This document shows positions 1 to 64,000 of a DNA stretch of 64,000 nucleotides, piece by piece; the first letter of the stretch is position 1, and the number at the start of each line of letters is the position of its first letter. The DNA comes from Candidatus Hydrogenedentales bacterium (GTDB lineage: Bacteria > Hydrogenedentota > Hydrogenedentia > Hydrogenedentales > GCA-2746185), in contig JBCLBO010000002.1 of assembly GCA_038916785.1 (NCBI GenBank), forward strand, positions 21,085 through 85,084. Reading direction: 5' to 3'. The position numbers and the translations under genes were made by a program. The notes below the pieces were generated by a model. It had not been told where the DNA came from and did not search any database. It was given only the letters and a program-made list of their open reading frames with translations.

Positions 1-1694
1 CGTCGAAAGACCTGTACATCGAAAAAGATTCAAGCATCAACGACGAAATCGACAAGATGCGCCACTCGGCCACGCGCGCCCTGCTCAGCCGCCGCGACGT
101 GATCATCGTCGCCAGTGTCTCGTGCATCTACGGCATCGGCTCGCCCGAGGTGTACAACCGCATGCGCATCGACCTGGTGCCGGGCGATGTCGTCCCGCGC
201 GACGACCTCGTCGCCGGGCTCGTCGCCATGCAGTACCAGCGCAAGGACATGGACTTTCACCGCGGCACCTTCCGCGTCCGCGGCGACATCGTCGATGTCT
301 TCCCGCCCTATGAGGCGGACAAGGCGATCCGCATCGAGTTCTTCGGCGACGAGATCGAGTCCGTCGGCGAGATCGATCCGCTGCGCGGCGTGACGCTGCG
401 CAAGCTGCGCCGCACGAGCATCTACCCCGGCACGCATTACGCCACGGAGTCCTCGACGCTGGAGCACGCGATCAAGGGAATCAAGCACGAACTCCAGGAG
501 CGTTTGCAGGAGCTGCGCGCGGCGGGCCAGGAACTCTACGCCCAGCGCCTCGAACAGCGCACGCGCTACGACCTCGAAATGTTGCAGGAGATCGGCTTCT
601 GCACAGGCATTGAAAACTACTCGCGCCACCTCGACGGCCGCCAGCCGGGCGAGCCGCCCTACACGCTGCTCGATTATTTCCCGGACGATTTCCTCTGCGT
701 CATCGACGAATCGCACATCAGCGTGCCCCAGATCGGCGCGATGTACAAGGGCGATCGCGCGCGCAAGGACATGCTCGTCGAATACGGCTTCCGCCTGCCC
801 TGCGCGCGCGACAACCGCCCGCTCACCTTCGAGGAGTGGCAAAACCACATCGGCCAATGCATCTATGTGAGCGCGACCCCCGCGAAGTACGAACTCGAAA
901 AGAGCCAGGGGCTGATCGTCGAGCAGGTCGTGCGCCCGACCGGCCTGATCGATCCCGAAATCGAAGTGCGCCGCGCGGACAACCAAGTGGACGATCTGCT
1001 CGAAGAAATCCGCAAGCGCGCGGAGAAAAGCGAGCGCGTCCTGGTCACCACGCTCACCAAGCGCATGGCCGAGGACCTCACCGAGTACTACACCGACATC
1101 GGCATCCGCGTGCGCTACATGCACTCCGACGTCGAGACCCTCGAGCGTATCGAGCTCATCCGCGCGCTCCGCGCCGGCGACTACGACGTGCTGGTCGGCA
1201 TCAACCTCCTGCGCGAAGGCCTCGACCTGCCGGAGGTCTCGCTCGTCGCCATCCTCGACGCCGACAAGGAAGGATTCTTGCGCTCGGAAACCAGCCTCGT
1301 GCAGACCATCGGCCGCGCTTCGCGCCACCTCGACGGCAAGGTAATTATGTACGCCAACGTGATGACCGGCTCGATGACCCGCGCCATCGGCGAGACCGAC
1401 CGCCGCCGCGCCAAACAGGTCACCTACAACGAGGAACACGAGATCACGCCGAAGTCCATCCAAAAGGCCATCCGCGAGATCGAGCGCGTCATGCCCAACA
1501 GCAAACAGGCCCGATACCGAGCCGTCGAGCGCGCCGCCGAAGACACCATCGACTACGGCAACCTCGAAGCCACCATCGCCGACCTTCGAAAAAAAATGAA
1601 GGCCGCCGCCGAGCGCATGGAATTCGAAGAAGCCGCCATCTACCGCGACCGCCTGGTCCAGATGGAGCGCGCGCAGATCGAGCAGGGCGTGTAA
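1..1694 (+). CDS. uvrB: Excinuclease ABC subunit B (UvrB), 5' end cut by window edge
   Basis: Frame 3 is open from nt 3 ([28 protein letters not shown]...). It carries the helicase C-terminal motifs ([58 protein letters not shown]) and the C-terminal UVR motif ([11 protein letters not shown]). Stop at 1692-1694. Confidence 0.95.
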
Positions 1695-1716
1695 CTATTT
1701 CTGCTCCGGCCAGCCT

Positions 1717-2586
1717 TCAATGGGTGCGGCGATTTTGATCTGTATTATCCAATACCTCCAATCCAAACCTGTAATGATATTTTATCCAATCATTGACTCC
1801 CCGTGCATGGCCCTCGAGTCCCGGAAAGAGACTCGAGGGGAAAATCGCCATTCTCCTCAGATCGGTCATTATGTCGTAGTGAAGCTTTCGCGGTATCACT
1901 ATCTTCAGAATCTGCGCTTCCGAAACTTCAGTTAGAGATGCTCGTAGATTCGTGTCAAAAGTTCGGTCGATTCTCCCAGGCACGAGGTACAGCGCCTGTT
2001 GTGCGCGCTCGCGGGCGTGTGGTCGGCCGGAATTCATCCACCAAACACATTCGTGGCGATTTTGGTAGAAAATCTCCCTGAATTTTGTACCGACAAGAGA
2101 TCCTACTTTGTCAACGTGGATTGACTCTCCTTCATTGTACTGAGGAATAAACACATCGTTCACAAAATGCGATTGAAGAGTAAACCGATTGACAGCCCAC
2201 ACTACGGAGTCGGATCGCGCATCACGTACGGCGAAGTAGGTCGCTACATAAGGAGACTCGGTGAAGTCCAGCAGGCGTGTCGGCCCACCGAAGTGTTGAA
2301 GCAGCGCGAGCGCCTCAAAGTCGTTTCGCGGCGATTCGCTAGTCGACAGATAGTGGTGTAGGTAGAGTTTGAATACGTCTAGCGATTGATTCTCGATTAT
2401 CGGTTCGAAGTTTCTCAAATTCGCATCGGGCTCATCGAATGCCCGTTCGAGAGTAGTCCTCAATCCCCATTCGGCCTGCGTTTGGCCACGAAAGACCCAC
2501 AAGTATCCAAATCGGTCGAACGCATTTCGAAGCTCTTCCCAGCTCTTTATTCGCAGTTCCGGGTATGGTGATCCGGGGTTGGTCAT
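1717..2586 (-). CDS. FRG-domain protein (function unknown)
   Basis: 289-aa ORF. The N-terminal YLWVFRGQTQAEWGL matches the (F/Y)RG signature of the FRG domain family. The gene is visibly AT-richer than its neighbours and converges on uvrB with a 22-nt gap. Confidence 0.6.
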   Translation of the reverse strand: MTNPGSPYPELRIKSWEELRNAFDRFGYLWVFRGQTQAEWGLRTTLERAFDEPDANLRNFEPIIENQSLDVFKLYLHHYLSTSESPRNDFEALALLQHFGGPTRLLDFTESPYVATYFAVRDARSDSVVWAVNRFTLQSHFVNDVFIPQYNEGESIHVDKVGSLVGTKFREIFYQNRHECVWWMNSGRPHARERAQQALYLVPGRIDRTFDTNLRASLTEVSEAQILKIVIPRKLHYDIMTDLRRMAIFPSSLFPGLEGHARGVNDWIKYHYRFGLEVLDNTDQNRRTH

Positions 2587-2654
2587 GATCTTGTCTCCGT
2601 AAGTCTAATAATCCCAATAACTTAGCAGTATTATAATAAAATTCACGTCCTGAC

Positions 2655-2681
2655 TAAAGTTTTCACTAAAGTTGCCGATAA
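2655..2681 (+). promoter_or_regulatory. Sigma-28 (FliA/SigD) class promoter
   Basis: TAAAGTTT (2655-2662), an 11-nt spacer, then GCCGATAA (2674-2681). This is an exact match to the TAAAGTTT-N11-GCCGATAA consensus, oriented toward the flagellin gene. Confidence 0.6.
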
Positions 2682-2689
2682 AGAACCCA

Positions 2690-3150
2690 GTTAGGCGGGA
2701 AGCCGTCTACGGGGAAACAGTTGAAGGGGACCGGGCACGGATGCCCGGGAAGAACCAACCGCAAGCGCAAGACGGTGAACTGGAGGCTCGCCGGGGCGGA
2801 TGGAGGCAAGACTGTAGTAAACGGGGGCACGCCCGGCCGGCATCGGCGAGGCGGGTCATCGTCTGTCCAGCATCGCGCGCGGTGGAAACCGGCGCGATGC
2901 GACATGAGGAGCGCGCGGGCAGTCCGCGCGCGTGGCCGAACCGGGGAAACCGGGCATCGGCCGGACGGATGAAGACCGCTGCCGCCACGAACATATCGCG
3001 CAGGGGGATCCACGCTGTATTCGGTGGCTCGGGACTGATGTTCCGGGTCGCCGCGAAGTTGTATATGTGCCCCGGGACGGGACTGGGGCGATGACCGTGG
3101 CGCACGGATTGCGCTACGGAACCGGAACGTAATTCTAAGGAGGATGTGTC
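2690..3150 (+). promoter_or_regulatory. Long GC-rich structured 5' leader of fliC, or an independent sigma-28-dependent ncRNA
   Basis: About 460 nt between the sigma-28 promoter and the fliC ATG. The stretch is open in several frames on both strands, but the translations are Arg/Gly/Pro nonsense. Strong local hairpins lie at 2731-2748 (loop CGGA), 2871-2899 (loop GGAA), 2911-2931 and 2935-2961 (loop GGAAA). The SD is AAGGAGGA, preceded by ACGGAACCGGAAC. Confidence 0.45.
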
Positions 3151-3972
3151 ATGGGATTAGTTGTCAATACGAATGTCGCGGCGATCAACACGAGCCGCAT
3201 TTTGCGTCGGTCCATGTTGGACTTGAACAAGTCACTGGAGCGCCTGTCCAGCGGCTTGCGAATCAACCGAGCGGCCGATGACGCCGCAGGGCTCACGATC
3301 GCGGAAGGTCTGCGCTCGCAGGTCAAGGGCTTTCAGGTCGTCCAGCGAAACGCGCAGGACGGCATCAGCCTCCTGCAGACCGCCGAAGGCGCGCTCAGCG
3401 ACGTTACCGCAGTCCTACAGCGCATCCGCGAACTCGCGGTGCAGTCGGCCAGCGGCACGCTGCAGGACACCCCCAACCGGACCGACATCAACGCAGAGTC
3501 GATTGAGTTGATCGCCACCATAAACGAAATCCTCGTCCGGACGACGTTCAACGGCATCAACCCCTTCGGCGCGGCGGCCGTGACTATCCAGACCGGCGTG
3601 CTCAACACGCAGACGACCGTTCTGGCCGGCACGGGCTCGATCATCAGCACCACCACGCTGGGCATCAACGCCCTCGTGATCAACACGCAAGCCAGCGCCG
3701 CCACCGCCCTGACTACACTGGACACCGCGATGGCGGCCGTGAACACCCGCCGCGCCAACCTCGGTGCCGCGCAGAACCGCCTCGAATTCACCATCAACCA
3801 GCTCGGCATCCGCGAAGAAAACGCCGCGGCCGCCGAGAGCCGTATCCGCGATGCGGACATCGCAAAGGAAACGATCGCGTTCACGCGCAACCAGATTCTG
3901 GTCAGCGCGGGCACCTCGATCCTGGCGCAAGCCAACATCGTGCCGCAGACTGCCCTTCAGCTCCTGCGGTAA
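3151..3972 (+). CDS. fliC: Flagellin
   Basis: The conserved flagellin terminal segments are present: N-terminal MGLVVNTNVAAINTSR...LSSGLRINRAADDAAGLTIAEGL and C-terminal ANLGAAQNRLEFTINQL...ILAQANIVPQTALQLLR. A strong SD lies upstream. At 273 aa it has no large variable domain. Confidence 0.95.
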   Translation: MGLVVNTNVAAINTSRILRRSMLDLNKSLERLSSGLRINRAADDAAGLTIAEGLRSQVKGFQVVQRNAQDGISLLQTAEGALSDVTAVLQRIRELAVQSASGTLQDTPNRTDINAESIELIATINEILVRTTFNGINPFGAAAVTIQTGVLNTQTTVLAGTGSIISTTTLGINALVINTQASAATALTTLDTAMAAVNTRRANLGAAQNRLEFTINQLGIREENAAAAESRIRDADIAKETIAFTRNQILVSAGTSILAQANIVPQTALQLLR

Positions 3973-3998
3973 TCCGGGGACACGCGAGGTAAACCACT

Positions 3999-4316
3999 AT
4001 GGAAATCGGCGGCGCAATACGGCAGTCGGCGAACCCGCCCGAAGCCGCTAGTGCGCCGCCGCCTCCAGCGGCGACCGCGTCGGCCCGTGCCGAAGCGGTG
4101 TCTCGCAGGCTCGTCGAGGCGCTGGCCAGAAAAGCCGCCGAGAACACGCGCGGCGGCGGCTCGAAGATTCGCGTGGATGAAGCGACCGATCGCATCGTTG
4201 TCCAGATTCTGAATGCGAACGGGGAGGTGATCAAGCAGATTCCACCCGAGGAACTCTTGCGCGCGATCGCCAAGTCACGCGAAGTGACGGGGCTGATCTT
4301 CGACCAGCAGACCTAA
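3999..4316 (+). CDS. flaG: FlaG-family flagellar protein
   Basis: 105 aa. The C-terminal DRIVVQILNANGEVIKQIPPEELL resembles the FlaG core. It lies immediately downstream of flagellin, the usual flaG position. Confidence 0.7.
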   Translation: MEIGGAIRQSANPPEAASAPPPPAATASARAEAVSRRLVEALARKAAENTRGGGSKIRVDEATDRIVVQILNANGEVIKQIPPEELLRAIAKSREVTGLIFDQQT

Positions 4317-4334
4317 CCCGAATCGATACACACG

Positions 4335-4366
4335 GCAGCCCGGAGCGCGAATACGCTCCGGGCTGC
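4335..4366 (+). terminator. Stem-loop terminator after fliC-flaG
   Basis: Perfect 13-bp stem GCAGCCCGGAGCG / CGCTCCGGGCTGC with a 6-nt loop, followed by a weak T-containing tail (GTTCTGTCTGT). Confidence 0.6.
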
Positions 4367-4426
4367 GTTCTGTCTGTAGAAGCTCCCCCAGGACATGACA
4401 CGAGGGACAGCACGCGTAGTGGCTGG

Positions 4427-4475
4427 ATCGTAGTCCGCACGCCCCGCGTGATGGCGCCTCACGCGGAGCGCGCGG
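4427..4475. terminator. Long imperfect hairpin between convergent genes (possible terminator for the minus-strand gene)
   Basis: The outer arms GATCGTAGTCCGC (4427-4439) and GCGGACTACGATC (4463-4475) pair perfectly. An inner CCGCGTGA/TCACGCGG pairing is also present. Confidence 0.4.
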
Positions 4476-4484
4476 ACTACGATC

Positions 4485-5435
4485 TCAGCCGGGTCTGCGC
4501 GCCCAGATCTGGCGCTCGATCATGGTCAGATACTCCGACCACGCCTGGCCCTTGGCCTGGGTCTCTTCGATCACGCGGTTGAACGCGTCGGTCTGCGCGT
4601 CGAGATCATCGATCAGCGCAAGCACGATCGCCTCCAGCGTCTTGGGCACCACGGGCGATCCCTGTTCCTGCGTGGCGTGGTGCGAGACGATCATATGCTG
4701 AATCTCGGCGCGCATCCCCTCGGGGAAGTCCTCGATCGCGCGCATCTTCTCGTTCGCCATGTCGAGCCCGATCGCAAGATGCCCCACCAGCTTGCCGACC
4801 GTCGTGTAGTCGATGTACAACCCCTGCGAGAGCTCCTCCGTCTTTCCCAAGTCGTGCACGAAGATGCCCATCAGGAGCAAGTCGCGCTGAAGCGCCGGGA
4901 ACAGCTCGCACATGACCTCGGCCAGCCGCGTCATCTCGTAGCAATGTTGCGCCAGCCCGCCCGGATACGCGTGGTGCCACTTCTTGCCCGCCGCGGCGTG
5001 CGCAAACTTGTCCATGAAAGACACGTCGTGAAGGAACGCGTCCGCCAACTGCCGCAGCCACGGATCCCGAATCGTACCCAGCACGCCGATGAAATTTTGC
5101 ACGCCCGCGCCGGCCGCGTCGGGCACATACATCAGGTCGGCCGAGTCGAAGTCCCCCGCCTTAAGCGGCAGGACCTGATCGACCCGGACCTGCAACCGGC
5201 CCTGATAGTTGCTCACCGTCCCGCGCACGTTCACCACATCGCCCAACTCGAAGCGGCCCGCCAGAGACTCCGCGTTGTTCCACACCACGCCGCCGACTTC
5301 GCCCGTCTTGTCGCGAAACACAAGGCCAAGAAATTTCCCGCCGCTCTGCGTGTTGCGCAGGTCCTTGCGCACGGCCACGTAGTAATCGTTCACCACGTCG
5401 CCCTCTTGCAGAATGTTCACGAACTGCTTCTTCAT
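4485..5435 (-). CDS. OB-fold plus HD-domain phosphohydrolase, YhaM-like 3'-5' exoribonuclease
   Basis: The N-terminal OB-fold pattern (GKFLGLVFRDKTGEVGGVVWNN...GDVVNVRGTVSNYQGRLQVRV) is followed by an HD domain (HHAYPGGLAQHCYEM...GIFVHDLGK). Confidence 0.75.
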   Translation of the reverse strand: MKKQFVNILQEGDVVNDYYVAVRKDLRNTQSGGKFLGLVFRDKTGEVGGVVWNNAESLAGRFELGDVVNVRGTVSNYQGRLQVRVDQVLPLKAGDFDSADLMYVPDAAGAGVQNFIGVLGTIRDPWLRQLADAFLHDVSFMDKFAHAAAGKKWHHAYPGGLAQHCYEMTRLAEVMCELFPALQRDLLLMGIFVHDLGKTEELSQGLYIDYTTVGKLVGHLAIGLDMANEKMRAIEDFPEGMRAEIQHMIVSHHATQEQGSPVVPKTLEAIVLALIDDLDAQTDAFNRVIEETQAKGQAWSEYLTMIERQIWARRPG

Positions 5436-5838
5436 CGGTCAATCGCCTCGATCCGCGCAAAACAGGGGCACGGTAGCCGTTTAACCATTCCGGTTCAACT
5501 CCCCTGGTGAAGCGCATTTCACATCAGGTAACAAAGAAAAACAACGAATCGATTGAACAGTCATTGTGAGTTCCGTCCTTTGGCGGCATCGGCGTCCAGC
5601 CGATGGAGAATGCGCCGGAATCTTCGCTTCCCGCCGAATACTGGTCCTCGTATCTAAAAGCATCTTAACCTAACCCAATACTCGTAGCATGGGCGGCCCG
5701 CCCATGCGGGTTCATGGCAGCCGGAGTCGGGTATCGTTAGAAGCTCTAAGAGCGAAGGCCCGCCCCGCATGGGCCGGAAGTCCATGCTACCAAGACCCCG
5801 CGCCTCATTCCCTCCGCGTGGGCCGGGCTTAATTCTCT

Positions 5839-6636
5839 TCACAGCGGAGCGGTCTCATCCGAAGGCCCAATCGGCGCAGGCGGATTCTCCGCCTCCAGCG
5901 GCTCCACCGCGCTCGGCTCGGGAACACGGAACAGAAACACGCGGGTGTCCAGCGTCGTGTAGCCGCTCATCGCCCCCCAGTGCACGCCGTAGATCCCGGG
6001 CTCCAGAGGCCGCCCGACTTGCAGCCGCAGCAGTTGGCCATCGGGAATATCCACCGGCTCGAGCGCCGCGGCCATCGTCCCCGCTTCCACCCACACCGTC
6101 ACGGGCGTCGACTCGCCCCCGCTTTGCGCCTCCGCCGGCACGAGCCGCGAGAGCCGCGCGTTATAGCGCGTCGTGCGATACGCGACGATGAAGGGCTCGC
6201 TCGCCGCGTCGTGCATCTCCTCCGGCAGCGCCGCGCCAAAGGCCTGCGTACCGTCCTTGAGATCGTATTCCTTCGGGACCACCCGCGTGGCCGTCGTGAA
6301 ACGCAAATCCGTGACGATATAGATGCCCGGATTGAGCGGCATCGGCCACAACGCCGCGTCCGCCTGCGCACGCGTGGAGTCATCCACCATCAGCTCGGCC
6401 GTGCCGTACCCCGTCTTCGAAAATGCGAGCCGCACAGCCCCGCGGGGCGCCGACACCCGATAGCGCCCGAGCCCGTCCGTGAGATCGGACGAAGTGGAAT
6501 CTACCGCACGAACGATCACGCCCGGCAGCGCCTCGCCGCGCACATCGGTGACCCGCCCCTGAATATACGACCGCTCGCAGGCGGGCAGAAATACCGCCGC
6601 CCCAATCAGCATCAGGACCGCGCGCAGACTCTTCAC
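5839..6636 (-). CDS. Lipoprotein with carboxypeptidase-regulatory-like N-terminal domain
   Basis: Signal peptide with lipobox (MKSLRAVLMLIGAAVFLPAC). IQGRVTDVRGEALPGVIVRAV...GRYRV resembles the CarboxypepD_reg fold. Its ATG overlaps the stop of the upstream gene by 4 nt. Confidence 0.6.
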   Translation of the reverse strand: MKSLRAVLMLIGAAVFLPACERSYIQGRVTDVRGEALPGVIVRAVDSTSSDLTDGLGRYRVSAPRGAVRLAFSKTGYGTAELMVDDSTRAQADAALWPMPLNPGIYIVTDLRFTTATRVVPKEYDLKDGTQAFGAALPEEMHDAASEPFIVAYRTTRYNARLSRLVPAEAQSGGESTPVTVWVEAGTMAAALEPVDIPDGQLLRLQVGRPLEPGIYGVHWGAMSGYTTLDTRVFLFRVPEPSAVEPLEAENPPAPIGPSDETAPL

Positions 6637-7388
6637 GGTGACGCCACCGGACGGCCGTCGCGATACACCACCACCGAATCCCGGCCCGAATGTTTAAACT
6701 TCGAAATGCTCATCACGCGATGGCCCGGATCGCTCTTGCCCTGGTCGGCGAACCTCCGCGCCGCGCCGACCTCGTCAAAAATCTCGATGTTGATGTTGTC
6801 GTAGGCCTCGTAGTTCTGGCGAAGTTCCTCGCCGAGCCGTTTCAATTCCGCTTCGGGCGTGCCCGGTTCCACCGCGATCGCCAGCCCGATCAGCGAGGCG
6901 ACCGCGCCGGGCAGGCTCTTGGCGACCTCCGGGCTGCGGCCCCACTCGCTCACGACCGTATACGCCTCTGCTTCCGAAGAATCGTTCGCGACTTCCCGGC
7001 GTTCCTGAAACGGCGCGGGCTCGCGCAACACGGACTCAAGGAGTTCGCGATTGGGGATCGGCACCGGCGGCAGCCCGGCATTTCCCCCGCCGAAGCGCAA
7101 GCGAAGCGCCTGCCGGAGTTTCTCGTTTTCGTCCTCCAGCGCACGAATCGCGTCGGACTTCTGGACGAGTTCCTCCTGCATTCGCTCGAGCGTATCTTGC
7201 AATTGGACGGCCTCTTTCTGCGATGCCGCAGCGGCGTCCGGAGCAGCCACAGACCCCGGTTTGGCCAGCCGCCCAATCTCGCTTTCCAGCACGTCCAGCG
7301 GACGCCCGGCAGCAGGTGGAGTCTGCGCAAGGGCATTCGCGCCCCAGATGTATACCCCCGCCGCGAGGATACCGCGCACCCGCCTCAT
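6633..7388 (-). CDS. Secreted coiled-coil protein, function unknown
   Basis: N-terminal signal peptide (ILAAGVYIWGANALAQ), then a heptad-like segment (LQDTLERMQEELVQKSDAIRALEDENEKLRQAL). It is translationally coupled to the 5839-6636 gene. Confidence 0.5.
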   Translation of the reverse strand: MRRVRGILAAGVYIWGANALAQTPPAAGRPLDVLESEIGRLAKPGSVAAPDAAAASQKEAVQLQDTLERMQEELVQKSDAIRALEDENEKLRQALRLRFGGGNAGLPPVPIPNRELLESVLREPAPFQERREVANDSSEAEAYTVVSEWGRSPEVAKSLPGAVASLIGLAIAVEPGTPEAELKRLGEELRQNYEAYDNINIEIFDEVGAARRFADQGKSDPGHRVMSISKFKHSGRDSVVVYRDGRPVASP

Positions 7389-7466
7389 CGCCCGCCCCCA
7401 GATCGCGTCCGCCGTCCGTCCCCAATCATACCAGCCCGGCGCGCGAGTGCGCGCGAGCCGCGCCGG

Positions 7467-9017
7467 TCAATGGCGTGTCGTGCGCCGCCGGTGCAGCGCC
7501 GCGGCTCCGGCGCACACCAGCCACGCGCCGAGCAAGGCCGTGGCCGCGGCGCCCGGCCCAGGAAGGTCCGTCAATCGCGTCATCTGCACGTCGAGCGGCG
7601 TCGCCGCGCCGGACGTGACCACCACGTTCTGCACCAGGACCGGCTCGTAGTACCACGCGGAAAACTGGAGATCGTAGGTCCCCGGCGGCAACAGCCGCGA
7701 GTAATCGCCCAAGTCCGGATCAGAAAACACCGGCTGGGTGTTCCCTATAACAGTCACCATCGCGAACACCGGATCGCTCGTGGCCGCGTCGGTCACCGTA
7801 CCGCGCACGCCCCGGTGCACCCATGCCAGATACGCCATCATCGCGTCGCGGTTGTCGTCCCAATAATCCGGCAGCAGACTTTGCGAGGGCCGCTTCGGTA
7901 TCGACAACTCGATCGTGATCTCGTCGTCGCCCAGATACCGATACATCCAATCCTGCATGCCGCCGCTGACGATGTACCAGTCGTTTCCGTTCACCGTGCC
8001 ATTCACAAACGGCCCAGCATTGTTCGCGTTCATAGGCGGATTGTTCGACGCATACGTCGTCGCCAGCCCGAGGAAGAGAGGATGGTCAGGTGTCAACGCG
8101 GGTAGCGTCGTCGGGATCGGCGGGTCCGCGTCGTAGGGATAACTCGCGACGACCGCCCCGCCATGAAAATTCGCCGACAGCACAAAGCTGTGCGCCGCCG
8201 ACCAGGCCATCAGATGCTGCACTTCCGGCTGGAGGCCGCCTAGGTCCGCGGGCCCATTCCATAGGGTCCCGGAGTAGTCCGCCGGGTAATCGGGAAAGGA
8301 ACGATTCAGATCGTATCCATTCGCGTTGAACCGCGATCCGTTTTCCAGACCGTCCGGGTTCATCAACGGCACAATCCAGATCTCCGTCCCGTTCACCAGC
8401 GCGGTGATAGTCGAATCGGTCCCGTAATTCGCAAGCAAGTGGTCGATGAAATACAAACACATCTCTACGCCCACCGGCTCGTCACCGTGCATCGTCGACA
8501 CATATTTGAACTCCGGCTCGTTCTCCTGCGCCAGCGGGTTGTCGCTGATCAGAATTGCCCAGAGTTCGCGCCCCTGGACAGACTGCCCCAGGGAAATGAG
8601 ATGCGTAATCGCGGGATACCCCGTTGCGAAGGTCTGCAACGCGCCCGTCACATCCGCATAGCTGTGGTACGTCCCCAGCCCGCCGCGAGGCTCGCCGCGC
8701 GGATACCGCGGCGGAGACGGTTGCGACGCCACGATCGTCACCGGGTAACCGCGCGACACGAGGTAGTCGTACTCGCCGCGCGTAGCAAAAATCGACGCCG
8801 CCTCCGGCGTTACGTGGTCCAGGTTAAAGCCCAGCTCGTTCAAGCGCACGAGCGTCGCCGCATCCGGCGCGCGCAGCGACAATTCATACACCGGCCCGCG
8901 CCGAGGCCCCGCAGGGTCCCCCACCAGTTGCGCGCCCGCGGAAAACACAACAAGCCCTGCAAATGCACAGGTCGCAAGGAAAAAAGTCCGATGCCCACGA
9001 AGCGTCATACAGCCCAC
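7467..9017 (-). CDS. M14-family zinc carboxypeptidase with C-terminal regulatory-like domain and hydrophobic/basic tail
   Basis: GRELWAILISDN...EPEFKYVSTMHGDEPVGVE contains the HxxE zinc motif, and NPDG follows. A signal peptide is present. The C-terminus is LPGPG, a hydrophobic stretch, then HRRRTTRH. Confidence 0.85.
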   Translation of the reverse strand: MGCMTLRGHRTFFLATCAFAGLVVFSAGAQLVGDPAGPRRGPVYELSLRAPDAATLVRLNELGFNLDHVTPEAASIFATRGEYDYLVSRGYPVTIVASQPSPPRYPRGEPRGGLGTYHSYADVTGALQTFATGYPAITHLISLGQSVQGRELWAILISDNPLAQENEPEFKYVSTMHGDEPVGVEMCLYFIDHLLANYGTDSTITALVNGTEIWIVPLMNPDGLENGSRFNANGYDLNRSFPDYPADYSGTLWNGPADLGGLQPEVQHLMAWSAAHSFVLSANFHGGAVVASYPYDADPPIPTTLPALTPDHPLFLGLATTYASNNPPMNANNAGPFVNGTVNGNDWYIVSGGMQDWMYRYLGDDEITIELSIPKRPSQSLLPDYWDDNRDAMMAYLAWVHRGVRGTVTDAATSDPVFAMVTVIGNTQPVFSDPDLGDYSRLLPPGTYDLQFSAWYYEPVLVQNVVVTSGAATPLDVQMTRLTDLPGPGAAATALLGAWLVCAGAAALHRRRTTRH

Positions 9018-9252
9018 AGTCTACCAAACCCGCCAACGCGCCCAGCGGGGAAGGTCGCGGGCCCGGCGGGGAGGGTCGCGCTCCCGCGCGACCGGTACCT
9101 GTCGCAGCCTGCGGTCGCGCTCCAGCGGACCCTCCCCGCACGCTACAAACCGTCTCTGCATTTGTTAGAATATGCTCACAGTTGTCACATCACCCGGCAA
9201 CATTCGACCGATCAGCTCACGGATTTCGATACCGAATTTAAGGGACCTCTCA

Positions 9253-10866
9253 ATGCTCAAACGCATCTGCGCATTCGTGTTCATCTCCCTCATCGCTGGC
9301 CCCGCGCTCTGGGCGGACAAACCCGCCTTGGTCGTCTTCATTTCGGTCGATCAATTACGCGGCGATCTCCCCTTGCAGTTTCTGGATCGCTTCGGGCCGG
9401 ACGGATTCCGCCGCTTCTACGACCACGGCACGGCCTACACCAACGCGCACTACGGACACGTCACCACCTACACCGGCTGCGGCCACGCCACGCTCTCCAC
9501 CGGAGGCAATCCGCGCGAGCACGGCATCATCGGCAATGAATGGTTCGACCGGAAAACCGGCAAACAGGTCTATTGCGTGGCCGACGACGACCACAAGCTG
9601 TTGGGCGTCTCGAGCCCCTCGGGAGGCGCCTCGCCAAAGTTCCTCCTCGCGCCCACCCTCGGCGACGCGCTCATCGCGGCCTCGGGCGGACGATCCCGCG
9701 CCTTCAGCGTCTCCGGCAAGGACCGCGCCGGCGTGCTCATGGGCGGCCACAAAGGCAAGGCCTTCTGGTACTACGCCGGCACAGGCACCTTCGTGACCAG
9801 CAGCTACTACTACGACGCCTACCCGCCGTGGGTCGATTCATTCAACGGCGCTGGCCCCGGCGATCGATACGCCGGCAAAGTCTGGGACCTCGTCCGGCCG
9901 GAGAGCGAATACGTCAATCCCGACCTGCGCAAGATCGAATTGCCGAACCCGATCATCGGCGGCGTCTTCCCGCATTCGCTCGCCGGACTCGATCCGAAGA
10001 CGCTCTACGCGACGCTCTCCGTGACACCATTCTCCGACGAGCTCGTGATCGATTTCAGCAAGGCCCTGATCGAAAACGAACAACTGGGTCAGCGCGCCGA
10101 CACAGACTTGCTCATGGTCGGCCTTTCCGCGACGGACATCATCGGCCATCAATTCGGCCCGGAAAGCCGCGAGCAGGAAGACAATTTAATGCGTCTCGAT
10201 GCGCTCCTGGCGAACTTCTTCGCGTTCCTCGACCAGCGATTGGGCAAGGACAAGGTCCTGCTCGCGCTCAGCGCCGATCACGGCGTGGACGGAAATCCCG
10301 GCGGCAATCCCTCCGGCCAGCTCGACCTCACCGGCATGGTCAACACCGTCGAAGCCGCGCTCAAAGAAAAATTCGGCGACCAGGACAAATACGTGCTGGG
10401 CTACAAGGAGCCGTGTCTCTATTTCACGCCGGACGTGACCGAGCGCCGTGCGGGCGAACTCGACGCCATGGAAGACGCCGCCGCCGAAACCCTGCGCAAC
10501 ATGGAGGGCGTGGCGTACGCGATCCCTGCCCACCTCGTGAAAGAGGGCAAACTCGACCCCTCCGATCCGATCATGGAGATGATCAAGCGCTCCTACCGCG
10601 AAGAACTCTCCGGCGATGTCTTCGTGATTCAAAAACAGTACTACCGGGTATTCTCAGAAAAACTCCGCTACACCGCCACCCACGGCTCGCCCTATCCCTA
10701 CGACACCTTCGTGCCAGTCCTCTTCGCCGGTCCCGGCATCGCTGCGCAGCGGCTGGATCGCGCCGTCGGCCCCGAAAGCATCGCCGCCACCCTGGCCGCC
10801 CTCATCGGAATTCCCGCGCCCACCGGCGCGACCGGCCCGGTCTTGAAGGAAGTGGCCGGCAAATAA
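9253..10866 (+). CDS. Alkaline-phosphatase-superfamily enzyme (nucleotide pyrophosphatase/phosphodiesterase-like)
   Basis: Start chosen at MLKRICAFVFISLIAGPALWA (signal peptide). Metal-ligand motifs present: VDQLRGD, GHATLSTGG, TDIIGHQFG, LSADHG. Confidence 0.8.
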   Translation: MLKRICAFVFISLIAGPALWADKPALVVFISVDQLRGDLPLQFLDRFGPDGFRRFYDHGTAYTNAHYGHVTTYTGCGHATLSTGGNPREHGIIGNEWFDRKTGKQVYCVADDDHKLLGVSSPSGGASPKFLLAPTLGDALIAASGGRSRAFSVSGKDRAGVLMGGHKGKAFWYYAGTGTFVTSSYYYDAYPPWVDSFNGAGPGDRYAGKVWDLVRPESEYVNPDLRKIELPNPIIGGVFPHSLAGLDPKTLYATLSVTPFSDELVIDFSKALIENEQLGQRADTDLLMVGLSATDIIGHQFGPESREQEDNLMRLDALLANFFAFLDQRLGKDKVLLALSADHGVDGNPGGNPSGQLDLTGMVNTVEAALKEKFGDQDKYVLGYKEPCLYFTPDVTERRAGELDAMEDAAAETLRNMEGVAYAIPAHLVKEGKLDPSDPIMEMIKRSYREELSGDVFVIQKQYYRVFSEKLRYTATHGSPYPYDTFVPVLFAGPGIAAQRLDRAVGPESIAATLAALIGIPAPTGATGPVLKEVAGK

Positions 10867-10870
10867 GACC

Positions 10871-11096
10871 TATGGGAAGTATGGGAGGAATGGGAGGAAT
10901 GGGAACTATGGGACGGGGGAGCTGTTGAGAAAGCCGAATTTACAAGTTTGTCACGTTCGCTCGACCGTTGAGAAGTCTGTTTTCGTTGGTGTTTTCATCA
11001 AGCGAGTTCGTCATGTAGGTGCCATTTGGATGGAGAACTGGGCTTTTTTCAACAGCTCCACGGGATCCCATTTCTCCCATTACTCCCATACTTCCT
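10871..11096. repeat. Nested intergenic palindrome with 9-nt-periodic arms (ATGGGAGGA type)
   Basis: The left arm (10871-10913) is TATGGGAAG TATGGGAGG AATGGGAGG AATGGGAAC TATGGGAC. The right arm (11066-11096) is its near-complement. An inner arm pair lies at 10919-10935 and 11041-11059 (GAGCTGTTGAGAAAGCC / GGCTTTTTTCAACAGCTC). The core is AT-richer. It sits between convergent genes. Confidence 0.75.
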
Positions 11097-11107
11097 ATCA
11101 ATCTCCT

Positions 11108-11150
11108 CTTCGTTTCCTTCGTTGTCTTCTGTAAAAGCCCCTGTCCCTAC
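11108..11150. repeat. Solitary arm of the GAAACGAAG-type repeat
   Basis: CTTCGTTTCCTTCGTTGTCTTCTGTAAAAGCCCCTGTCC closely parallels 14242-14285 (CCCTTCGTTGCCTTCTGTAAGTCGCCCTGTCC). Confidence 0.6.
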
Positions 11151-12781
11151 TTCACCGTCTTGGCCGCGTAGCCGGAAAACCGCTCGCGCAGTTCCGTCTT
11201 CTTGAACTTGCCCACGCTCGTCTTCGGCACTTCGTCAATAAACACCACGCCGTCCGGGATCCACCACTTCGCCACTTTATCGGACAGGTACTTCTTGATG
11301 TCCTCTTCGCTGCACGTGTGCCCCTTCTTCAGCACCACGCACGCCAGCGGGCGCTCGTCCCACTTCGGGTGCGGAATCGCGATCACCGCCGCCTCCGCCA
11401 CCGCCGGGTGACCCATGATCGCGTTCTCGAGGTCCACCGAACTGATCCACTCGCCGCCGGACTTCACGAGGTCCTTCGCGCGGTCCTGAATCTTGATGTA
11501 GCCGATCTCGTCAATGCTCACAATGTCGCCCGTCTTGAACCAGCCGTCGTCCGTGAATCGGTCGGTCGCATCCGGCCGGTTGTAGTACGCGCTCGAAACC
11601 CACGGCCCGCGCACTTCGAGTTCGCCCATCGTCTTGCCGTCCCAAGGGATGATCCCCGCGTCCGACCGGCCGCGAATCTCCACCAGCGGCACGGGCGTGC
11701 CCTGCATCGCGCGATACTCGTACTGCAACTCCCCGCTCTTCGTGCGCAGTTCGCTGTTCAAGTTCGACACCGTCCCCATCGGCGAGAGTTCCGTCATGCC
11801 CCAGGCCTGGATAATCGTCAGTCCGTGGCGCTCCTGCATGTTCTTCATCAGGCTCACCGGCACCGCCGACCCGCCGACGATCATCGTCCGCAATTTCTTC
11901 AGGTTATACTTGCCGGGATCTGCATCCAGCGCCGCCAGCAACCCTTGCCAAATGGTCGGTACGCCGGCCGTAATCGTCACGTTCTCTTTCTCGAAGTCCT
12001 CCAACAAACTCGCCACGTCGAGGAATGGGCCCGGAAACACAATCTTCGGCCCCGCCATTGCCGCGGCGTAGGGCAGGCCCCACGCGTTCGCGTGGAACAT
12101 CGGCACCACCGGCAGCAGACAGTCCGCCTCGCGCAAATCGTGCACGTCGGACATCATCGCCGCCAGCGAATGCAGCACCATCGATCGGTGCGAATACAGC
12201 ACACCCTTGGGCCGCCCCGTCGTGCCGGAGGTGTAGCACATCGCCGCGGCCTGCCTCTCGCGCAACTTCAGCGTGGAGTAGTCGAACTTTTTCTCGTCCT
12301 CCGCGGCGAGCAACTGCTCGTAATCCAGCATCCCCTTCGGCAGCTCCGAGCCGCTCGACCGGATCATGATGTAATGCTGCGCCTTGATCTTCTCTTTGAA
12401 TTGCTTGAGCAGCGGCAGCAACGATTCATCGAAAATGATCGCGCGGTCGCTCCCGTCGTTCGCGATGTACTCCAGATCGTCCGGATGCAGACGAAGGTTC
12501 AGCGTGTGCAAAATGCTGCCGATGATCGGAATCGCAAAGTACGCCTCGAAGTGTTGGTAGTGGTTCCAGCACAGCGTCCCCACCGCCTCGTCCGGCTTGA
12601 TGCCCAAGCGCCGCAGCGCCAGCGCCAGCTTCTTCGTCCGCTTCACCATGTCCCCATAGGTGTACCGGTGAAACGACTTGTCCGGCAGCCGCGTGACGAT
12701 CTCCTTCTTGTAAAAATGCTGCTCCGCCCGCCGCAACACCGCGTCCAGCGTCAACTCGAAATCCATCATCAAGCCGTCCAT
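11147..12781 (-). CDS. AMP-dependent acyl-CoA synthetase (fatty-acid--CoA ligase family)
   Basis: AMP-binding motif MCYTSGTTGRPKG, later GWFKTGD, and the ...VGKFKK C-terminal lysine region. 544 aa. Confidence 0.85.
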   Translation of the reverse strand: MDGLMMDFELTLDAVLRRAEQHFYKKEIVTRLPDKSFHRYTYGDMVKRTKKLALALRRLGIKPDEAVGTLCWNHYQHFEAYFAIPIIGSILHTLNLRLHPDDLEYIANDGSDRAIIFDESLLPLLKQFKEKIKAQHYIMIRSSGSELPKGMLDYEQLLAAEDEKKFDYSTLKLRERQAAAMCYTSGTTGRPKGVLYSHRSMVLHSLAAMMSDVHDLREADCLLPVVPMFHANAWGLPYAAAMAGPKIVFPGPFLDVASLLEDFEKENVTITAGVPTIWQGLLAALDADPGKYNLKKLRTMIVGGSAVPVSLMKNMQERHGLTIIQAWGMTELSPMGTVSNLNSELRTKSGELQYEYRAMQGTPVPLVEIRGRSDAGIIPWDGKTMGELEVRGPWVSSAYYNRPDATDRFTDDGWFKTGDIVSIDEIGYIKIQDRAKDLVKSGGEWISSVDLENAIMGHPAVAEAAVIAIPHPKWDERPLACVVLKKGHTCSEEDIKKYLSDKVAKWWIPDGVVFIDEVPKTSVGKFKKTELRERFSGYAAKTVK

Positions 12782-13398
12782 GCGATCTCCTCACCTCGGT
12801 ATCGAGCAATAAATACAGGCCCAAGCCCCTGAAAAATAGCAGATGGCCCGCACGTGGTCAACGCACGGGCCACCTAAATTTTACCCCGTAAATCCTGTCT
12901 ATGCCCTTCGCGCTTCACCCGAACATAGCCGACGGATTGATCTCAACGTTCGTCATTGCGAGGAGGTCGCGCCGGAATCTCCCATCAAATACTCGATACT
13001 CCGTTCGCGGCCGACGAAGCAATCTCATCAACCGATCGCCCCGCCCCTCGCCGCGCGGCCATCCGCACAATCCCGAATCTAAAGCGTCGCCCTAACAGGA
13101 GTTCAAACTGGTCAACCCTATGCGAAGCCGCATCATAACCCTATGAACTGCAACGTGTTATAACCAAATTGCATCGCGTACCCCTTGTTTCGCACCGCCA
13201 TCCCAGCCTCCAATGGCAACAAAATTCCCAGACCTATAAGGGCCGACTCGGCGGCGGGCCCGCCCGGCGGCGCGGGTGCGCGTGCATCGCGAGCAGGGTC
13301 GTGCTGCATCCCCGGCGGCCGAAAAACCCGCCCTTGGCGGGCCGCCGCCGATCAGTCAGAATGCGTAAAGCAAAGCGGACGGGCTAGACGGAGATCGA

Positions 13399-14106
13399 AT
13401 GGAAAATGGCGCGAAAAAATCCCCCGCGGTCGTGCTACTCAGCGGCGGGATGGACTCCTCCGTTCTCCTGCATCACGTCGTGCGCGAATTGCGGCGCTCG
13501 CCCGTGCACGCGATCAGCTTCGACTACGGCCAACGCCACCGGCGCGAACTTGACGCGGCGGCATGGCAGGCAAAGCACGCCGGCGTGGAGGTACACCAAA
13601 TCATCGACATGTCCTTTCTCGGCGGCTTGATCAAAGGCGGCACCTCGCTCGTCACCGGCGGCGCAGACGTCCCCGATCTCGCGGCGCTCTCCCCCGCCTC
13701 GCTCGACCAGCCGCCGACCTACGTCCCCAACCGAAACATGATCCTGCTCGCGCTCGCCGCGGCCTATGCCGAGGCCCACGGCGTCCGCGACATCTTCTAC
13801 GGCGCGCAGGCGCACGACGAATACGGATACTGGGACTGCACCCCGGAATTCCTCTCGCGCATCAACGCGACCCTCGCGCTGAACCGTCGCGACGCCGTCA
13901 CAGTCCACGCGCCGCTCATCGACAAGCGCAAATCGGAACTCGTCCGCATGGGCCGCGCGCTCGGGGTCGACTTCGCGCGCACCTGGAGCTGCTACCGCGG
14001 CGGCGACAAAGCCTGTGGCGCCTGCCCCACCTGCGTCGAGCGCCTCAAAGCCTTCGCAGAAGCGGGATACATCGATCCACTTACCTACGTGCAGATTCTG
14101 ACCTAA
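13399..14106 (+). CDS. queC: 7-cyano-7-deazaguanine synthase
   Basis: PP-loop AVVLLSGGMDSS and the C-terminal zinc cluster CYRGGDKACGACPTCVERLKAF. Confidence 0.9.
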   Translation: MENGAKKSPAVVLLSGGMDSSVLLHHVVRELRRSPVHAISFDYGQRHRRELDAAAWQAKHAGVEVHQIIDMSFLGGLIKGGTSLVTGGADVPDLAALSPASLDQPPTYVPNRNMILLALAAAYAEAHGVRDIFYGAQAHDEYGYWDCTPEFLSRINATLALNRRDAVTVHAPLIDKRKSELVRMGRALGVDFARTWSCYRGGDKACGACPTCVERLKAFAEAGYIDPLTYVQILT

Positions 14107-14116
14107 GAGCGTTTTA

Positions 14117-14268
14117 CAGAAGGAAACGAAGAGAACGAAGAACTGATTCATTGCGATTGCTTGGCGGTAGGGCAAAAAAATGCCAAGTAGAATTGATCTA
14201 TCAGTGTTTTGTCTCAATCGAACCGCGCGTGGAATTAAGCGGTTCTTTGTTCCCTTCGTTGCCTTCTG
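14117..14268. repeat. Nested intergenic palindrome with 9-nt-periodic arms (GAAACGAAG type)
   Basis: The left arm CAGAAGGAAACGAAGAGAACGAAGAAC (14117-14143) and the right arm GTTCTTTGTTCCCTTCGTTGCCTTCTG (14242-14268) flank an AT-rich core of about 100 bp. Confidence 0.7.
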
Positions 14269-14364
14269 TAAGTCGCCCTGTCCGCGTTGCGCCGCGCCCC
14301 GCTGTACGATAGGCTACTTGTTTCCGGGGCAACAGCCCTCAAATCCATTGGGAGGATAGGTTCC

Positions 14365-15213
14365 ATGCGTATGACACTCTTGGCCCTCGTGCTCGTTGCC
14401 GCGCCGGCCTTCGGCCAGGAACTGAAAATCGTCGTCACTCCGGTCGCGGGCCCCGTCTCCATGATCGAAGGCCGCGGCGGCAACATCGGCATCTCCAGCG
14501 GCGAAGACGGCATGCTGATGATCGACACGCAATACGCGAACATCTCCGGGCCCATCGAGGATGCCATGAATAAAATCGGGCCCGGACCGCTGAAATTCAT
14601 CCTCAGCACCCACTTCCACGACGACCACACCAGCGGAAACATCCACTTCGGACAGAAAGCGCCGGTCGTCGCGCAGGAAAACGTGCGCACCCGGATGATC
14701 GGCACTAAGGACCTCACTGACGCCAAAATCCGAAACAGCCTGCCCACCGTGACCTACGCCGAGACGGCCTCCGTTCATTTCAACGGCGAGGCACTCAAAC
14801 TGGTCCACCTGCCCAAAGGGCACACCGACGGCGACACGTTAATCTTCTTCACCCAGTCGAACGTGGTCCACACCGGCGACCAATTCACCAACGGTATGTA
14901 CCCCTTCATCGACACCAAGGGCGGCGGGTCGGTAGACGGCTACCTCGAAAACGTCGCCAAGATGATCGCCATGATTCCCGACGACGCCAAAATCATCCCG
15001 GGTCACGGACCGCTCGCCACGAAGAAGGATCTGCTGACCTTCCAAGCAACGCTGACCGACACCATCGGCAGCATCCGCAAAGCCGCCGCCGCCGGAAAAT
15101 CGCTGGAAGACGTGCAGACCGCCGGCCTCCCCGCGAAGTATGACTCCTGGGGAAAGGCCTTCGTAAGCACAAAATCCTGGATCACCATCGTCTACGGGAG
15201 TTCCCCCAAATAA
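14365..15213 (+). CDS. Secreted MBL-fold metallo-hydrolase
   Basis: Start chosen at MRMTLLALVLVAAPAFG, with SD GGAGGA upstream. HFHDDHTSGN is the HxHxDH motif. Confidence 0.8.
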   Translation: MRMTLLALVLVAAPAFGQELKIVVTPVAGPVSMIEGRGGNIGISSGEDGMLMIDTQYANISGPIEDAMNKIGPGPLKFILSTHFHDDHTSGNIHFGQKAPVVAQENVRTRMIGTKDLTDAKIRNSLPTVTYAETASVHFNGEALKLVHLPKGHTDGDTLIFFTQSNVVHTGDQFTNGMYPFIDTKGGGSVDGYLENVAKMIAMIPDDAKIIPGHGPLATKKDLLTFQATLTDTIGSIRKAAAAGKSLEDVQTAGLPAKYDSWGKAFVSTKSWITIVYGSSPK

Positions 15214-15365
15214 TCGCGATCGCCCTTCGTAGTGACGACCTCCGTAGGGGCGGCCCCCCGTGGCCGCCCATCTCGAGACTCCGTTTTTCGTGGCGGGCCG
15301 CCGCCGCCGCAACAGCCGCGCTGGCCGCGCTCATACTGCGTCCCGCCGCCGCTCACGCGAATGAC

Positions 15366-16172
15366 ATGAAACTGACCTCTGGCTTTGTCGAAAGCGGCGG
15401 CGAGCAAATCTATTACGAAACCCTCGGCACCGGCGATCCCGTCGTACTCTCGCACGGCCTCGGCGGGAACCATGCCATCTGGTTTCAGCAAGTCCCCGTC
15501 CTCGCCACGCAATTCCAGGTCATCACCTGGGACCAGCGCGGATTTGGACGTTCGACCGATGCGCAGAAGCAATCGGGGCCCGTTGCTGCCGTCGAAGATC
15601 TCAAGGCTGTGCTCGACCATCTAAAGATCACGCGCGCGCACCTCGTTGGCCAATCCATGGGCGGCTGGGCCGTGATGGGCTTCGCGCTGAAGTATCCCGA
15701 GCGCGTCGACCGGCTCGTCCTCGCGGACACGATCGCCGGCATCTACACGCCCGAGGCGGCTGCACACTTCGACGCCTACATCCGCGAGGCCGCCACCTCG
15801 CCGACGCCGGACCAAATGGAGTACACGCGCCACCCGGCGCTCGGTAACCAGCTCGGCGCTGCGAACCCGGCGCAAGCCTTCCTCTACCGCGAAATCGCCA
15901 GCGTCGCACCGCCGGCGCCGACGGGCATGGGCCTGAAACTGCGGCAGACGGCCTACCCGATGGACCAGGTTCGTAAATTGAATGTGCCGGTGCTCTTCGT
16001 CGTCGGTGAGCACGACCTGATCTTCTCCCCGGCTTCCATACGGTCGGTGGCCGCCGAGGTGAAGGGCGCGCGCGTCGTCGAGTTGCCGGCCGCGGGGCAT
16101 TCCCCGTATTTTGAGACGCCGATAGCTTGGAATGAGGCCGTGAGCGCGTTCCTGACGGTTTCAACCAATTGA
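15366..16172 (+). CDS. Alpha/beta-fold hydrolase
   Basis: HGLGGN oxyanion region and the GQSMGG nucleophile elbow. A C-terminal GHSPYFE histidine region is present. Confidence 0.8.
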   Translation: MKLTSGFVESGGEQIYYETLGTGDPVVLSHGLGGNHAIWFQQVPVLATQFQVITWDQRGFGRSTDAQKQSGPVAAVEDLKAVLDHLKITRAHLVGQSMGGWAVMGFALKYPERVDRLVLADTIAGIYTPEAAAHFDAYIREAATSPTPDQMEYTRHPALGNQLGAANPAQAFLYREIASVAPPAPTGMGLKLRQTAYPMDQVRKLNVPVLFVVGEHDLIFSPASIRSVAAEVKGARVVELPAAGHSPYFETPIAWNEAVSAFLTVSTN

Positions 16173-16225
16173 GCGCCCAGGTAGTCCAACGCGGGGGATG
16201 GTTTCCCTCGAATAGGAGCACGACA

Positions 16226-17014
16226 ATGGCTGGACGGATCATTCAACTCATCGTGGTTTGCATCTCGGCGGTGCTGCTTGCCGGGTGCCTCAATGTGCGG
16301 GTACATGACAACGAAGTCAGCGTCGAAAAAGACATGACCCACGCCGACAACGGCTTCTACGCCTTCCGCACCAACGTGGACGGTGACTCCTGGCCCGCCG
16401 TGGTCTACGTGCCCGCGGGCTACACGCCGGACAAGGAATGGCCGCTGGTCGTCTTCCTGCACGGCATAGGAGAGCGCGGCGCCGACGGCTGGAAGCAGGC
16501 CGAAGTCGGCATCGGCCGCGCGATTCGCCTCAGCCCGGATCGCTTCCCCGCGCTCGTCGTGATGCCGCAGTGCGCGACCAGCACCACCTGGAGTTCGGCG
16601 GACAATCCCAGCGGCGCGCCCTCTTGGAAGCACATCGATTCCGCGATCGAGTACGTGAAACAGCACTACCGCGTAGACGAAAAACACGTCGCCCTCACCG
16701 GCCTCTCGATGGGCGGCTTCGGCACCTTCCGCTACGGCGCGATGCGCGCGGACCAGTTCAGCGCCTTCATGCCGGTCTGCGGCGGCGGCAACGTGTCGGA
16801 CGCCAAGGAACTCGCGCGCCGGCCGCTCTGGGCCTTTCACGGCCTCGCGGACACGACCGTGAAGCCGGAACTCTCACGCCGGATGGTGGACGCCGTGAAA
16901 GCGGCAGGCGGCTCGGCGCAACTCACCGAGTACGAAGGCGTGGGCCACAACAGTTGGGACAATGCCTACGCCGATCCCGAAGCGATCCAGTGGCTGCTCG
17001 CGCAGTCGCTCTGA
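16226..17014 (+). CDS. Lipoprotein esterase/peptidase of the alpha/beta-hydrolase fold
   Basis: Start chosen at MAGRIIQLIVVCISAVLLAGC (lipobox). Motifs: FLHGIGERG, GLSMGG, FHGLADTTV, GVGHNSW. Confidence 0.75.
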   Translation: MAGRIIQLIVVCISAVLLAGCLNVRVHDNEVSVEKDMTHADNGFYAFRTNVDGDSWPAVVYVPAGYTPDKEWPLVVFLHGIGERGADGWKQAEVGIGRAIRLSPDRFPALVVMPQCATSTTWSSADNPSGAPSWKHIDSAIEYVKQHYRVDEKHVALTGLSMGGFGTFRYGAMRADQFSAFMPVCGGGNVSDAKELARRPLWAFHGLADTTVKPELSRRMVDAVKAAGGSAQLTEYEGVGHNSWDNAYADPEAIQWLLAQSL

Positions 17015-17182
17015 TACGCATCCTGGAGACTCCCAGCCTCGAAGCGGACTCGTTAATCGACGATTCACAGCGTGGTTTATTTGCGGCGCCCATTTCCCAG
17101 TGCGCCACAATGCCGATACCCATCCGTTCGGTATCGCCGGCGGCAAGTCAGCATGCGCGTCCGTGCAGGCGGGTCGCCCATG

Positions 17183-18199
17183 CTACGGCCGGCGCGCCCA
17201 CATGACCACGTTGAAGGGGTAGAGCCGCAGCGCGAGCGGGCCGATTGCCGCGAGCAGGGTGGCGCGCAGGGCCGGCTGATCGAGCGCCGCGTAGGCGACG
17301 CGGCGGCCCAACGTGAGATTCGCGGACTGCGTTCTTCTCGCCGCGATCTTTTCGGCGATGCCGGCCGGGCTGATCTCGAAGTGGAGATCGAGTCCGGCGG
17401 CGGTGGCGAACGAGCGCCACTCGTGGAGCCTATATATGTGTTCGTTGAAACCGTCGGAGATATCTTCTTTTCCGAAAGCTTCGATGCGTTTGCGCTCGAA
17501 GCGGCCGGCGACAGGTTCGTTGACGAACACGGCGCGGCCGCCGGGCTTGAGCGCGCGGGCGATCTCTGCGAAGGTGCGCCCGAGGTCGGGGCTGTGGTGG
17601 AGCGCGGCGTTAGCGAAGACGATGTCGAAGCGCCCCGAGGCGACAGGCAGCGCGGTCATGTCGCCAAGGACGCGATCGAAGTAGCGGGAGTCGCTCTGGA
17701 GGAAGCGGCTGCGCGGGAGATATAGCCGCGAAATGTCGACGGCGATCGCCCGGCACCCGCGATCAGCGAGCATCGCGGTCGTCCAGGCCATGCCCGCGCC
17801 GACGTCGAGCGCGACGTCGCCCGCGCGGGGCCGGAGCGCTTCCAGCGCGTAGCGCACGACGGGCGCCTGTTCGGCGGTCGTCGCGAAACCTTCGGGGAGG
17901 CTGCGGATGAAGGCACCCAGGCGCGCGTCGTCGTGGACAAGCGAGGCGTAATCCTGCGACCCGGTGAGCGTGCGATCCTCGACGGATTGCTGCGCCGCGA
18001 GTTCCTTTTCCACGATCGCGGACGGGGCCGGACAGAGATTGCAGGTACCCTGCACCAACGGAAATCGGCTCGTGCAGCTTGCGCACTCGAGCGTACCGGA
18101 CTCCACTTCGATGGCATTCGCCCGCCCTTCATTCAGCGATAGCGTCGCCTCGGCCAGACAAACTGGGCAACGCAGGAGCGCAAGGAGTGGCGAGCGCAT
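17183..18199 (-). CDS. Class I SAM-dependent methyltransferase with N-terminal zinc-ribbon (Trm112-like)
   Basis: Start chosen at MRSPLLALLRCPVC. A second Cys pair lies at CASCTS. SAM motif I is VALDVGAGMAW. Confidence 0.75.
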   Translation of the reverse strand: MRSPLLALLRCPVCLAEATLSLNEGRANAIEVESGTLECASCTSRFPLVQGTCNLCPAPSAIVEKELAAQQSVEDRTLTGSQDYASLVHDDARLGAFIRSLPEGFATTAEQAPVVRYALEALRPRAGDVALDVGAGMAWTTAMLADRGCRAIAVDISRLYLPRSRFLQSDSRYFDRVLGDMTALPVASGRFDIVFANAALHHSPDLGRTFAEIARALKPGGRAVFVNEPVAGRFERKRIEAFGKEDISDGFNEHIYRLHEWRSFATAAGLDLHFEISPAGIAEKIAARRTQSANLTLGRRVAYAALDQPALRATLLAAIGPLALRLYPFNVVMWARRP

Positions 18200-18295
18200 C
18201 GGGACCTCATCGTGAGTGCGGTCACGCCACGCTAGCAATCGAGCAGCGACCAGTCAATGAATGGCCGTCTCTGCCGTCGCGCGTGATATCCTTGG

Positions 18296-18586
18296 GTGGG
18301 ACAACATAGGTGTGGCGCTCGAATGACGGAACGATCTGACACGGACCGGGCCAGTACGCTAGCCGATCAACACGAGCAATTGAAGCGCTGGGTGCAAACG
18401 TGGCGAGTGGCGGGTGTTGAGTTGGAGCATATCCGCCGCGAAGAGTTGCGCGCGCTTGACGGGTATCGGGCCATCGAGTTGTTATGCGGACCCGCCGATT
18501 ACACGGTTCCTCCCCGGGCGCCAAAGCCGACGTCGGGATTGGTCGAACAGCAGCACTGGTTCATGAAAGTCGGCCGGCGTGATTGA
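18296..18586 (+). CDS. Small protein of unknown function, upstream partner of the nucleotidyltransferase
   Basis: 96-aa ORF (an alternative start, MTERSD, lies at 18323). It overlaps the next gene by 8 nt. I recognise no motif. Confidence 0.4.
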   Translation: MGQHRCGARMTERSDTDRASTLADQHEQLKRWVQTWRVAGVELEHIRREELRALDGYRAIELLCGPADYTVPPRAPKPTSGLVEQQHWFMKVGRRD

Positions 18587-19148
18587 GGTCATTCGCGCCG
18601 CGGCCGAAGTGCAGCGGGTCTGCGAGCGGAACCGTTGGCGGTTCTGTTTTATCAGGGGCCTCGCGCTACTCCGGTGGGGCGAGCCGCGCGAGACCGTCGA
18701 CGTAGACCTGACCTTGCTTACGGGCCTCGGCAACGAGACGGCGTTCATTGAGGAATTGACAGAGTGCTTTGAACCACGGCTGGCGGACGCGCGCGATTTT
18801 GCGCTGCGCAACCGGGTACTCTTGCTGCGTGCGGCGTCCGGTGTCGGTATCGACGTAGCCCTCGCTTGGATACCCTTCGAAGAGCGCGTGGTCAACCGCT
18901 CCACGTTATACGAATTTCAACAGGGCGTTTCGCTGCGAACATGTTCGGCGGACGACTTGATCGTGATGAAAGCCTTCGCCGGAAGAGGAAAAGATTGGGT
19001 GGACGTTGAAAATGTAATTGTCCGTCAAAGCGGAAAGCTCGATTGGGACACCATATTCCAAGAGATCGACGTGCTCGCGGAGGCGAAGGGCGAGCCGGAG
19101 ATTGTCACAGAATTAGGAAAACGGCGTGAGGATTTCGAGAACACATGA
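18579..19148 (+). CDS. Predicted nucleotidyltransferase-fold protein (AbiEii/MNT-like)
   Basis: IRGLALLRWGEPRETVDVDLTL fits the G[GS]-x(n)-D-x-D minimal nucleotidyltransferase pattern. 189 aa. Its stop overlaps the tyrS ATG (ATGA). Confidence 0.55.
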   Translation: MIEVIRAAAEVQRVCERNRWRFCFIRGLALLRWGEPRETVDVDLTLLTGLGNETAFIEELTECFEPRLADARDFALRNRVLLLRAASGVGIDVALAWIPFEERVVNRSTLYEFQQGVSLRTCSADDLIVMKAFAGRGKDWVDVENVIVRQSGKLDWDTIFQEIDVLAEAKGEPEIVTELGKRREDFENT

Positions 19149-20419
19149 CGCTGTACGAAGACTTGGCGTGGCGCGGGCTGATTAGCCAGGCGACGCATCC
19201 GGAGTTGGGCGGGCTGCTCGAGAAGGAGCGGTTTACCGTCTACGCGGGGTTTGATCCGACGGCGGATAGTCTGCATATCGGCTCGTTGATTCCGCTGCTG
19301 GGGCTGGCGCGGTTCCAACGCGCGGGGCACACGCCGATCGCGCTGATCGGCGGCGCGACGGGGATGATCGGCGACCCGAGCGGGAAGTCCGAGGAGCGCC
19401 AACTCCAGACGCGCGAGATGGTCGAGCGCAATGTCGCGGGAGTCGAGGCGCAGTTGCGCAAGTTCCTCGACTTCAAAGGGGCGACCGCGGCGATCGTGAC
19501 GAACAACCTCGACTGGCTCGGGCAGCTCCGGCTGGTCACTTTCCTGCGCGACATCGGCAAGCACTTTTCGGTGAACGCGATGATGGCGCGCGAGTCGGTC
19601 CGCGCGCGGCTTGAGGATCGGGAGCACGGGATCAGCTACACGGAATTCTCGTACCAGCTCTTGCAGGCCTACGATTTCTTGCAGCTCTACGACGAGCACA
19701 AGTGCCGGCTGCAAATCGGCGGTAGCGATCAGTGGGGCAATATCGTCGCGGGGATGGACCTCACGCGGCGGCTGCGGCCCGGCGTGGAGACCTACGGGCT
19801 GACGTTCCCGTTGGTGATGAAGGCGGACGGCGGAAAATTCGGCAAGTCGGAGAGCGGAAACGTCTGGCTCGATCCGACGAAGACTTCGCCGTACAAGTTC
19901 TACCAGTTTTGGATTAATACCGCCGATGCGGACGCGGTGAAGTTTCTGAAATATTTCACGTTTCTTCCGCACGAGGAGATTGACACGCTCGGCGAGGCCG
20001 TGACGTCGGCGCCGCAGGAACGCGCCGCGCAGAAGGCGTTGGCTACCGAGATGACGAAGCTGGTGCACGGCGAGGCGGCGCTGGCGGACGCGATCAAGGC
20101 GAGCGCCGCGATGTTCGGCGGGTCGTTAGAGGGACTGAGCGATGCGACGTTGGAAGACATCTTCACGGGCATGCCGAGCGCGGAGCTGCCGCGCGCGGCG
20201 CTGTCGGCGGGGCGGGCGTTGATCGACGTGCTGGTTGAGTCGGGAGTGTTCAAGAGCAAGGGCGAGGCGAAGCGGCTGGTGCAAAACGGCGGGTTGTATG
20301 TGAACAACGCGCGCGTGGACGCCGAGGACGCCAAACTTACGAACCAGTGCCTGACGACCGAGCGGATCGCCGTGGTGCGCACGGGGAAGAAGAACTACCA
20401 CCTGCTGAAGTTCGTCTGA
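19145..20419 (+). CDS. tyrS: Tyrosine--tRNA ligase
   Basis: HIGH-type motif (DSLHIGSLIP), KMSKS-type motif (KFGKS) and a C-terminal S4-like domain (RLVQNGGLYVNN). Confidence 0.95.
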   Translation: MTLYEDLAWRGLISQATHPELGGLLEKERFTVYAGFDPTADSLHIGSLIPLLGLARFQRAGHTPIALIGGATGMIGDPSGKSEERQLQTREMVERNVAGVEAQLRKFLDFKGATAAIVTNNLDWLGQLRLVTFLRDIGKHFSVNAMMARESVRARLEDREHGISYTEFSYQLLQAYDFLQLYDEHKCRLQIGGSDQWGNIVAGMDLTRRLRPGVETYGLTFPLVMKADGGKFGKSESGNVWLDPTKTSPYKFYQFWINTADADAVKFLKYFTFLPHEEIDTLGEAVTSAPQERAAQKALATEMTKLVHGEAALADAIKASAAMFGGSLEGLSDATLEDIFTGMPSAELPRAALSAGRALIDVLVESGVFKSKGEAKRLVQNGGLYVNNARVDAEDAKLTNQCLTTERIAVVRTGKKNYHLLKFV

Positions 20420-20428
20420 AAAAACTCT

Positions 20429-20542
20429 GCCACGGATTTAACGGATTACACGGATCAGGCTTCTTTTGATCTGTGAGTCGCCCGATGATCATCTCTTGAA
20501 AATGTTTGGAGATCGATCCGTTTTATCCATCAAATCCGTGGC
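20429..20542. repeat. Inverted pair of 28-nt triple-ATCCGT arms
   Basis: GCCACGGATTTAACGGATTACACGGATC (20429-20456) and GATCCGTTTTATCCATCAAATCCGTGGC (20515-20542) flank a 58-bp core. The pair lies between the convergent tyrS and anti-sigma genes. Confidence 0.8.
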
Positions 20543-20559
20543 TCATTCTCTCTGATATA

Positions 20560-22887
20560 TTAGCGTCCTTCAATCAGCGGCCGGGCCTGGAGCATCAGGT
20601 GGATCATTTCCGCGCGGCGGGGATCGTCGCTGGCGGCGAGGCCGGCCTGGGCGAGTTGCATCATGGTGTCGTAGCTCAGACCCGAGCCCAGTGGATTGCC
20701 GCGCAGTAGTTTGCCGAAGGCCGCGACGGCGCTGGCGAACTTGAGATCGGCCGAGGGCGATTCGGAAACCTGATCCTTCAGCGGGAACTCAAGCAGCTTG
20801 CTCTCCGCGCCTTCGGGTTCTTTGTAGCGCAGCTTCACGAGCATCAGTTCGTCGGCGTGCGCGGGCGATGCGGCTGGCGCGGCGGCCTGGGGAGCCGCTT
20901 CCGGGGCCGCGCCGCCGGTCTGATACCGCAGCGTGTCCTCCGTACCTGCGGGAATCGCCTGGTCGGCGGGGACGATTTCGTACAGCGCGGTGACGGTGTG
21001 ACCCGCGCCGATTTCGCCGGCGTCTTTGCGGTCGTCGTTGAAGTCCTGCGCGGCGAGTGCGCGGTTTTCGTAGCCGATGAGGCGGTAGGCCGCGACGCGG
21101 GCGGGGTTGAACTCGACCTGAATCTTCACGTCCTTCGCGATGGTCACGAGCGTGCCGGAGAATTCTTCGACGAAGACTTTGCGCGCTTCGGATTCGGAGT
21201 CGATGTACCCGTAGACGCCGTTGCCCTTGTCGGCGAGCATCTCCAGCTTGTCGTCCTTCAGGTTGCCCATGCCGAAACCGAACACGCTGAGGAACACGTT
21301 GCTTTTGGCTTCGTTCTGAATCATCGAGAGGAGCGAGTCGTTGTCGCTGATGCCTACGTTGAAGTCGCCGTCGGTCGCCAGGATGACTCGGTTCACGCCG
21401 CCCGGCAGAAAGTTCTCCCGCGCGGACTGATAGGCGAGCTGGATACCGCCGGCGCCATTCGTCGAGCCGCCCGCGCCGAGTTGATCGATCGCGCTAAGGA
21501 TCACGTCCTGCCGCGAGGCGTTGGTGACCGGCAAGGCAAGATTCACGCCGCTGGCATAGGTGACAATGCTGACCCGGTCGCGCTCGTCAAGCTGGCGCGT
21601 GAGCATCGCCATCGCGCGTTTGACCAGCGGCAGCTTGTTCTCCGGCTGCATCGAGCCGGACACGTCGATGAGGAAGACGAGGTTCGTCGCGGGGCGTTGC
21701 GCGCGCGGCACCTCGCGGCCCTTGAGCCCGATGCGCACGAGCGTGTGCGCCGGCGCCCAGGGGCACGCGGCCGCCTCGAAGTGCGCGGCGAAGGGCGTGC
21801 CGTCCGTCGGCGCGGGGTACGCGTAATCGAAGTAGTTGATCAGTTCCTCAACGCGCACGGCGTCCGGCGGCGGCAACTGGCCCGAGTCGAGGAAGCGCCG
21901 CACATTCGCGTAGGACGCCGTGTCGACGTCGATTGAGAAGGTCGAGAGCGGCTGGTCGCTGACGCGCAGGAAGCCGTTGTCGATGATTTGCTTGTAGGCT
22001 TCGGAGCCGGGGGATTCCGGCGCGACTTGGCGCGGATCCCGCCACGCGAGGTGGTCAATCCGTGCGACTTGGACCTCGTTTTGGCGGCCATAGCCGATCG
22101 ATTGCAGTTGAGCCTGATGTTCGCGGGAAAGGGTGCTGGAGTCCGGGGTCGCGACCGCCACAGGCGCGGCAGCCACAGCCGAAAGGAGTGCGGGACTATT
22201 TTGCGCCTTGTCGCCGAGAGCGGGTTTGGACTTCTTGCTGTCCGAGTAACCGATGCCTTCGAGTTCATCGACTTTCTCCGCGGGCATTGCCGCGGAACGC
22301 TCATACTCGACCCCTGCGCGGGCGTACGCGGTGCCCGCCGTTTCTTCATGCAGCTTGGGAATCTGCTCTTGAACTTCGGGCTTGTTGAAATCCGGGCGGA
22401 AGTTGGCGCTTGAGCCGGGTCCGTTGATATCTCCCATGAAGGCACGCTCGACGCCGGGCTTGAGTACCTTGAGGGTTTCCCACTCCCGTTGCGCCCTGGC
22501 TTCGGCAGTCTCAGCGTAGGATGGAAATAGGGCCAACTTCTCCCTCGGGGACTCGAAGCGGTCAACAATCTGATATACGGAGGCTATGAGCGCCAGCGCG
22601 GCGGCGAGCGCGATGGCTCGGCCCACGACTCGCCTGCGGGGCCGCGTAACCAGTGACTCAAGCTTGCTGCGCTGCTCGCCCGAGAGCGCAACACTTTCCG
22701 CGGAGTCTGCAAAGGCTTCTTCCGACAATTTCACCGCGGCACGGATTTCGTCGAGCGTCTTGCGCGGTGCTTCATTCCCCGCGTGCGCGGCATCGCCGAG
22801 CAGTTTTTCGATCGCCTTCGTTTCGGCGGGATCCAACTCGCCGAGCGCGTAGGCGGTCAATGTTTCGTCGTTGAGTTCGTGTTTCAT
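20560..22887 (-). CDS. Membrane anti-sigma factor fused to a von Willebrand factor A (YfbK-like) domain
   Basis: Start chosen at MKHELNDETLTAYALGELD (anti-sigma N-terminus), 4 nt after the sigma-gene stop. A single TM segment (AIALAAALALIASVY) is present. The vWA MIDAS motif is LVFLIDVSGSM, preceded by LSTFSIDVDTASYANVRRFL. Confidence 0.8.
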   Translation of the reverse strand: MKHELNDETLTAYALGELDPAETKAIEKLLGDAAHAGNEAPRKTLDEIRAAVKLSEEAFADSAESVALSGEQRSKLESLVTRPRRRVVGRAIALAAALALIASVYQIVDRFESPREKLALFPSYAETAEARAQREWETLKVLKPGVERAFMGDINGPGSSANFRPDFNKPEVQEQIPKLHEETAGTAYARAGVEYERSAAMPAEKVDELEGIGYSDSKKSKPALGDKAQNSPALLSAVAAAPVAVATPDSSTLSREHQAQLQSIGYGRQNEVQVARIDHLAWRDPRQVAPESPGSEAYKQIIDNGFLRVSDQPLSTFSIDVDTASYANVRRFLDSGQLPPPDAVRVEELINYFDYAYPAPTDGTPFAAHFEAAACPWAPAHTLVRIGLKGREVPRAQRPATNLVFLIDVSGSMQPENKLPLVKRAMAMLTRQLDERDRVSIVTYASGVNLALPVTNASRQDVILSAIDQLGAGGSTNGAGGIQLAYQSARENFLPGGVNRVILATDGDFNVGISDNDSLLSMIQNEAKSNVFLSVFGFGMGNLKDDKLEMLADKGNGVYGYIDSESEARKVFVEEFSGTLVTIAKDVKIQVEFNPARVAAYRLIGYENRALAAQDFNDDRKDAGEIGAGHTVTALYEIVPADQAIPAGTEDTLRYQTGGAAPEAAPQAAAPAASPAHADELMLVKLRYKEPEGAESKLLEFPLKDQVSESPSADLKFASAVAAFGKLLRGNPLGSGLSYDTMMQLAQAGLAASDDPRRAEMIHLMLQARPLIEGR

Positions 22888-22891
22888 GGCG

Positions 22892-23449
22892 TCAGGTCCT
22901 TTCATTCGTGGGCGGCCAGTCGAGCGTGCCGCGCAGGCGTGTGCGCACGGCGGTCAGCGCCTGCGCGATGGTGTAGTTCACGGTGGACAGCGGCATGTTC
23001 ATCACGCGGCTGATGTCGCGGTAGGTCAGCCCGTGCTCGAACTTGAGGCGGAAGGCCTCTTGTTGGTTGGCGGGCAGCGCGGCGACGGCCTCGAGCACGA
23101 GTGCGTGCTCCTCGCGCGCGATGGCGCGGCGGCCCGGCCCCGGCGCAGCGTCGGGCCGCGCCTCAGCCTCGGTTTGCCGTAGTGCTTGCATTCGGCCCTC
23201 CTTCTTCCGCACGTCGAGCGCGCGGTTCCGGCATACGGTGTACAACCAGGGGGCCAGCCGGCCGTTCAGCTTCGCCGGGTCTTCGCGGCAAAGCTTGACG
23301 AAGGTGTCTTGCACGACGTCTCGCGCGGACTCGAGTTCGCCCGTGAAGCGCGCGGCATACCGGATCAGCGGGCGCTCGTAGGTTTCGAGCGCCTGCCGCA
23401 CCCATTCCGCGCGCGCCGGGTTTCCGTCTGCCATCGTGTCGTCCGTCAC
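22892..23449 (-). CDS. ECF-type RNA polymerase sigma factor
   Basis: Sigma-70 region 2 (LIRYAARFTGELESARDVVQDTFVKL) and region 4 (LTYRDISRVMNMPLSTVNYTIAQAL). Confidence 0.85.
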   Translation of the reverse strand: MTDDTMADGNPARAEWVRQALETYERPLIRYAARFTGELESARDVVQDTFVKLCREDPAKLNGRLAPWLYTVCRNRALDVRKKEGRMQALRQTEAEARPDAAPGPGRRAIAREEHALVLEAVAALPANQQEAFRLKFEHGLTYRDISRVMNMPLSTVNYTIAQALTAVRTRLRGTLDWPPTNERT

Positions 23450-23523
23450 CGGCCCCTTGTCTTCTACTACGAATTGGACACCGTTTTGTCCAAGCGGTGC
23501 GAGGCCGGGGCAGGTGTGCGCCG

Positions 23524-24888
23524 TCAGCGGTTTGCCGGGGCCGGGTCGAGGTGTGGTCTGAGCAGGGGCAGGAGCAGATCGGCGAAGAGGCGGTTGCCCT
23601 CTGGCGTGAGATGGCCGTCGTAATCGTAGAAGGCCTTCATAGCTTTGGAACCCGTACGGAACGCCGCCGTCACTTGCAGCATGGGGACACCCGCGCGATC
23701 ACTCGCACGCTGGTGGGCCTCGTCGGGCACCGTTGTGGCGAAATTGGCGTCCCGTATCCGGAGCTGTTGCTCGGTATTTATCGATTCAAAGAGTTTCTGC
23801 CAGCCGGAGATCCCGACATAGGAGCATTCGGGTATGGACACGGTCACCACGCGTGCCCCGTGGGCCTCGGCCACTTTCCGGATGTGTTCCAACTGCCGCG
23901 CGCACAATTCGATGCGGCGCCGCATGAGAACTGAGTCCACGTTCAGCTCCGGCGTGGTCTCCGGCGTGGGCGGGTCTTCGGCGACTACGGCTGCCCTGTC
24001 CGCCGGGGGCGGGGGCGTCGCCGTAGCGTGAGGCGCTTTCGGCGGACTCACCGGTCTCGGAAAAAGCCAAGTGAGTGAGGCGGGGTTTAGCTCACCCTCG
24101 ACGAAGGCGCGATGGATCGGCTCGGCCATTGCATGGAAGTTTTTCAGCCGGGTTTCATCCATGCTTGCAAGGTATTTCTGGGTTTTCTTCTTCCATTCGT
24201 CCTTAATCAAGGTCCGTTGGCCGACGAATTCCAGTCCGGGCCGGCGAGACAGCGAACGCAGTCCATCGGTTGAGAGTCGCGTGAGATTTGGAACCAAACG
24301 GTGCGCGAGGGATTTCGTGAATGCCGGTTTTTCGATCGGTACAGCGCGCGCGGGGGCGGGGTCGAGCCCAACTTCCTTAGGACGCCAATTTTTAACCTGC
24401 TCCAGATCGTTGCCTTGGAGCAGCCCCACCAAGACGAGGTCGGGCTTCAAGATGGGGATGACCTTCGCCGCCGTGTCCGCGTATTCGCCGGGTCCGTGCC
24501 CCGGAGAACCCAAGTTCAAGAGTTCGAGGTCGTGCCCTTCGGCGCGGAGCGCTTCTTCCAGCCGCTTGACCCAGGTGTCGGCCAGATCCACCCCCCAACC
24601 GTAGGTGTAGGAGTCGCCGAGCGCTAGAACGCGCAGTTTCCGGGTCTTCACACGTGTGGTGTCATCGCCCCGAAATCCGAGATTGTTCGCGTACACCGTA
24701 CACTTAAACTCGATCGTGTCGTAGTAGGCCGCGGAGTGCGGCGTGAACAAGAGGCCGGCCGGGAGCTCGTCCGCGGGACGAAAATGTCCGAGGGCGCGAT
24801 CGGCCACAAGCACAAGGGTGAATATGCCTGCGAGGGAACCGATCGCAAGCAGCACGTTGCCGATGAAGGTCTTCATCCGTGAAGTCAT
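23524..24888 (-). CDS. Membrane-anchored SGNH/GDSL-family hydrolase
   Basis: Start chosen at MTSRMKTFIGNVLLAIGSLAGIF (TM anchor). Block I is VLALGDSYTYGWG and block V is DGHLTPEG. Confidence 0.7.
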   Translation of the reverse strand: MTSRMKTFIGNVLLAIGSLAGIFTLVLVADRALGHFRPADELPAGLLFTPHSAAYYDTIEFKCTVYANNLGFRGDDTTRVKTRKLRVLALGDSYTYGWGVDLADTWVKRLEEALRAEGHDLELLNLGSPGHGPGEYADTAAKVIPILKPDLVLVGLLQGNDLEQVKNWRPKEVGLDPAPARAVPIEKPAFTKSLAHRLVPNLTRLSTDGLRSLSRRPGLEFVGQRTLIKDEWKKKTQKYLASMDETRLKNFHAMAEPIHRAFVEGELNPASLTWLFPRPVSPPKAPHATATPPPPADRAAVVAEDPPTPETTPELNVDSVLMRRRIELCARQLEHIRKVAEAHGARVVTVSIPECSYVGISGWQKLFESINTEQQLRIRDANFATTVPDEAHQRASDRAGVPMLQVTAAFRTGSKAMKAFYDYDGHLTPEGNRLFADLLLPLLRPHLDPAPANR

Positions 24889-25054
24889 CTGTCGTGGTCC
24901 GGTCTGTCCGTCTCGCCGAAGGTACTCACGGCGATCCCATAGGATGATAGGTGCGTGCGGCGACGCGGTCAACACGGCGCCGATCGCCGCGCGGCAACTT
25001 GCTTTCGGCGCGCGCGGACGGGAGAATACGCGCTTCTTGTCGAGGAGTGTCGTC

Positions 25055-25672
25055 GTGCCCGCCCAATCCGATTCACTGTCGTTCAAATGCCACCACTGCA
25101 ATCATTGCTGCATCGATGTGATTTGCCTGCCGAGTCCGTGGGACGTGCGGCGGATCATGCGGATGACGGGGCAGGACCCCTTCGATTTTTTGGAGTTCCT
25201 GACGCCGGAGGAGATCGAGGACGTCGATGATGACGACCCGACCTGGCTCGTGCTCAACGGCGTGAAGTACGTGATGGCGCTCAAGCGCGACGAGGTGCTC
25301 GGCTGCCATTTCCTGAACCGCGAGACGCGCCTGTGCTCGATCTACGAGGCGCGGCCCCTGCTCTGCCGCTTGTATCCCTTCAAGGTGGTGGAAGATGAGG
25401 ACGGCACGTATCGGGGATTCACACTGCACGAGGGCGTGGGCTGTCCGAAGCACGTCGATGGGGTCGTCCCGATGAAGCCCTTGCACGATCTGTATGTGCA
25501 GGACAGTATCAACGGCGAGGACTACGTCGAACTGGTCGATTTTTTCAACGCGCAGGACTATCCCGGCAAGGAAGTCGAGGATTTCGTCGTGATGTTTACC
25601 GGCGGATTCAGCAAGCTGCGCGAGAACCTCGACGAACAGGAACGCGAGAAGGCCGCCGGCGCGGTGAAGTGA
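25055..25672 (+). CDS. YkgJ-family cysteine-cluster protein
   Basis: A GTG start at 25055 lies 7 nt after GAGGAG. The CxxCxxCC signature is FKCHHCNHCC. Further Cys residues occur in CHFLN...RLCSIY...CRLYPF. Confidence 0.7.
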   Translation: MPAQSDSLSFKCHHCNHCCIDVICLPSPWDVRRIMRMTGQDPFDFLEFLTPEEIEDVDDDDPTWLVLNGVKYVMALKRDEVLGCHFLNRETRLCSIYEARPLLCRLYPFKVVEDEDGTYRGFTLHEGVGCPKHVDGVVPMKPLHDLYVQDSINGEDYVELVDFFNAQDYPGKEVEDFVVMFTGGFSKLRENLDEQEREKAAGAVK

Positions 25673-25682
25673 AACGAATTGA

Positions 25683-26012
25683 GCCACGGATTAGACGGAT
25701 TGAACGGATCAGTCTAATCCCGGGTTCGGGTTGCCGTGTCATTCCCTTGTAAAAAACGGCTCCAATTTTCGGCTACTTTATTTTAAGGGCGTCTAACAAA
25801 CCCCAGCGTTCGTAGCATGGGCGGCTCGCCCATGCGGGTGCATGCCAGCCGTGTCGGGTATTTTGTCAGATGCTCTAAGGAATGATTGATAAATCCGAAC
25901 AGCAATCGTGTCCCTGGGCTTGCGAATGTCGGGGTTTATCAGTGTCCATTGGTGGTCAAAAGCCCTGCATATTCGGGTGAAGTTAATCCGTTCAATCCGT
26001 CTAATCCGTGGC
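25683..26012. repeat. Inverted pair of 28-nt triple-ATCCGT arms enclosing a 274-bp core
   Basis: GCCACGGATTAGACGGATTGAACGGATC (25683-25710) matches the reverse complement of AATCCGTTCAATCCGTCTAATCCGTGGC (25985-12) at 27 of 28 positions; the second arm spans 25985-26012. The core carries a GTAGCATGGGCGG..CGCCCATGCGGG hairpin unit (25812-25838). The right arm overruns the menE stop. Confidence 0.85.
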
Positions 26013-27521
26013 TAATTCCTTTGCTCTTTTCTCGAAATCTCGCCGGGCCGGCTTGAGTCCCGGCTGGGCGAGATCGGCGGGCCAGGGGCGAATCGCGCGC
26101 GGGATTTTATGGCCGGGGAGCGTTACGCGCATATCTTTTTCTACCGCCGCCGCATCCAGCGCGCGGCCTTCTTCCATACGAACGAAGGCCACGGGCCGGC
26201 GGCCCCATTCCGCGTCGTCGACCGGCACGACGATCGCCTCTTCGACGCCTTCGATGTTGCGCAGCGCCTGCTCGATCTCTTCGGGCTGAATATTCTCGCC
26301 GCCGCTGATAAACATGTTGTCGCGCCGGCCGGTCACGTGGAGGTAGCCCGCGTCGTCGAAGCGGCCGAGGTCGCCCGTGCGGAACCAGCCCTCGTCCGTG
26401 AGCGGGCGATGCAGCGAGCCGTCCGGCTGGAGGTAGCCGAGAAAAAGTTGATCCCCGCGCACGAGAATCTCGCCCTCGGAGGAGATCGAGACCGTGCCGT
26501 CCACCAGCGGTTTTCCGGACGACAACAGCCGCTCCATCGCGTCGCCCGGCCGCGTGCAGCAGATCATCGCGGCGGTCTCCGTCATGCCGTAGCTCATCAC
26601 GAGTTTGATCCCGCGTGCCACAGCCTCGCGCACGAGCGGCTCCGGCGTGGGCCCGCCGCCCATCACGACGGCCTTGCACCGCGCGAGCGCGGCGGCGGAT
26701 GCGTCGTCGCGCAGGAGCCGGTAGAGTTGCGTGGCGACGAGCGAGACGTGGGTGGGGGCGTGGCGAATGAGCACGTCCCCCAATTCTTCGCCTTCCTCCG
26801 GCAAGACGATCGCCGCGCTGGCCAGCAGGCACCGGAACACGATGCTCAAGCCGCTGACGTGGTAGAGGGGAAGTGAGAGTAGCCAGCGGCTGCGCGCATC
26901 GAGTTCGAGAAGCCGATTTGCGGCTCTCGCACCCGAGAGCATGTTTCCCGCCGACAACACGGCGGCCTTCGGATCGCCGCTGCTTCCCGAGCTAAACACC
27001 ACGAGCGCAGGGATGTCGCGATGAAGCGTCAGGCTGGAAAGGGCCCGCTCATCTGAGCTCTCGTCGCGGTCCACGACCGGGAGCCGCGGGGGCGTGACTC
27101 GCGCGAGAGAGCCCTTGCCTCCGGTTTTCCGCTTGGCAGCCGTGCGGCGGGCCGCGTGCAGAAGCTGAAGCGCGTGAACAAAACGCGGCGTGGGCCACTC
27201 GGAGTTGACCATCCCCGCCGCGCCCCAGGAGGCCAGCGCCGAAAGCATGTGGAGAAGGGCGCACTCGTCGTCTTCGACAAAGACGACTTCGTATCGGCCC
27301 GGGCCGCAATTGGGGTCGAGGACGTCTTCGGTAAACCCGTCCACCCGGTCCCACATGTCGGCGTAATTTACGCGCTCGCTGGTATGGACGAGCGCGGGCC
27401 GGAGCGGTTCGTTTTCAATCTTGATTAGAGTCAATGAGCGTAGCTCCAGTTTGCACCGCGCTCCACTTCCGGTGTGATGAGATTGCCGCGTCGGGCGCTG
27501 AAGGGTGCGCCCTCTTCGCAA
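26001..27521 (-). CDS. menE: O-succinylbenzoate--CoA ligase (AMP-binding family)
   Basis: AMP-binding motif VFSSGSSGDPK, GWFRTGD, and men-operon context. The start is uncertain: TTG at 27521 or TTG at 27434. Confidence 0.75.
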   Translation of the reverse strand: MRRGRTLQRPTRQSHHTGSGARCKLELRSLTLIKIENEPLRPALVHTSERVNYADMWDRVDGFTEDVLDPNCGPGRYEVVFVEDDECALLHMLSALASWGAAGMVNSEWPTPRFVHALQLLHAARRTAAKRKTGGKGSLARVTPPRLPVVDRDESSDERALSSLTLHRDIPALVVFSSGSSGDPKAAVLSAGNMLSGARAANRLLELDARSRWLLSLPLYHVSGLSIVFRCLLASAAIVLPEEGEELGDVLIRHAPTHVSLVATQLYRLLRDDASAAALARCKAVVMGGGPTPEPLVREAVARGIKLVMSYGMTETAAMICCTRPGDAMERLLSSGKPLVDGTVSISSEGEILVRGDQLFLGYLQPDGSLHRPLTDEGWFRTGDLGRFDDAGYLHVTGRRDNMFISGGENIQPEEIEQALRNIEGVEEAIVVPVDDAEWGRRPVAFVRMEEGRALDAAAVEKDMRVTLPGHKIPRAIRPWPADLAQPGLKPARRDFEKRAKELATD

Positions 27522-27527
27522 AGACGT

Positions 27528-28415
27528 TCAAAACATCCAACCGATCGAGAATAGCACGGTGTAGAGCACGAGCGCAGCGCCGGTGCGCGCGAGGACGGCG
27601 TTGAGTTCGCGCGGGTCGGTGTAGCGGAAGATGGCGAGGATGTTGGGAATCGCGAAGAGGAACGATGCGGCGGCGAGCAGGACCCACTGGTGATCCTTCG
27701 TTTGCGAGGCGAGGTAGGCCGGCACACCGATGGCCGCGGCGACCAGGCACAGGACGTACTCCGCGCGCGCGAAGTTCTTGCCGTAGCGCGCGGCTAGGGT
27801 GTGTTTTCCGGCGGCGCGATCGCCGTCGATGTCGCGCAGGTTGTTGACGGTGAGGATCGCGACCGAAAACAATCCCGGCGCGAAGGAGGCCGCGATCACC
27901 TGCGGCGGCACCTCGAAGGCCATAAGGTAGTAGCTGCCGCAGACGGCGACCGGGCCGAAGAACGCCAGCACAAAGGCCTCGCCCCAGCCGTGGTAGCCGA
28001 GCGGATAGGGCCCGCCGGTGTAGGCGAGCCCACTGGCGATCGAGGCGACGCCGATCAGCAGGTACAGCAGCCCGCCGCGCGACATGATGTAGAGCCCGGG
28101 AATGAAGACCGCGGCAAACGTGAGAATGATCGCGCCCTTCATCACCTGCGGCTTGATGAGGCTCGAGGCCACCGCGCGCGGCGGGCCCATGCGATTGGCG
28201 TCGGTGCCGCGCACGCCGTCGGAGTAGTCGTTGGCGAAGTTCGTCCCGATTTGGATAAGCAGCGCGCCGAGCAGACACGCGACGAATGAAGGCGCGTGAA
28301 AGAAGCCGGCTTCCGCTGCCATCGCCGCCGCGAGGATCACCGGGCATGCGCCTGCGGGGAGGGTTTTGGGCCGAAGGGCGAGCAGCCAGCGATTTTGGGA
28401 GGAGGGATTAGCCAC
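27528..28415 (-). CDS. menA: 1,4-dihydroxy-2-naphthoate polyprenyltransferase (UbiA family)
   Basis: Polytopic membrane protein with NDYSDGVRGTD (NxxxDxxxD). The GTG start lies inside a repeat arm, so the exact start is uncertain. Confidence 0.85.
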   Translation of the reverse strand: MANPSSQNRWLLALRPKTLPAGACPVILAAAMAAEAGFFHAPSFVACLLGALLIQIGTNFANDYSDGVRGTDANRMGPPRAVASSLIKPQVMKGAIILTFAAVFIPGLYIMSRGGLLYLLIGVASIASGLAYTGGPYPLGYHGWGEAFVLAFFGPVAVCGSYYLMAFEVPPQVIAASFAPGLFSVAILTVNNLRDIDGDRAAGKHTLAARYGKNFARAEYVLCLVAAAIGVPAYLASQTKDHQWVLLAAASFLFAIPNILAIFRYTDPRELNAVLARTGAALVLYTVLFSIGWMF

Positions 28416-28520
28416 GGATTAGACGGATAAGTCGGATCAATTACTGGTTGAGATCGAGCCTCTCGGAGTGTGGCGAAGGGCGAAAGATTTTAGCGACGGA
28501 TATATCGGATAGGGCGGATC
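28411..28520. repeat. Two direct triple-ATCCGT arms separated by a degenerate copy of the GxxExxY gene 3' end
   Basis: Arm GCCACGGATTAGACGGATAAGTCGGATC (28411-28438) and arm GCGACGGATATATCGGATAGGGCGGATC (28493-28520). The intervening roughly 55 nt align by eye, at about three-quarters identity, to 28515-28570. That region is the arm plus the last codons of the intact gene. Confidence 0.65.
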
Positions 28521-28522
28521 AG

Positions 28523-28912
28523 TCATGGGTTAAGGTAGAGCCTCTCGAAGTGGGGTGAAGGGCCGAAATTCATGAGTAGGGCAACGTGAATTCCTGTGGC
28601 TTTCAAGTAATTCCGGGTCTGCGAAAAATGTACCTTATCGAATTCCTTCACCGATTTTAGTTCAAGGATGACTTTGTCCTCGACCAAGATATCTGCTCGA
28701 AATTCGCCCACGATTTGGCCCTTAAACAATACCTTGATCGGTGCTTGTTGACTGACGTTCAGACCGGATTGCCTAAGTTCCAGCGCGAGTGCATTTTCGT
28801 ACACCGATTCCAAGAATCCATAGCCCAAGGCATTGTAAACGTCATAAAAGCACTTGATGATCCTGCCGGTCAGCTCTTCATGTTCTAACGCCGTGGACGT
28901 CTCATTCGCCAT
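28523..28912 (-). CDS. GxxExxY-family protein (PD-(D/E)XK-like)
   Basis: 129 aa with an exact GFLESVY (GxxExxY) motif and a downstream EFRADILVEDKVILELK core. It is clearly AT-richer than the flanking men genes. Confidence 0.8.
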   Translation of the reverse strand: MANETSTALEHEELTGRIIKCFYDVYNALGYGFLESVYENALALELRQSGLNVSQQAPIKVLFKGQIVGEFRADILVEDKVILELKSVKEFDKVHFSQTRNYLKATGIHVALLMNFGPSPHFERLYLNP

Positions 28913-28918
28913 GGGACT

Positions 28919-28946
28919 GATCCGTTCTATCCGTCTAATCCGTCGC
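28919..28946. repeat. Triple-ATCCGT arm, inverted partner of 28493-28520
   Basis: GATCCGTTCTATCCGTCTAATCCGTCGC. It shares the variant ending CCGTCGC with the reverse complement of 28493-28520. Confidence 0.75.
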
Positions 28947-28951
28947 CGATC

Positions 28952-29776
28952 TTACGGTAGTTTAGGGAACTTCCCGAAGTTCGGCTTGCGCTTCTCGTTG
29001 TACGCGTTCCGGCCCTCTTGTCCCTCCTGGCTCATGTAGAACAGCCGCGTCGCGTGCCCCGCGAGCTGCTGCAAACCCGCGGCGCCGTCCTCGTCGGCGT
29101 TCATCGCGGCCTTGATGCACGCCAGCGCGATCGGCGAGTGGCCCAGCATCTCGCGACACCAGTGTACGGTCTCTTCTTCGAGCCGCGCGAGCGGCACGAC
29201 GGTGTTGATGAGGCCCATGTCGAGCGCCTGCTGCGCGTCGTATTGACGGCAGAGGAACCAAATTTCGCGCGCCTTCTTCTGGCCGACGATCCGCGCCAGG
29301 TGCGCCGAGCCATAGCCCGCGTCGAAGCTGCCCACGCGCGGGCCCGTCTGTCCGAAGCGCGCGTTGTCCGCCGCGATCGTGAGGTCGCACACCAGGTGCA
29401 ACACATGCCCGCCGCCGATCGCGTAGCCGGCGACCATCGCGACGACCGGTTTCGGACACGCCCGAATCTCGCGCTGGAAATCGAGCACGTTCAGCCGCGG
29501 CGGCGCGTCCCCGTGCAGGTAGCCCGCGTCGCCGCGGACGCCCTGGTCCCCGCCCGAGCAGAAGGCCTCCGGTCCTTCGCCGCACAGGATGACCACGCCG
29601 ATGGTGGTGTCCATCCGCGCCTCGTCGAGCGCGCCGCGCATCTCGTCCACCGTCAGCGGCGTGAACGCGTTGCGCCGATGCGGACGGTTAATCGTGATCT
29701 TCGCGATGCCTTCCGCCTTGTGGTAGTGGATATCCTTGTACTTCTGGCCGCAATCGGCCCATTGGATCGAGGACAT
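28952..29776 (-). CDS. menB: 1,4-dihydroxy-2-naphthoyl-CoA synthase
   Basis: Crotonase-fold MenB hallmarks: [50 protein letters not shown], and the C-terminal ...[11 protein letters not shown]. Confidence 0.95.
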
Positions 29777-30128
29777 GGGGAGGTCTCCTTCGGGGAATGC
29801 GAGATTAAAACACAGATGGACGGGGAAGGGCGAGGCGGCCGGTCGAAGAGATTACTTCGTCGCTACGCTCCTGTTAAGAAAACGAAACCGGCTCACGCGG
29901 AGAAGATAAGGCGCGGAGGGTTTTGGTGGCATGGGCTTCCAGCCCATGCGGGGCGCGCCTCAACCCTTGAAGCACGAGGATCGGTATCCGGCAGGAGGCG
30001 GAGATTCCGGCTCATTCTTCATCGGCTGGAAGCCGATGCCACCAAAGACCGGGTTCACTTTTTCTTGACTCCCGCGGTAGCCGGTGTGGAACTCGCTATG
30101 ATGTTCGCCGTCTTGAGCGAGCGCAGGA

Positions 30129-31766
30129 CTATTTTGTCGTTTTCTCAAACCACACCTTGTGATACGCGTAGTACGCCAGGATGTTGGGTTCGTAGCCGCG
30201 CACGTCGGGCTGGATGAGATATGGCCGGACGTAATGGAAGATGGGCAGGATCGGCACCTCGTCCATGAGGATGTGCTCGGCCTGGTCGTAGAGCGCGTAG
30301 CGCTTGGCCGTGTCATTCTGTTTGATCGCTTCCGCCAGCAGCCGGTCGTACTCCGCGTTGCCCCAGCCGGTGCGGTTGTTGCCGTTGCCCGTGATGAAGC
30401 ATTCGAGGAAATTCATCGGATCGACCACGTCGCCGATCCACCCCGCGCGCGCGAGGTCAAAGTCCATCTGTTCGTTCGAGGTCGAATTTAGATAGACCTT
30501 CCACTCCTCGTTGCGCAGCGTAATGTCGACTCCCAGGTTCGTCTTCCACATCTGCTGCACGGCTTCGGCGATGGTCTGGTGCCGCTCAGCCGTGTTGTAG
30601 AGGATGTCGAGCTTCGGGAAACCCTTGCCATCCGGGAAACCCGCTTCGGCAAGCAACTGCTTTGCCTTCGCCGGGTCGAAGGGCAGCTTTGCGGTCGAGG
30701 TATAGCCCGCGGTGCCCGGCGGCGTCAGGAAATACGCCGGCTTCTCGCCCGCGGTCATAATCTTCGAGCAGATCGTCTCGCGGTCGATCGCCATCGCGAG
30801 CGCCTGGCGCACGCGTTTGTCGTTCAGCGGCGGGCGTTTCGTGTTCACGCGGTAGAAGTACGCGCCAATCCAATCGTCGGTGCGCAGCAGCTCCGGGTGG
30901 TTCTTTCGGTAGTCCGGCACCTTTGCCGGCGACAGGTTTTCGGTTACGTCGAGTTCGCCCGCGCGGAACATCCGCTCCTCGGTCTGCTCTTCGTTCACGG
31001 GATGAAAATCCACGCCGGAATTCTTCACGCCCGCCGCGTCCCAGTAATTCGGGTTCGGCCGCACCTCGATGACGGAGTTCGGCGCCCAGCGCGTGAGGAG
31101 GTAGGGCCCATTGCCGACGAGGTTGCCCGGCCGCGTCCACTTCGAGCCGCGATCATCCATCGGCCCGGAGGCCTCGATGGATTTCTGGTGCACGGGGAAC
31201 CACGTGTAGTGGCACTGGAGCGAATAGAAGTAGGGCGTCGGATTTTCCAGCGTCACCTGGACGGTGTAGTCGTCAGGGAATTCGCAGCCCACCTGCGCAA
31301 AGTCGGTGATCGTGCCGTCGTTATATGCCTTCGCGTTTTTCATTGGGAAGAGCATGTACGCGTATTCGGCCGCCAGCGAGGGCGTCAGGCAGCGCCGCCA
31401 CGCATACGCGAAGTCCTTCGAGGTCAGCGGATCGCCGTTGCTCCACTTGCCGCCCTTGCGCAGGTGGAAGGTGTAGACCAGTCCGTCCGCCGAGACCTCC
31501 CACGTCTCCGCCACGCCGGGAGTCGGCTCCAGCGTCTTCGGGTCCATCCGCACCAGCCCCTCGAAGAGCGTCAGCAGGATGTGGTGCTCCGGCACGCCGG
31601 TCACCACATGCGGGTCCAGCCCCTCCGGCTCCGCGCCATTCCCCACGCGCAGGATGTCGCCGCCCGGCACGCTGCGATCCGGGCCGGCGCTTCCACCGCC
31701 GCGTTGGCCGCTGCAGCCACAAAAAACAATCGCGCAGGTTGTAGCAACTAGCGTCAGCGAAGTCAT
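30129..31766 (-). CDS. ABC-transporter substrate-binding lipoprotein, peptide/nickel (family 5, OppA/DppA-like)
   Basis: Start chosen at MTSLTLVATTCAIVFCGCSG (lipobox). Family-5 SBP pattern: ...TFHLRKGGKWSNGDPLTSKDF..., NPNYWD. No permease or ATPase genes are adjacent. Confidence 0.85.
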   Translation of the reverse strand: MTSLTLVATTCAIVFCGCSGQRGGGSAGPDRSVPGGDILRVGNGAEPEGLDPHVVTGVPEHHILLTLFEGLVRMDPKTLEPTPGVAETWEVSADGLVYTFHLRKGGKWSNGDPLTSKDFAYAWRRCLTPSLAAEYAYMLFPMKNAKAYNDGTITDFAQVGCEFPDDYTVQVTLENPTPYFYSLQCHYTWFPVHQKSIEASGPMDDRGSKWTRPGNLVGNGPYLLTRWAPNSVIEVRPNPNYWDAAGVKNSGVDFHPVNEEQTEERMFRAGELDVTENLSPAKVPDYRKNHPELLRTDDWIGAYFYRVNTKRPPLNDKRVRQALAMAIDRETICSKIMTAGEKPAYFLTPPGTAGYTSTAKLPFDPAKAKQLLAEAGFPDGKGFPKLDILYNTAERHQTIAEAVQQMWKTNLGVDITLRNEEWKVYLNSTSNEQMDFDLARAGWIGDVVDPMNFLECFITGNGNNRTGWGNAEYDRLLAEAIKQNDTAKRYALYDQAEHILMDEVPILPIFHYVRPYLIQPDVRGYEPNILAYYAYHKVWFEKTTK

Positions 31767-32020
31767 GGCCCGATCATACACGTTCGTTCCTCCAACGGAT
31801 TTGAAACAGTATAGGTGGAGCCGCGTAGAAGTGCGATCCAAATGAAAACTGAAGGAAGTCGGGTGAACGTAGTAGCGTTTGTTAACAGTTTTGCTCGAAG
31901 CCCCCCGCACAAGCGTACGGATTGACATACAGGGCACAGTAATGTACAGTTAGATCGCGGTTGAGAGGGCCTCCTAACGGTTCGCTGGACGCAAGTCCAC
32001 TCGGCTGCATTGAATTCCCC

Positions 32021-32827
32021 ATGTACCTGCTCTATCTCGACGACGCAGGATCCGCCCCCAATCCCAACGAGGCATACTTCGTTTTGGGTGGCATCGCGGT
32101 TTATGAAACGCAAACCGATTGGTTTGCGCGCGAGATGGATCGACGTGCTTCAGACGTCAATAGCTCGAACCCCCAAAGCATCGAGTTCCACGCTTCCGAG
32201 ATTTACTCCGGGCGAGACGCGCCTTGGGACGCCATGTCGAAGGAAGATCGACGCGGTGTAATAAAATCCGTCCTCCGTGTAGTAAATGAATCTTACGAAA
32301 CCGCACGAACATTCGCTTGCGCTGTTCATAAGACATCGTACCCTGGACGAGATCCGGTCGAGATGGCTTTTGAAGACATTTGTAGTCGATTTGATCGTTT
32401 TCTGAGTCGTGTGCGAAACGAAGGCCACCGCGAACGCGGAATCATAATCTTTGACGAGAGCACGCACGAGACAGCGATTCAGCAAATGGCCAGAGACTTT
32501 CGTGCGCTGGGCACGCGATGGGGCAGCATTCGAAATCTCGCCGAAACACCGCTGTTCGTAGATTCTAGGGCGTCTCGCTTAGTGCAGGTCGCCGATCATA
32601 TCGCGTATGCGGTTTTTCGTCGATACAATGCCTCAGACACTCAGTATTTTGACATTTTCGCCCAACGTTTCGACGCGATGAACGGAGTTATACATGGTCT
32701 CGCGCACAAGCAGTTGGTCGATCCGAATTGCTTGTGCCCGGCGTGTTTGTCACGGCGGTTGGGACAGCCACGAGAGAACGACGATCAGCAATCTCTAAAC
32801 ATCCCCGACGGTCCCGCCGGCACATAG
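32021..32827 (+). CDS. DUF3800-family protein
   Basis: Start chosen at MYLLYLDDAGS (the YxDESG-like N-terminus of DUF3800). A C-terminal LVQVADHIAYAV motif is present. The gene is an AT-richer single-gene insert. Confidence 0.6.
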   Translation: MYLLYLDDAGSAPNPNEAYFVLGGIAVYETQTDWFAREMDRRASDVNSSNPQSIEFHASEIYSGRDAPWDAMSKEDRRGVIKSVLRVVNESYETARTFACAVHKTSYPGRDPVEMAFEDICSRFDRFLSRVRNEGHRERGIIIFDESTHETAIQQMARDFRALGTRWGSIRNLAETPLFVDSRASRLVQVADHIAYAVFRRYNASDTQYFDIFAQRFDAMNGVIHGLAHKQLVDPNCLCPACLSRRLGQPRENDDQQSLNIPDGPAGT

Positions 32828-33013
32828 AAGTACACACCATCGACTGGCGGATTGACTCGCCCCTCCGCCGTTTGGTAAGCTCCCCGAGTTACGTGTTAAA
32901 CGACCCGCGCGTCGTAGACCGCCGGCGGCCCCCAGTTTGGGGCCTTAAAAATCGCCTGCAGAGACAGCGGCCATAGGGTGCCTTGTGCGCCCGATGAAGG
33001 GTGATTCTCTTGC

Positions 33014-33051
33014 CCGCGCCGGCTCTGCCCCGGCGCGGCATTTTTGTTTTT
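33014..33051 (+). terminator. Hairpin plus T-tract upstream of rplJ (terminator or L10-leader attenuator)
   Basis: CCGCGCCGG (33014-22) pairs with CCGGCGCGG (33030-38), followed by CATTTTTGTTTTTGG. It lies 44 nt upstream of the rplJ ATG. Confidence 0.5.
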
Positions 33052-33094
33052 GGCGCGCGCGATTTATCGAATCCCAGCGAGAGGAGGTGTACAG

Positions 33095-33625
33095 ATGGCA
33101 CGACCGGAAAAAGAAGCGTCCGTGGAGGAAATGAAGGAACGCCTCAAGGATTGCTCGATCGCGATTGCCAGCCAATACCAGGGCATCACGGTGGAAGAGG
33201 TGACGCGGCTTCGCTCGAAGATGCGCTCGGAGAACGTGAAGTTCAAGGTGTACAAGAACACGCTCGCGACGCGCGCACTCAAGGAACTAGACCTCGAAGC
33301 GGCCGTCAAGTTTATGGATGGCCCGACGATCTGGGCCTTCAGCAAGGACCCCGCCGCGCCCGCGCGCATTCTCAAGGAATTCGGCAAGACGGTCGAGAAG
33401 GTCAAGATGCAGGGCGGCATTCTCGACAGCAAGCTCGTCGACGCCAAGATGCTCGATGCCTTGGCCGATTTGCCCTCGCGCCACGCGTTGCTCGGTCAGT
33501 TGGTCGGAGTGTTGGCCGCCCCGCTGCAAAACTTCGTGGGTGTCATGTCGGCGGTGCCGAGGAACCTGCTCGGAGTGCTCGAAGCAATCAAGGCGAAGAA
33601 AGAAGAAGACGGCGCCGCGGCCTGA
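33095..33625 (+). CDS. rplJ: 50S ribosomal protein L10
   Basis: Start at MARPEKEASVEEMKERL after SD GAGAGGAGG. Typical L10 sequence: YQGITVEEVTRLRSKMR...KFKVYKNTL. Confidence 0.95.
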   Translation: MARPEKEASVEEMKERLKDCSIAIASQYQGITVEEVTRLRSKMRSENVKFKVYKNTLATRALKELDLEAAVKFMDGPTIWAFSKDPAAPARILKEFGKTVEKVKMQGGILDSKLVDAKMLDALADLPSRHALLGQLVGVLAAPLQNFVGVMSAVPRNLLGVLEAIKAKKEEDGAAA

Positions 33626-33691
33626 GTTCCGCGCGTTTCACATACAGTACGAAGACCCATTCGGCCGCACTGCGGTCACAGGAGACAGGCA

Positions 33692-34084
33692 ATGGCAGCG
33701 AATATTCAAGCGACCTTGGACACAATCGCCGGCTGGACCGTGCTCGAATTGAGCGAGTTCATCAAGGCGGCGGAAGAGAAGTTTGGCGTGAAGGCGGCGG
33801 CCCCGATGATGATGGGCGCGATGCCGGCGGGCGGCGGCGGCGCGGCGGAAGCGGCGGCCGAGCCGACCGAGTTCGACGTGATCCTGAAGGAAGCGGGCCC
33901 GCAGAAGATTGCCGCGATCAAGGAAGTGCGCGCGGTGACGGGCCTGGGCCTCAAGGAAGCCAAGGACCTGGTCGACGGCGCGCCCAAGGCGCTGAAGACC
34001 GGCGTGTCCAAGGCGGAGGCCGAAGAAATCAAGAAGAAGGTCGAGGCCTCCGGCGCGACGGTCGAGATCAAGCCCGTGGGCTGA
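33692..34084 (+). CDS. rplL: 50S ribosomal protein L7/L12
   Basis: An Ala/Gly hinge, then [40 protein letters not shown]...[17 protein letters not shown]. Confidence 0.95.
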
Positions 34085-34107
34085 GTTCCGCACACAGGGA
34101 ATTCCAG

Positions 34108-34141
34108 CCGCGGCGGGGCTTCGATCCCGCCGCGGTTTTTT
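34108..34141 (+). terminator. Rho-independent terminator after rplL
   Basis: Perfect 10-bp stem CCGCGGCGGG/CCCGCCGCGG with an 8-nt loop, then TTTTTT. Confidence 0.8.
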
Positions 34142-34163
34142 CCATTTGGCGTCCAGGGAGCAA

Positions 34164-34192
34164 TTGAGTATGCTAGCACTTTATGGTATCAT
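34164..34192 (+). promoter_or_regulatory. Putative sigma-70 promoter of hicAB
   Basis: TTGAGT (34164-69), a 17-nt spacer, then TATCAT (34187-92). The hicA GTG lies at 34199, implying a leaderless or near-leaderless mRNA. Confidence 0.35.
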
Positions 34193-34198
34193 TTCGAC

Positions 34199-34471
34199 GT
34201 GAACAGTCGGCATCGGAAAACGCTCGAATTGGTTTTTCAAGAGCCGGCGCCGGCAAATCTTCATTGGGACGACGCAGCGACCATGCTGCAAGCGTTGGGT
34301 GCGACATTGACCAATCGAGGCGGCTCCATGGTCGCTGTTAAACTGGACGATGCACGAGTACTCTTTCATCGTCCGCACCCCGGCGGTGAAATGGGACGGG
34401 GACTAGTGCGTCACCTTCGATCTTTTTTGGAAGGCGCGGGAATTCATCCGGCCCCCGAACAAGGAGAGTGA
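34199..34471 (+). CDS. hicA: HicA-family toxin (type II TA)
   Basis: MNSRHRKTLELVF...W.D...ML.ALGA....GGSMVAV......FHRPHP resembles the long HicA/YcfA-like form. It is followed 3 nt later by hicB. Confidence 0.75.
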   Translation: MNSRHRKTLELVFQEPAPANLHWDDAATMLQALGATLTNRGGSMVAVKLDDARVLFHRPHPGGEMGRGLVRHLRSFLEGAGIHPAPEQGE

Positions 34472-34474
34472 GCG

Positions 34475-34834
34475 ATGTCTACTATGGAATATAGGGGTTA
34501 CGTGGCTCGCATCGAGTACGACGACTCGGTGAACGAGTTTGTCGGGTCGACGGTGAACATGAGAGACATGCTGGTCTTCACCGGCAATACGGTCGACGGG
34601 CTCAACAAAGCGTTTCACGAGGTCGTGGATGAGTACCTGAAGTGGTGCGCGGAAGATGGGGTGGAACCGAATAAGCCTTATCAAGGCAAGCTTAGTTTGA
34701 GAATCGAACCCGCACTGCACCGTGAGGTAGACATTGCCGCGTCGAGCAGAGGGGTGAGTATCAACGCCTTTATCGAAAGCGCGATCTCGGACGCGCTTGC
34801 GCGCAATCACGTTCACACTTCGGACCGCCAGTAG
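34475..34834 (+). CDS. hicB: HicB-family antitoxin
   Basis: YRGYVARIEYDDSVNEFVG...VFTGNTVDGLNKAFHEVVDEYL (HicB N-domain) plus a C-terminal RHH-like segment KLSLRIEPALHREVDIAASSRGVSINAFIESAI. Confidence 0.8.
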   Translation: MSTMEYRGYVARIEYDDSVNEFVGSTVNMRDMLVFTGNTVDGLNKAFHEVVDEYLKWCAEDGVEPNKPYQGKLSLRIEPALHREVDIAASSRGVSINAFIESAISDALARNHVHTSDRQ

Positions 34835-34897
34835 GGGAACGGGCACCACGGACCCTGTGTTATCATTTGCCGATCGTTATTCGGGGAGGCCGCCGGA

Positions 34898-35515
34898 GTG
34901 GAAATTCTCTCGTTCGTCATGACGCCATTTTCGGAAAACTGCTACGTTATTTTGGATGGCGGCGAGGCGATGGTGATCGATCCCGGAGAGCCCGCCGAGG
35001 AATTGTTTGAGGCGCTCAAGGGCCACAAAGTCACTACACTGGTCAATACCCACGCCCACATCGACCACGTCGGCGGCAACGCCGCCGTGAAAGAGCGCAC
35101 AGGCGCGGAGTTCGTCTGCCACGCGCACGCGGCGGCCATGCTGCCGTCCGTCCCCGCGCAGGGGCGCATGTTCGGCGTGTCTGTGACGCCGTCGCCTGCG
35201 CCGGATCGCCTGATTGCCGAGGGCGACACGCTCAAGGTCGGGGCGGTCGAGCTGAAGATTGTGGACGTGCCGGGCCACGCGCCGGGGCACATCGCGCTGG
35301 TGGGTGAAGGTTTCGTGATCAGCGGCGACGTGCTGTTCGCCGGCTCGATTGGCCGCACCGACATTCCCGGCGGCGATTTCGAGCAACTCATGGACTCCAT
35401 CCGCACGCGGCTGCTCGTTCTTCCCGATGACACCGTGGTGCTCAGCGGCCACGGCCCAGCGACGACCATCGGCGCCGAGCGAAACACGAATCCGTTTATT
35501 CTGTCGACGCACTAG
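34898..35515 (+). CDS. MBL-fold hydrolase (hydroxyacylglutathione-hydrolase-like)
   Basis: NTHAHIDHVGG (HxHxDH) and VPGHAPGH, with GDVLFAGSIGRTD. GTG start. Confidence 0.85.
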   Translation: MEILSFVMTPFSENCYVILDGGEAMVIDPGEPAEELFEALKGHKVTTLVNTHAHIDHVGGNAAVKERTGAEFVCHAHAAAMLPSVPAQGRMFGVSVTPSPAPDRLIAEGDTLKVGAVELKIVDVPGHAPGHIALVGEGFVISGDVLFAGSIGRTDIPGGDFEQLMDSIRTRLLVLPDDTVVLSGHGPATTIGAERNTNPFILSTH

Positions 35516-35521
35516 CGCCGC

Positions 35522-37450
35522 ATGTTTGCGCTGGCCATTTACACGCTCGCGTTCACGCTGGGGCAGACCGTCGAAGTGCGCCTGGCGCCCGACCAGCCTG
35601 CGCCGCTCTTTTTCATCGACGAGCCGCTCGTGGTCCAGGTGCGCGCCGACGCGGCGACCTCTGTCGCGCTGGACATCGAAGTCGATCTGCCGGACGGGCG
35701 CCGCGCCACATGGAAGCCGGGGCCGCTGGCGCTCTCGCCGGGCCGTGCGCAGTGGCTCACGATGGATGGCCTGCCCGCGCTGCGCGGCCCGCACGTGTTT
35801 CACATCCACACCGCGCCGGACGCCGATCCCGTGGAGCGCACGCTCGCACGCATCGATCGGCCCGCGCCGGGAGGAGAGGCGTCGATCGTACTCGCGATCG
35901 CGTCGCCCTCGCCCGCGGCCCGCTACGCCGCGCAATGTATCGGCGCGGGCATCCAGTTTCCGCTCGAATGGCCGGCACTCGACGCGGAAGTCACCGCGTT
36001 CGCGCATCCGGATCGCGGCCCAATTTATGTTCAGATCACTGCATCCGGAGGCCGGCATCCGCGTAGCGTCGCGGCGACCGTCGCGGCGCTGGCTGGGCGC
36101 GTGGATATTTGGACGGTGAAGGGCGCGATCAGCCCGCGCGAATCGATCCGCGAAAGCACCGCCGCCCAGGGCGCCGATCCCGGCGCCGCATGGGCCCCAC
36201 GCGTCGCTGAGGCGCGCGAGGTGGCCGGGTTGGTCGAGCGTGGCGGCGCGCGCATTCCAGACGCCCTCATCGCCGCGCCGGAGGCCGCAGCAGCGATCGC
36301 CGGCGCAGCGGCGCGCGCCGGGTTCGAGCGGATGCCGCTCATTCTCGATCTGGCGGATGACCCCACCTCGGTCTCGCTGCCGGGATTGCTCACTCGTCTG
36401 ATGACCGGGGGACTCGGCCCTGGCCGTGTGGCATTGGTTCCCCAGGGTCTACTCGAGACACCGGAGGGGTTTTCCGGTGCGCTGGCGGTGCTCGCGGCCA
36501 CGCGCCGGCAGCTTGCCGATGCCCAGAGTCTCGGCGTGTTCGCCGGCGCCGGAGAAAACACCGTGTGGATCCTGCGGCTCGGTCCTTCAGCCGCGCCGGA
36601 CACCTGGGCGCTGGTCGCCGCAGTGCCCGATCCAACCGCGACCCTGCCCGCGATCCTGCCGGGCGACGGCGCGGAGTGGGACGTGCTCGATGCCTACGGC
36701 AATTCGCTGGGCGACTTTGGCCGACCCGGCGGCCGCGTCGCGTTTCCCGCCGGTGCCGGCGCGTGGTACGCGCGCGGACACGGCGGCACCCTGCTGAGGG
36801 AAGCGCTCGCGGCGCGGGTGCGTGCGCTGGCCAGCGCCGCAATGAGCTATGAAGGCGAGCTGGCCACCGCGGCCTCGGAGACGGCCGGCGCGCTCGAGGT
36901 GCTCGCGCGCTACGAGTTGCCCGCGCCCTCCCGCCTGCAATTCTTCGCGTTGCTCCGGGCGCTACCGGCAATCGAGGAGAGCTGGCGGCGCGGCCTTCTG
37001 GAGACGCGCGACGCGATTCCCATGACGCGCGATCTCGCGGCGATCGCCGAGGCGCTGGCCATTCTCGAACAGGAACTCGACGAATCCCTGCTCGAGCCGC
37101 TGGACAACACCCTCGACACTTGCGCTGAGTGGATCGCACGGTATCCGAGCGCCTCTGGGGACGATCCGCGGGATGCCAATCGGATAGCATTTCTACGCGG
37201 CGAGGTCCTTCGCCTGGCGGACCGCGCGCGGGCCTGGGCATCGGCCGGGCGGATGACGGAGGCAAAATCCGTCGCGGCGATTGCCGAGTGGCGCGCGCGG
37301 AGTCTGGAGGCCGCGGCGACGATTCCCTGGCCGGAAAATGCGGAAGACTCCGCGATTGACGAACCGGCGGCGCCGGATGAATCGAGCGAGGACGGGCAAT
37401 CGCCAGACGCGGAACCGGAATTGGAAACGGAAGCGGAGGTGGACGAATGA
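35522..37450 (+). CDS. Hypothetical 642-aa protein with acidic C-terminal tail
   Basis: Longest ORF with a protein-like composition in this stretch. It starts 7 nt after the MBL-gene stop, and its stop overlaps the pfkA ATG (ATGA). I recognise no motifs. Confidence 0.55.
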   Translation: MFALAIYTLAFTLGQTVEVRLAPDQPAPLFFIDEPLVVQVRADAATSVALDIEVDLPDGRRATWKPGPLALSPGRAQWLTMDGLPALRGPHVFHIHTAPDADPVERTLARIDRPAPGGEASIVLAIASPSPAARYAAQCIGAGIQFPLEWPALDAEVTAFAHPDRGPIYVQITASGGRHPRSVAATVAALAGRVDIWTVKGAISPRESIRESTAAQGADPGAAWAPRVAEAREVAGLVERGGARIPDALIAAPEAAAAIAGAAARAGFERMPLILDLADDPTSVSLPGLLTRLMTGGLGPGRVALVPQGLLETPEGFSGALAVLAATRRQLADAQSLGVFAGAGENTVWILRLGPSAAPDTWALVAAVPDPTATLPAILPGDGAEWDVLDAYGNSLGDFGRPGGRVAFPAGAGAWYARGHGGTLLREALAARVRALASAAMSYEGELATAASETAGALEVLARYELPAPSRLQFFALLRALPAIEESWRRGLLETRDAIPMTRDLAAIAEALAILEQELDESLLEPLDNTLDTCAEWIARYPSASGDDPRDANRIAFLRGEVLRLADRARAWASAGRMTEAKSVAAIAEWRARSLEAAATIPWPENAEDSAIDEPAAPDESSEDGQSPDAEPELETEAEVDE

Positions 37451-38418
37451 AACGAATCGGCGTACTGACCAGCGGGGGCGACTCGCCCGGCATGAACGCG
37501 GGCATCCGCGCGGTGGTCCGCGCGGCCGGCCACTACGGTATGAGCGTGCACGGCATTCGCCACGGCTACCAGGGCCTGATCGACGGCGACATCGTCCCCA
37601 TGGGCCCGCGCGATGTCGGCGGGATCATCAACCGTGGCGGAACCATCCTGCGTACTGCGCGCTGCAAGGATTTTTTCGAGCCCGAAGGCCGCAAGCGCGC
37701 CGCCGCCGCGCTCGAGGCCTTCGGCATCGAAGGCCTCGTCGTTATCGGTGGAGATGGCTCCTATCGCGGAGCGCTAGCGCTCGAACAGGAGCACGGGATC
37801 CGGTGCATCGGGATGCCCGGCACCATCGACAACGACATCGGCGGCACGGACTTCACCATCGGATTCGACACCGCGCTCAACACGGCGCTCGAGGCCATCG
37901 ACCGCCTGCGAGACACGGCGGAGTCGCACGATCGCATTTTCTACGTCGAGGTGATGGGCCGGCGCAACGGGTTCATCGCCATGTTCAGCGCCATCGCCGG
38001 CGGCGCGGAGTGGGTGCTCGTTCCCGAAGTCCCCACGGACATCGATGAACTGGTCCGCGGCCTGGACCGGGCGCATTTGCGCGGCAAGCGATCGAGCGTC
38101 ATCGTCGTCGCCGAGGGCGGCGACGCCGGCGACGCCGCCACGATCGCCAAGAAGGTCGCCGAGCGCTCGGCCTTCAAGGAGTACCGGGTCACGGTCATCG
38201 GCCATCTCCAGCGCGGCGGATCGCCGACCGCCTTCGACCGAATTCTGGCTGGCCGACTCGGCGTGCGCGCGGTGCAAGCACTGGCAGAGGGCCAGAGTGG
38301 TCTAATGACAGGCGTGGATGGCCGCGATGTGGTGCTCCGGCCGTTTTCGGACGCCTGGGAAGTACCGTCACGCTTCAATCCGGATTACACGAAATTGATG
38401 CAAATCCTTGCCCTATAA
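37447..38418 (+). CDS. pfkA: ATP-dependent 6-phosphofructokinase
   Basis: [67 protein letters not shown]. Confidence 0.95.
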   Translation: [323 protein letters not shown]

Positions 38419-38491
38419 TGAGTTAAAGGGCTGGATTTCCCGGCGTTTCGTGTAAACCATCGAAGGGTGGCCGGCGTCGTATGAATAGCGA

Positions 38492-39622
38492 ATGCTGATG
38501 GCCGAGCGGTTACCCGGACAAATCGTGCCGCCGGTGATAGAGGGCGGAACCCCCCGCCCCCCTGCGCGGGCCGGGGGACGTGGTCCGCCGCGCCGGCGCG
38601 ACGATATCCGCGAAGCCATGCGCGACTCGCAGGACGCGCTGCGCGAGGCGGGAGACGCCATCCACGACCTCTTCGCGCAGAACCTGCCGGCGTTTCACAA
38701 TTCCGCCGGGCCGATGCTGGTTCCCCCGATGATGCTGGCGGATTCGGGCCCGGGCAACGCGAAGCCGGTGGACGAAACCAAGCCCGCCGCTGGAGTGAAC
38801 GACATCGAAATCCATAACGTCTCCGGCAAGACCGTCATCGTCGGATGGGACCAGGACTCCATCAATGTGAAGGGATCGCTGGGCGAAGACGTCCAGGAGC
38901 TCATTTTCACGGTGGAAGACGGCTCGTCCGTAGTGCGGGTGAAGGTGCCCGAACGGCACCGCAATTTGAAGATTCGCTCCGACCTGACGATCAGCGTGCC
39001 CAAGCGCCTGCGCGTCGACGCGCACACCGTTTCCGGCGGCATCGAGGCGAGCGGCATCGAAGGCGCGCGCGTCAGCCTCGAAAGCGTCAGCGGCGGCGTG
39101 ACCGTGAGCGCGTGCAGCGGCGACATCCAGGCCAAAACCATCAGCGGCGGCATCGAAATCCACGACGCGAAGAAGGCCGTCGACGCCGGGTGCGTCAGCG
39201 GCGGCATTGAAGTCTACGGATCCCCCACGGTCGTCTCGGCCGAAACAATCAGCGGCGGAGTCGTCGTCGAAGGCGCGCAAGAGGAAGTGAGGGCGGATTC
39301 TGTCAGCGGCCGCGTAAAGGTCACCGGCGGCAAACTCAAACGCTTCAACGCCGAGAGCATCTCCGGCGGCATCGAGTACGAAGGCGGCATGGCCTCCGGC
39401 GCGCATTTCGATCTCAACACCCTGAGCGGCGGCATCCGCCTCCAGTTCACCGAAGACGTCTCCGCCGAGTTCGATCTACACAGCTTCTCCGGCGGCATCG
39501 AAGTCGATCTGCCGGGTGCGCCGACCTCCGGCAAGAGGCAGCTTACCTTCACGGTCGGCAGCGGCGACGGCACCGTGGACGCCGAGGCCTTCAGCGGCGG
39601 CATTCGCGTCAGCAGGAAGTAG
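38492..39622 (+). CDS. DUF4097-like beta-strand repeat protein
   Basis: More than ten repeats of the h-SGGI-x-h motif (TVSGGIEA, SVSGGVTV, TISGGIEI, CVSGGIEV...), typical of DUF4097 putative adhesin folds. Confidence 0.7.
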   Translation: MLMAERLPGQIVPPVIEGGTPRPPARAGGRGPPRRRDDIREAMRDSQDALREAGDAIHDLFAQNLPAFHNSAGPMLVPPMMLADSGPGNAKPVDETKPAAGVNDIEIHNVSGKTVIVGWDQDSINVKGSLGEDVQELIFTVEDGSSVVRVKVPERHRNLKIRSDLTISVPKRLRVDAHTVSGGIEASGIEGARVSLESVSGGVTVSACSGDIQAKTISGGIEIHDAKKAVDAGCVSGGIEVYGSPTVVSAETISGGVVVEGAQEEVRADSVSGRVKVTGGKLKRFNAESISGGIEYEGGMASGAHFDLNTLSGGIRLQFTEDVSAEFDLHSFSGGIEVDLPGAPTSGKRQLTFTVGSGDGTVDAEAFSGGIRVSRK

Positions 39623-39646
39623 CAGCTCATTCTTTGCCGAGTTTCC

Positions 39647-39684
39647 AGCGGCCCGCGCCCAGGCGCGGGCCGCTCTCGTTTTTA
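39647..39684 (+). terminator. Rho-independent terminator
   Basis: 12-bp stem AGCGGCCCGCGC/GCGCGGGCCGCT with loop CCAG, followed by CTCGTTTTTA. Confidence 0.7.
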
Positions 39685-39760
39685 TCGCGGGAACTTGAAT
39701 AAATAGGCCCGCCTCGCGCGTGGTAAGGTGGAAGCGTAGCGCCCGGCAGGAACGTGGTGA

Positions 39761-40246
39761 ATGCAAACGGATCTCGCGGAAACACTTCGTATGTTTTACG
39801 TATCGCATCGTCAAGAGCTATTCACCTATGCGCTATCGTTGACGGGTTGCCCAATGGGCGCCGAAGACGCCGTGCAGACGGCGTTCAGCCGCGTCTTACA
39901 GCGGGGCCGCGCGCCGAGTGAATTGCGGCCTTACCTGTTTCGCTGCGTCCGAAATGCGGCGATGGATGAGGGCCGGGCGCGGCAACGAGCCAGCCGAAAC
40001 GATTCCATATTTAACGGCGTGCATGCGGCCCAGGGAGACTCGCGGCTCCGGCTCGAAGTTGAGGAACTGTTCGCTACGCTGACCGCAGACGAACGGGAGG
40101 CGGTTGTCCTGAAGGTCTATTCCGGGATGACCTTCGAGGAAATCGGCGGAGTACGCGGCGTACCGCTGCAGACTGCGGCATCGTGGTATCGCCGCGGCAT
40201 GAGTAAACTTCGGATCGCCTGGACCCGAGAGGAAAACGCGACATGA
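39761..40246 (+). CDS. ECF-type RNA polymerase sigma factor
   Basis: Region 2 (LFTYALSLTGCPMGAEDAVQTAFSRVL) and region 4 (MTFEEIGGVRGVPLQTAASWYRRGMSKL). Confidence 0.8.
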   Translation: MQTDLAETLRMFYVSHRQELFTYALSLTGCPMGAEDAVQTAFSRVLQRGRAPSELRPYLFRCVRNAAMDEGRARQRASRNDSIFNGVHAAQGDSRLRLEVEELFATLTADEREAVVLKVYSGMTFEEIGGVRGVPLQTAASWYRRGMSKLRIAWTREENAT

Positions 40247-40638
40247 ATGACGACGAAGAGAAGTTGAGAGCATTGCCCCTCGCGAAGCCAAGGGCGGAGT
40301 TGGATGCGCGGATCGATCGGCTCCTCGCTACTGCGGCCGTTGGTGGAGCGAAGCGCCAAAAGGTGGGACTCGGTTACGTGTTCGCCGCCTCGGCATTCTC
40401 CGCCGCGGCCGGGGCGGCCGTGGCGGTAGTAGCAATGAGGGATTCGGTGCCGAAGCCCATCCGATACGACTACATAGAACGACCGACATTGCCAGCGCGC
40501 ACCGATCCCTTCGACTTTAGCCGATCTTCAAGCCCCAACCTGGCCGTCTGGGGCTCGCCGGAGGAAGTAGTAGTCACCTATCCGAATCGTCTTCAGGAAC
40601 TGGTGAGTGAGCAAACCCTGGACGATTCCAATATTTGA
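40243..40638 (+). CDS. Putative single-pass anti-sigma factor
   Basis: Overlaps the sigma-gene stop by 4 nt. 131 aa with one TM segment (LGYVFAASAFSAAAGAAVAVVAM). Confidence 0.5.
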   Translation: MNDDEEKLRALPLAKPRAELDARIDRLLATAAVGGAKRQKVGLGYVFAASAFSAAAGAAVAVVAMRDSVPKPIRYDYIERPTLPARTDPFDFSRSSSPNLAVWGSPEEVVVTYPNRLQELVSEQTLDDSNI

Positions 40639-40692
40639 GTTGGACTGATGGAAGTCCACGTGGCCAAACGGCAGCAAAAGGGGAGACGAATT

Positions 40693-41388
40693 ATGAATCG
40701 GCGAATGATGGTTGCATGGGTTGGAGTCGCACTGGCGGGATTCCATTCGTCTATGGCACGGGCTCAAGGGGCTTTTGAATCTGAGATTAAGATCTACCAC
40801 GTGCTCACGAAAATTACCTGGGATTCCTCGCGAGGAGGGAGTCCGTGTGACGCCTGTGATATCAGGTATCATCTCGAAGAGCAGTTGGATGATGTGGCAC
40901 TGACCATGAAAGGTCGGGACCTGACGTGGAATGGCGCTAAGGAACCGGACCACCCACTCATTCACAGAGTGGGCGTGTTTCATATCATGCTTCCTCGTGA
41001 AGACCCGGCAGGATCGATTGGGGCGACCTCCGCGACAGAGTACTTCGATATGGAGGACGGCCATTATGTGGTCCGTAGGACGGGCTCCGAGCTTGGTCTG
41101 CGAATGGAGTTCCGCCTGACGCATGAGCCAGGAGTCTCCGAAGACCTCTTCGTGAATGATTACCGTTTGGATTTTTCGTATATCAAGGAGAGGGCGAGTC
41201 TGCCCGGCGTGGAGACTCTAGATGTGGGCAAGCCCGTCATCGAGTCTCTCACTTCCAGCGGAAAATGGCAGTTTCGCGTGGGCGAGTGGTCGTGTCTGCG
41301 CCTGAACGTGCCCTCAAAAGGCAAGCTGTACGTGTTCGTCCGCACGGTCGCCACTTTCGACACAAACCCCAAGCCGAAAAAGCCCTAA
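40693..41388 (+). CDS. Secreted protein of unknown function
   Basis: Start chosen at MNRRMMVAWVGVALAGFHSSMARA (signal peptide) after SD AGGGGAG. AT-richer gene. I recognise no motif. Confidence 0.5.
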   Translation: MNRRMMVAWVGVALAGFHSSMARAQGAFESEIKIYHVLTKITWDSSRGGSPCDACDIRYHLEEQLDDVALTMKGRDLTWNGAKEPDHPLIHRVGVFHIMLPREDPAGSIGATSATEYFDMEDGHYVVRRTGSELGLRMEFRLTHEPGVSEDLFVNDYRLDFSYIKERASLPGVETLDVGKPVIESLTSSGKWQFRVGEWSCLRLNVPSKGKLYVFVRTVATFDTNPKPKKP

Positions 41389-41403
41389 ATCCGTAGCGCC
41401 GCG

Positions 41404-42201
41404 CTACTTGAGCCCAAGAACGTCCTGCATGTCATACAAACCTGGCTTGGCTTTGACCACGAAGCGCGCAGCCACGATCGCGCCGCGCGCGAAGGTGTCG
41501 CGGCTGTGGGCCTTGTGCGTGAGTTCGAGGCGTTCCCCGTTTCCAATGAACGACACGGTGTGGTCGCCGATCACGTCACCGCCACGCAGTGCGTGCACGC
41601 CGATCTGCCGCGCGGGCCGTTTGCCGGTCATGCCCTCGCGGCCGAACACCGCGTCGCCGGGATACGAGAGGCCGAGGCCCTCCGCGGCGCGCTCGGCGAG
41701 CCGCACCGCGGTGCCGCTGGGCGCGTCCGCTTTCTGGTTGTGATGTGTCTCGACAATCTCGACGTTGTAATCGAGCCCGAGTGTCTGTGCGACCTGCTGC
41801 GTGAGTTTGAACAACAAGTTCACCCCAACGCTCGTGTTCGGCGCGAAGACGATCGGAATTTTCTTGGCGAACTCCGCGAGCTGAGCGCGCTCGCTCTCGC
41901 TCAGGCCGGTCGTCCCGACGACGACAGGCTTGCCCGCTTGCGCCGCCGCCGCGACGTTGATCAACGTGGCGGCGGGCGCCGTGAAGTCGATGAGCACGTC
42001 GGCATCCGCGAGCGCCGCCGTGGCGTCCTTCGCCAGTCGAAGGGATCGCGCTTTGCCCGCTTCCGCGCCGAATTGGATTTCGGCGCCCGCGTGCTGCGGC
42101 AGGTCGAAGGCCCCGCCCACGCCGAGATCCGGCGCGGCCGCGGACAACTCCAAAATCCGCCGCCCCATGCGCCCGAGCGCGCCCGCCATGCAAATCTTCA
42201 T
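41404..42201 (-). CDS. dapB: 4-hydroxy-tetrahydrodipicolinate reductase
   Basis: Start at MKICMAGALGRMGRR (NAD(P)-binding loop). The signature ETHHNQKADAPSGTA is present. Confidence 0.9.
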   Translation of the reverse strand: MKICMAGALGRMGRRILELSAAAPDLGVGGAFDLPQHAGAEIQFGAEAGKARSLRLAKDATAALADADVLIDFTAPAATLINVAAAAQAGKPVVVGTTGLSESERAQLAEFAKKIPIVFAPNTSVGVNLLFKLTQQVAQTLGLDYNVEIVETHHNQKADAPSGTAVRLAERAAEGLGLSYPGDAVFGREGMTGKRPARQIGVHALRGGDVIGDHTVSFIGNGERLELTHKAHSRDTFARGAIVAARFVVKAKPGLYDMQDVLGLK

Positions 42202-42672
42202 GTCTCGATCACTCCAATTTCGATCACGCGATTCACGGGCGGCGCGCACGTCGTCCACACCACCATGATCCTTTGCCCCGGAGGGGCATCCGACAGTAGC
42301 CCGCCGTTTCAACGGCGGGTAAGGACCGAGACAATTTCCAGTCCCGTAGGGACGGCTGAACCCGCGATTCCTCCGGCTCAGCCGTCCCTACAGGACTCCA
42401 GATTTTGAAGTGGCCCTGACCCGGCGATGAATCGCCGGGCTATTGTCAATTGTCCCTCCGGGACAATCAAGAATGCGCACTCGGCGCCAGACCAGACCGC
42501 GTAGACAGCGTTTCTTCCTGCGGCATCCCGAAGATCGGACTTGATCGTGACCGACGCCTCCGACACAAAAAGCCACCCCTAAGCTTTCGCCTAGAGGTGG
42601 CGCCTAGTCCTCACTCTATAGATCGTCGGCGATGTCAACGCATGGGCGGGCCGCCCATGCTACGTCGCGGTC

Positions 42673-42700
42673 GATCCGCTCAATCCGTCAAATCCGTGGC
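42673..42700. repeat. Solitary triple-ATCCGT arm
   Basis: GATCCGCTCAATCCGTCAAATCCGTGGC, directly preceded by a GCATGGGCGGGCCGCCCATGCTAC hairpin unit (42640-42663). Confidence 0.75.
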
Positions 42701-42710
42701 TGCTTGTTCT

Positions 42711-43367
42711 TCACTCTGCGGTCTTCTTCGGATACTTCGCGTCTTCCTGGACTTCGATGATCTGTTTGCTGTGGCGCACGGTGTGCAGCGGCACATACAG
42801 CAGCCAATCGTAGGCGCTCAGCCAGTTGAAAATCGGGAAGGGATGCTCGAAGGTGTGGTTCTTCATTTCGCGCGGCATCGTCTCGATATACGCGCGCACC
42901 TCGCCATGGATTGTGTAGAACTCCTGAATCGTCCGCGCGCGGTCCCAGTGTTCCGTCGGGCGGATTTCCATCGGCGCCTGCGCCCCGCCCACGCCGCCGG
43001 GGTTGCGGTTCGGCATGACTTGCCGGAGGAAAGCCGCCTTGTTCTTCGTGCGCGTGTACCACTCGGGGTCCGGCGCGCCCTTCATCGCGTTCAGCGCGTA
43101 GTCGAACAGCGCGCGCTCCGAGCGCACAATGTGCTCGGCGCATTCGCCCACCGACCAGCGGTCCGCGTTTTGCTTGAAGGCCCACTGCTCGTCCGACAGT
43201 CCCGAGATGAGCCCCAGCAGCATGTGCTGGGCGTCGTCCATCTGCTTGACCAGATCGGCGAATTCCGGGTCGGTCAAGTAGGGGCTGGGCGCGTCCTCCG
43301 CGGCGGCCATCGCGCCGGGAACCAGCGCCAGAACCATTGCCACTAGAAACACAGTCTTCCGAATCAT
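42711..43367 (-). CDS. Secreted DinB-family protein
   Basis: Signal peptide, then the DinB four-helix pattern (W..K....RWSVGECAEHIVRSE ... VPLHTVRHSKQI). Confidence 0.8.
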   Translation of the reverse strand: MIRKTVFLVAMVLALVPGAMAAAEDAPSPYLTDPEFADLVKQMDDAQHMLLGLISGLSDEQWAFKQNADRWSVGECAEHIVRSERALFDYALNAMKGAPDPEWYTRTKNKAAFLRQVMPNRNPGGVGGAQAPMEIRPTEHWDRARTIQEFYTIHGEVRAYIETMPREMKNHTFEHPFPIFNWLSAYDWLLYVPLHTVRHSKQIIEVQEDAKYPKKTAE

Positions 43368-43397
43368 GCGGGATTTTTCCTCGAGTCTCTTGTCGCG

Positions 43398-44069
43398 TTA
43401 TTCGGCGGCGGCGCCGGCCGCCGCGGCCTTCTTCGGATACTTCGCGTCTTGTTGCACTTCAACGATTTGCTTGCTGTGCCGCACGACATGCAGCGTGAGC
43501 AGGTTCAGCCAATCGTAGCCGTTGATCCAGCCGATCTGCGGCGCGGGATGCTGCGAGGTGTGGTCTTTGATGTCGCGGTTCATCGTCTCCACGAAAGCGC
43601 GCACTTCGCCATGCGCCTTGTAGAACTCCTGGATCGCGTGCGCGCGGTCCCAGTTCTCCGTCGGCCGGATTTCCGCCGGCGCCTGCACGCCGCCCTGGCC
43701 CTGCGGCCCGCGGCTGGGCACCACTTGGCGCAAGAGGTCTATTTTGCCGTTCGTGCGCGTGAACCACTCCGGGTCGCGCGGGCTGGCGATGACCTGTTTG
43801 GCCAGTTCGAGGAGCGCCTTCTCCGAGCGCGCGATGTGCTCGACGCATTCGCCCACCGACCAGCGGTCCGGGTTCTGCTTGAAATTCCACTGCTCGTCCG
43901 ACAGCCCGGTGATGAGACCCATCACGGTGTTCTGCGCGTCATCGATCAGCTTCACGAGTTCGCCGTATTCGGCGTCCGTCACATACGGCTTCGGCGCGTC
44001 CTCCGCGAAGGCCCGGCCGAGTGCCAGGCACCCCAAGATCGCCCCAATGAATAAAGTCTGCTTCCTCAT
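43398..44069 (-). CDS. Secreted DinB-family protein (paralog of 42711-43367)
   Basis: Collinear similarity to the adjacent gene (AEDAPKPYVTDAEYGELVKLIDDAQ...RWSVGECVEHIARSE...LHVVRHSKQIVEVQQDAKYPKK). Confidence 0.8.
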   Translation of the reverse strand: MRKQTLFIGAILGCLALGRAFAEDAPKPYVTDAEYGELVKLIDDAQNTVMGLITGLSDEQWNFKQNPDRWSVGECVEHIARSEKALLELAKQVIASPRDPEWFTRTNGKIDLLRQVVPSRGPQGQGGVQAPAEIRPTENWDRAHAIQEFYKAHGEVRAFVETMNRDIKDHTSQHPAPQIGWINGYDWLNLLTLHVVRHSKQIVEVQQDAKYPKKAAAAGAAAE

Positions 44070-44251
44070 GGCCTACTCCTCCCTTGGCGTGGCGCGCAGC
44101 CGCGGCCACAGATTTGGATTACGGTCATAATATAACACCGCAGAGCCCAGTAGGGACTCAATTTCTACGACCGGAAACGCAACCGATCGAAGACGGTTCG
44201 AGACACTAAACACTTCCACATTTTCCGAAAAACTAGAGCTGTCGCGGCTAC

Positions 44252-45136
44252 TTATTTGCCCGCGAGCTTCGTGTCGAACCAGTCGCCCATTTTGGCGACC
44301 TCTTCGGGAATCGTCATCCACGGATGCGCGCCGCCGGCCTTGATGTGAAACTCAACGTCGGTGCCCGCCGCTTTGAGCTTCTCCACCAGGAACTCCGACT
44401 GCTGCAGCGGCACCAGCGGGTCCGCGTCGCCGTGCCAGATGAGGAAGGGCGGCGTCTTGTCCTTCACCAGCAACGCGGGCGAGATCGCGCGCGCCTTCGC
44501 TTCGAGTTCCTCCGGGGAGCGTCCCGCGATGCCGCCCGGAAAAAGAATCTCGCCGATCAGTTTGAAATCCGGCTGGCCGGTGTCGCCCCACTGGAGGAAA
44601 TTCGTCGGCGGAAAAAAAATCCCGACTGCGGCCACATCCGTGCTCAATTTCGCCAGCGGGTCCTTCGAGTTCGGATCGCCGTCCTCGCGCGTCACCACCG
44701 TGAGCGCCGCCAGGTGGCCGCCGGCCGAGGCGCCGGTGAGACCGAGTTTGTCCGGGTCGATACCATAGTCCGTGGCGTGCGCCTTCGCCCAGCGGATACC
44801 CGTCTTGACATTTTTCACCATGTCCTCCGCGGTGAATCGGCCGCGCGAACCCGGCCGCACGGCGAACACCGTGTAGCCCTTGCCGCAGAAGATGGTGTAT
44901 ATCTGCGCCATCTGGTGATCGCGAATCTTGCCGCGATCGGAGCGCCATGCGCCGCTGGCGATGTCCACAATGCCCAGCCCGTTCTTCGCGCCCGTCGGCG
45001 TGAACACGTCCATGAGCAGGCCGACGCCGTCGACCTCGCCGTACAGCAGGTCCTGTTTTTGTTCATAGGGCACGGTGTCCGCCGCGGCAACGATCGCCGC
45101 GAACACGAGACAAAAAAACACCACTGCGGTACGCAT
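44252..45136 (-). CDS. Secreted alpha/beta-hydrolase (esterase/lipase type)
   Basis: Signal peptide, GASAGG nucleophile elbow, and a late HGDADPLVP ... GGAHPW catalytic region. Confidence 0.8.
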   Translation of the reverse strand: MRTAVVFFCLVFAAIVAAADTVPYEQKQDLLYGEVDGVGLLMDVFTPTGAKNGLGIVDIASGAWRSDRGKIRDHQMAQIYTIFCGKGYTVFAVRPGSRGRFTAEDMVKNVKTGIRWAKAHATDYGIDPDKLGLTGASAGGHLAALTVVTREDGDPNSKDPLAKLSTDVAAVGIFFPPTNFLQWGDTGQPDFKLIGEILFPGGIAGRSPEELEAKARAISPALLVKDKTPPFLIWHGDADPLVPLQQSEFLVEKLKAAGTDVEFHIKAGGAHPWMTIPEEVAKMGDWFDTKLAGK

Positions 45137-45297
45137 CAGACTGTGTCCTCCCAGACCTCAAGACGTGTTGCCGGCCAGTATAACCGCCGGGCGCCGCGCG
45201 CGCACTCCGCGGATCGCGGGATCACGGTCGGTTGACTGCCGCCGTCTTGCTTGCTACCCTTGGGCTTCCCCGGAAACTTCACGGAAAGGCTTTTTTC

Positions 45298-45807
45298 ATG
45301 GCGGATTCGAACGAAATTCTCGTCGCGGTACTCATGGGCAGCAAGTCGGACTGGGACACGATGGGCGCGGTCTCCGAGACACTGGGGGAATTCCAAATTC
45401 CCCACGAGTGCCGTGTGCTCTCCGCGCACCGCACGCCCGACGAGCTCGAAGCCTTCATGAAGGACGCCCTAGCGCGCGGCTGCCGCGTGTTCATCGCGGG
45501 CGCGGGCGGCGCAGCCCACCTGGCCGGAGTGATCGCCTCGAAGACCGTGCTCCCCGTGCTCGGCGTGCCGATCCCCAGCGTGCTCAACGGCCTCGATTCG
45601 CTGCTCTCCACCGTGCAGATGCCCGGCGGCATCCCCGTGGGCACGCTCGCCATCGGCAAGGCCGGCGCCACCAACGCCGCCCTCCTCGCGATCGCGATCC
45701 TCGGCACGAGCCGGCCGGAGCTGCTCAAGAAAATCACCGAGTACCGCAAGAAACGCGCGGAGAAAATTCTCGAAGAGACCCTGCCGCAAAAGAAGATAGG
45801 TTTCTAG
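45298..45807 (+). CDS. purE: N5-carboxyaminoimidazole ribonucleotide mutase
   Basis: Start at MADSNEILVAVLMGSKSDW. SAHRTP and AGGAAHLAGV motifs are present. Confidence 0.95.
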   Translation: MADSNEILVAVLMGSKSDWDTMGAVSETLGEFQIPHECRVLSAHRTPDELEAFMKDALARGCRVFIAGAGGAAHLAGVIASKTVLPVLGVPIPSVLNGLDSLLSTVQMPGGIPVGTLAIGKAGATNAALLAIAILGTSRPELLKKITEYRKKRAEKILEETLPQKKIGF

Positions 45808-45817
45808 CCAGCCGACT

Positions 45818-46123
45818 TCAAAGCCTTGTGTAGTCCTGCGCTCCATGTAAGACTCGCAATATGTAGATTGAATCGTCGCGAACTTGATAGACGATCGTGT
45901 ATCTCTCGAACCCTTCAAGCGTCCACAACCGCACGATTCTTGCTCGCAGGGAGAAGAGTATTCGGCTTGAGCCGATTTCTGGAAAGCCGGATAGGGTTCG
46001 CGTCGCTTTGTCGTAGGACTCAAGAAATCGTAAGGCCGCGTCTACATTGTCATGCGCGATGAAAGCGAAATGTTCGACTAAGTCTCGGCTCGTCCGCCTG
46101 GATTGGACAACGCGGAGCCTCAA
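45818..46123 (-). CDS. parE: ParE/RelE-family toxin (type II TA)
   Basis: 101 aa. The pattern A..DL..I..FIA.DN...A.RF.......L..FPE.G ... Y.IVY....D.I.ILRVLHGA.D is typical of ParE. Confidence 0.8.
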   Translation of the reverse strand: MRLRVVQSRRTSRDLVEHFAFIAHDNVDAALRFLESYDKATRTLSGFPEIGSSRILFSLRARIVRLWTLEGFERYTIVYQVRDDSIYILRVLHGAQDYTRL

Positions 46124-46356
46124 TGCCCGCGCATTTCTCGAAGGCGTGCGAATCCTTCTTCGCGAATTTCGGCCAGCGTCTCGGGCGTCACCGGAATTTC
46201 CTCGCCGTCCATCCCTTCAAGCACCGCCGCTTCAAACGCGCGTTCGCGGTTGAGCGCATCAAGCGCATCCCGGAGGAACGCTTCGACCGGCATGTTGTCG
46301 GACTCCGCCGCGCGACGGCGAATTTCCGATTCCAGTTCTGGCGAGATGTGTACCAT
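46120..46356 (-). CDS. ParD-like antitoxin
   Basis: 78 aa. It overlaps the toxin start by 4 nt. The layout, ISPELESEIRRRAAES...EAFLRDAL followed by an acidic tail, fits type II antitoxins. Confidence 0.65.
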   Translation of the reverse strand: MVHISPELESEIRRRAAESDNMPVEAFLRDALDALNRERAFEAAVLEGMDGEEIPVTPETLAEIREEGFARLREMRGH

Positions 46357-46396
46357 GCATCGATTATACCACGCGGGGAAAACGGCACGCTGGACT

Positions 46397-47050
46397 CTAT
46401 TCAGACCCCGATTCGGCGCCCGTCACCGCCTCCCCCAGCCACTGCTCGATCCGCGGCTGGAGCACTTCGTAGGGCTGGTAGCCAAAGGTGAGCAGGATGG
46501 GTTCGCGCGCATCTTCGAGAACGATGCTGGGAAATCCGGTGATGCCGTAGCTGCGTGCGCGGGCGAAGTCGGACTTCGCGCACCATTTCGTATTGCGATC
46601 GTTGAACTTTTCGAGGAACTCGTAACGCGCAACGCCGACCTCCTCCGCGATGTCCGCGAGCACGGCCTCGTCCGTCACGTCGCGGTTCTCCGCGTAAAAC
46701 GCGCGCTGCGCCGCCTCGAGAAAGTCGATCGCCGCGCCGGGCGAAAGCTGGCGCACCGCTACCGCCGCGCGCGCCGAAGGCTCCGTGTCGTAGCGCCAGC
46801 CCGCGGGCATCGCCAACTCAAAATTGAAGGGCTGGCCCGTCGCTCGGTTCACTTCGTGCCAATGGTGCAACACAATCTGTCGCCAGCCCTCGGTGAATTC
46901 CTCCGACGTTCCCGGACGCAATCCGCCGCAGATCAGTTGAATATCCAACCGCTCGCCGAAGTCCGCGCGGATCGCCTCCATCACCGGCGCGAAGCCCCAA
47001 CACCACGAACACATCGGGTCCGCGATGTAGTGCATCTTCGGCAAGTTCAT
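46397..47050 (-). CDS. DsbA-like thioredoxin-fold protein
   Basis: Start chosen at MNLPKMHYIADPMCSWCWGF (CxxC active site). Its ATG overlaps the eda stop (ATGA). Confidence 0.75.
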   Translation of the reverse strand: MNLPKMHYIADPMCSWCWGFAPVMEAIRADFGERLDIQLICGGLRPGTSEEFTEGWRQIVLHHWHEVNRATGQPFNFELAMPAGWRYDTEPSARAAVAVRQLSPGAAIDFLEAAQRAFYAENRDVTDEAVLADIAEEVGVARYEFLEKFNDRNTKWCAKSDFARARSYGITGFPSIVLEDAREPILLTFGYQPYEVLQPRIEQWLGEAVTGAESGSE

Positions 47051-47742
47051 GCGCGCGCCTCCCGTTCCCACGCCGACACCGCCTCGCGCAACGCGCGCGC
47101 CGCGCCTTCGATCGCGCGGTAATCCTTCGCCACGACCCATTCCGGCTTGCATACACTCGTGCCCACCGCAAGCGCGGCGGCACCCGCGTCGAGAAAGGCG
47201 CCCACTGTTTGCGCCGTCACTCCCCCCGTCGGGACCAGCTTCACCCGCCCGAGCGGCGCGAGCACCTCGCGCACATAAGCCGGGCCCAGTCCGCCCGCCG
47301 GAAATAGTTTAATCAAGTCCGCGCCGAGCAGGTCCGCTGCGTGAATCTCCGTCGGCGTGTACGCGCCGGGCACCACCGCGCAGCCACTTGCGTGCCCCGC
47401 ATCGACCAGTTCCTTCGAGCAAATCGGCGACACGAGAAACGCCGCGCCCGCGTCCGCCGCGCGCCGTGCCTCCTCCGCCGTGAGCACCGTGCCCGCGCCG
47501 ATCAGCGCCCTGCCGCCGAGTTCCGCGGACGCGCGCTGAATCCCCGCGAGCGCGCCGGGCGAGTTCAGCGTGAATTCGATCGACGTGATCCCGCCCGCGG
47601 CGATCGCCGCCGCGAGGGCAGGCAGGTCCGCCGCTGCTTTCGTGCGCACAATCGCGATCAGCCGTCCCGACGCCAGCCTTCGAGTGACTTCGACGATCTC
47701 GTTCATGCGATCAGGATGCACGAGGCGCGAGTGCTCGCTCAA
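47047..47742 (-). CDS. eda: KDPG / 4-hydroxy-2-oxoglutarate aldolase
   Basis: LIAIVR, GITSIEFTLNSP, GAGTVL, FLVSP, PGAYTPTEI, IKLFPA (Schiff-base Lys), VPTGGV. An alternative start lies at 47706. Confidence 0.85.
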   Translation of the reverse strand: MSEHSRLVHPDRMNEIVEVTRRLASGRLIAIVRTKAAADLPALAAAIAAGGITSIEFTLNSPGALAGIQRASAELGGRALIGAGTVLTAEEARRAADAGAAFLVSPICSKELVDAGHASGCAVVPGAYTPTEIHAADLLGADLIKLFPAGGLGPAYVREVLAPLGRVKLVPTGGVTAQTVGAFLDAGAAALAVGTSVCKPEWVVAKDYRAIEGAARALREAVSAWEREARA

Positions 47743-47998
47743 CCTGCGGGACCGGTGCGGCGCCCTTGTGAAAATCGGGGTGTCCGGCGATAATGAGGGA
47801 TGACGTGGCTTTGATGAAGCCTTCGGAGCCGTTGGTTGTGACTCTTCGCAATGGGGTGCGAACTGGCTCCGGAATCAGCGGGATTCGATTTACCGGCAAC
47901 GTAGTGAATGGCACTTTAATCGAGGACGCTTACATCTATCGGTCGACCTGAGTCAGTTCCCCGTCGCGGAACTGCAACGTCGCGTTCGGCCTTTCGCT

Positions 47999-48191
47999 CT
48001 AAATAGCCGGTGATCAATCTGAGACACTGGTGTGTTCTCCACGCCGGAACCTTCACTTTTGTCATTCTGAGCGGTAGCGAAGAATCTCCCCGCCGGTCCG
48101 CCGAAAGACATACCCTGATCTGGCCGCAACGGGCCCAGCGCGATCTATTTCTGCACAGTGAAGTGATCCAGGTATACCACCGGCTATTTAG
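47999..48191 (+). mobile_element. 193-bp MITE-like element, copy 1
   Basis: Terminal inverted repeats CTAAATAGCCGGTG (47999-48012) and CACCGGCTATTTAG (48178-48191). It has no coding capacity and appears identical to the reverse complement of 62604-62796. TA is present at both junctions. Confidence 0.8.
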
Positions 48192-48261
48192 ATGAGAAGC
48201 ATGATCTGAGATGGCTTCGGCTTGCGTGTCTCGGCGTTCCTTGCGTACTCTGTTCAATCGT

Positions 48262-49422
48262 ATGCGCGACGATTTTCATAACGAACTCGACCGGCTCGAC
48301 GCCGAGGGACTGCGGCGCCGGTTGCACGCCTTGCCCGAAGCGGGCGGACTGCTCGAGATCGACGGCCGGCCCGTGATCAATTTCTCGTCGAACGACTACC
48401 TGGATCTCGCGAACGACCCGCGTCTCAAGCGCGCGGGACAAGAGGCCATCGAGCGCTTCGGCTCCGGCGCGACGGCCTCGCGGCTGATGACCGGCCACCT
48501 GGACCTGCACGAGACGCTCGAGGCGCAACTCGCGGCGCTCACGCATCACGAGGCCGCGCTCGTGTTTCCCAGCGGATACCAGGCGAACGTAGGCGCGTTG
48601 CAGGCGCTCGCAGGCCCCGGCGACGCGATTTTTTCCGACGCGCTCAACCACGCGAGCCTGGTGGACGGCTGCCGCCTATCGCGCGCGCAGGTCCATATAT
48701 ATAGGCACGCGGATGTTGCCCACCTCGCAGCGCTGCTCCGCACCTGTGACACGCCGGGCCGCCGCATCGTGATCACGGACGCGGTCTTTAGCATGGACGG
48801 CGACCTCGCCCCGCTGCGCGAAGTAGCGGAGGCCGCGCATGCGCACGACGCGTTCCTCTATGTCGACGAAGCGCACGGCTTCGGCATCTACGGCGCAGGC
48901 GCGGGACTCAGCGCCGAATTCGGCGTGAAGCCAGACGCGATCTCGGCCAATCTCGCCAAGGCCCTCGGCGGCGGCGGCGGATTCGTCGCCGGTTCGGCGG
49001 AGTTCATCGATCTGCTCGTGAACCGCGCGCGCAGCTTTATCTTCTCCACTGGGCTCGCGCCGGCTTGCGTGGGCGCGGGGATCGAGGCCGCGCGCATCGT
49101 GATGACCGAGCCGGGCCTCGGCGCGGAATTGCTCGCGCGCGCCGCGTTCTTCCGCGCGGAGCTGCGGCGCGCGGGCGTCGACGTGCCCGATCACCGCTCC
49201 GCCATCATCCCGATCATCGTCGGGTCGAACGAAACGGCATTGGCACTCTCCGACGCACTCTTCGAGCGCGGCATCCTCGAGACCGCCATCCGTCCGCCTT
49301 CGGTCCCCTACGGCACCGCGCGCCTGCGCCTCTCGGTCACGCTCGCGCACACCCGCGACGACCTCGCGCGCGCGGCGCAGACCATCGCGGAGGTGCTGCA
49401 CGCCGCGAAGGTCAAGAACTGA
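48262..49422 (+). CDS. bioF: 8-amino-7-oxononanoate synthase
   Basis: Start chosen at [12 protein letters not shown] (the ORF opens at 48211). Motifs: [21 protein letters not shown], and the PLP-lysine region [11 protein letters not shown]. Confidence 0.9.
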
Positions 49423-49426
49423 TTCA

Positions 49427-49644
49427 CCACGAAGGACACGAAGGACACGAAGAAACCACCAAACACCGTCGTTACGAGGAGCACCCCCTGCATCGTCATG
49501 CGAGGAGCGCGGTTGCGACGAAGCAATCTCTTCGGCCCGCGCCCGCGCGATCGTGATGTTGCCAGACCGCAAGATTGCTTCGTCGCTCCGCTCCTCGCAA
49601 TGACGATGTTGAGGCCCCCTTCGCGTTCTTCGTGTCCTTCGTGG
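49427..49644. repeat. Nested palindrome with 9-nt-periodic arms (CACGAAGGA type) inside the bio operon
   Basis: Outer arms: CCACGAAGGACACGAAGGACACGAAGAA (49427-54) and TTCTTCGTGTCCTTCGTGG (49626-44). Inner arms: 49495-49530 and 49571-49604 (GTCATGCGAGGAGCG..GCGACGAAGCAATCTC and its complement). Confidence 0.8.
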
Positions 49645-49701
49645 TTCAATAGTCCCGATCCCAATTCATCCTCATTCACCTGTGGCTGATTGTTGCCCTC
49701 A

Positions 49702-50430
49702 ATGACTTCGCGCGGCTACTTCATCACCGGCACGGACACCGGCGTCGGCAAGACGGCGGTGACCGCCGCGATCCTGCGCCTGCTGCGCGCGCGGGGGGTG
49801 AACGCGGCGACGATGAAGCCGGTGCAAACCGGCGCGGTCCTGTGCGACGGCATGTGGATGGCGCCGGACCTCGCGCTGCACCACGCCGGCGCGGGGTTCC
49901 GGCCGCCGGTCGAGCATATCCGGCTCATGCAGCCGTATTGCTACGAGCCCGCGTGTTCGCCACATCTCGCCGGGCGCATGGCGGGACACTATCCCGAACT
50001 CGCGCAGATCGAGGCGAACGCGCGGCAACTTCTCCATCTATACGATATCCTGTTGCTCGAGGGCGCGGGCGGCATTTACGCGCCGCTCACGGAGACCGAA
50101 ACGACGCTCGATCTCATGCGGCGGCTGGCGATGCCGGTGATCCTCGTGGCTCGGCGCGGGCTGGGCACCATCAACCACACGCTGCTGTCGCTCGATGTCT
50201 TGCGGCGCGCGGGCTTGAGCGTGGCGGGCGTCATTTTCAATGAAACGGAGAACGTGCCCGTGGACTTCATCCGCGCGGACAACCCGCGCGCGATCGAGGC
50301 TTTCGGCAAGGTCCCGATATTGGGTAACATGGACCACTTGCCCGGATTCGACGCGGATCCGGGCAAGGCGTTGCGCGGTTCCGAACGATTTTTCCCGGGG
50401 CTCGCGACGATTTTTCCCGAACTGGGATGA
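49702..50430 (+). CDS. bioD: Dethiobiotin synthetase
   Basis: Start at MTSRGYFITGTDTGVGKT (P-loop). LLEGAGG follows. Confidence 0.9.
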   Translation: MTSRGYFITGTDTGVGKTAVTAAILRLLRARGVNAATMKPVQTGAVLCDGMWMAPDLALHHAGAGFRPPVEHIRLMQPYCYEPACSPHLAGRMAGHYPELAQIEANARQLLHLYDILLLEGAGGIYAPLTETETTLDLMRRLAMPVILVARRGLGTINHTLLSLDVLRRAGLSVAGVIFNETENVPVDFIRADNPRAIEAFGKVPILGNMDHLPGFDADPGKALRGSERFFPGLATIFPELG

Positions 50431-51755
50431 AGCCGATGGCGATTCACACGGACACGCTGCAAGACCTGGACTATCGCCACTTGTGGCATCCCTACACCGG
50501 CGCGAACGCCTACGAGGCGGCGCCGTGGACCTGTTTCGAGCGGGGCGAAGGCGTGTACTTGTACGACCGCGAGGGCCGCGCGGTGCTCGACGGCATTGCG
50601 TCCTGGTGGGCGGTCGCGCTGGGGCACAGTCATCCCCGGATCGTCGCCGCGATCCGCGCGCAGGCGGGCGTGCTGCAGCACGCGATCCTCGGCAATCAGA
50701 CGCATCCGCTCGCGGTGAAACTCGCCGCGCGCCTCGCGCAGATGACCCCGGCGGGCCTGACGCGCTGCTATTTCGCCTCCGATGGCGCAAGCGCGACCGA
50801 AGCCGCGCTGAAAATCGCGATCCAGTATTGGCACAACAAAGGCGTGCGCGGGAAAACCCGCTTCGTCGCGCTCGACGAGGGCTACCACGGCGACACGCTC
50901 GGCGCGGTCGGCGTCGGCTTCGTGCCGAGCTTTCATGCGCCCTTCGACGGTGCGGTCGTGAAGTCCTTCGTCGCGCCCACGCCGCACCGCGCGGGCAATC
51001 CCGACGATGGCGCGGACCGCGCGCACGCGCTCGAAGCCTTCGCGGCGATGGAGCGGATCGTCGACGAGCACGAATCGGCGATTGCGGGAATCATCCTCGA
51101 ACCGCTCTGCCAGGGCGCGGCGGGCATCCGCATCTATCACCCCGAATACCTGCGCCGCGTGCGCGCACTGTGCGACGCGCGCGGGCTGCTGCTGATTGCC
51201 GACGAGATCGCGGTCGGCTTCGGCCGCACGGGCGGCGTGTTTGCCTGCGACGTCGCCGGCATCGCGCCCGATATCCTGTGCATGGGCAAGGCGCTGACGG
51301 GCGGCACGCTGCCGATGAGCGCCGCGATCGTCACCGACGCGATCTACGACACCTTCCGCAGCGAGCCTGGCCGCGACCGCACCTTCTACGACGGCCACAC
51401 CTTCTGCGGCAACCCGATCACGAGCGCGGCCGCGCTCGCCTTCCTCGACGCCTTCGAGCAGGAGCGCGTGATGGACAAGGTCGCCGCGCGCGCGCCGCAG
51501 CTGGCTGAGGGCATGGCCCGCCTCGCGCGAAATTCTGCCGTGCACTTTCATAAATCGCTCGGGATGATCGGCATGGTCGCGCTCACGGCGGAGTCCGGCG
51601 GCCCCGCGCTCGCCCAGCAGATCGCGCGACGCGCGCTCGATGGCGGCCTTTTCATCCGCCCGCTGGGAAGTGTGCTGTACCTCTGGCCGCCGCTGAGCAC
51701 CACCGAATCCGAACTGGATCGAATGCTCGAACTATTCGCGCGCGCAATGCCGTAG
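50427..51755 (+). CDS. bioA: Adenosylmethionine-8-amino-7-oxononanoate aminotransferase
   Basis: LWHPYT, the DEIAVGFGRTG motif, and the PLP lysine in CMGKALTGG. It overlaps the bioD stop (ATGA). Confidence 0.95.
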   Translation: MKPMAIHTDTLQDLDYRHLWHPYTGANAYEAAPWTCFERGEGVYLYDREGRAVLDGIASWWAVALGHSHPRIVAAIRAQAGVLQHAILGNQTHPLAVKLAARLAQMTPAGLTRCYFASDGASATEAALKIAIQYWHNKGVRGKTRFVALDEGYHGDTLGAVGVGFVPSFHAPFDGAVVKSFVAPTPHRAGNPDDGADRAHALEAFAAMERIVDEHESAIAGIILEPLCQGAAGIRIYHPEYLRRVRALCDARGLLLIADEIAVGFGRTGGVFACDVAGIAPDILCMGKALTGGTLPMSAAIVTDAIYDTFRSEPGRDRTFYDGHTFCGNPITSAAALAFLDAFEQERVMDKVAARAPQLAEGMARLARNSAVHFHKSLGMIGMVALTAESGGPALAQQIARRALDGGLFIRPLGSVLYLWPPLSTTESELDRMLELFARAMP

Positions 51756-52528
51756 GGGCGACCCTCCCAACCGCGCGCCCGCAGATGACACCGATAGACA
51801 CAGCGGACCCCTGTCGACTCTGGTCGCGGCGGGCGTCCTCGCCCGCGTGTGTTTGAGGTGAAGTCGCGCCCGGTGGTCTCTCCAGGTTCCCTCTATATGT
51901 ATGCGCGTCTTGTTGCACTCGGGGAAAGTGCGGGTGCGAAACAAGGGGCGGTCGAACACTACTCTCGAGATTTCAGAGTTGAGATTTCGGAACTCTTAGT
52001 CGGGACGGGGCTTGGCGGTTCAGCATGTAGCGCGACGGCGAAGCGGCGGGACGCCGCTTCCACTATAGCTGCAGTTGCTAAACAAGGGAGAAGGATGTTT
52101 TATTGTTTTTAGCAGCGATAAATTCCATAAGACCTAGATCCCTTTGCTTCCCGGTCCATGCTGACGGGTGAGTCCGCGTGCTATCGAGGGCAACGCACGT
52201 GGCCGCGATTTCCTCATCCCCTAGAGCATTTTAACAAATCTATCGATACGATCGGGACCAGACTCCTTTCATTTTTATTGCGGTTATCGGTGTCCATCTG
52301 TATCTATCGGTGGATAATTTGCTCTAGCCTCCTTTTCCGGAGACCCGAGACTGCCAAATCTCTACCCTTACCAATGGGCTCCTTCACGGGGGAGGCATCG
52401 ATCGGACTCCACGTTACTAGAGATGACTCGTGTCGATGGTGCCCTCCACCGCTATGAATGAAACGGGGCCTCGTGAATGTTCACGATCGATTTGTTGCGA
52501 CGTGCGGAAGTCTTCGGCGGGGACGAGA

Positions 52529-55456
52529 TCAGGTCGCCGTCGAACATGCTGCCCCGCACTCGAGGGCCGATCCGAGGCGCTCGACTGGCGGTAGAAGCAC
52601 ATGGACGGCGCCGTCTTCGAGTTTCACTTTGAAGACCTGTATGCGCAGATCGCCTCCGGAAAGGCACCGGCCGGACTCGAGCGAGAACTGCTTCTTGTGT
52701 TGCGGGCAGGCGACTTTGGGTTCGCCTGCCTTGTCGCCGAGGAGGCCGCGGGCAAGGACCATGTCGCGTTTGTGGGGGCAGAGGTTTTGCGTGGCGTACC
52801 ACTCGCCGCGCCGGGAAAAGTTGAACACGGCGATCTGCGCGTTCCCGTATTCCACGGCGATACCGCGGCCTTCGGGGAAGTCGGCGATTTCGCCGGCCCT
52901 CCACCACGCGGCGCCGCCGTTCGTGGCGTCTGCAATCGCCGGATCGGGCATCTGCGGCCGATCGGCCGGCCGTTTCTGTCCGCGCTCGCGCACGAAGCGG
53001 AGATCGGGATCGGGGGCGGGGGTGCCGGCGAAATGTTTGAAGAGGGCGCGTTTGACGGGATTCTCGACCACGGCCTTCCATTCGCAGGCGTAGGTAGCGA
53101 CGAGTTTGGCCATGTCCGCTTCGAGCGTTTCGCAAATTCGGAGCGAATCATTTACGACAACCTGTCTGAGGTGCTCGATCCCTCCTTCGAGCTTCTCGAG
53201 CCAGACCGAAGTGCGCGTGAGCGGATCGGCCGTGAGGATGTAGTACATGAGCAGGCGGTCCATAAACCGGATCGCAGTCTCTTCGTCTACGTCGGCGGCG
53301 AGCAGATCGGCGTGGCGCGGCCTGGCGCCGCCGTTTCCGCAGACGTAGAGGTTCCAGCCTTTTTCCGTGGCCACGAGGCCGACGTCTTTGCTCTGCGCCT
53401 CGGCGCATTCACGGACGCAGCCCGACACGGCGAACTTCAGTTTGTGCGGCGCGCGGATGCCCCGGTAGCGCTCTTCGATGCGAATGGCGAAGGCGGTAGA
53501 GTCCTGGACGCCGTAGCGGCACCAGGTCTGCCCGACGCAGCTTTTCACCGTGCGCACGGCCTTACCGTAGGCATGTCCGCTCTCGAATCCGGCGGCGATG
53601 AGCGCCTCCCAGATTTCGGGCAACTGGCCGACCCGCGCGCCGAGGAGGTCGATTCGCTGGCCGCCGGTGATTTTGCAGTAGAGGTCGTATTTCTTGGCGA
53701 TCGTGCCCAGGGCGATGAGTTTCTCGGGGGTAATCTCGCCACCGGGCACTCGCGGGACGATCGAATAGGAACCGCCCCGCTGGATGTTCGCCAGGAAGCG
53801 ATCGTTGGTGTCCTGAATCTCCGTCTGCTCGATGATGGGCGCGTTCCACAGGCTCGCGAGGATGGAAGCGACTACGGGTTTGCATACTTCGCAGCCGTCG
53901 CCCGTGCCGAGGGCGTCGAGCGCCTCGTCGAAGGTTTTCACGCGGCGGATTTTCACGGCGTGCAGGAGGTCCTTGCGCGACATCGCGAAGTGTTCGCATA
54001 CCGTGTTTTTCTGCAAGATGCCTAGCGCCTTCAACTCAGTCTTGAGAATTTCTTTGACGAGCGGCAGGCAGCCGCCGCATCCAGTGCCCGCCTGGGTGCA
54101 TGCCTGGAGCGCACCGAGTTCGTGCGTGCCGTCGCGGATGCGTGCGCGGATCGTCCCCTTGCCGACGTTGTGACAGGAGCACACGGGGGCCGCATCGGAC
54201 AGGAGGCCGGCCGCGGCCCCCGGCGCGTTCGCGTCGAAGAGACTCGCCACGGGGACGCCGAGCGGATCGCCGGTGCGGGCGTGGTGCGCGAGGAGCTCGA
54301 ACGCGGACACGTCGCCGACGAGAATTCCCCCGATCACGCGGCGCCCGTCCTCGCCGAGCACGACTTTGGAGTAGACGCCCTTCGCCGGGTCCTTGTGTTC
54401 GAAGACTTGCTGCGACTCGCCACTGGCGAAGGGATCGCCTACGCTGGCGACGTCCACCCCGAGCAGCTTGAGTTTGGTAGACAGATCGCTACCGTTGAAC
54501 GTCGCCTCGCCGCCCGCCAGGCGGCGGGCCAGTGTCTCGGCCATCTGGTAGCCGGGCGCGACCAGGCCGTACACTATGCCGCGGTGACACGCGACCTCGC
54601 CGATCGCGTGAATGGACGGGTCGCTCGATTCGAGCGCGTCGTTCACCACGACGCCGCCGCGCGCGCCGATTTCGAGGCCGCAGGCGCGCGCGAGTTCGTC
54701 CCGCGGCTGAATGCCTGCCGAGACCACCACCATGTCTACGTGGAGTATCTCGCCGCCGGCAAAGCGCAGGCCGGTGACCGCGCCATTTCCGGTGACGGCC
54801 TCTGTGGAATGATTCACACGCACCTTCACGCCGCGGCGTTCGATTTCGCGCGCGAGATACGAGCCGCCCGTTTCGTCCAACTGCCGAGGCATGAGCCGCT
54901 CGGCCCGCTCGACCACGTGAGTATCCAGTCCCAGGTCCTGCACGGCCTTGGCCGCTTCCAGGCCGAGCAAGCCGCCGCCGATGACGGCCGCGGATCGGCA
55001 CTGGGACGCATAGGCGATGATCGCATCGAGATCGTCGAGGGTGCGGTAAAGGAAAACTCCTTTTCGGTCGATTCCCTCTGTGGGCGGGACGAATGGCCGC
55101 GAGCCCGTGGCAAGCACGAGACGACCATACCGGAGGGAGCGGCCGGAGTCCGTGAAGACTTCCTTCGCGGCGCGATCGATGCGGGCCACGCGTTCTCCGA
55201 GCAACAGATCGATGCCGTGATCGCTATACCACTGCGGCGCGGCCAGCAGGAGCCGCTCGGCGCTGCGCTCGAGGAAATAGCTGGTCAACCGGACGCGGTC
55301 GTAGGCCGGCCAGCGCTCCTCCCCGATCACGGTGATGCGGATACGGTGGGCGGCGTCGAGGTCGCGGAGCGCTGCGCAAAAACGGTGGCTGGCCATGCCA
55401 TTGCCAACGACCAGCACATCGGTTTCCGCAGACTGTGTCGAGACCGGTGGCATCAC
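52529..55456 (-). CDS. nirB: NAD(P)H-dependent assimilatory nitrite reductase, NirB large subunit fused to a NirD-like small subunit
   Basis: N-terminal FAD/NAD fold (VLVVGNGMASHRF). BFD-like 2Fe-2S (CSCHNV...CGGC). Siroheme/4Fe-4S region (SCVGQTWCRYG ... SGCVRECAEAQ). C-terminal Rieske-like NirD (GEWYATQNLCPHKRDMVLARG...CPQHKKQF). Confidence 0.9.
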   Translation of the reverse strand: MMPPVSTQSAETDVLVVGNGMASHRFCAALRDLDAAHRIRITVIGEERWPAYDRVRLTSYFLERSAERLLLAAPQWYSDHGIDLLLGERVARIDRAAKEVFTDSGRSLRYGRLVLATGSRPFVPPTEGIDRKGVFLYRTLDDLDAIIAYASQCRSAAVIGGGLLGLEAAKAVQDLGLDTHVVERAERLMPRQLDETGGSYLAREIERRGVKVRVNHSTEAVTGNGAVTGLRFAGGEILHVDMVVVSAGIQPRDELARACGLEIGARGGVVVNDALESSDPSIHAIGEVACHRGIVYGLVAPGYQMAETLARRLAGGEATFNGSDLSTKLKLLGVDVASVGDPFASGESQQVFEHKDPAKGVYSKVVLGEDGRRVIGGILVGDVSAFELLAHHARTGDPLGVPVASLFDANAPGAAAGLLSDAAPVCSCHNVGKGTIRARIRDGTHELGALQACTQAGTGCGGCLPLVKEILKTELKALGILQKNTVCEHFAMSRKDLLHAVKIRRVKTFDEALDALGTGDGCEVCKPVVASILASLWNAPIIEQTEIQDTNDRFLANIQRGGSYSIVPRVPGGEITPEKLIALGTIAKKYDLYCKITGGQRIDLLGARVGQLPEIWEALIAAGFESGHAYGKAVRTVKSCVGQTWCRYGVQDSTAFAIRIEERYRGIRAPHKLKFAVSGCVRECAEAQSKDVGLVATEKGWNLYVCGNGGARPRHADLLAADVDEETAIRFMDRLLMYYILTADPLTRTSVWLEKLEGGIEHLRQVVVNDSLRICETLEADMAKLVATYACEWKAVVENPVKRALFKHFAGTPAPDPDLRFVRERGQKRPADRPQMPDPAIADATNGGAAWWRAGEIADFPEGRGIAVEYGNAQIAVFNFSRRGEWYATQNLCPHKRDMVLARGLLGDKAGEPKVACPQHKKQFSLESGRCLSGGDLRIQVFKVKLEDGAVHVLLPPVERLGSALECGAACSTAT

Positions 55457-55484
55457 CCACGCTCCAGGGATTACTTACGCAAAG

Positions 55485-55500
55485 AGCAATCGTCGTACCA
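55485..55500 (-). promoter_or_regulatory. Putative sigma-54 (-24/-12) promoter for nirBD
   Basis: The minus strand reads TGGTAC-N5-TTGCT (consensus TGGCAC-N5-TTGCW), about 30 nt upstream of the nirB ATG, with GGAG between. Confidence 0.4.
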
Positions 55501-55774
55501 CCGCGGGAACGAGCCTGATCGGGATCCGGGAATTCAGCGATACGCCCGTAAAGCGCAAGTCCAAGACCGGTCAATTTGTTAAAATAGCCGTAAATATGGA
55601 GTTGAGTTGATACTGAAATGTTGAATATCTACATTTTAGTTACGGATTAGTAGTATATCGCTCCAGTCGTGCGATGCTGTTTTGGTGTCTCCGCGACTCG
55701 CTCGAACCCTCCTCCTCCCATTTTCTGACGGCCGAATCGCAGGAACACTTGTTTATACGTAGTAGGAATATGTC

Positions 55775-55790
55775 TGGCACGCTTTCTGCT
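55775..55790 (+). promoter_or_regulatory. Putative sigma-54 (-24/-12) promoter for narK-nasA
   Basis: TGGCAC-GCTTT-CTGCT has correct GG/GC spacing and lies 54 nt upstream of the narK ATG. Confidence 0.5.
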
Positions 55791-55843
55791 TTCGGAGGAT
55801 TCACTCGCGGTGACTTTCACAGAAGTTCGGAGAGCCATGAACA

Positions 55844-57193
55844 ATGTATAGCCGGAACAAGGCGACGCGAATACAGCTTTTCTCGCTCGGCACGATTCAG
55901 ATGAGGACCTTCCATCTGACCTGGCTGGCTTTTTTCTTGTGCTTCATCGCGTGGTTCGGGATTGCGCCGCTGATGCCGATCATTCGAGAGGAGTTCCACC
56001 TTACCAAGGCGCAGATCGGCAACACGATCATCGCATCCGTGGCGGCGACGATTCTCGCGCGCTTGATCTGCGGGTGGTGCTGCGATCGCTTTGGACCCCG
56101 GCGGACCTATGCGTGGCTGTTGATGCTGGGTGCGATTCCGGTGATGGGTATCGGACTCGCGCATGACTATCCGACCTTTCTGCTTTTTCGACTGGGCATC
56201 AGTGTGATCGGCGCATCGTTCGTGGTTACTCAGTTCCACACCACCATGATGTTTGCGCCCAATTGCGTGGGGACTGCCAACGCCACCACGGCGGGCTGGG
56301 GCAATCTGGGCGGCGGCGTGACGCAGATGATCATGCCTGTTGTTTTCAGCGGCTTCGTCGCCTTGGGACTGAGCGCGCACGGCGGATGGCGCGCCGCGAT
56401 GTTCGTGAGCGGGCTGATTTGTTTCGTGATGGGCATCGTCTACTACCTCTTCACGCGGGACACTCCCGATGGCGACTTCCGCGATCTGCGCGCCTCGGGG
56501 CGGATGTCCGAGGCGAAGGCGAACAAGGGCGCGTTTCTCGAGGCCTGCCGGGACCCGCGCGTGTGGGCGTTGTTCCTCGTGTACGGGGCGAGCTTCGGCG
56601 TGGAAATCACACTGGACAACGTGGCGGCTTTGTATTTCGTCGACTATTTCGACCTCGGCATTCACAGCGCCGGCGCCGTGGCGGCGAGTTTCGGCCTGCT
56701 CAACCTCTTCGCGCGGACCTTGGGGGGAGTATTCGGGGATCGCTGCGGCCGGCGGTGGGGGCTGAAAGGCCGCGTGCGCTGGTTGGCGGTGGTGCTGGTG
56801 GCGGAGGCCGTGGCGCTCATGGTTTTCTCGCGGATGACGATGCTTCCGCTGGCCATCGCCGCGATGCTCGTGTTCGGGCTGTTCGTGTGCATGGGCTGCG
56901 GCGCGACCTTTGCCGTGACGCCCTTTATCAACAAGCGCGCGATTGGGCCGGTGGCCGGGATCGTCGGCGCGGGCGGAAATGTGGGCGCGCTACTCTCGGG
57001 ATTCCTATTCAGGATGGAGGCGCTGGACTGGCCCCAGGCCTTCCTCATCCTTGGAGGCGTCGTGTTGGTGTGCTCCGGATTCACGGCGTTCGTCCGCTTT
57101 TCTCCGCAGGACGAAGCCAGCGCGAAGCGGGAGATCGAAGAGCGGATGGTCGCGACGCCGCAGCCGCAGCCGGCCCTGGCTACCTCGCGGTAG
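55844..57193 (+). CDS. narK: MFS nitrate/nitrite transporter (NarK/NrtP type)
   Basis: 12-TM MFS. N-terminal LFSLGTIQMRTFHLTWLAFFLCFIAWFGIAPLMP and the nitrate-signature-like GWGNLGGG / GAGGNVG motifs. Confidence 0.9.
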   Translation: MYSRNKATRIQLFSLGTIQMRTFHLTWLAFFLCFIAWFGIAPLMPIIREEFHLTKAQIGNTIIASVAATILARLICGWCCDRFGPRRTYAWLLMLGAIPVMGIGLAHDYPTFLLFRLGISVIGASFVVTQFHTTMMFAPNCVGTANATTAGWGNLGGGVTQMIMPVVFSGFVALGLSAHGGWRAAMFVSGLICFVMGIVYYLFTRDTPDGDFRDLRASGRMSEAKANKGAFLEACRDPRVWALFLVYGASFGVEITLDNVAALYFVDYFDLGIHSAGAVAASFGLLNLFARTLGGVFGDRCGRRWGLKGRVRWLAVVLVAEAVALMVFSRMTMLPLAIAAMLVFGLFVCMGCGATFAVTPFINKRAIGPVAGIVGAGGNVGALLSGFLFRMEALDWPQAFLILGGVVLVCSGFTAFVRFSPQDEASAKREIEERMVATPQPQPALATSR

Positions 57194-57205
57194 GATTCGC
57201 CGCCT

Positions 57206-60200
57206 ATGACGATGACCACCGGCCTCACTCAGAGCGTGAGCACCACGTGCAGCTATTGCGGCGTGGGGTGCGGCGTGCGCGTGCGGCGTGACGGCGCGGG
57301 GCGGCTCCAGCTCGACGGGGATCCCGATCATCCCTCGAGCCACGGGATGCTGTGCTCGAAAGGGCGCGCGCTGCATCACGTCGTGCAGGACACGCGCGAC
57401 CGGCTGCTGTATCCGCAGATGCGGCGCAGCCGCGGGCACCCGCTGGAACGGGTGGATTGGGACTCGGCATTGACGCGCGCGGCGGCCGCGTTCAAGTCAA
57501 TCATCGCGCGCTACGGTCCGGAGGCCGTGGGATTCTACGTCTCCGGACAGTGCCTCACGGAGGAATACTACGTCGCAAACAAGCTGATGAAGGGATTCAT
57601 CGGCTGCAACAATATAGACACGAATTCGCGCTTGTGCATGAGTTCGGCGGTGGTGGGTTACACGCTGGCGCTGGGAGACGACCTGTGCCCGATGAGTTAC
57701 GACGACATTGAGCACGGCGACTGCTTCCTGATCGCCGGGGCCAATCCGGCGTTCTGCCATCCGATATTGTTCCGCCGTCTGGAGATCCATAAACAGGCGC
57801 GGCCCGGCGCGCGCGTTATCGTCGCCGACCCGCGCAGGACGCAGAGCTGCGAACTGGCCGACTTGCATCTCCAGCTCCAGCCCGGCACGGACGTCGCCCT
57901 CTTCAACGCGATTGCCCGGGAGTTGATCGAGCGCGAGGCCATCGACAAAGGTTTCATCGACGCCCACACGGCCGGCTTCGAGCGGCTGCGCGAGTCGGCG
58001 ATGGCGCTCACGCTCTCCGAGGCGGCGGCGATTTGCCGGCTCCGCGCGGACGACATCCGCACCGCGGCCGCGTGGATCGGCGAAGCGAAGGCCTTCCAGA
58101 CGTGGTGGGCCATGGGGCTCAATCAGAGCTCCGTGGGCGTGGACAAGAACGTCGCACTTCTAAATTTGTCCTTGCTCACCGGCCAGATCGGCAAGCCGGG
58201 CGCGGGGCCATTCTCGCTGACGGGCCAGCCCAACGCGATGGGCGGACGCGAGGTGGGCGGGCTGGCCACCACGCTGGCGGCGCACCGCGACCTGGCGAAC
58301 CCGGACCACCGGGCGGAAGTCGCGCGCTACTGGGGCGTGCCGCGGGTCTCCGAGAAACCCGGCCTGACCGCGACCGAAATGTTCGACGCGCTGGACAGCG
58401 GCCGGATGCGGGCCATCTGGATTGTCAACACGAATCCCGCGGTGTCCTTGCCCGATCTGAATCGAGTGGAGCGCGCCTTGCTCGCTTCGCGGTTTGTGGT
58501 GGTGCAGGAGATTTCGTCGCTCTCGGACACGGTCGCGTTCGCCGACCTGGTATTGCCGGCCGCCGGCTGGCTCGAGAAGGAAGGGACGATGACCAACTCC
58601 GAGCGCCGGGTGGGCTTGGTGCGTAAACTGGTGGACGCCCCCGGCGAGGCACTTCCGGACGCCGAGATTTTGTGCCGCTTCGCGGAGAAGATGGGTTGGG
58701 GCGCTTCGTTTGCCTACGCATCGCCGGAGGCGATTTTCCGCGAGCACGCTGCGCTGACCCGCGGCACTCCCATCGATATGAGCGGCATCACGTATCGGCG
58801 GCTGCGCGCGGAGGGCCCGCTCCAGTGGCCCTGTCCGTCGGAAGACCACCCGGGCACGCCGCGCCTCTTCGTCGACGGCAAGTTCGCCACCGCGGATGGC
58901 CGTGCGCGGCTGCACAGTGTTTCGTATGAGGCCCCGCTGGAGACCGTGACGGACCGCCTGCCCTATGTGCTGACGACGGGGCGCCTGCGCGATCAGTGGC
59001 ACACGATGACCCGCACGGGCAAAGTGAACAAGCTGCGCAGCCATGAGCCTGAGCCGTTTGTAGAGGTCCATCCGGACGACGCCGCGGAGCAGGGCCTCTC
59101 GGACGGAAGCACGGCGCGGATCGAAAACGATCGCGGCGAAGTGCTCGCCCGCGTGCGGTGTACGGACACGATCAAGCGGGGCACCGTCTTCCTGCCGATG
59201 CACTGGGGCAAAGCACTGCAGAGCGGCCGTGCGCGGACGAACCTCGTCACCAATCCGCGGGTGGACCCGCGATCGCGCCAGCCGGACTTCAAGTTTGCCG
59301 CCGTGAGGTTGGCGCCGGTGCCGCGCGTGCCGCGCCGGATTGTAGTCATCGGCGCGGGCGCGGCGGCGCTTCAGTTCATTTCGGTCTACTGCGAGAAAAA
59401 TCGCGACGATCGGATCACGGTCCTCGGCAACGAGCCCGAGGGTTTTTACGATCGAATTCGTCTGCCGGACTATCTCGCGCTCAAGATAAGTTGGCCCGAA
59501 ATGCTTAGGGACTCGGGCGCTCCGGCCGGTGGCGGTGTGGAAGTGCGGGCGGGTGTTTCGGCGCTGCGCATCGATCGAGAGAACAAACAGGTCGTCGACA
59601 GTTTCGGGATCGCGCACGCCTACGACGCGCTCCTCGTCGCCACCGGAAGCCACGCGGCCCCCGCCGTGAGCACGCCCGCCGGGATGCAGGGGATTTACAC
59701 GCTTCGTTCGCGCGCCGATGCCGACGCGATTCGGGCCGCGGCCGCGCCGGGCGCGCGCGCGGTGGTGCTGGGCGGCGGCCTGCTCGGTGTTGAGGTCGCC
59801 GCCGCGCTGCGCGGGCTTGGCCTGAGCGTGACGTTGCTGCATCGCTCGTCGCGCCTGATGAATGCGCAACTGGACGAGACGGCCGCGGGGATTTTGCGCG
59901 CGGACCTGGCCGATCGGGGCATCGACGTCGTCACACAGGACACCATCGCCCGCGCGCACGGAACGGCCCAGGTGCGCGGCGTCACGACGACGGGAGGGTT
60001 GTATCTGCCGTGCGACCTTCTGGTGTGCGCGATTGGCACGCGGGCAAACGACGAACTCGCGCGCGCGGCGGGCCTGCGCTGCGGCGACGGCGTGATCGTG
60101 GACGACGCGATGCGCGCCAGCGATCCCGACATCTTCGCCATTGGCGAGGTGGCCGAACACAAGGGCCAGCGGCACGGGACGACCCTGGCGGCGCAGCAGC

Positions 60201-60727
60201 AGGCGGATGTCGCCGCGGCGCAACTGAACGGCGCGGTGTGGACGCGTTACGCGGGCAGCGTTCCGGTCCACGTGGTCAAAGTGCCCGGGCTGGCGCTGGC
60301 GGCGCTCGGGAGCACGGCCGCGCCGCCGAATTCGACCGATACCTACGAAGAGATCGTCATGGACGATCGCGCGGAGCGGCTGTATCTCAAATGCATGGTG
60401 CATCGAAACCGCCTGGTCGGCGCGATCATGGCCGGAGACCTCTCGCGGCTGCCGCAGTTCAAGGCGTGGATCGAAAGCGGCATCGAACTCGACGGCGAGC
60501 GGCGAAATCTGCTCCGGTTGCGCGCGGAGTCGCCGGCGGCGGCCCCCCGGGGGCGGCTGGTCTGCGCGTGTTGTCAGGTGGGCGAGGAAAATCTGCGCGA
60601 CGCCATCGCCGGGGGCTGCGCGAATCTCGGCACGCTGGGCGAATCCACCGGCGCAGGGACTGGGTGCGGCAGTTGCCTGCCCGAACTCCGCGGACTGCTG
60701 CGGCGATGCGCGGCGGTACCGGTATGA
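57206..60727 (+). CDS. nasA: Assimilatory nitrate reductase: molybdopterin catalytic domain fused to an NAD(P)H-flavin reductase and a BFD-like 2Fe-2S module
   Basis: N-terminal 4Fe-4S motif CSYCGVGCG...C, then the molybdopterin oxidoreductase body. From about residue 710, a pyridine-nucleotide-disulfide reductase fold (IVVIGAGAAALQF..., AVVLGGGLLGVE) is followed by C-terminal CACCQV...CGSC. Confidence 0.9.
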   Translation: MTMTTGLTQSVSTTCSYCGVGCGVRVRRDGAGRLQLDGDPDHPSSHGMLCSKGRALHHVVQDTRDRLLYPQMRRSRGHPLERVDWDSALTRAAAAFKSIIARYGPEAVGFYVSGQCLTEEYYVANKLMKGFIGCNNIDTNSRLCMSSAVVGYTLALGDDLCPMSYDDIEHGDCFLIAGANPAFCHPILFRRLEIHKQARPGARVIVADPRRTQSCELADLHLQLQPGTDVALFNAIARELIEREAIDKGFIDAHTAGFERLRESAMALTLSEAAAICRLRADDIRTAAAWIGEAKAFQTWWAMGLNQSSVGVDKNVALLNLSLLTGQIGKPGAGPFSLTGQPNAMGGREVGGLATTLAAHRDLANPDHRAEVARYWGVPRVSEKPGLTATEMFDALDSGRMRAIWIVNTNPAVSLPDLNRVERALLASRFVVVQEISSLSDTVAFADLVLPAAGWLEKEGTMTNSERRVGLVRKLVDAPGEALPDAEILCRFAEKMGWGASFAYASPEAIFREHAALTRGTPIDMSGITYRRLRAEGPLQWPCPSEDHPGTPRLFVDGKFATADGRARLHSVSYEAPLETVTDRLPYVLTTGRLRDQWHTMTRTGKVNKLRSHEPEPFVEVHPDDAAEQGLSDGSTARIENDRGEVLARVRCTDTIKRGTVFLPMHWGKALQSGRARTNLVTNPRVDPRSRQPDFKFAAVRLAPVPRVPRRIVVIGAGAAALQFISVYCEKNRDDRITVLGNEPEGFYDRIRLPDYLALKISWPEMLRDSGAPAGGGVEVRAGVSALRIDRENKQVVDSFGIAHAYDALLVATGSHAAPAVSTPAGMQGIYTLRSRADADAIRAAAAPGARAVVLGGGLLGVEVAAALRGLGLSVTLLHRSSRLMNAQLDETAAGILRADLADRGIDVVTQDTIARAHGTAQVRGVTTTGGLYLPCDLLVCAIGTRANDELARAAGLRCGDGVIVDDAMRASDPDIFAIGEVAEHKGQRHGTTLAAQQQADVAAAQLNGAVWTRYAGSVPVHVVKVPGLALAALGSTAAPPNSTDTYEEIVMDDRAERLYLKCMVHRNRLVGAIMAGDLSRLPQFKAWIESGIELDGERRNLLRLRAESPAAAPRGRLVCACCQVGEENLRDAIAGGCANLGTLGESTGAGTGCGSCLPELRGLLRRCAAVPV

Positions 60728-62133
60728 AGAGCGGTCCAGAGATCGTCGCGTACCAGACGCGCGGGGGCCTGCTCTCGCTGGCTGAATTGCGATTGCTGGC
60801 CGAGGCGGCCACGGCCCAGGGTGACCCGCGGCTATTCGCCGTCGGGCGGCAGGAGATTGCTCTGAGCGGGCTCGGTTTCGCGCAGGCTATGCGGCTGCTG
60901 GGTCAGCCGGGCGGCCACATCCTGCAACCGTGGTCACCAACGCGGCCGGCGAACATCATGACGACGGGCCCCGTGGCCGGTCTCGACGGCACGAATCCTT
61001 GGCTGAGCGCTGGAGCGTTCCGGGACCTCCTCGAAAGCTTTCGGTTTGCGCCGAGGCGTTCGATCGCGTTGACCGATCCGTCGCAGGCGTATCTTCCCGC
61101 ATTTCTCGGCGAGATCAATTTTCTCGCGACGGATCAGCGGGACCAGTGGAGAATCCGGCTGGCGCTGCGCGAGTTTGGTGAGGAGTCGCTGCTGCCGGGA
61201 GCGATCCGCTCTCTCGACATTCCCAATGCCGTGGCGATCATCGAGAACTACGCCGACGCCGCGGCGCCGGGCAGCGATCCCTCCGAGTCCACGCGCGCGC
61301 TCACCGAGGCCCTTGAGCCTATTGGATTGCCGGCGCCGGCTTTCTCGTTTCCCAGCGTCAGCCGCTACCGGTGCCCTGCTGGCGCGCTGGTCATTCCGAT
61401 TCCGGAGGAGGGCATCCGCAGCGATTTCTGCCTCGACCTGTGCGTGTGGGCTGCGCGCCTGCCGGGGATTTCCGTGGGCCTGACCCCGTGGCGCACATTC
61501 CTGGTTCGGGGGCTCTCCGAGAGTGCAACGCGCGAACTCCGGGGCCTGTTGATTCGCCGCTGCGTGGCTGAAACCTGCGGCCCGTGGCGGCCGCATTTTT
61601 TGAATTCGCTGTCCGAAGACGGCGCCGAATGGCTGTGCCGTGCGGTGGAAGCCCGGTGTCCAGTGGACGCCGGCCTATCGATTGGCGTGGTCCCGGCGGA
61701 CGCCCCGGCGCCGGACCTACACGTGCTCGTGCGTGAGGGGCCGCGCACATCGCGATGGGGCCGCCTACGCCCCACGCGGTACTCCGTGCAACGCCGCAGT
61801 TCGTACGATGCGCGAAACGCTCCATGGACCCTTGTCGCGGCAGACATTCGACGGCGCGATCTGGGTAGCGTGGTCTTGCAGGCGATCGACATGCTCACGG
61901 GCCCGCCGCAATTGAGAGCGAACAACGAGGCAATGCCCATGGAAAATGTGGCGCCCGATTCCGCCGGATCCGCACTCCGGTGCCGATCCTGCCTCAATGA
62001 GTATGACGCGATCTACGGAGATTCCGCGGGCCGGATCGCGCCAGGGACCCCCTTCCGTCTGCTGTCCGAAGACTGGGGTTGCCCGGTGTGCGGCGGCCCA
62101 AAATCGGACTACGAAGCCGCCGCCGTCGCGTGA
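60724..62133 (+). CDS. Uncharacterised protein with C-terminal rubredoxin domain (possible nitrite/sulfite-reductase-ferredoxin-like N-terminus)
   Basis: The ATG overlaps the nasA stop (ATGA). The C-terminus RCRSCLNEYD...PGTPFRLLSEDWGCPVCGGPKSDY is a canonical rubredoxin CxxC...CxxC knuckle pair. The N-terminus GGLLSLAELRLLAEAA...RQEIALSGL loosely recalls the NiR/SiR ferredoxin-like half-domain. Confidence 0.65.
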   Translation: MKSGPEIVAYQTRGGLLSLAELRLLAEAATAQGDPRLFAVGRQEIALSGLGFAQAMRLLGQPGGHILQPWSPTRPANIMTTGPVAGLDGTNPWLSAGAFRDLLESFRFAPRRSIALTDPSQAYLPAFLGEINFLATDQRDQWRIRLALREFGEESLLPGAIRSLDIPNAVAIIENYADAAAPGSDPSESTRALTEALEPIGLPAPAFSFPSVSRYRCPAGALVIPIPEEGIRSDFCLDLCVWAARLPGISVGLTPWRTFLVRGLSESATRELRGLLIRRCVAETCGPWRPHFLNSLSEDGAEWLCRAVEARCPVDAGLSIGVVPADAPAPDLHVLVREGPRTSRWGRLRPTRYSVQRRSSYDARNAPWTLVAADIRRRDLGSVVLQAIDMLTGPPQLRANNEAMPMENVAPDSAGSALRCRSCLNEYDAIYGDSAGRIAPGTPFRLLSEDWGCPVCGGPKSDYEAAAVA

Positions 62134-62603
62134 CCAATGGGGTCGTCATTCGGGTCCTAAAATAGGATCGGCAGAGCCGGTGAAAAAGCCGATCTCGTTT
62201 GTCTGTTGTAGTCGCGGCGATAATGGTGGATTCAAAGTCTACGTGCAACAACTCCGTGATTAGAAGCGGTACTTCGCGGCCTATCCAAGCCGAAGGCTTG
62301 ACAGAAAGTAGCCAGTGGTCGCCGCAGCGCGGCGACCACCGGGTAGCGAAAAAAGCCGAAGCACCCTGGAGGGGGGGGTGCCAGAAGCCTTATGCATTTT
62401 CTGCGACCCCTCCAGGGTCGGTAGCACTGGCCAGGTATCCGGGGGTGTCGCTGCGCTCAACCCCCGGCTACTCTCTGGCAACTCTTCGAGTTGCACACCA
62501 CTCGAATCCGCCGTGTTCTATGCCTCGCGATCCGCTTAAAGGGCCAAACCCCAGGCAACTCGTCGAGTTGCGCCGGCGTGGCTACAGTTTTTCGACAAAT
62601 GCT

Positions 62604-62796
62604 CTAAATAGCCGGTGGTATACCTGGATCACTTCACTGTGCAGAAATAGATCGCGCTGGGCCCGTTGCGGCCAGATCAGGGTATGTCTTTCGGCGGACC
62701 GGCGGGGAGATTCTTCGCTACCGCTCAGAATGACAAAAGTGAAGGTTCCGGCGTGGAGAACACACCAGTGTCTCAGATTGATCACCGGCTATTTAG
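62604..62796 (-). mobile_element. 193-bp MITE-like element, copy 2 (inverted relative to copy 1)
   Basis: Same TIRs (62604-17 and 62783-96). Reading both sequences, I see no mismatch to the reverse complement of 47999-48191. TA is present at both junctions. Confidence 0.8.
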
Positions 62797-62848
62797 CGGC
62801 GGATAGCGCGCCGCCCAATGGACCACACGAACGTCAACCGGCAAAACC

Positions 62849-62876
62849 GATCCGTCCAATCCGTTAAATCCGTGGC
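62849..62876. repeat. Solitary triple-ATCCGT arm
   Basis: GATCCGTCCAATCCGTTAAATCCGTGGC, 52 nt from MITE copy 2. It is followed by a GAGACTGCTTCGTCGCGATCGCGCTTCTCGGAATGAC unit (62895-62931). Confidence 0.75.
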
Positions 62877-63016
62877 GAAAGGGGGTTACGCGACGAGACT
62901 GCTTCGTCGCGATCGCGCTTCTCGGAATGACGGTCAGCGGTTTGTGCGGACGCGCAAGTTGCTAGGGGCCTACATGATATTCTGAGCGTCCGAATCCGTC
63001 CGGGGAGGTCCCATCC

Positions 63017-64000
63017 ATGCGCCGTTTTCATTTTGCCGTCATCCCGACGCTCATTGCATTGGGCTCGGCCGCTTCCGCGCAGGAAACGCCTCCTGCGCCT
63101 GGCACCTCGCAGATCACGCGCGCCGATTTCGCGAACTCCTATCTGCGCGTCGAGCGCGCACTCGAAGGAAAGCAATTCGGCCCCGAGCAAACTGCACAAA
63201 TGAACACCACTTTCGATCAGGCCACGCTCGCCTTTTTCCAGAAAAAATTTGGCGACGCGATCCGGCAGATTGACAGCGTCACCACGTCGATCTGCGGCAA
63301 GGACGCCAATCCCGACTTCCTGCGGAAGGCCGCCGCGCTGCGGCTGCGGCTCGACCCGCCGGTCGCCATCGTGGGCGACTCGTCCCCCGCGGCGCTGCAC
63401 ATCGAGCAGATGTATCTGCCCGGAGTACCCGGCGAAGCGATCGAGGGGCGGGTCGAGGTGCGCGATCGCCTGGGCGAGGTGAAGGCCAGCGAAGATTTCA
63501 AGCTCCGCTTCGAGAAGGACCGTCCGGTTGAACTCGTGATGGCGGTGCGCGGCGACAAAGCGAGCCACGGCGTCGCCAATAAATGGTTCGCCGAGCCGGG
63601 GCGCTACACGCTGTGGATCGTCAGCGACAGCTTCACGCGCGCGCAGACCGGTGTCGTGTCCGCGCTGCCCGGTCCCAGCGGCCATTACGCGGTGGTCTCT
63701 AAACTGCTGCTGGCCGTGCGCGGCCACAATGCCGCGCGCCTCGACAAAATCCAGGCCACTAGCCCCGCGCTCGAACAGGCGCTCGCGTCGGTGAAGGCGC
63801 GGAACGAGCTGTTGACCGACACGCCTGACCCCGAAAACACCGCGCAATACGTGCTCGATCCGGTCAACTTGTCGAAGGAAATCGATCTGGAAATCAGGGC
63901 GCTGGAGGCCGGCGCTGACCCCTTCTCCTTGCGCAGCGGCGATTACTGGCGCGTGCTCAAGATCGGCGACAAGGAAATCCCGATGCGCGTCTACGCGCCG
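63017..64000 (+). CDS. Secreted protein of unknown function, 3' end beyond window
   Basis: Not in the supplied ORF track because it has no stop in the window. The ATG at 63017 lies 8 nt after GGAGG. I read 328 codons to nt 64000 with no stop. Signal peptide MRRFHFAVIPTLIALGSAASAQ, and G/C-rich third positions like neighbouring genes. Confidence 0.6.
   Translation, partial: MRRFHFAVIPTLIALGSAASAQETPPAPGTSQITRADFANSYLRVERALEGKQFGPEQTAQMNTTFDQATLAFFQKKFGDAIRQIDSVTTSICGKDANPDFLRKAAALRLRLDPPVAIVGDSSPAALHIEQMYLPGVPGEAIEGRVEVRDRLGEVKASEDFKLRFEKDRPVELVMAVRGDKASHGVANKWFAEPGRYTLWIVSDSFTRAQTGVVSALPGPSGHYAVVSKLLLAVRGHNAARLDKIQATSPALEQALASVKARNELLTDTPDPENTAQYVLDPVNLSKEIDLEIRALEAGADPFSLRSGDYWRVLKIGDKEIPMRVYAP

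Follow-up and report, generated by a model that had tools for sequence, protein, structure and literature searches.

Why does a small, AT-rich nuclease gene lie inside a menaquinone-type operon between two copies of an inverted repeat, and do the gene and its repeats form an element in their own right? The men genes are vitamin-K2 genes. In the window (the whole 64-kb stretch of DNA that we analyzed), menB, menA, and menE lie together on the minus strand. As an earlier note on this DNA had described, a gene of the GxxExxY family interrupts this unit in the gap between menB and menA and runs in the orientation of the operon. We found an inverted 28-nt arm on either side of the gene, as the note had also recognized, and a further arm beside the cassette.

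28952..29776, minus strand: menB, the host gene upstream, co-oriented with the cassette (NF005637, 485 bits)
28919..28946, minus strand: 5' arm (gene strand), GCGACGGATTAGACGGATAGAACGGATC (reverse complement); three 9-nt units with the core CGGAT; ends 6 nt before the ATG
28523..28912, minus strand: GxxExxY/PDDEXK_3 nuclease gene, intact ORF of 129 aa; G31-x-x-E34-x-x-Y37, with D73 and E83-x-K85 conserved
28493..28520, minus strand: proximal 3' arm, GCGACGGATATATCGGATAGGGCGGATC on the forward strand; begins 2 nt past the TGA stop; GCGAC variant
28439..28492, minus strand: spacer, then an apparent relic of another GxxExxY copy (its final ~13 codons with the stop); 28440-28481 aligns 34/41 to the resident tail
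28411..28438, minus strand: distal 3' arm, GCCACGGATTAGACGGATAAGTCGGATC; canonical GCCAC form
27528..28415, minus strand: menA, the host gene downstream (NF004751, 312 bits); its first ~200 nt lie inside a divergent tract
26001..27521, minus strand: menE (TIGR01923, 312.9 bits, just under the cut-off of 330)

The cassette segment (28493-28946) is 454 bp long, and its interior has a GC content of 0.48 compared with 0.64 in the flanks. We scanned the gene strand of the cassette and found no sigma-70-like promoter and no terminator. The repeats also reach into the host genes. The distal arm provides menA with its GTG start (28415-28413), the one start codon available to it, and the TAG stop of menE lies in an arm of a gene-less element (25683..26012).

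The resident gene encodes a predicted PD-(D/E)XK nuclease

The 129-aa ORF matched both the TIGR04256 GxxExxY profile (E 9e-40, 135.7 bits, cut-off 35) and the PF13366 PDDEXK_3 profile (E 7e-40, 136.5 bits, cut-off 22). A Pfam search of the protein gave no match besides PDDEXK_3 and no transposase domain. The motif in the window protein reads G31-F-L-E34-S-V-Y37. All of the 27 aligned GxxExxY sequences share E34, Y37, D73, and E83; G31 and K85 are each retained in at least 90%. We found that purifying selection acts on the intact catalytic set. The protein is strongly conserved between phyla (mean column identity, 58%), and this conservation could reflect a function that benefits the host.

A search of the PDB with the window protein gave no sequence homologue at an E value of ≤1. 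Structure prediction had been proposed as a check for a nuclease fold, and the AlphaFold2 model (pLDDT, 93.4) bore this out. Foldseek placed the model close to lambda exonuclease and Cas4 SSO0001 (E 1e-4, TMq 0.53-0.59) and to Hjc resolvases (TM ~0.46). At the level of the predicted structure, this confirms a PD-(D/E)XK alpha-beta fold. A survey of the superfamily gives the function of GxxExxY/PDDEXK_3 as "unknown" (PMC3424549).

A third arm and a gene-tail remnant lie beside the cassette

Both gene-proximal arms start with GCGAC, and the window's other seven arms and all the arms of the related locus L001 have GCCAC. The earlier note had called this a private variant of the gene's arms. It is indeed shared by the two, yet it amounts to one nucleotide, and the spacers of the 5' arm are nearer to the distal arm (4/28 mismatches) than to the proximal arm (6/28). 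In the RNA minimum-free-energy fold, it is the distal 3' arm that is paired with the 5' arm.

About 55 nt next to the distal arm had been read as a remnant with roughly three-quarters identity to an arm plus gene end, and this reading held well beyond shuffled controls. Positions 28408-28481 align with 28490-28563 at 77% identity over 74 nt. With the arm left out, 28439-28492 still matched the gene's 3'-terminal 41 nt (34/41), with a score of 25. Shuffled sequences scored 8.1 ± 1.2 (maximum, 15), and a score of 25 was reached by 0 of 2,000 shuffles and 0 of 1,972 genomic 54-mers. We also sought an earlier occupant as the source among the alleles of relatives, and none matched better than the resident gene.

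The remnant and the distal arm are probably the leftover of another copy of a related allele, either a second one in tandem or an earlier one. It is quite unlikely that they represent just 82 bp of gene tail plus arm that were duplicated in tandem on the spot, by replication slippage between arms, and later diverged, with no relic of a second cassette. Such a duplication would fit the observations that the remnant is most like the adjacent resident tail (score of 25 compared with ≤16 at every other locus, relatives' alleles included) and that the two copies are collinear and spaced 82 nt apart. However, the copies differ by 17 to 23%, compared with 0 to 5% for the host background against L001, and the duplication is absent from L001, L048, and L221. 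It would therefore need to be old and to have been imported with the tract. Since full tandem cassettes are known in other loci (L182, L155, and L058), a decayed tandem copy is an equally simple explanation.

Most GxxExxY genes sampled across the family are flanked by arms

We scored flanking inverted repeats (score of ≥24) around 71 metagenomic GxxExxY genes that had been picked regardless of arms. Such repeats flanked 66% of the genes compared with 0.9% of 447 control placements; thus, the arms seen at the window's gene, which the earlier note had asked to be sought at paralogs in the genome, recur at other family members. Almost without exception, the repeats consist of 9- to 10-nt periodic CRCRGAT units (CACGGAT, CACAGAT, CGCGGAT, and CGCAGAT), and the exact (CGGATNNNN)x3 arm type was found at 16 of 82 GxxExxY genes. 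When we took the ORFs of 70 to 260 aa between flanking inverted repeats at all loci, 44 of the 74 were GxxExxY, and the rest were mostly antisense or spurious.

The GxxExxY genes share the orientation of their neighbors in ~80% of cases (49/60 upstream and 48/59 downstream). Strong co-orientation is what transcription by read-through would produce. Cassettes lie inside operons, namely, the men operon of the window and a hydrogenase operon (L224). Two loci carry tandem cassettes (L182 and L155), and L058 has alternative cassettes with host flanks duplicated.

We searched IMG/VR contigs and GenBank phages and found no GxxExxY, and among 72,556 plasmid records it was present in just 8. Carriage by phages or plasmids is therefore unlikely. 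As a separate observation, the arm pattern was seen in at least 15 viral contigs. The earlier note had held that a hairpin-arm setting of GxxExxY genes was not an established feature. Consistently with this, we found no published description, and a literature search on the arm sequences, GxxExxY, PF13366, and TIGR04256 yielded no paper on genomic context or function.

The arms are part of a hairpin repeat found in many phyla, mostly without a gene

Allowing no more than one mismatch, we counted 9 occurrences of the pattern (CGGATNNNN)x3 in the 64-kb window, compared with 0.03 expected. Besides the arms at the men locus, it is found in the following features.

25683..26012, no strand assigned: gene-less element with a near-perfect arm pair (one inner-end mismatch) and a noncoding interior of ~270 nt; 98-99% identical to relatives
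20429..20542, no strand assigned: gene-less hairpin whose arms are of the cassette family, with a 58-nt interior
42673..42700, minus strand: solo arm of the cassette arm family (pattern match)
62849..62876, minus strand: solo arm of the cassette arm family (pattern match)

A shared interior of the gene-less elements was considered and rejected, as only the arms align between those at 25.7 kb, 42.6 kb, and 62.8 kb. The noncoding arm-bounded elements of the window are stably inherited among the relatives compared.

An arm consists of three to five units of ~9 to 10 nt, each built around the conserved core C-R-C-R-G-A-T (CGGAT in the window), a spacing of about one unit per helical turn of DNA. 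Arms of CRCRGAT units are present in many phyla, including in finished isolate sequences. They are homogeneous inside a lineage, their spacers differ between phyla, and the unit type follows host GC. Arm type tracked protein similarity only weakly, with GC as a confounder. An Rfam search with the arms and hairpins gave no family, either at gathering thresholds or with E values of up to 1 allowed.

Most arm-bounded hairpins contain no gene, with about eight empty for each one filled. Among 75 inverted arm pairs, the interiors mostly measure 3 to 130 nt, with a second mode at 374 to 528 nt. That mode is made up mainly of GxxExxY cassettes, together with some noncoding interiors and one GIY-YIG gene. 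The empty hairpins do not appear to be decayed genes, as 42 empty elements held no significant GxxExxY remnant. We concluded that the arms belong to a genome-wide, cross-phylum hairpin repeat and are not specific to the cassette. The suggestion that the arms are a vehicle for GxxExxY thus stands in part: the association held up, but the arms are mostly gene-less, and "vehicle" might equally be "target."

Partner arms share 95% of their core bases, whereas their spacers are complementary at only 59% of positions (46% between unrelated arms). Conservation of the core above that of pairing points to recognition of the sequence and not of pairing alone.

The occupant of the menB-menA site was replaced

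Relatives differ in the presence or absence of the gene at this conserved hairpin site. An armed cassette lies between menB and menA in the window and in L001, L048, L221, and L223. Every gene-bearing relative examined has the arms, and none carries an armless gene at this place. L215, L217, and L219 have no GxxExxY after menB and carry a hairpin instead. The empty site that the earlier note had proposed to look for in relatives is therefore free of the gene but not of hairpins. These hairpins are of other unit variants and leave no clean junction, so the gene-less sites are not simply "uncut targets."

The window and L001 are 98 to 100% identical in their background (about 99% genome-wide). 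In contrast, menB and menA are about 95% identical between the two (dS, 0.16 to 0.20), and the cassettes are 70% identical, with a pS of 0.88 (synonymous sites saturated) and a dN of 0.15. On the menA side, the divergent tract takes in the gene's first ~200 nt (82%), and on the menB side it takes in the final ~100 nt (87%, sliding window). A cassette at 70% against a background of ~99%, within a tract that extends into both host genes, indicates by comparison of the two alleles that the occupant was swapped and its flanks diverged. Flank divergence of this kind would equally be expected if a foreign allele had simply come in by homologous import, and the comparison of the window with L001 is mosaic at other places too. 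We found no clear or consistent direct repeats flanking the arms as target-site duplications and no near-identical cassette copies; thus, nothing directly indicates that the cassette moved recently.

The cassette resembles several known systems

In Coxiella burnetii, the 23S rRNA intervening sequence measures 428 to 444 nt and has a 28-bp terminal stem, an internal ORF, and a lower GC content, and it is excised by RNase III (PMC4990558). The cassette is similarly an element of ~430 to 450 nt whose terminal inverted repeats of ~28 nt would form a stem around one small ORF. It also shares a GC content below that of the host, a sporadic distribution, horizontal transfer, and tolerance within an essential transcript. 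Unlike the intervening sequences, which lie in rRNA helices 9, 25, or 45, the cassette lies in a protein-coding operon (menB/menA), its ORF is PD-(D/E)XK, and its arms are periodic CRCRGAT units common to phyla. The earlier note had cited GxxExxY genes as passengers of 23S intervening sequences, and this was mistaken. The ORF there encodes S23p, a four-helix bundle unlike GxxExxY (PMC4990558), Rfam detected no rRNA in the window, and no rRNA signature was present in 229 GxxExxY loci (1.34 Mb).

The architecture, nearly that of the Coxiella element by analogy, would suit a reading in which the arms serve the host as hairpins at the RNA level (REP-like mRNA stabilizers, terminators, or RNase III sites) without DNA mobility and GxxExxY is an ordinary accessory repair or defense gene, turned over through horizontal transfer and ordinary homologous recombination. 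In its favor, the predicted fold pairs the arms over the ORF, the hairpins fold well (z scores of -4 to -7), the genes are co-oriented with their neighbors, and the mosaic genome comparison indicates that recombination is common. We nevertheless consider this reading unlikely. The core is conserved above pairing (95% compared with 59%), a purely structural role leaves unexplained why one 7-nt core occurs in many phyla, the association is restricted to one gene family, and the GxxExxY protein matched none of the PADLOC defense models.

As in REP/REPIN-RAYT systems, a nuclease-type gene lies between inverted short repeats that also occur between genes as gene-less hairpin doublets. GxxExxY, possibly domesticated, might likewise disperse or maintain the gene-less hairpins in trans, so that the hairpins are the replicating units and the gene lies between copies of its own substrate. 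This would agree with the excess of gene-less repeats, the homogeneity of arms within a lineage and their spacer differences between phyla, the purifying selection on the protein, and the stable inheritance of noncoding arm-bounded elements. We give it little credence, however. RAYTs are single-copy, vertically inherited HUH/Y1 transposases, and REPs are lineage specific. In contrast, the cassette protein is PD-(D/E)XK, GxxExxY is a multicopy family (here inferred because copies occur in tandem and some loci hold several genes), alleles were swapped at one site and not inherited vertically, and the arm core is kept between phyla.

Free-standing homing endonuclease genes include seg and mob of phage T4, and I-Ssp6803I is a PD-(D/E)XK homing enzyme. 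The cassette resembles these as a small nuclease gene between conserved genes that is present or absent at a fixed site. Its flank divergence might reflect co-conversion, in a genome that is mosaic elsewhere too, and it would share expression that depends on the host transcript and a hairpin close to the start codon. The periodic inverted arms and many gene-less hairpins have no counterpart there. Pairs of autonomous transposons and MITEs have terminal inverted repeats with subrepeats and, like the arm-bounded elements, a few coding and mostly short noncoding copies. Unlike them, the cassette has no DDE, HUH, or serine/tyrosine recombinase and no consistent target-site duplication, and the noncoding interiors are unrelated to one another and to the gene.

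A proposed model for cassette turnover

The reading that we favor, and hold tentatively at close to even chances, is that 28493-28946 is one copy of a widespread element made of a hairpin repeat and a nuclease gene, with autonomous and nonautonomous forms, expressed by read-through and turned over by nuclease-stimulated gene conversion. The minority of hairpins that bear a gene would be "autonomous" members, and the gene-less ones would be nonautonomous members or targets. With no promoter of its own evident, the cassette would be transcribed by read-through from the host operon. In the transcript, the arms would pair into a ~28-bp stem around the ORF, 6 nt from the start codon. This stem could limit translation, and, as with the intervening sequences of 23S rRNA, it could permit processing of the RNase III type. 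We infer that the nuclease recognizes arm units and cuts DNA at arm-bounded sites, and that such breaks drive turnover. Repair by gene conversion would then copy or replace the cassette, with homology provided by the arms and, between strains, also by the host flanks.

A broader claim, which we regard as rather doubtful, is that GxxExxY genes and CRCRGAT hairpins make up an unrecognized cross-phylum mobile class. In it, a cassette of ~450 bp would have as its sole protein a 129-aa PD-(D/E)XK nuclease that recognizes the periodic arm units and drives the copying of cassettes and gene-less hairpins into arm-bounded or new sites. If true, few autonomous mobile elements would be smaller than this cassette, and a family of ~30,000 protein clusters (29,740 at 50% identity) would gain a function.

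Implications for the GxxExxY family

The location of most GxxExxY members within a periodic inverted-repeat hairpin suggests that the arm units are a candidate substrate of the nuclease. The association links rRNA intervening sequences, REPIN-like hairpins, and free-standing homing nucleases, which have hitherto been treated apart. It would explain small AT-rich genes that interrupt operons, spurious peptide tails coded by arms, and the start and stop codons that repeats supply to host genes such as menA and menE. Many contigs that carry GxxExxY are just 1 to 2 kb long, and the arms may, at a guess, explain breaks in assemblies at these loci. Together, these data suggest that the armed GxxExxY family is an undescribed selfish gene cassette.

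A GxxExxY gene lies between inverted arms in the men operon

The earlier note had described an AT-richer GxxExxY gene between menB and menA, on the same strand and bracketed by inverted arms. We found the following features at this site.

28952-29776, minus strand: menB, upstream of the cassette
28919-28946: 5' arm
28523-28912, minus strand: GxxExxY ORF, 129 aa, with TIGR04256 and Pfam PDDEXK_3 matches (~1e-39)
28493-28520: proximal 3' arm
28439-28492: spacer and remnant resembling the gene end
28411-28438: distal arm
27528-28415, minus strand: menA, downstream of the cassette
26001-27521, minus strand: menE, downstream of menA

This description held. The gene clearly belongs to TIGR04256/PF13366, and the GC content of the cassette interior is 0.48 versus 0.64 in the flanks. 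On the gene strand, the menB stop is followed by 5 nt, a 28-nt arm (GCGACGGATTAGACGGATAGAACGGATC), 6 nt, and the ATG. Past the TGA come 2 nt, the inverted arm, 11 nt, 42 nt of gene-end-like sequence, and a third arm. Each arm in the window consists of three 9-nt units with the core CGGAT. The sole possible menA start codon lies within the last bases (GTGGC) of the third, distal arm. The variant called private to the proximal arms is common to both but amounts to one base only (GCGAC versus GCCAC), and the spacers of the 5' arm are nearer those of the distal arm.

The GxxExxY protein is a predicted PD-(D/E)XK nuclease

In an alignment of 27 family members, E34, Y37, D73, and E83 were invariant and K85 was kept in at least 90%; these residues are the E...D...ExK set of PD-(D/E)XK nucleases. 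The AlphaFold2 model was confident (pLDDT, 93.4), and its top PDB structure matches were lambda exonuclease, Cas4 SSO0001, archaeal Hjc resolvases, and tRNA-splicing endonucleases, at TM scores of only 0.45 to 0.59, with no close solved relative among them. The predicted structure confirms the nuclease fold that the earlier note had proposed. A PDB sequence search and a comparison with defence-system models each returned no match for the protein. The family comprises 29,740 clusters at 50% identity.

Periodic inverted arms specifically enclose GxxExxY genes

We sampled 80 metagenomic GxxExxY loci, picked by protein patterns only. Exact (CGGATNNNN)x3 arms were nearby in 16 of 82 genes. In a general test, 150 nt of sequence 5' of each gene was set against the reverse-complemented 120 nt on its 3' side. 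The inverted-repeat score was at least 24 for 66% of 71 GxxExxY genes; of 447 control placements within these loci, 0.9% scored as high. Other members of the family are thus arm-flanked as well. The arms found in this way have a 9- to 10-nt period and CACGGAT, CACAGAT, CGCGGAT, CGCAGAT, or CGCTGAT units, in which the variable positions track host GC. The cassettes are carried within co-oriented operons, neighbours being co-oriented in about 80% of cases. Tandem cassettes occur at two loci (L182 and L155), and at another (L224) one hydrogenase operon is interrupted by a GxxExxY gene and by a GIY-YIG gene. We found the same architecture in finished isolate sequences (Bernardetia and Fusobacteria ZRK30), so metagenome binning did not create it.

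Partner arms were 95% identical at core bases, and their spacers were 59% complementary versus 46% for unrelated arms. Thus, core sequence is conserved above pairing. In the minimum-free-energy RNA fold, the 5' arm of the window's cassette pairs with the distal arm. It seems unlikely that the arms are host hairpins with a purely RNA-level role, combined with ordinary recombination.

GIY-YIG may be a second nuclease family with a gene-in-a-hairpin pattern and its own arms. One such gene (L058, 6795-7375) lies in an operon, inside CACGGAT arms and a further, inner repeat of the GTCGAGC.GAGTCGAGA type; another (L224, 4940-5385) lies in an operon between copies of CATCTCGACTCCGCTCGATGACCG. In L058, host flanks are duplicated (6135-6165/6765-6795 and 6664-6790/7370-7440) around two tandem cassettes, GxxExxY and then GIY-YIG, an arrangement that suggests an unequal exchange between alternative alleles of a single site.

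Gene-less copies of the arms are widespread

We scanned one genome per species with the pattern ACGGATTNNACGGATNNNNCGGATC and obtained at least 117 stretches, with at least 249 arm blocks and at least 75 inverted pairs. The matches listed include Acidobacteriota, Planctomycetota, Verrucomicrobiota, Lentisphaerota, Chloroflexota, Gemmatimonadota, Bacteroidota, Cloacimonadota, and Desulfobacterota, among others. Among these matches, pair interiors were bimodal, mostly 3 to 130 nt (plain hairpins) with a second mode at 374 to 528 nt, and every interior of 140 to 530 nt had a GC content below that of its flanks. Gene-sized interiors held GxxExxY in the window, L001/L002, L016, L048, L052, and L102; others among the matches listed held a small GIY-YIG nuclease once (L058) or were non-coding (several). 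A REPIN/RAYT-like reading, with the hairpins themselves as the replicating units, is improbable. The arm pattern was also present in 15 IMG/VR viral contigs (L120-L134), from a collection that yielded no GxxExxY gene.

The window contains 9 arms versus 0.03 expected. Those away from the menB-menA site are as follows.

20429-20542: gene-less inverted arm pair, 58-nt interior
25683-26012: gene-less, non-coding inverted arm pair downstream of menE, ~270-nt interior
42673: solo arm
62849: solo arm

The arm 3' of menE provides its TAG stop. Both gene-less elements are 96 to 100% identical between the window and L001, the locus of a close relative. The menE-downstream element (L001, 12838-13270), which may be a structured RNA, is 98 to 99% identical between the window and L001/L002, is better conserved than synonymous sites of adjacent genes, and contains a hairpin (GCATGGGCGGCTCGCCCATGC) similar to one at 42640-42660. 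Within this element, L001 has a 106-nt insertion (~12985-13090), absent from the window and L002, with the 9-nt direct repeat AGCATCTGA on both sides. The insertion bears a GAGATTGCTTCGTCGC...CTCGCAATGAC motif, and similar motifs lie at 62707-62735 and 62893-62932, beside the 62.8-kb solo arm. This looks like a second, recently mobile repeat family. Elsewhere in the window, a DUF3800-VI RNA (Rfam RF02915, 51.7 bits; 31958-32007, plus strand) adjoins a DUF3800 gene, and two Acido-Lenti-1 RNAs (RF01687) lie on opposite strands (42274-42319, minus; 42420-42465, plus) with a long hairpin between them (~42340-42400), upstream of the solo arm at 42673.

The GxxExxY gene turns over at the menB-menA site

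The names of menA homologues place the organism in Candidatus Hydrogenedentota. Among its relatives, the gene is present at this site in some and missing in others. The cassette and its arms follow menB in L001/L002, L048, L221/L222, and L223. The gene is absent in L215, L217/L218, and L219/L220, whose 158- to 169-nt spacer holds a hairpin. These hairpins share the architecture but differ in their units (CACCGAT; CACAGAT/CTGAT, the latter nested with a CACGGAT arm). The spacers of L217 (2835-2965) and L219 (2845-2970) have two forward arms and one reverse, nested, which mirrors the order of one forward and two reverse in the window.

The window and L001 are 98 to 100% identical across most of 20 kb. 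In menB and menA, identity is about 95% (dS, 0.16 to 0.20). Identity drops to 70% in the cassette, where synonymous sites are saturated (pS, 0.88) and dN is 0.15. This low-identity tract also takes in the final ~100 nt of menB (87%, sliding window) and, on the other side, ~200 nt at the start of menA (82%, rising to 98% beyond). Against the 98 to 100% background, we therefore conclude that the gene was replaced by a distant allele with short flanks. These substitution patterns indicate that the protein is under continued purifying selection at this site.

More broadly, positions 18000-38000 form a mosaic relative to L001, mostly 98 to 100% identical with sharp patches of 45 to 87%, including 22850-21965 in a vWF-domain gene and 31154-30555 in a peptide-binding protein gene. 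Two genes, an acetyltransferase gene and a ~200-aa ORF, separate the binding-protein gene from menB in L001 and L215; the window has neither (29777-30128).

The remnant reported beside the cassette proved real. Without the arm, 34 of 41 positions aligned to the collinear gene end, with a score of 25 versus 8.1±1.2 for shuffles and none of ~4,000 controls as high. Its best match is the resident allele, and the relatives lack it. Either a tandem copy has decayed here, or an old partial duplication was brought in with the divergent tract.

Relation to known elements and a proposed working

The cassette has features in common with 23S intervening sequences, RAYT systems, and terminal inverted repeat (TIR) transposons. 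The Coxiella 23S intervening sequence is 428 to 444 nt with a 28-bp stem (PMC4990558). The cassette lies elsewhere than rRNA and encodes a different ORF family, and no rRNA was found near the GxxExxY loci examined; we rejected this assignment, and with it the earlier note's tie of GxxExxY genes to such sequences. We also rejected a RAYT system, as the enzyme is not an HUH transposase, and a classical TIR transposon, as there is neither transposase nor target duplication. A search of 8 million papers on family names and arm sequences returned nothing on context or function, and we therefore rate the cassette as new among selfish nuclease-gene elements. That it represents a distinct class of mobile element is a tentative and rather doubtful proposal.

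We favor, with a little less than even confidence, a joint reading in which the nuclease would have the arm units as its recognition sequence. Gene conversion would then repair the breaks made at arm-bounded sites and in doing so copy or swap the cassette. By analogy with the Coxiella intervening sequence, the stem that the arms form in a read-through transcript may limit translation or allow RNase III processing.

Follow-up and report, generated by a model that had tools for sequence, protein, structure and literature searches.

RUP, a small non-coding element with terminal inverted repeats (TIRs), inserts at TA in intergenic DNA and is thought to be mobilized in trans by the transposase of an IS630-family element, IS630-Spn1 (PMC2229807), and the element described here is alike in these respects. 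However, RUP is 107 bp long, AT-rich, present in about 100 copies and has a known partner IS with matching TIRs, whereas the present element measures 187 bp, has a GC content of 54% and is known from two copies, with no partner IS found. IS630-family elements insert at TA, which becomes duplicated, as described for IS630 of Shigella sonnei and ISY100 of Synechocystis (PMC2170065), and IS630 favors TA within 5'-CTAG-3', as stated in the title of Tenzen and Ohtsubo (1991, cited in PMC2170065); both sites found here likewise appear to be CTAG. Unlike the present element, which has no real coding capacity, IS630 and ISY100 are autonomous, about 1 kb long and encode a DDE transposase. TA termini are typical of bacterial MITEs in general (PMC2229807), including the Correia repeat-enclosed elements of Neisseria, which are 100-160 bp long, form hairpins, often lie just upstream of genes and can be involved in rearrangements (PMC2229807, PMC10969869). 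Correia elements, however, occur in hundreds of copies and possess characterized promoters and an IHF site, while the element reported here is not similar to them in sequence and has no detected promoter-like site.

Results

A repeat search of the window, the whole 64-kb stretch of DNA that was analyzed, revealed two inverted arms of 194 nt with 100% identity, located at 47999-48192 and 62603-62796 and spaced by 14,410 nt. A sequence-only reading had described this pair as 193 bp long; the pair and its perfect identity are real, but its length is one base more. The arms comprise the following parts:

47999..48192, + strand: MITE copy 1, maximal identical stretch, from the sequence and the empty sites in sister MAGs
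47999..48188: left parts of copy 1, with C 47999 (target), TA duplication 48000-48001 and the 187-nt core 48002-48188
48189..48192: right parts of copy 1, with TA duplication 48189-48190, G 48191 (target) and A 48192, which is identical by chance
48002..48012, + strand: left TIR of copy 1, 11 bp, AATAGCCGGTG
48178..48188, - strand: right TIR of copy 1, 11 bp, CACCGGCTATT on the + strand
48061..48086, + strand: internal motif GTCATTCTGAGCGGTAGCGAAGAATC, variant form of a short motif that recurs in the lineage's unrelated intergenic repeats
62603..62796, - strand: MITE copy 2, reverse complement of copy 1, 100% identical
62604..62796: parts of copy 2, with C 62604, TA flanks 62605-62606 and 62794-62795, core 62607-62793 and G 62796

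The 14 bp previously taken for the TIR do match perfectly, but the true TIR is the 11-bp AATAGCCGGTG, because the empty site contains C, TA and G, which are therefore target bases outside the TIR. Imperfect complementarity (about 77%) extends beyond the perfect 11 bp out to about 30 nt. The 14-mer CTAAATAGCCGGTG was found, with up to two mismatches, at exactly four sites, all of them element ends (0.2 expected by chance), and a long hairpin closed by the TIRs is predicted for the element (z scores of -4.2 and -5.2), a folding like that of MITEs. The pseudo-ORFs of the two copies do share 61 identical codons, as had been read from the sequence, but their lengths are 61 and 67 codons, with the stop in the flank. 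Searches of 5.8 billion and of 1.84 billion proteins revealed no true homologues of these pseudo-ORFs; two weak matches, attributed to chance, were to unrelated repeat proteins about 1,100 aa in length. Likewise, Rfam gave no family for the element at gathering or permissive thresholds, and a partial match to DUF3800-XI (10.8 bits) was dismissed as meaningless. Variants of the internal motif also occur in L008, L009 and L010, and a literature search for it returned unrelated primer sequences only. As a side possibility, the motif GTCATTCTGAGCG..GCGAAGAATC, common to the MITE and the unrelated intergenic repeats, might be a functional module carried along by mobile elements.

The empty site of copy 1 is intact in two sister MAGs, GCA_038916775.1 and GCA_038916595.1 (DNA about 98% identical), where it reads CTTTCGCT-CTAG-ATGAG (L004 4340-4356; L009) between flanks that are 97-99% identical to the window. 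GCT-CTAG-ATG in the sisters corresponds to GCT-C-TA-[187 nt]-TA-G-ATG in the window, and, aligned to the empty site, the sequences to the left and right of the element share exactly TA. This comparison of filled and empty sites therefore proves that copy 1 was inserted with a 2-bp TA duplication inside CTAG, bearing out in two sister genomes the target duplication that had been proposed from the sequence, and copy 1 is polymorphic between strains. For copy 2, a CTAG can be reconstructed on the - strand, CCGCCG-CTAG-AGCATT (CGCTATCCGCCG-CTAG-AGCATTTGTCG), and judged from these flanks its target was probably CTAG as well; L008, the only sister contig that extends this far, departs from the window at 62224, before copy 2, and ends in an IS4/IS5-like transposase fragment. 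The window contains 32 CTAG sites versus 216 expected from its base composition, and CTAG holds just 2.7% of its TA dinucleotides, so that two of two insertions into CTAG would have a probability of about 7e-4 under random use of TA, a value that comes from a very small sample.

Both known copies of the MITE lie in the 64-kb window. Neither the window nor about 110 kb of DNA from relatives yielded diverged copies, and no autonomous IS with AATAGCCGGTG TIRs is present within the window. A search for the exact 21-nt end pattern CTAAATAGCCGGTGRTMWAYC in GTDB representative genomes and JGI metagenomes gave nothing beyond chance matches; the match in Syntrophobacterales was a single chance site within a coding region that was seen three times. 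In the IMG/VR viral collection the TIR-gap-TIR pattern, the internal 26-mer and relaxed ends yielded nothing or one chance coding match, and blastn against plasmids gave no match to the element.

The genes between the two copies, as assigned by Pfam, agree with the earlier reading (bioF-bioD-bioA, nirBD, narK, nasA and a rubredoxin fusion):

48219..48261, + strand: block directly 5' of the bioF start codon, largely conserved in relatives with BioF about 90% identical
48262-49422, + strand: bioF, with the 386-aa start as in all relatives
49690-50430, + strand: bioD
50427-51755, + strand: bioA
52529-55456, - strand: nirBD, a single fused ORF of 975 aa
55844-57193, + strand: narK-like MFS transporter of the nitrate/nitrite type
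57206-60727, + strand: nasA-flavoprotein fusion, 1173 aa
60706 or 60724 to 62133, + strand: protein with a C-terminal rubredoxin domain
52529..62133: nitrate-assimilation block as a whole

The BioF and the rubredoxin-domain protein of the window match proteins encoded on a single NCBI contig of 94,969 nt, which is the window's own. To the right of copy 2, a 327-aa ORF on the - strand looks spurious, and a + strand gene with a signal peptide starts at 63018. One sister contig (L004/L008) carries eda-bioFDA-nirBD-narK-nasA-rubredoxin in the order and orientation of the window but lacks copy 1, whereas in relatives with 80-90% BioF identity the nas genes are missing after bioA; the adjacency of bio and nas genes, raised earlier as a check, is thus found in the sister and not in these relatives. 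The eda-bioFDA synteny across the site of copy 1 is conserved in all relatives examined, so the left end of the segment does not mark the edge of an island. In addition, the composition profile of the bracketed segment gives no distinct island signal.

When the 386-aa start used by the relatives (48262) is taken, bioF begins 69-71 nt after the end of copy 1, in agreement with the approximately 70 nt estimated before. Comparison of the region upstream of bioF in L005, L011, L004 and L009 with the window showed that the conserved block of about 43 nt (48219..48261), presumably the core promoter or leader of bioF, is intact, with 28 nt separating it from the MITE on its upstream side. As no sigma-70-like promoter was detected within the element either, the earlier suggestion that copy 1 might supply or disrupt the bioF promoter is unlikely to be correct.

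Discussion

The repeats are well supported as a non-autonomous MITE-type transposable element, since a TA duplication in CTAG is the signature of IS630/Tc1-mariner elements, a hallmark that the sequence-only reading had recognized and that is now backed by the duplication seen directly and by the apparent position of both sites in CTAG. We consider it probable that the 187-bp MITE pair results from recent, independent insertions into TA/CTAG by an IS630/Tc1-mariner-like transposase acting in trans; the family of the transposase and the mobilization in trans are both inferred. A transposase supplied by an autonomous IS outside the window most likely would have recognized the TIRs and, as IS630/Tc1-mariner transposases do, would have inserted the element by cut and paste at TA inside CTAG, duplicating TA. 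The two copies would have been placed independently and recently in intergenic spacers, one between eda and bioF and the other downstream of the gene for the rubredoxin-domain protein, and their bracketing of the bio-nas segment would be a coincidence of insertion, the MITEs not having carried the segment.

A duplication of TA is not unique to IS630, as some subgroups of the IS5 family give 2-4-bp duplications at TA-containing, CTAG-like targets. There is accordingly a small but real chance that the transposase mobilizing the MITE belongs to the IS5 superfamily (IS427/IS1031-like or Harbinger-like) and not to the IS630 type, a view that two other observations also favor, namely a small element at 52225-52323 with GAGCA... 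ends, whose CTAG/CTAG flank is compatible with a 4-bp duplication, and the transposase fragment at the end of the sister contig. However, the duplication of the 187-bp element is exactly the 2-bp TA that is canonical for IS630/Tc1-mariner elements (PMC2170065), and its ends are unlike those of the small GAGCA element. Recent transposition, which had been proposed from the perfect identity, is supported by the zero differences between the copies and by the fact that genomes about 98% identical lack copy 1. Identity by itself cannot distinguish recent insertion from homogenization, and the sequence comes from a MAG contig, but it is highly improbable that the identity stems from an assembly artefact or from gene conversion acting on two old copies: two genomes with flanks differing by about 1-3% do not have copy 1, and therefore copy 1, at least, is young, while an artefact would not yield an exact TA duplication at a CTAG found intact in relatives.

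The arrangement of a discrete gene set between identical inverted elements also invited the interpretation, offered earlier, of a composite mobilizable unit. On this view both MITEs would belong to a composite transposon that includes the intervening 14.4 kb, and the bio and nas genes would have been moved together by an IS630-type transposase using its outer ends. IS630-based composite transposons are able to transpose, to judge from the title of Tenzen and Ohtsubo (1991, cited in PMC2170065), mobilization of MITE-flanked segments is possible (PMC10969869), and the lack of nas genes after bioA in the more distant relatives would fit such a gain. Nevertheless, in L004/L008 the segment is contiguous and in the same orientation, with an untouched CTAG at the site of copy 1, and the eda-bioFDA synteny spans this site. 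Since the complete segment occurs in the sister, where copy 1 is missing, it was there before the elements and does not constitute a composite transposon, and because the gene order pre-exists there, the two copies were, we infer, inserted independently. The composite origin is thus largely refuted, and we regard it as extremely improbable. We also considered inversion of the segment. With 194 bp of perfect identity, the inverted copies have sufficient length to recombine homologously, and the pair is a possible substrate for recombination inverting the 14.4 kb. MITEs are, moreover, known as recombination hotspots (PMC10969869). An actual switch, in which RecA-type recombination at the copies flips the segment so that both orientations coexist in the population, has nonetheless only a small chance of being real: the ancestral orientation alone is seen, in the window and in L004/L008, the left-side junctions of the window match the MITE-free sister contig, and the breakpoints lie upstream of the conserved bioF leader, and therefore an inversion would rewire no obvious promoter. 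That the locus is a functional rearrangement module, either a 14.8-kb bio and nas composite moved by an IS630-type transposase or a segment flipped by host recombination, is very unlikely; if true, it would mean strain-level heterogeneity in an uncultured lineage, one that is probably Hydrogenedentota-like to judge from named protein matches of about 50-65% identity.

In summary, the element is ordinary, well-understood mobile DNA and not a gene-carrying unit, and it leaves the understanding of biotin and nitrate metabolism and of transposition unchanged. What it provides is a clean case, from an uncultured and poorly studied lineage, of filled and empty sites for a MITE that targets TA/CTAG and was active recently. 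With at least four insertion/deletion polymorphisms in 15 kb between genomes about 98% identical, several small mobile elements are reshaping the intergenic regions of the species. The MITE is a marker of strain-level variation, the orientation in which the 14.4-kb segment appears is sensitive to assembly, and the element predicts that an active IS630-type transposase is present in the genome.

An identical inverted pair around the bio and nitrate-assimilation genes

Site reading and a repeat search of the whole window showed two arms of 194 nt each (47999-48192 and 62603-62796) that are 100% complementary and 14,410 nt apart; they are by far the strongest repeat, with nothing comparable elsewhere. 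The 14-mer CTAAATAGCCGGTG is confined in the window to the four element ends, even with up to two mismatches tolerated (0.2 expected by chance). The sequence-only reading had described such an identical inverted pair around these genes, which the repeat search and Pfam bear out at a length of 194 nt.

Genes in and beside the bracketed segment
Left of the segment: KDPG aldolase (eda)
Bracketed: bioF, bioD, bioA (Pfam)
Bracketed, minus strand: fused nirBD, 975 aa (Pfam)
Bracketed: MFS transporter (Pfam)
Bracketed: nasA-flavoprotein fusion, 1173 aa (Pfam)
Bracketed: protein with C-terminal rubredoxin domain (Pfam)
Right of the pair, apparent start 63018: signal-peptide gene (sequence reading)

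A 327-aa minus-strand ORF right of the pair is without Pfam match and looks spurious.

Insertion site and age

Close relatives were found by a BioF search and their contigs retrieved for comparison. The flanking DNA of two MAGs, GCA_038916775.1 (L004 and L008, overlapping parts of one 20-kb contig) and GCA_038916595.1 (L009), is 97-99% identical to the window, which is a third MAG of the species-level group including both; the only protein relatives with names are labelled Candidatus Hydrogenedentes, at ~50-65% identity. Both sister MAGs (L004, L009) carry the empty copy 1 site, ...CCTTTCGCT-CTAG-ATGAGAAG..., while the window reads ...CCTTTCGCT-C-TA-[AATAGCCGGTG...CACCGGCTATT]-TA-G-ATGAGAAG.... 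Since the left match stops after CTA and the right match starts at TAG, the duplicated target is exactly TA, within CTAG, and the proposed TA duplication is thereby demonstrated at copy 1. The mobile core (48002-48188) measures 187 nt with 11-bp perfect TIRs; of the 14-bp TIR suggested earlier, the perfect terminal repeat stands, and the remainder is TA plus the target C/G. On the minus strand the copy 2 flanks read CCGCCG-C-TA...TA-G-AGCATT, from which a second CTAG is reconstructed. CTAG is strongly avoided in the window (32 vs 216 expected) and holds 2.7% of all TA dinucleotides, so that finding both insertions in CTAG (2/2) would have a probability of ~7e-4 were any TA usable. The element folds as a TIR-closed hairpin on either strand (z -4.2 and -5.2) and has a GC content of 54% vs 63% for the window; it matched no Rfam family, and protein searches with its open frames returned no real homologues.

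Perfect identity had been attributed to either recent transposition or gene conversion. Copy 1 is absent from two genomes differing by 1-3% from the window around the site, and the copies differ at 0/194 positions, where about three differences would be expected had both predated the sister split (an estimate from a flank divergence of ~1.5-2%). These observations favour recency, with recent transposition as the simplest reading; gene conversion between the copies is an unlikely alternative source of their identity.

Origin and orientation of the bracketed segment

In the GCA_038916775.1 contig, eda-bioFDA-nirBD-transporter-nasA-rubredoxin gene is uninterrupted, in the order and orientation of the window and without copy 1. 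The segment is therefore older than the MITE, the window orientation is ancestral, and the suggestion of a composite mobilisable unit is refuted as to origin; the same contig rules out a composite-transposon remnant. The proposed synteny check thus returned the same bio-nas order without copy 1, which comes near to what the sequence-only reading had named as refuting a composite or inverting pair, in a comparison that covers copy 1 only: short of the copy 2 site, at window 62224, the sister contig (L008) departs from the window, and an IS4-like transposase stands at its end. Recombination between the identical 194-bp inverted copies could invert the segment, as a potential only.

In four relatives with 80-90% BioF identity (L005, L006, L010, L011) eda-bioFDA is kept and other genes follow bioA, indicating that the bio-nas adjacency is specific to the species-level group; judged from gene order, its left limit follows bioA and does not coincide with copy 1. 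The nitrate-assimilation block (52529-62133) follows bioA only in this group, with unrelated genes there in L005, L010 and L011, and its base composition gave no foreign signal.

The bioF upstream region

The bioF start is at 48262, giving a 386-aa product as in all relatives. A ~43-nt block directly upstream (48219-48261) is largely conserved among relatives with ~90% identical BioF, in which the eda-bioF spacer is just 90 nt. Copy 1 lies 28 nt upstream of this block, which is intact, and a promoter consensus scan inside the element found no promoter-like site. The idea that copy 1 supplies or disrupts the bioF promoter is accordingly unsupported, a regulatory effect being possible.

Other small elements and repeats

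A second, unrelated MITE-like insertion, single-copy in the window, lies between bioA and nirBD (52221-52327). Its 99-nt core (52225-52323; ends GAGCATTTT.../...AATTTGCTC) has CTAG on both sides, i.e. a TA or 4-bp CTAG duplication, and the empty site in the sister contig is CATCCC-CTAG-CCTCC. The copy 2 flank (62597-62606, minus strand) reads TAGAGCATTT, a 10-mer that also forms each end of this element; it occurs three times in the window, at these places only. Either coincidence or an insertion of copy 2 next to a solo end of this family could account for the match; no partner end was found.

The sister MAGs have ~670 nt extra between eda and bioF (L004 3471-4146; window 47798-47806), with two small ORFs called in L004 (106 and 133 aa, neither with a Pfam match) and a 128-aa ORF in L009. 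Two imperfect 9-nt repeats border the place where the window lacks this stretch, and a 52-aa fusion ORF (47793-47951) remains there. An element of ~963 nt in L004 (8108-9083; window 51937-51948), absent from the window, has 26-bp TIRs (GGGGAATTATCACGTTCGTTCCCTCG), a direct repeat of ~11 nt (GAAACAAGGGG) and a 235-aa ORF without Pfam match; it is a candidate for a novel small mobile element.

Further repeats and RNAs
48061-48086, 49491-49645, 62896-62931; L008 11632-11673; L010 eda-bioF spacer: motif type GTCAT(T/C)..GAG...GCGA(C)GAAG.A(A)TC, recurring across otherwise unrelated intergenic repeats, including the MITE interior and, in the bioF-bioD spacer, a long palindromic element; no match in literature or Rfam
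5666-5723, 25794-25851, 42624-42664; L008 11509-11593: small dispersed repeat family with palindrome GCATGGGCGG(C/G)CCGCCCATGC; one copy exactly where the sister contig diverges from the window past the rubredoxin gene
31958-32007: DUF3800-VI RNA, 51.7 bits (Rfam gathering level)
42274-42319 and 42420-42465: two Acido-Lenti-1 RNAs in opposite orientations, 39.7 and 44.1 bits (Rfam gathering level)
42718-44013: DinB_2/DUF1569 tandem paralogues, direct repeats D1-D3 (spacing 705 nt, identity 73-84%); four or five consecutive in relatives

MITE class and probable transposase

The element inserted at CTAG with duplication of TA, and its presence varies between strains; small size, TIRs and the proven target duplication support and sharpen its interpretation as a MITE. 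As for its mobilisation, some IS5 subgroups produce 2-4-bp duplications at such targets, which makes an IS5-superfamily partner a minority alternative. Cut-and-paste transposition of the IS630/Tc1-mariner type has a 2-bp TA duplication as its signature and has been reconstituted in vitro for bacterial ISY100 (PMC2170065); Tenzen & Ohtsubo 1991 (cited in PMC2170065) describe IS630 as favouring TA inside 5'-CTAG-3'. The most likely agent is an IS630-family transposase, which, encoded elsewhere in the genome, would have mobilised the non-autonomous element in trans; both the family and the trans mobilisation are inferred. The window holds no partner IS, and exact-end-pattern scans of public collections for one returned chance matches only. 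TA-ended MITEs are well known in bacteria, and RUP has been attributed to IS630-Spn1 (PMC2229807). The present element behaves in the manner of RUP, Correia and other bacterial MITEs flanked by TA, and adds to their number one from an uncultured lineage.

Follow-up and report, generated by a model that had tools for sequence, protein, structure and literature searches.

A mosaic of nuclease-associated hairpin repeats probably fills the bioF-bioD junction of a bacterial biotin operon

The 279 nt that separate bioF from bioD (49423-49701) in the biotin operon studied here are, in all probability, a mosaic of non-coding, nuclease-associated hairpin repeats, accumulated in a stop/start junction in which the two genes formerly overlapped by 4 nt. 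Every module of this mosaic is a dispersed repeat recurring at dozens of unrelated loci, and genomic context links each of them to a nuclease gene. For the locus itself the result is mostly deflationary, as it points to repeat litter in an operon junction and not to a biotin regulator.

Results

Organization of the bioF-bioD gap

The analysed DNA, a stretch of 64,000 nucleotides referred to below as the window, comes from a metagenome-assembled genome of 3.4 Mb (168 contigs, 86% complete). Genes on both sides of the gap are intact and collinear on a contig of 95 kb (Table 1); the TIGR00858 score of bioF lies just at the threshold (426, with a cut-off of 426.45). In agreement with the original prediction, the bioD stop and the bioA start overlap by 4 nt (ATGA), and the separation of bioF and bioD, given there as about 280 nt, amounts to 279 nt. 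A clear Shine-Dalgarno-like motif was found ahead of none of the three genes bioF, bioD and bioA, and because it is missing at bioF and bioA too, its absence at bioD is uninformative.

Table 1 Genes and repeat modules at the bioF-bioD junction, with positions in the window
Feature	Position	Strand	Annotation
bioF, 8-amino-7-oxononanoate synthase	48211..49422	+	NCBIfam TIGR00858, 426 bits
Left outer arm, family A	49423..49454		Terminus TTCACC and three phased 9-mers
Degenerate half-unit CCGTCGTTACGAGGAGC	49466..49482	+	Copies the 5' half of the inner unit
Left inner arm, Ssn-related-motif-like unit CGTCAT-GCGAGGAGCGCGGTTGCGACGAAGCAATCTC	49494..49531	+	~50 genome copies
Central spacer, apical loop	49532..49570		Between both inner units
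Right inner arm, inner unit CGTCATTGCGAGGAGCGGAGCGACGAAGCAATCTT	49571..49605	-	Inverted partner of the left inner arm
Right outer arm, family A	49619..49649		CTTCGCGTTCTTCGTGTCCTTCGTGG and terminus TTCAA
Orphan right arm, third periodic-arm family, CCCAATTCATCCTCATTCACCTGTGGCTGA	49660..49689		Matches arm ends elsewhere
bioD, dethiobiotin synthase, intact	49702..50430	+	NCBIfam TIGR00347, 142 bits
bioA	50427..51755	+	NCBIfam TIGR00508, 466 bits

The nested palindrome proposed for the gap is real. Its arms are recovered by repeat search, and the RNA fold of 49420-49660 reaches -122.5 kcal/mol, compared with -75.1 +/- 4.7 kcal/mol for shuffled sequences (z = -10.1; 0 of 200 as good), while the DNA fold gives -73.1 kcal/mol (z = -9.9). 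According to the inverted-repeat search, the outer arms pair over 27 nt (49426-49452 with 49619-49645) with 93% complementarity, including a perfect 18-nt register (49437-49454 with 49626-49643). The 9-nt period claimed for them is genuine as well: three phased 9-mers, CACGAAGGA, CACGAAGGA and CACGAAGAA, occupy positions 49428-49454, and the reverse complement of the right arm reads CACGAAGGA, CACGAAGAA and CGCGAAGGG, the two arms being inverted and composed of three phased words each.

Within this frame, the inner arms extend over ~37 nt (about 49491-49531 and 49571-49610). They match in exact blocks of 15, 11 and 9 nt, interrupted by a 1-nt indel and by a differing middle (GCGGTT vs GGA), and the left one has a 1-nt deletion relative to the consensus CGTCATTGCGAG. 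The central spacer is GC-rich and partly similar in the inverted-pair copies C26, C111 and C89. For the half-unit at 49466-49482, the inverted-repeat search indicates a possible alternative pairing with 49590-49610, and the arrangement of half-unit followed by full unit (49466-49531) is also seen in copies of MITE-A, an element described below.

An orphan arm of a further family, overlooked in the original prediction, is located in the final 40 nt of the gap. It matches arm ends TCATCCTCATTCATCTGTGGCTAAAA on C28, C12 and C87 with 92-95% identity, and no partner for it was found within the gap.

Outer and inner arms, half-unit and orphan arm together indicate that the 279-nt gap is mostly repeat-derived. 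Most of the gap had been suggested to be one element; the nested hairpin fills it, but the content is a mosaic of three dispersed repeats. Four periodic inverted arm words, the number originally counted, are indeed present in the window: ATGGGAGGA near 10871, AACGAAGRG near 14126, ACGGATTAG at 28414/28918, and CACGAAGGA at the bioF-bioD gap.

The junction in related genomes

We searched for bioD in 40 relatives and read the bioF-bioD junction in the 18 with a match. In the congener G001 the bioF stop and the bioD start overlap in TAATG (...AAGGTGTAATGCCC...), and an abutting or overlapping arrangement is also seen in G007, G009, G013 and G010, which represent four other genera of the family; in G017 and G005 the distance between them is ~10 nt. 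Because the genes overlap or abut in G001 and in the four further genera, the comparison identifies the gap as an insertion, as had been proposed, and not as an ancestral spacer, and it indicates an ancestral junction that was coupled. The bioF product ends in …K V K N before the stop here vs …K V in the empty-site G001, and these altered last codons show that the original stop was replaced by the insertion. The spacing in relatives, recommended as a check, turned out not to be conserved, with an empty site in G001 and varied fillings elsewhere.

These fillings differ even at close range. The closest relative, G004, whose bioD is 87% identical, has the same altered bioF tail, ending in KVKT vs KVKN here, followed by a degenerate left arm TTCATCACGAAATACCCGAAGGGCGAC. 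Only this left junction is shared; the interior is a different palindrome (GGGAGGGTCGCGCTCCCGCGCGACC…) and there is no right arm. The junction of G002 (L035, reverse strand, about 1470-1495) contains solely a 17-nt mini-palindrome, TTGAATCACGTGGTGAA, which reads as the two family-A termini joined directly, with no interior left between them; it would be the footprint of a deletion or else a minimal seed form. In G003, 125 nt of unrelated GC hairpins are present. Inserts with different arms, built of CCACAGAGG words, were found between bioF and bioD in G012 (~590 nt) and G008 (~240 nt), both of another genus, and the insert in G012 includes one copy of the inner unit. Judged from these sequences, the content of the site turns over fast between close relatives.

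The G004 junction (L211, first 520 bases, reverse strand) is filled by yet another family of hairpin repeats, GGTCGCGCGGGAGCGCGACC, which is frequently lengthened to GGGAGGGTCGCGC…. This repeat also occurs at G000 C26:12515-12535 and C35:8880-8900, and it sits within the C26 family-A element.

A palindrome could in principle arise as a fold-back chimera in a metagenome-assembled genome, and the source consists of 168 contigs at 86% completeness, repeats often confuse or break assemblies, and the G004 contigs end near the bioF-bioD site. The arms, however, are imperfect copies that differ by mismatches, by a 1-nt indel and in their middles, which argues against a fold-back artefact. Related junction fillings are moreover present in independent assemblies, and the genes to either side are unbroken and in collinear order on the 95-kb contig, so that an assembly artefact seems barely credible.

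Outer arms and GxxExxY genes

The outer arms belong to family A, a word array with the terminus TTCACCACGAAG which is represented by ~25 arms, including eight pairs, in the same genome. Family-A copies share the termini TTCACCACG…CGTGGTGAA. The paired copies enclose interiors of 34 to 1164 nt that are unrelated in content, and no target-site duplication was detected at any of the eight.

Thirty PF13366 (GxxExxY) loci of the family were taken for arm inspection, and three-word phased inverted arms surround the gene in 17 of them. In one locus of G004 (L172), arms GATTCACCACGAAGCGCACGAAGGACACGAAGAA and their complement (167-200 and 664-697) bracket an ORF of a 123-aa GxxExxY protein. These are family-A arms, which share the terminus GATTCACCACGAAG and the words of the arms between bioF and bioD. 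A PF13366 gene of G005 (L174) likewise lies between two family-A hairpins. The genome under study has seven PF13366 matches, corresponding to about six genes, which are accompanied by the arm words ACGGATTAG, ACAGGATT, CACAGATT or AACGAAGRG, or have no detected arms; a GxxExxY gene with CACGAAG arms was not found in this 86%-complete assembly. A search for a coding remnant, using the G004 GxxExxY protein in tblastn against the gap and the inserts of relatives, gave no significant match. Since arms of the same family surround PF13366 genes in relatives, we regard the outer arms as a gene-less copy of a GxxExxY-type cassette. PF05635 (23S IVS protein) was also considered as a partner and rejected, being represented by a single gene, on C73, with different arms.

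At the spacer positions of the 9-mers, arms match with a frequency of 0.59 within elements vs 0.54 between elements (n = 9). The match being no better within than between elements, selection for pairing at these positions is not supported, and the conserved feature is the phased word and not perfect pairing.

Terminal inverted repeats with a conserved terminus, together with a second copy that has both arm types (C26:12446-12720, 75% identity), would also be expected if a DDE transposase recognising the 27-nt repeats had mobilised a single MITE as a whole. This explanation is nevertheless very unlikely, considering that 0 of 8 paired copies have a target-site duplication, that interiors differ in size (34 to 1164 nt) and are unrelated, and that the gene bracketed by the arms in relatives encodes a nuclease, not a transposase.

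Solo family-A arms often stand beside another dispersed repeat, CGTAGCATGGGCGGCTCGCCCATGCGGGT, with GTAACAA / TTGTTAG-like ends. It was observed at G000 C3:73870-73940, C94:60-130, C104:8930-9010 and C37:5450-5520.

Inner arms and the 33-nt unit

Each inner arm is a copy of a 33-nt unit, CGTCATTGCGAGGAGC…GCGACGAAGCAATC, and the two copies are inverted. The unit has the consensus ATTGCGAGGAGCGCGGTTGCGACGAAGCAATCT, preceded by CGTC, and the genome contains ~50 copies, of which ~25 to 30 are within the TIR-bounded MITE-A and the rest stand alone or form inverted pairs. Exact matches to a 27-base pattern taken from this sequence were found in at least 120 loci in more than ten phylum-level groups, including Alpha- and Gammaproteobacteria, Chloroflexota, Desulfobacterota, Bacteroidota and Verrucomicrobiota, and also Patescibacteria, Omnitrophota, Armatimonadota, Latescibacterota, Fibrobacterota and Binatia. 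A looser pattern gave 140, 29, 12 and 41 occurrences in four of five sampled genomes and 0 in the remaining one, which is a Chloroflexus MAG; with the pattern reversed as a control, the count was 0.

The only small GIY-YIG gene in the genome (C41:7159-7371; PF01541, 62 bits) has CGTCATTGCGAGGAG…GCAATCTC units on either side, in the form of CGTCATTGCGAGGAGG…GGCAATCTC upstream and a reverse copy downstream. The same arrangement surrounds the genes of its best homologs, which come from Chryseobacterium, a Patescibacteria MAG, an Omnitrophota MAG and Bradyrhizobium; a forward unit upstream and a reverse unit downstream were seen in G041 and G042, and variant copies in G044 and G045. The C41 protein has no match in NCBIfam, and its matches in PDB are weak ones to UPF0213 GIY-YIG proteins.

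A repeat of 28 nt named NTS, CGTCATTCCCGCGMAVGCGGGAATCYRG, has been described in Neisseria, where the GIY-YIG nuclease SsnA cuts ssDNA 5' of NTS, and only on the strand of the motif; NTS/SRM motifs, for which the search string HGTCWYN(0-2)YYVSBRHN(0-5)WNVSBRGN(0-2)RNCYNB is available, typically flank ssn genes (Chenal et al. 2025, Nat Commun 16:2388; PMC11893778). The oriented tags of SRM are present in both inner arms, as CGTCAT-GCGAG…GCAATCTC at 49494-49531 on the plus strand and as CGTCATTGCGAG…GCAATCTT at 49605-49571 on the minus strand. The search string matches NTS and none of the units of the own-genome or Bradyrhizobium type, and it has 0 matches in 49400-49720 on either strand. A single inner unit forms only ATTGC/GCAAT and three inner pairs, with energies of -2.7 to -6.9 kcal/mol, which are no better than those of shuffles (z from -0.4 to +0.5). 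Compensated inner stems characterize variants of the unit in other genomes (GGCC-GAA-GGCC, GCGC-GAA-GCGC and TCCC-GTA-GGGA). Because of the missing match to the SRM string, the weak single hairpins and the lack of a cd10448 assignment, we assign the inner arms to an SRM-like variant with a putative Ssn-like GIY-YIG partner, and do not count them as plain members.

Neither repeat has a match in Rfam (gap region at E up to 1, seven loci from other phyla at E up to 0.1), and a literature search by literal repeat sequence returned primer coincidences only. A reading of the inner unit as a K-turn or hammerhead-like RNA was dropped, as nothing beyond a purine-rich internal loop supported it.

We have also addressed REP/REPIN elements mobilised by a RAYT (Y1 HUH transposase), as inverted doublets of a short imperfect palindrome look REPIN-like and the genome has five clear Y1_Tnp (PF01797) genes and three weak matches. 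Yet neither family-A arms nor the 33-nt unit occur within 700 nt of any of the five clear genes, and the unit flanks GIY-YIG genes instead, which makes mobilisation of this kind extremely unlikely.

Half-units and units in other settings were recorded during the survey. MITE-A, TGCTCYGTTGAAAACCCCGCCTAAACC … GGGGGACCATTTCAACAGAGCA, is TIR-bounded and has ~25-30 copies (e.g. G000 C16:19230-19400, C3:900-1070 and C66:6760-6930, all beyond the window), with one full Ssn-type unit after 0-3 tandem copies of the 5' half (GTCATTGCGAGGAGCGCGGTTGC and CCCCCAC). Beside the Ssn-like gene of the Omnitrophota MAG (L203 1375-1490 and 1836-1990), the tandem 5'-half array CTGTCATTGCGGGCCATAGT, five or more, is followed by a full unit. 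Half-units may be amplified incidentally when DNA is cut 5' of the motif. Upstream of bioF, a 193-bp TIR element (47999-48191) holds a variant unit, GTCATTCTGAGCGGTAGCGAAGAATC, at 48065-48100, with the stem ATTC/GAAT instead of ATTGC/GCAAT. At ~62880-62960 (C2:83980-84040), another Ssn-type unit stands next to a periodic arm, the diverged unit GTCATTCCGAGAAGCGCGATCGCGACGAAGCAGTCT adjoining the ACGGATT-type arm CACGGATTTAACGGATTGGACGGATCGG. On C111 (2396-3593), two inverted composites of a family-A arm, Ssn-type units and the MITE-A left end bracket a PhyH-like dioxygenase gene; the genes on either side share a ...DPRYQALLRRMNFPE tail, so that a larger inverted duplication is present.

Consequences for the biotin operon

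The insertion removed the stop/start overlap, and translational coupling of bioF and bioD would thereby be lost. Uncoupling of bioF from bioDA, as originally predicted, is thus kept at the level of translational coupling, but not on the terminator or attenuator basis put forward for it. No T-run was found beside the stem, as the right arm is followed by GGTTCAATAGTCCC and on the other strand by GGTGAATCAGTTCTTG, which is not the configuration of an intrinsic terminator. A consensus scan of 49423-49701 detected neither a terminator-like site nor a sigma-70-type promoter. Together with modules that are dispersed and an interior that differs in G004, these results speak against a terminator or attenuator.

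They bear equally on the broader explanation by a functional cis-acting RNA, be it a terminator, an attenuator or a processing/stability site, that would be under selection for adjusting the bioF : bioDA expression ratio. Such a role would suit the very stable RNA fold (-122.5 kcal/mol, z = -10), the intra-operonic position in place of the stop/start overlap, and the presence in G004 of a strong, though different, hairpin at the junction. We consider it improbable, since in addition to the lacking T-run and terminator consensus, the element is missing in the congener G001 and in most genera of the family, all of its modules are dispersed at unrelated loci, and its interior is replaced in the closest relative, G004.

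We infer that the hairpin has no dedicated role in biotin control. Its most likely consequence at the RNA level is plausibly cutting of the predicted 27-bp outer stem by RNase III, as a side effect, in the manner of Correia elements and of intervening sequences in rRNA. Some hairpin at this junction could still be useful, considering that G004 and the genome studied here both keep very strong hairpins of different sequence. The element could also have acquired a part in processing or stabilizing the mRNA.

Discussion

The preferred explanation, a mosaic of nuclease-associated hairpin repeats, can be resolved into three layers. The first would be a gene-less hairpin cassette with arms of three phased CACGAAG words, the complete form of which, in sister species, holds a gene for a GxxExxY PD-(D/E)XK nuclease. 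Nested in it, the second layer would consist of an inverted pair of the 33-nt NTS/SRM-type unit, the kind of repeat that flanks genes of small GIY-YIG ssDNA nucleases. The third would be an orphan arm left from another cassette family. These modules may have spread at the DNA level via single-stranded hairpin intermediates, with nucleases acting in trans. Effects on the operon would be side effects, the read-through mRNA being predicted to fold into an interrupted stem of ~100 bp.

Ssn-type units are located inside five of eight family-A hairpins vs one of 12 family-B hairpins. This nesting is far above chance. That the two nuclease-repeat systems interact physically, with single-strand-specific Ssn elements homing into extruded GxxExxY hairpins or replacing the nuclease gene, is conceivable but doubtful. 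In that case, overlaps of stop and start codons like that of bioF and bioD would be favoured targets, struck independently in two or more genera, and both repeat types would spread by a so far undescribed route based on ssDNA.

Beyond the biotin operon, the outer arms provide a well-documented case of a GxxExxY hairpin, including an empty site, a relative that shares the junction, and gene-bearing relatives. The near-invariant 33-nt unit, present in more than ten phyla, is now tied to Ssn-like GIY-YIG genes. As the published SRM string misses this unit, the Ssn/repeat system probably reaches further than has been estimated. To our knowledge, the activity shown so far for Ssn is limited to ssDNA cutting, by the Neisseria and Wolbachia homologs. 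With nested repeats and fast turnover at a single junction, the locus offers a concrete site for studying repeat movement.

Compared with GxxExxY periodic-arm cassettes, for which we found no published description of the linked hairpins in the literature, the element between bioF and bioD has the same inverted arms of three phased ~9-nt words and the same position between operon genes, directly behind a stop codon. Copies with a gene are in the minority in both, arms of one family surround a PF13366 gene in relatives, and presence or absence is polymorphic at orthologous junctions, as illustrated by the empty site in G001 and the 17-nt remnant in G002. What sets the copy studied here apart is its interior, a pair of Ssn-type repeats.

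Correia elements of Neisseria and ORF-bearing intervening sequences (IVS) of 23S rRNA are co-transcribed with their surroundings, and their terminal repeats form a dsRNA stem that is cut by RNase III. The element described here resembles them as an inverted-repeat element co-transcribed with host genes and with a long stem of terminal repeats, 27 bp as predicted. Correia elements differ in their TA duplications and fixed interior, whereas duplications are absent at family-A copies, and IVS are found in rRNA, whereas the bioF-bioD element is part of an mRNA.

Similarity of the inner unit to NTS/SRM comprises the CGTCATT … AATC(C/T) tags, their orientation and a similar length, as well as high copy number and intergenic location. 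It extends to gene context, as inverted copies stand on either side of a small single-domain GIY-YIG gene in this genome and in members of four other phyla. Differences are seen in the core, which is ATTGCGAG…GAAGCAAT in the inner unit and ATTCCCGCG…CGCGGGAAT in NTS, and in folding, as a single inner unit is a weak hairpin and usually belongs to an inverted pair that forms a long one.

REP/REPIN/BIME repeats, discussed beside SRM in the same study (PMC11893778), offer the remaining parallel. Like those associated with RAYT in E. coli and Pseudomonas, the repeats described here are short imperfect palindromes in inverted doublets. They build intergenic mosaics of different repeat types, and a cognate nuclease-type gene is flanked by its own repeats. 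The genes, however, are of the GIY-YIG and PD-(D/E)XK (GxxExxY) kinds and not HUH Y1 transposases, and the outer arms consist of three phased words instead of one palindrome.

Follow-up and report, generated by a model that had tools for sequence, protein, structure and literature searches.

On the usual view, an NADH-type assimilatory nitrate reductase works with just two subunits, one for flavin and one for molybdenum. What, then, is the role of a third gene that follows one of them? The question is raised by the stretch of DNA analysed here (64,000 nucleotides, hereafter the window), which belongs to a MAG that is 86% complete and near-identical to GCA_038916775.1. Here nasA is followed on the same strand by a gene for a rubredoxin-tailed protein (60724-62133, plus strand), and we refer to its product as RdT. 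An electron entry point, an assembly factor and a regulator are all live options for its function.

A preliminary question is whether the gene is real and how it is expressed. Its ATG (60724-60726) overlaps the TGA (60725-60727) of the 1173-aa upstream open reading frame (57206-60727), in which homology reaches the final residues. RdT has homologues at 99, 71, 58 and 55% identity, and those of 55-71% identity either share the same Met start or align from residue 6. The initial annotation had proposed a gene coupled to nasA through ATGA, and so it is, with a product of 469 rather than 470 aa. It had also dismissed a 707-aa open reading frame from 60010, and this one is indeed spurious, being only an upstream open extension of the RdT frame. 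The ATGA overlap recurs in 19 of 92 nasA-RdT pairs, and in 57 of the 92 the gap is 28 nt or less. The gene arrangement indicates that one mRNA carries both the fused NasA and RdT, in many cases with coupled translation.

Table 1. Features of the nitrate-assimilation locus in the window, in order of position.
Feature	Position	Strand	Evidence
NirB-NirD fusion, NADH-nitrite reductase, 975 aa, divergently transcribed	52529..55456	-	Translation
MFS nitrate/nitrite transporter (NarK/NasA-type), first gene of the operon	55844..57193	+	Pfam MFS_1, E 4e-39
NasA catalytic part, residues 1-705 (4Fe-4S, Mo-bisMGD domains)	57206..59320	+	Pfam Molybdop_Fe4S4, Molybdopterin, Molydop_binding; NCBIfam NasC and NasA models
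NirB-N-terminal-like NADH/FAD reductase and BFD [2Fe-2S] module, fused to NasA, residues 706-1173	59321..60727	+	Pfam Pyr_redox_2, Rubredoxin_C, Fer2_BFD
ATGA start/stop overlap of nasA and RdT (translational coupling)	60724..60727	+	Sequence
RdT gene (rubredoxin-tailed SiR/NiR-fold protein, 469 aa)	60724..62133, stop codon included	+	ORF and translation
First SiR/NiR repeat of RdT, residues ~7-200	60742..61323	+	AF2, Foldseek, HMM, hhalign, column statistics
Second SiR/NiR repeat of RdT, residues ~215-392	61366..61899	+	HMM match; cluster motif places deleted or replaced
Disordered linker of RdT, residues 394-415 (~22 residues)	61903..61968	+	pLDDT <50 in AF2 model; unconserved in alignments
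Rubredoxin domain of RdT, residues 418-465 (C420, C423, C453, C456)	61975..62118	+	Pfam, PDB rubredoxins, Foldseek

The surroundings of the gene are those of nitrate assimilation (Table 1). The module fused to NasA matches the TIGR02374 nirB domain at E 2e-84, and NCBIfam models score it as NirB-like (284 bits) rather than NorW-like (133 bits); its nearest PDB chains are ferredoxin and rubredoxin reductases. This places the module in a family that would suit a rubredoxin partner, and we count it in favour of a partnership. The MFS transporter holds the same position in Bacteroidota loci. For the NirB-NirD fusion, precomputed Pfam matches at a 99%-identical locus are Pyr_redox_2, Fer2_BFD, NIR_SIR_ferr, NIR_SIR and Rieske. 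Both neighbouring reductases carry flavin modules of their own, as the initial annotation had stated: Pyr_redox_2, Rubredoxin_C and Fer2_BFD in NasA, and in NirBD the module matched at the 99%-identical locus.

The C-terminal end of RdT is the simpler part to interpret. PF00301 matches residues 418-462 with 47.1 bits (cut-off 23; E 2.5e-12), PDB rubredoxins match with a best E of 5.7e-11, and in Foldseek the modelled tail superposes on rubredoxins with an rmsd of 0.6-1.0 A, so that the canonical rubredoxin read from the letters is borne out. The two CxxC knuckles lie ~29 residues apart around an aromatic core, and all four cysteines (C420-x2-C423 and C453-x2-C456; codons at 61981, 61990, 62080 and 62089) are invariant in 105 of 105 family representatives. 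At least 90% of these representatives keep Y427, G432, F444 and L447, and W451 and Y463 are present in the protein of the window; the first knuckle reads CxxCL, against the usual CxxCG. Retention of the cysteines and of the conserved core indicates that the tail is real and constrained. Profile matches and the predicted model together show a genuine rubredoxin at the C-terminus of RdT, joined to the body by a flexible tether of ~22 residues.

And what is the body in front of it? It had been described as only loosely resembling the half-domains of nitrite and sulfite reductases, a likeness that proves real and stronger than supposed. With the AF2 model of RdT (pLDDT 79), Foldseek finds NirA, SiRHP and plant NiR as structural relatives of the body (E 2e-12 to 2e-7, ~460-480 alignment columns); 1zj8 is the best match (E 2e-12), and SiRHP and plant NiR follow down to E 2e-10. 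Matches of a full-length RdT profile to the PDB are dominated by rubredoxins, and a body-only alignment was used to expose those of the body. The body-only profile finds NirA among PDB sequences at E 1.4e-11 with both repeats matched, repeat 1 to residues 106-168 of the M. tuberculosis protein and repeat 2 to residues 336-427. With canonical NirA, hhalign returns 98.3% probability, E 1e-14 and 382 columns; it and Foldseek agree on a two-repeat SiR/NiR fold. A split-off NirB C-terminus was tried as the source of RdT and rejected: the hemoprotein domain of the window's own NirB reaches a weak 39% in hhalign against 98% for NirA, and a NirA-type origin is therefore preferred.

This fold has been emptied of its catalytic sites. 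No body cysteine is conserved among the 105 representatives where the [4Fe-4S]/siroheme ligands (C-x5-C ... C-x3-C) were sought, the best column being 64% Cys; the absence of such a set, already noticed for RdT, extends to the family. The CTGNAGC motif of canonical NirA falls in an 11-residue gap of RdT in the hhalign alignment, and CPHSC in a gapped variable stretch. The cationic anion-binding residues, which we take to be the equivalents of SiRHP R83, R153, K215 and K217, fare no better: the position of the first Arg is A9 in RdT, the DNIRN Arg aligns to P76, and the RKFN lysine positions are not conserved. In Pfam, NIR_SIR_ferr stays at 18.7 bits, below its cut-off of 24, and NIR_SIR (PF01077) gives no match to RdT; some homologues have a precomputed PF03460 match. 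The model TIGR02435 for CobG, the precorrin-3B synthase, scores 15.8 bits, far from its cut-off of 234.8, and none of the NarJ/TorD/DmsD, NapD, FdhD and FdhE families of Pfam and NCBIfam matches at E up to 1. Searches with HMMs and structure, proposed at the outset as a check on the body, thus returned no family with an unrelated role. Repeat 1 contains the majority of the residues that are invariant in the family: G14, G15, R42, Q43, N77, W93, D118, Q121, P125, G129, N132, F133 and W142. The alignments and the model show the body (residues 7-392) as a full-length NirA-type descendant in which the [4Fe-4S]/siroheme ligands and the anion-binding residues are missing. Where the initial annotation could name no motif, the alignments recognise homology to NirA through both of its repeats, minus the cluster loops.

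Another question concerns how far this protein has spread, and in whose company. By phmmer the family comprises ~166 clusters at 50% identity, nearly all of 440-510 aa with the same tail, and it is matched in more than 576 species genomes. Databases call it only "rubredoxin", and a full-text literature search found no paper on RdT. A profile scan of genome contigs with an alignment of close relatives gave no match, and a metagenome profile scan returned only stand-alone rubredoxins. Among the Bacteroidota hosts are Polaribacter, Formosa, Maribacter, Algoriphagus and Tenacibaculum, genera known from marine habitats. The family also has high-GC members outside the window's phylum.

The company is constant. 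A fused NasA::FAD/[2Fe-2S] lies directly upstream of RdT on the same strand in 80 of 80 Bacteroidota loci examined; the window's phylum shows this in 12 of the 12 loci that are informative, and 3 loci from metagenomes show it as well. Within the window's phylum RdT occurs in 14 of 15 genomes with a fused NasA and in 0 of 19 with only an unfused one; the corresponding figures for the Bacteroidota sample are 13 of 16 (13 adjacent pairs) and 0 of 12, so that, both phyla pooled, RdT is found in none of the 31 genomes having only unfused NasA. The association with nitrate-assimilation genes, suggested earlier as something to check, is close to absolute, and adjacency and co-occurrence are both what a subunit would be expected to show. 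The pattern ties RdT, on present genomes, to the fused NasA::FAD type and not to nasA in general. Four genomes nevertheless have a full-length fused NasA with all its domains, 53-56% identical to that of the window, and no RdT. Three of these four, from Bacteroidota, carry canonical NirA with flavodoxin and a reductase instead, in the order MFS-NirA-flavodoxin-reductase-NasA, and RdT-bearing clusters in which nirB is seen have NirB(D).

RdT accompanies the fused NADH-nitrate reductase in at least two bacterial phyla and is for this reason probably a helper subunit of it. How would such a subunit work? We lean, tentatively, towards a non-catalytic but redox-active partner in which the rubredoxin serves as a tethered one-electron relay. 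The dead reductase body would dock on the NasA fusion, perhaps on its NirB-like flavin/[2Fe-2S] module, much as in NirB, where the hemoprotein domain rests on the flavin module of the same protein. The rubredoxin could then be reduced by the flavin/[2Fe-2S] module of NasA and act as a swinging one-electron relay or buffer, from which electrons might pass to the [4Fe-4S]/Mo centre at the N-terminus of NasA or to an outside partner such as NirBD. The body has diverged fast (18-23% identity between phyla, against ~50% for NasA), which would be compatible with a scaffold and gives no direct sign of a docking surface. Given the four genomes that have the fusion and lack RdT, it cannot be indispensable for electron flow within NasA. 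Also against a relay, to our knowledge NasBC of B. subtilis and NasAC of Klebsiella, with the same cofactor chain (FAD, 2Fe-2S, 4Fe-4S, Mo), need no rubredoxin.

The same four genomes, in which the fused NasA is presumably active, lend weight to a role outside the electron path, which we regard as rather unlikely on balance: RdT would be a maturation, stabilising or regulatory factor of the fused NasA. It might hold the flavin module during insertion of the Mo cofactor and Fe-S clusters, protect the enzyme or gate it by redox state, the rubredoxin being a sensor or a structural metal knuckle. The position of the Bacteroidota gene, between nasA and moaA-moaD-moaE, fits such a role, as does the fast divergence of the body. 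There are precedents in FdhE, an iron-binding rubredoxin-like protein needed for the maturation of formate dehydrogenase (PMC10609526), and in NarJ, a maturation protein essential for the assimilatory NasA of Paracoccus (review, PMC10609526). However, RdT resembles none of NarJ/TorD, NapD, FdhD and FdhE in Pfam or NCBIfam, and its tail keeps the full aromatic core of redox rubredoxins beyond the four cysteines. The start/stop overlap suggests stoichiometric synthesis with NasA, a pattern commoner among subunits than among catalytic chaperones.

The clear descent from NirA invites other readings. RdT could serve the nitrite step and not the nitrate step, linking the NasA fusion to NirBD as an adaptor or channel for nitrite or electrons and so preserving an old NasA-NirA contact after NirBD took over catalysis. 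The split between NirA in the three RdT-less Bacteroidota clusters and NirB(D) in the RdT-bearing ones agrees with this, and so does the location of the most conserved residues in the former active-site region of repeat 1. Nitrite binding is argued against by the loss of the anion-binding Arg and Lys, with the invariant D118 in an insertion at that very place; one genome (G021) has a fused NasA adjoining a NirB-like gene and no RdT, and the nasA-RdT order is fixed while the position of nirB varies. We judge it improbable. The idea that RdT is still an enzyme, holding a tetrapyrrole or other cofactor in the old siroheme pocket, with its own rubredoxin supplying electrons instead of the lost [4Fe-4S] cluster and with nitrite, hydroxylamine or NO from NasA as the substrate, is more doubtful still. 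It would account for the complete two-repeat fold and for the patch of strong conservation where the active site used to be; N-oxide-handling enzymes with a fused rubredoxin do exist (flavorubredoxin and a rubredoxin-bearing hydroxylamine reductase are among the PDB matches), and NasC-type enzymes can make NO (PMC4724949). Yet the loop with the siroheme-bridging Cys is deleted, the cationic ligands of substrate and carboxylates are gone, no Cys, His or Met of the body is invariant in the family as an axial ligand, and Pfam NIR_SIR is silent. Bolder again is a new enzyme design on the siroheme-reductase fold, in which a tethered rubredoxin replaces the coupled [4Fe-4S], a rebuilt pocket (invariant D118, Q121 and several invariant Trp) binds cofactor or substrate, and NO, hydroxylamine or nitrite is removed at the enzyme that produces it; this we take for a long shot. 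Finally, the lost catalytic motifs and occasional in-frame stops (one TAG in G074, one TGA in G135) might speak for a decaying nitrite reductase relic of no present function. That is very unlikely, the least credible reading of all, against a frame that stays intact at a constant ~440-510 aa in over 100 clusters (50% identity) from different phyla, invariant residues in body and tail, and the wide range of host species.

Why does this matter? RdT is a third conserved component beside a fused NADH-type assimilatory nitrate reductase, in hundreds of Bacteroidota species and in a high-GC phylum not related to them. Should RdT prove to be a subunit or to relay electrons, a component is missing from present models of how these bacteria assimilate nitrate, and heterologous expression of NasA alone from RdT hosts may mislead. 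The protein further offers a clear example of a redox enzyme that became a pseudo-enzyme and was retained as a partner, and cultured, genetically tractable hosts exist.

How does RdT compare with systems already described? With FdhE it would share, as proposed, the role of a non-catalytic CxxC-knuckle iron protein serving a Mo-bisPGD enzyme (PMC10609526). No relation in sequence or fold was found between the two, and FdhE, unlike RdT, has four CxxC pairs and no SiR-like body and serves exported enzymes. The monomeric, two-repeat siroheme reductases of assimilation, namely NirA/SirA of M. tuberculosis (1zj8), plant and cyanobacterial ferredoxin-nitrite reductase and CysI/SiRHP of E. coli, have the fold of the whole RdT body, with sequence homology detectable in both repeats, and the ferredoxin-like half-domains of RdT still show their GG, RQ and (R)N motifs. 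RdT differs in having no C-x5-C loop and none of the four [4Fe-4S]/siroheme cysteines; its anion-binding Arg and Lys are lost, and Pfam NIR_SIR does not match it. An insert of 8 residues peculiar to the family, DPxQxxVP, has its Asp and Gln invariant. RdT also lacks the N-terminal ~120 residues of NirA and has gained the C-terminal rubredoxin.

On the side of the nitrate reductases, NasBC of B. subtilis and NasAC of Klebsiella oxytoca have the cofactors of the fused NasA (FAD, BFD-type 2Fe-2S, 4Fe-4S and Mo-bisMGD). They consist of two separate subunits, which in the window form a single fused protein with a third, unrelated partner gene behind it; we know of no rubredoxin or SiR-like partner for either. 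In Paracoccus denitrificans, NasG is a Rieske-type ferredoxin through which the nitrate reductase NasC receives electrons that enter at the NADH/FAD site of NasB. NasG, like NirD, would resemble RdT in the proposed reading as a small iron-sulfur carrier of a nas operon linking a flavin module to a Mo enzyme. RdT has no Rieske domain, its carrier being a rubredoxin tethered to a 400-aa pseudo-enzyme, and the flavin module is here fused to NasA itself. The RubB-RubA pair of P. aeruginosa (2v3a/2v3b) and the NorW-NorV pair of E. coli involve reductases of the same family as the NasA-fused flavin module. That module is closer to NirB than to NorW and has its own [2Fe-2S], and RdT, the protein that bears the rubredoxin here, has no catalytic centre; the flavorubredoxin NorV bears its rubredoxin as RdT does, as a C-terminal tail on a larger protein.

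The gene of the rubredoxin-tailed protein RdT starts within the end of nasA: the ATG at 60724-60726 runs into the TGA (60725-60727) that ends the 1173-aa ORF directly upstream, forming an ATGA. This start, proposed in the initial annotation, is borne out by the ORF coordinates and by the close homologues (99, 71, 58, and 55% identity), which either share the starting Met or can be aligned from residue 6 on; the nasA frame across the overlap is backed by homology to the last NasA residues in relatives. Because these two lines agree, a start at 60724 is credible, and the 707-aa ORF from 60010 was rightly dismissed, as the same frame is merely open upstream of 60724.

Features of the nitrate-assimilation region in the window
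Feature	Coordinates	Strand	Remarks
RdT gene	60724-62133	+	ORF of 469 residues
NasA fusion gene	57206-60727		NasA part N-terminal: Molybdop_Fe4S4, Molybdopterin, Molydop_binding
MFS nitrate/nitrite transporter gene	55844-57193		Before the NasA fusion
Fused NirB-NirD nitrite reductase gene	52529-55456	-	975 aa; divergently transcribed
Hairpin within the RdT coding region	61576-61595	+	Terminator-like, with a T run
Hairpin beyond RdT	62312-62342	-	Strong, 14 bp, GC-rich; weak T tail; ~180 nt beyond the RdT stop
Inverted arms	47999-48192 and 62603-62796		194 nt each; perfect inverted copies

The C-terminal part of the NasA fusion is an NADH/FAD module like the NirB N-terminus (Pyr_redox_2, Pyr_redox, Rubredoxin_C), with a BFD-type [2Fe-2S] match last. 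The nitrite reductase is a single NirB-NirD chain (FAD module, BFD, siroheme domain, C-terminal Rieske); therefore, both reductases of the cluster are fusion proteins, and the domain matches confirm that each carries its own flavin module, as had been claimed. Of the two hairpins tabulated, the one inside the RdT coding region is probably due to chance.

As for the protein itself, an AlphaFold2 model built on an 11-sequence alignment (mean pLDDT 79) predicts a folded body (residues ~7-392), a linker (394-415, pLDDT <50), and then the rubredoxin recognized at the outset. For this tail, three sources agree: residues 418-462 match Pfam Rubredoxin (47.1 bits, cut-off 23, E 2.5e-12), solved rubredoxins are matched with a best E of 5.7e-11, and Foldseek superposes the tail on PDB rubredoxins at 0.6-1.0 Å. 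The body had been described as only loosely resembling nitrite and sulfite reductases. The likeness stands, but it is not loose; it is NirA-type homology. The top Foldseek PDB match of RdT is M. tuberculosis NirA (1zj8, E 2e-12), followed by the hemoprotein of E. coli sulfite reductase and by nitrite reductases of plants; identity in these fold matches is 10-13% over ~460-480 aligned columns. A profile made from the bodies of 27 family members matches NirA (E 1.4e-11), each of the two SiR/NiR repeats being matched separately, and hhalign pairs the body with our reference canonical NirA, a 599-aa protein of genome G400 with CTGNAGC and CPHSC motifs, at 98.3% probability (E 1e-14, 382 columns). 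The window's own NirB hemoprotein domain was also tried and gives a weak match, 39%, which is evidence against a NirB origin.

In the alignment with the reference, the C-x5-C motif of NirA falls inside an 11-residue deletion of RdT, and C-x3-C lies where the alignment is gapped and variable. Opposite the Arg of the NirA DNIRN loop stands Pro76, Asn77 being retained, and the NirA RKFN lysine positions show no conservation in RdT. An insert of eight residues, DPxQxxVP, is specific to RdT, and its Asp118 and Gln121 are invariant. Across 105 full-length representatives the four rubredoxin Cys are invariant, and no conserved Cys was found in the body (best column 64%), which bears out the earlier remark that a siroheme/[4Fe-4S] Cys set is missing. 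Its sequence rules out that RdT is a siroheme/[4Fe-4S] enzyme of known kind; by homology and predicted fold, its body descends from a NirA-type reductase and is a pseudo-enzyme.

An exhaustive phmmer search with the RdT body alone against 1.84 billion representatives returned 166 clusters at E <=1e-3 and 45 at E <=1e-10. Representatives with a length of 430 aa or more number 112: the C-terminal rubredoxin spacing is canonical in 105, the second spacing is shortened in six, and the knuckles are missing from one. A pattern scan of species genomes gave >576 Bacteroidota relatives among the matches listed, which include isolates of Algoriphagus, Echinicola, Polaribacter, Maribacter, Formosa, Tenacibaculum, Flammeovirga, Cyclobacterium, and Fodinibius. 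Database names, where present, are just "rubredoxin" or "rubredoxin domain-containing protein", and a full-text literature search found no publication on the protein. RdT is an uncharacterised, widespread rubredoxin-tailed pseudo-nitrite-reductase, the partner of one NADH-nitrate reductase type, the fused one. Its body and tail are both under selection. Two copies contain one in-frame stop each, TAG in locus L030 (G074:C34) and TGA in G135:C1:5245756-5247177; each stop may mark a pseudogene, a sequencing error, or recoding.

In all 80 Bacteroidota loci, a NasA fusion lies directly upstream of RdT on the same strand; its Mo and flavin parts are both visible in 72, and in the other 8 a contig end cuts the fusion, the flavin module still being present. 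The same adjacency occurs in all 12 informative loci of the window's phylum, Hydrogenedentota, and in three metagenome loci, and it covers RdT identities from 18% to 58%. The ATGA overlap recurs in 19 of 92 nasA-RdT pairs and a 1-nt overlap in a further 7; the gap is <=28 nt in 57 of the 92, with starts assigned automatically and larger gaps approximate. Some Bacteroidota have a longer fusion (1240 aa in L011 3020-6742) with a C-terminal second BFD-like [2Fe-2S] match. This accounts for the 16 loci in which RdT lies farther from the final flavin-module match.

Does RdT, then, accompany nitrate assimilation in general? Full-length fused NasA is present in 15 of 135 species genomes of the window's phylum, and 14 of these have RdT. 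In the sole exception, G021, an unrelated 731-aa gene on the opposite strand follows nasA (L047, G021:C70:1-12000), and the rest of this genome (95% complete) yielded no RdT. None of the 19 genomes of this phylum with only unfused NasA (~37% identical, covering residues ~10-710) has RdT, just stand-alone rubredoxins. Among 301 evenly drawn Bacteroidota genomes, RdT is present in 15 and adjoins fused NasA in 13, adjacency in the other two being obscured by contig ends or scoring limits; it was found in none of the 12 with only unfused NasA. Three genomes of this sample have fused NasA without RdT. Two of them, G400 (L138, G400:C1:472000-486000) and G208 (L139), carry a complete alternative nitrate-assimilation cluster, made up of an MFS transporter, a canonical 599-aa NirA, flavodoxin, a CysJ-like FAD/NAD reductase in two genes, fused NasA, and a LysR regulator; in G144, the part seen upstream of fused nasA consists of MFS, NirA, and flavodoxin. 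Co-occurrence with nitrate assimilation is found (for Bacteroidota, in 13 of 16 fused-NasA genomes), and the pattern appears in two distant phyla, but RdT belongs to fused NasA, not to nitrate assimilation generally. The counts are given without a statistic because related genomes are not independent.

Each inverted arm carries a 14-nt terminal repeat, CTAAATAGCCGGTG, and the pair flanks a 14.4-kb segment with biotin genes and the entire nitrate-assimilation cluster. The GC content of this segment is not distinctive. Fused NasA and RdT are both absent from the other four genomes of this genus; therefore, the segment may have come by transfer.

Another question is what such a protein does. Fused NasA exists without RdT, so RdT is no indispensable link in the FAD, 2Fe-2S, 4Fe-4S, Mo chain. 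The same genomes would suit a maturation, stabilising, or regulatory factor, as would the moaA-moaD-moaE genes that come after RdT in Bacteroidota and the precedent of FdhE (PMC10609526). Such a role is quite possible, though less likely than not; against it, RdT shows no similarity to known maturation families in Pfam or NCBIfam, its core is fully rubredoxin-like, and its translation is coupled with that of nasA. An adaptor towards NirBD is improbable. Still less can be said for an RdT that remains catalytic with a non-canonical cofactor: the bridging-Cys loop is deleted, the cationic ligands are lost, and no axial-ligand residue is invariant. A mere relic is scarcely credible and is contradicted by the conservation of RdT.

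Tentatively, we prefer a reading in which the body docks on the NasA fusion and the rubredoxin acts as a tethered one-electron relay or buffer. The dead reductase body would provide the docking scaffold, the fused flavin/[2Fe-2S] module would reduce the tethered rubredoxin, and the latter would swing either to the [4Fe-4S] of NasA or out to NirBD. The nearest solved relatives of the NasA flavin module are ferredoxin and rubredoxin reductases, and the top chain is 1xhc, which we take to be the Pyrococcus NAD(P)H:rubredoxin oxidoreductase. On the whole, the initial reading of RdT as a rubredoxin-tailed companion of nitrate reductase is supported.

Where did RdT come from? Clusters that have a genuine NirA and lack RdT suggest an origin of RdT from a NirA gene next to that of fused NasA; RdT would then have been retained for a non-catalytic role after NirBD took over the chemistry. 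To our knowledge, the FAD, 2Fe-2S, 4Fe-4S, Mo chain runs without a rubredoxin in B. subtilis NasBC and Klebsiella NasAC. In its proposed relay role, RdT would be akin to Paracoccus NasG.
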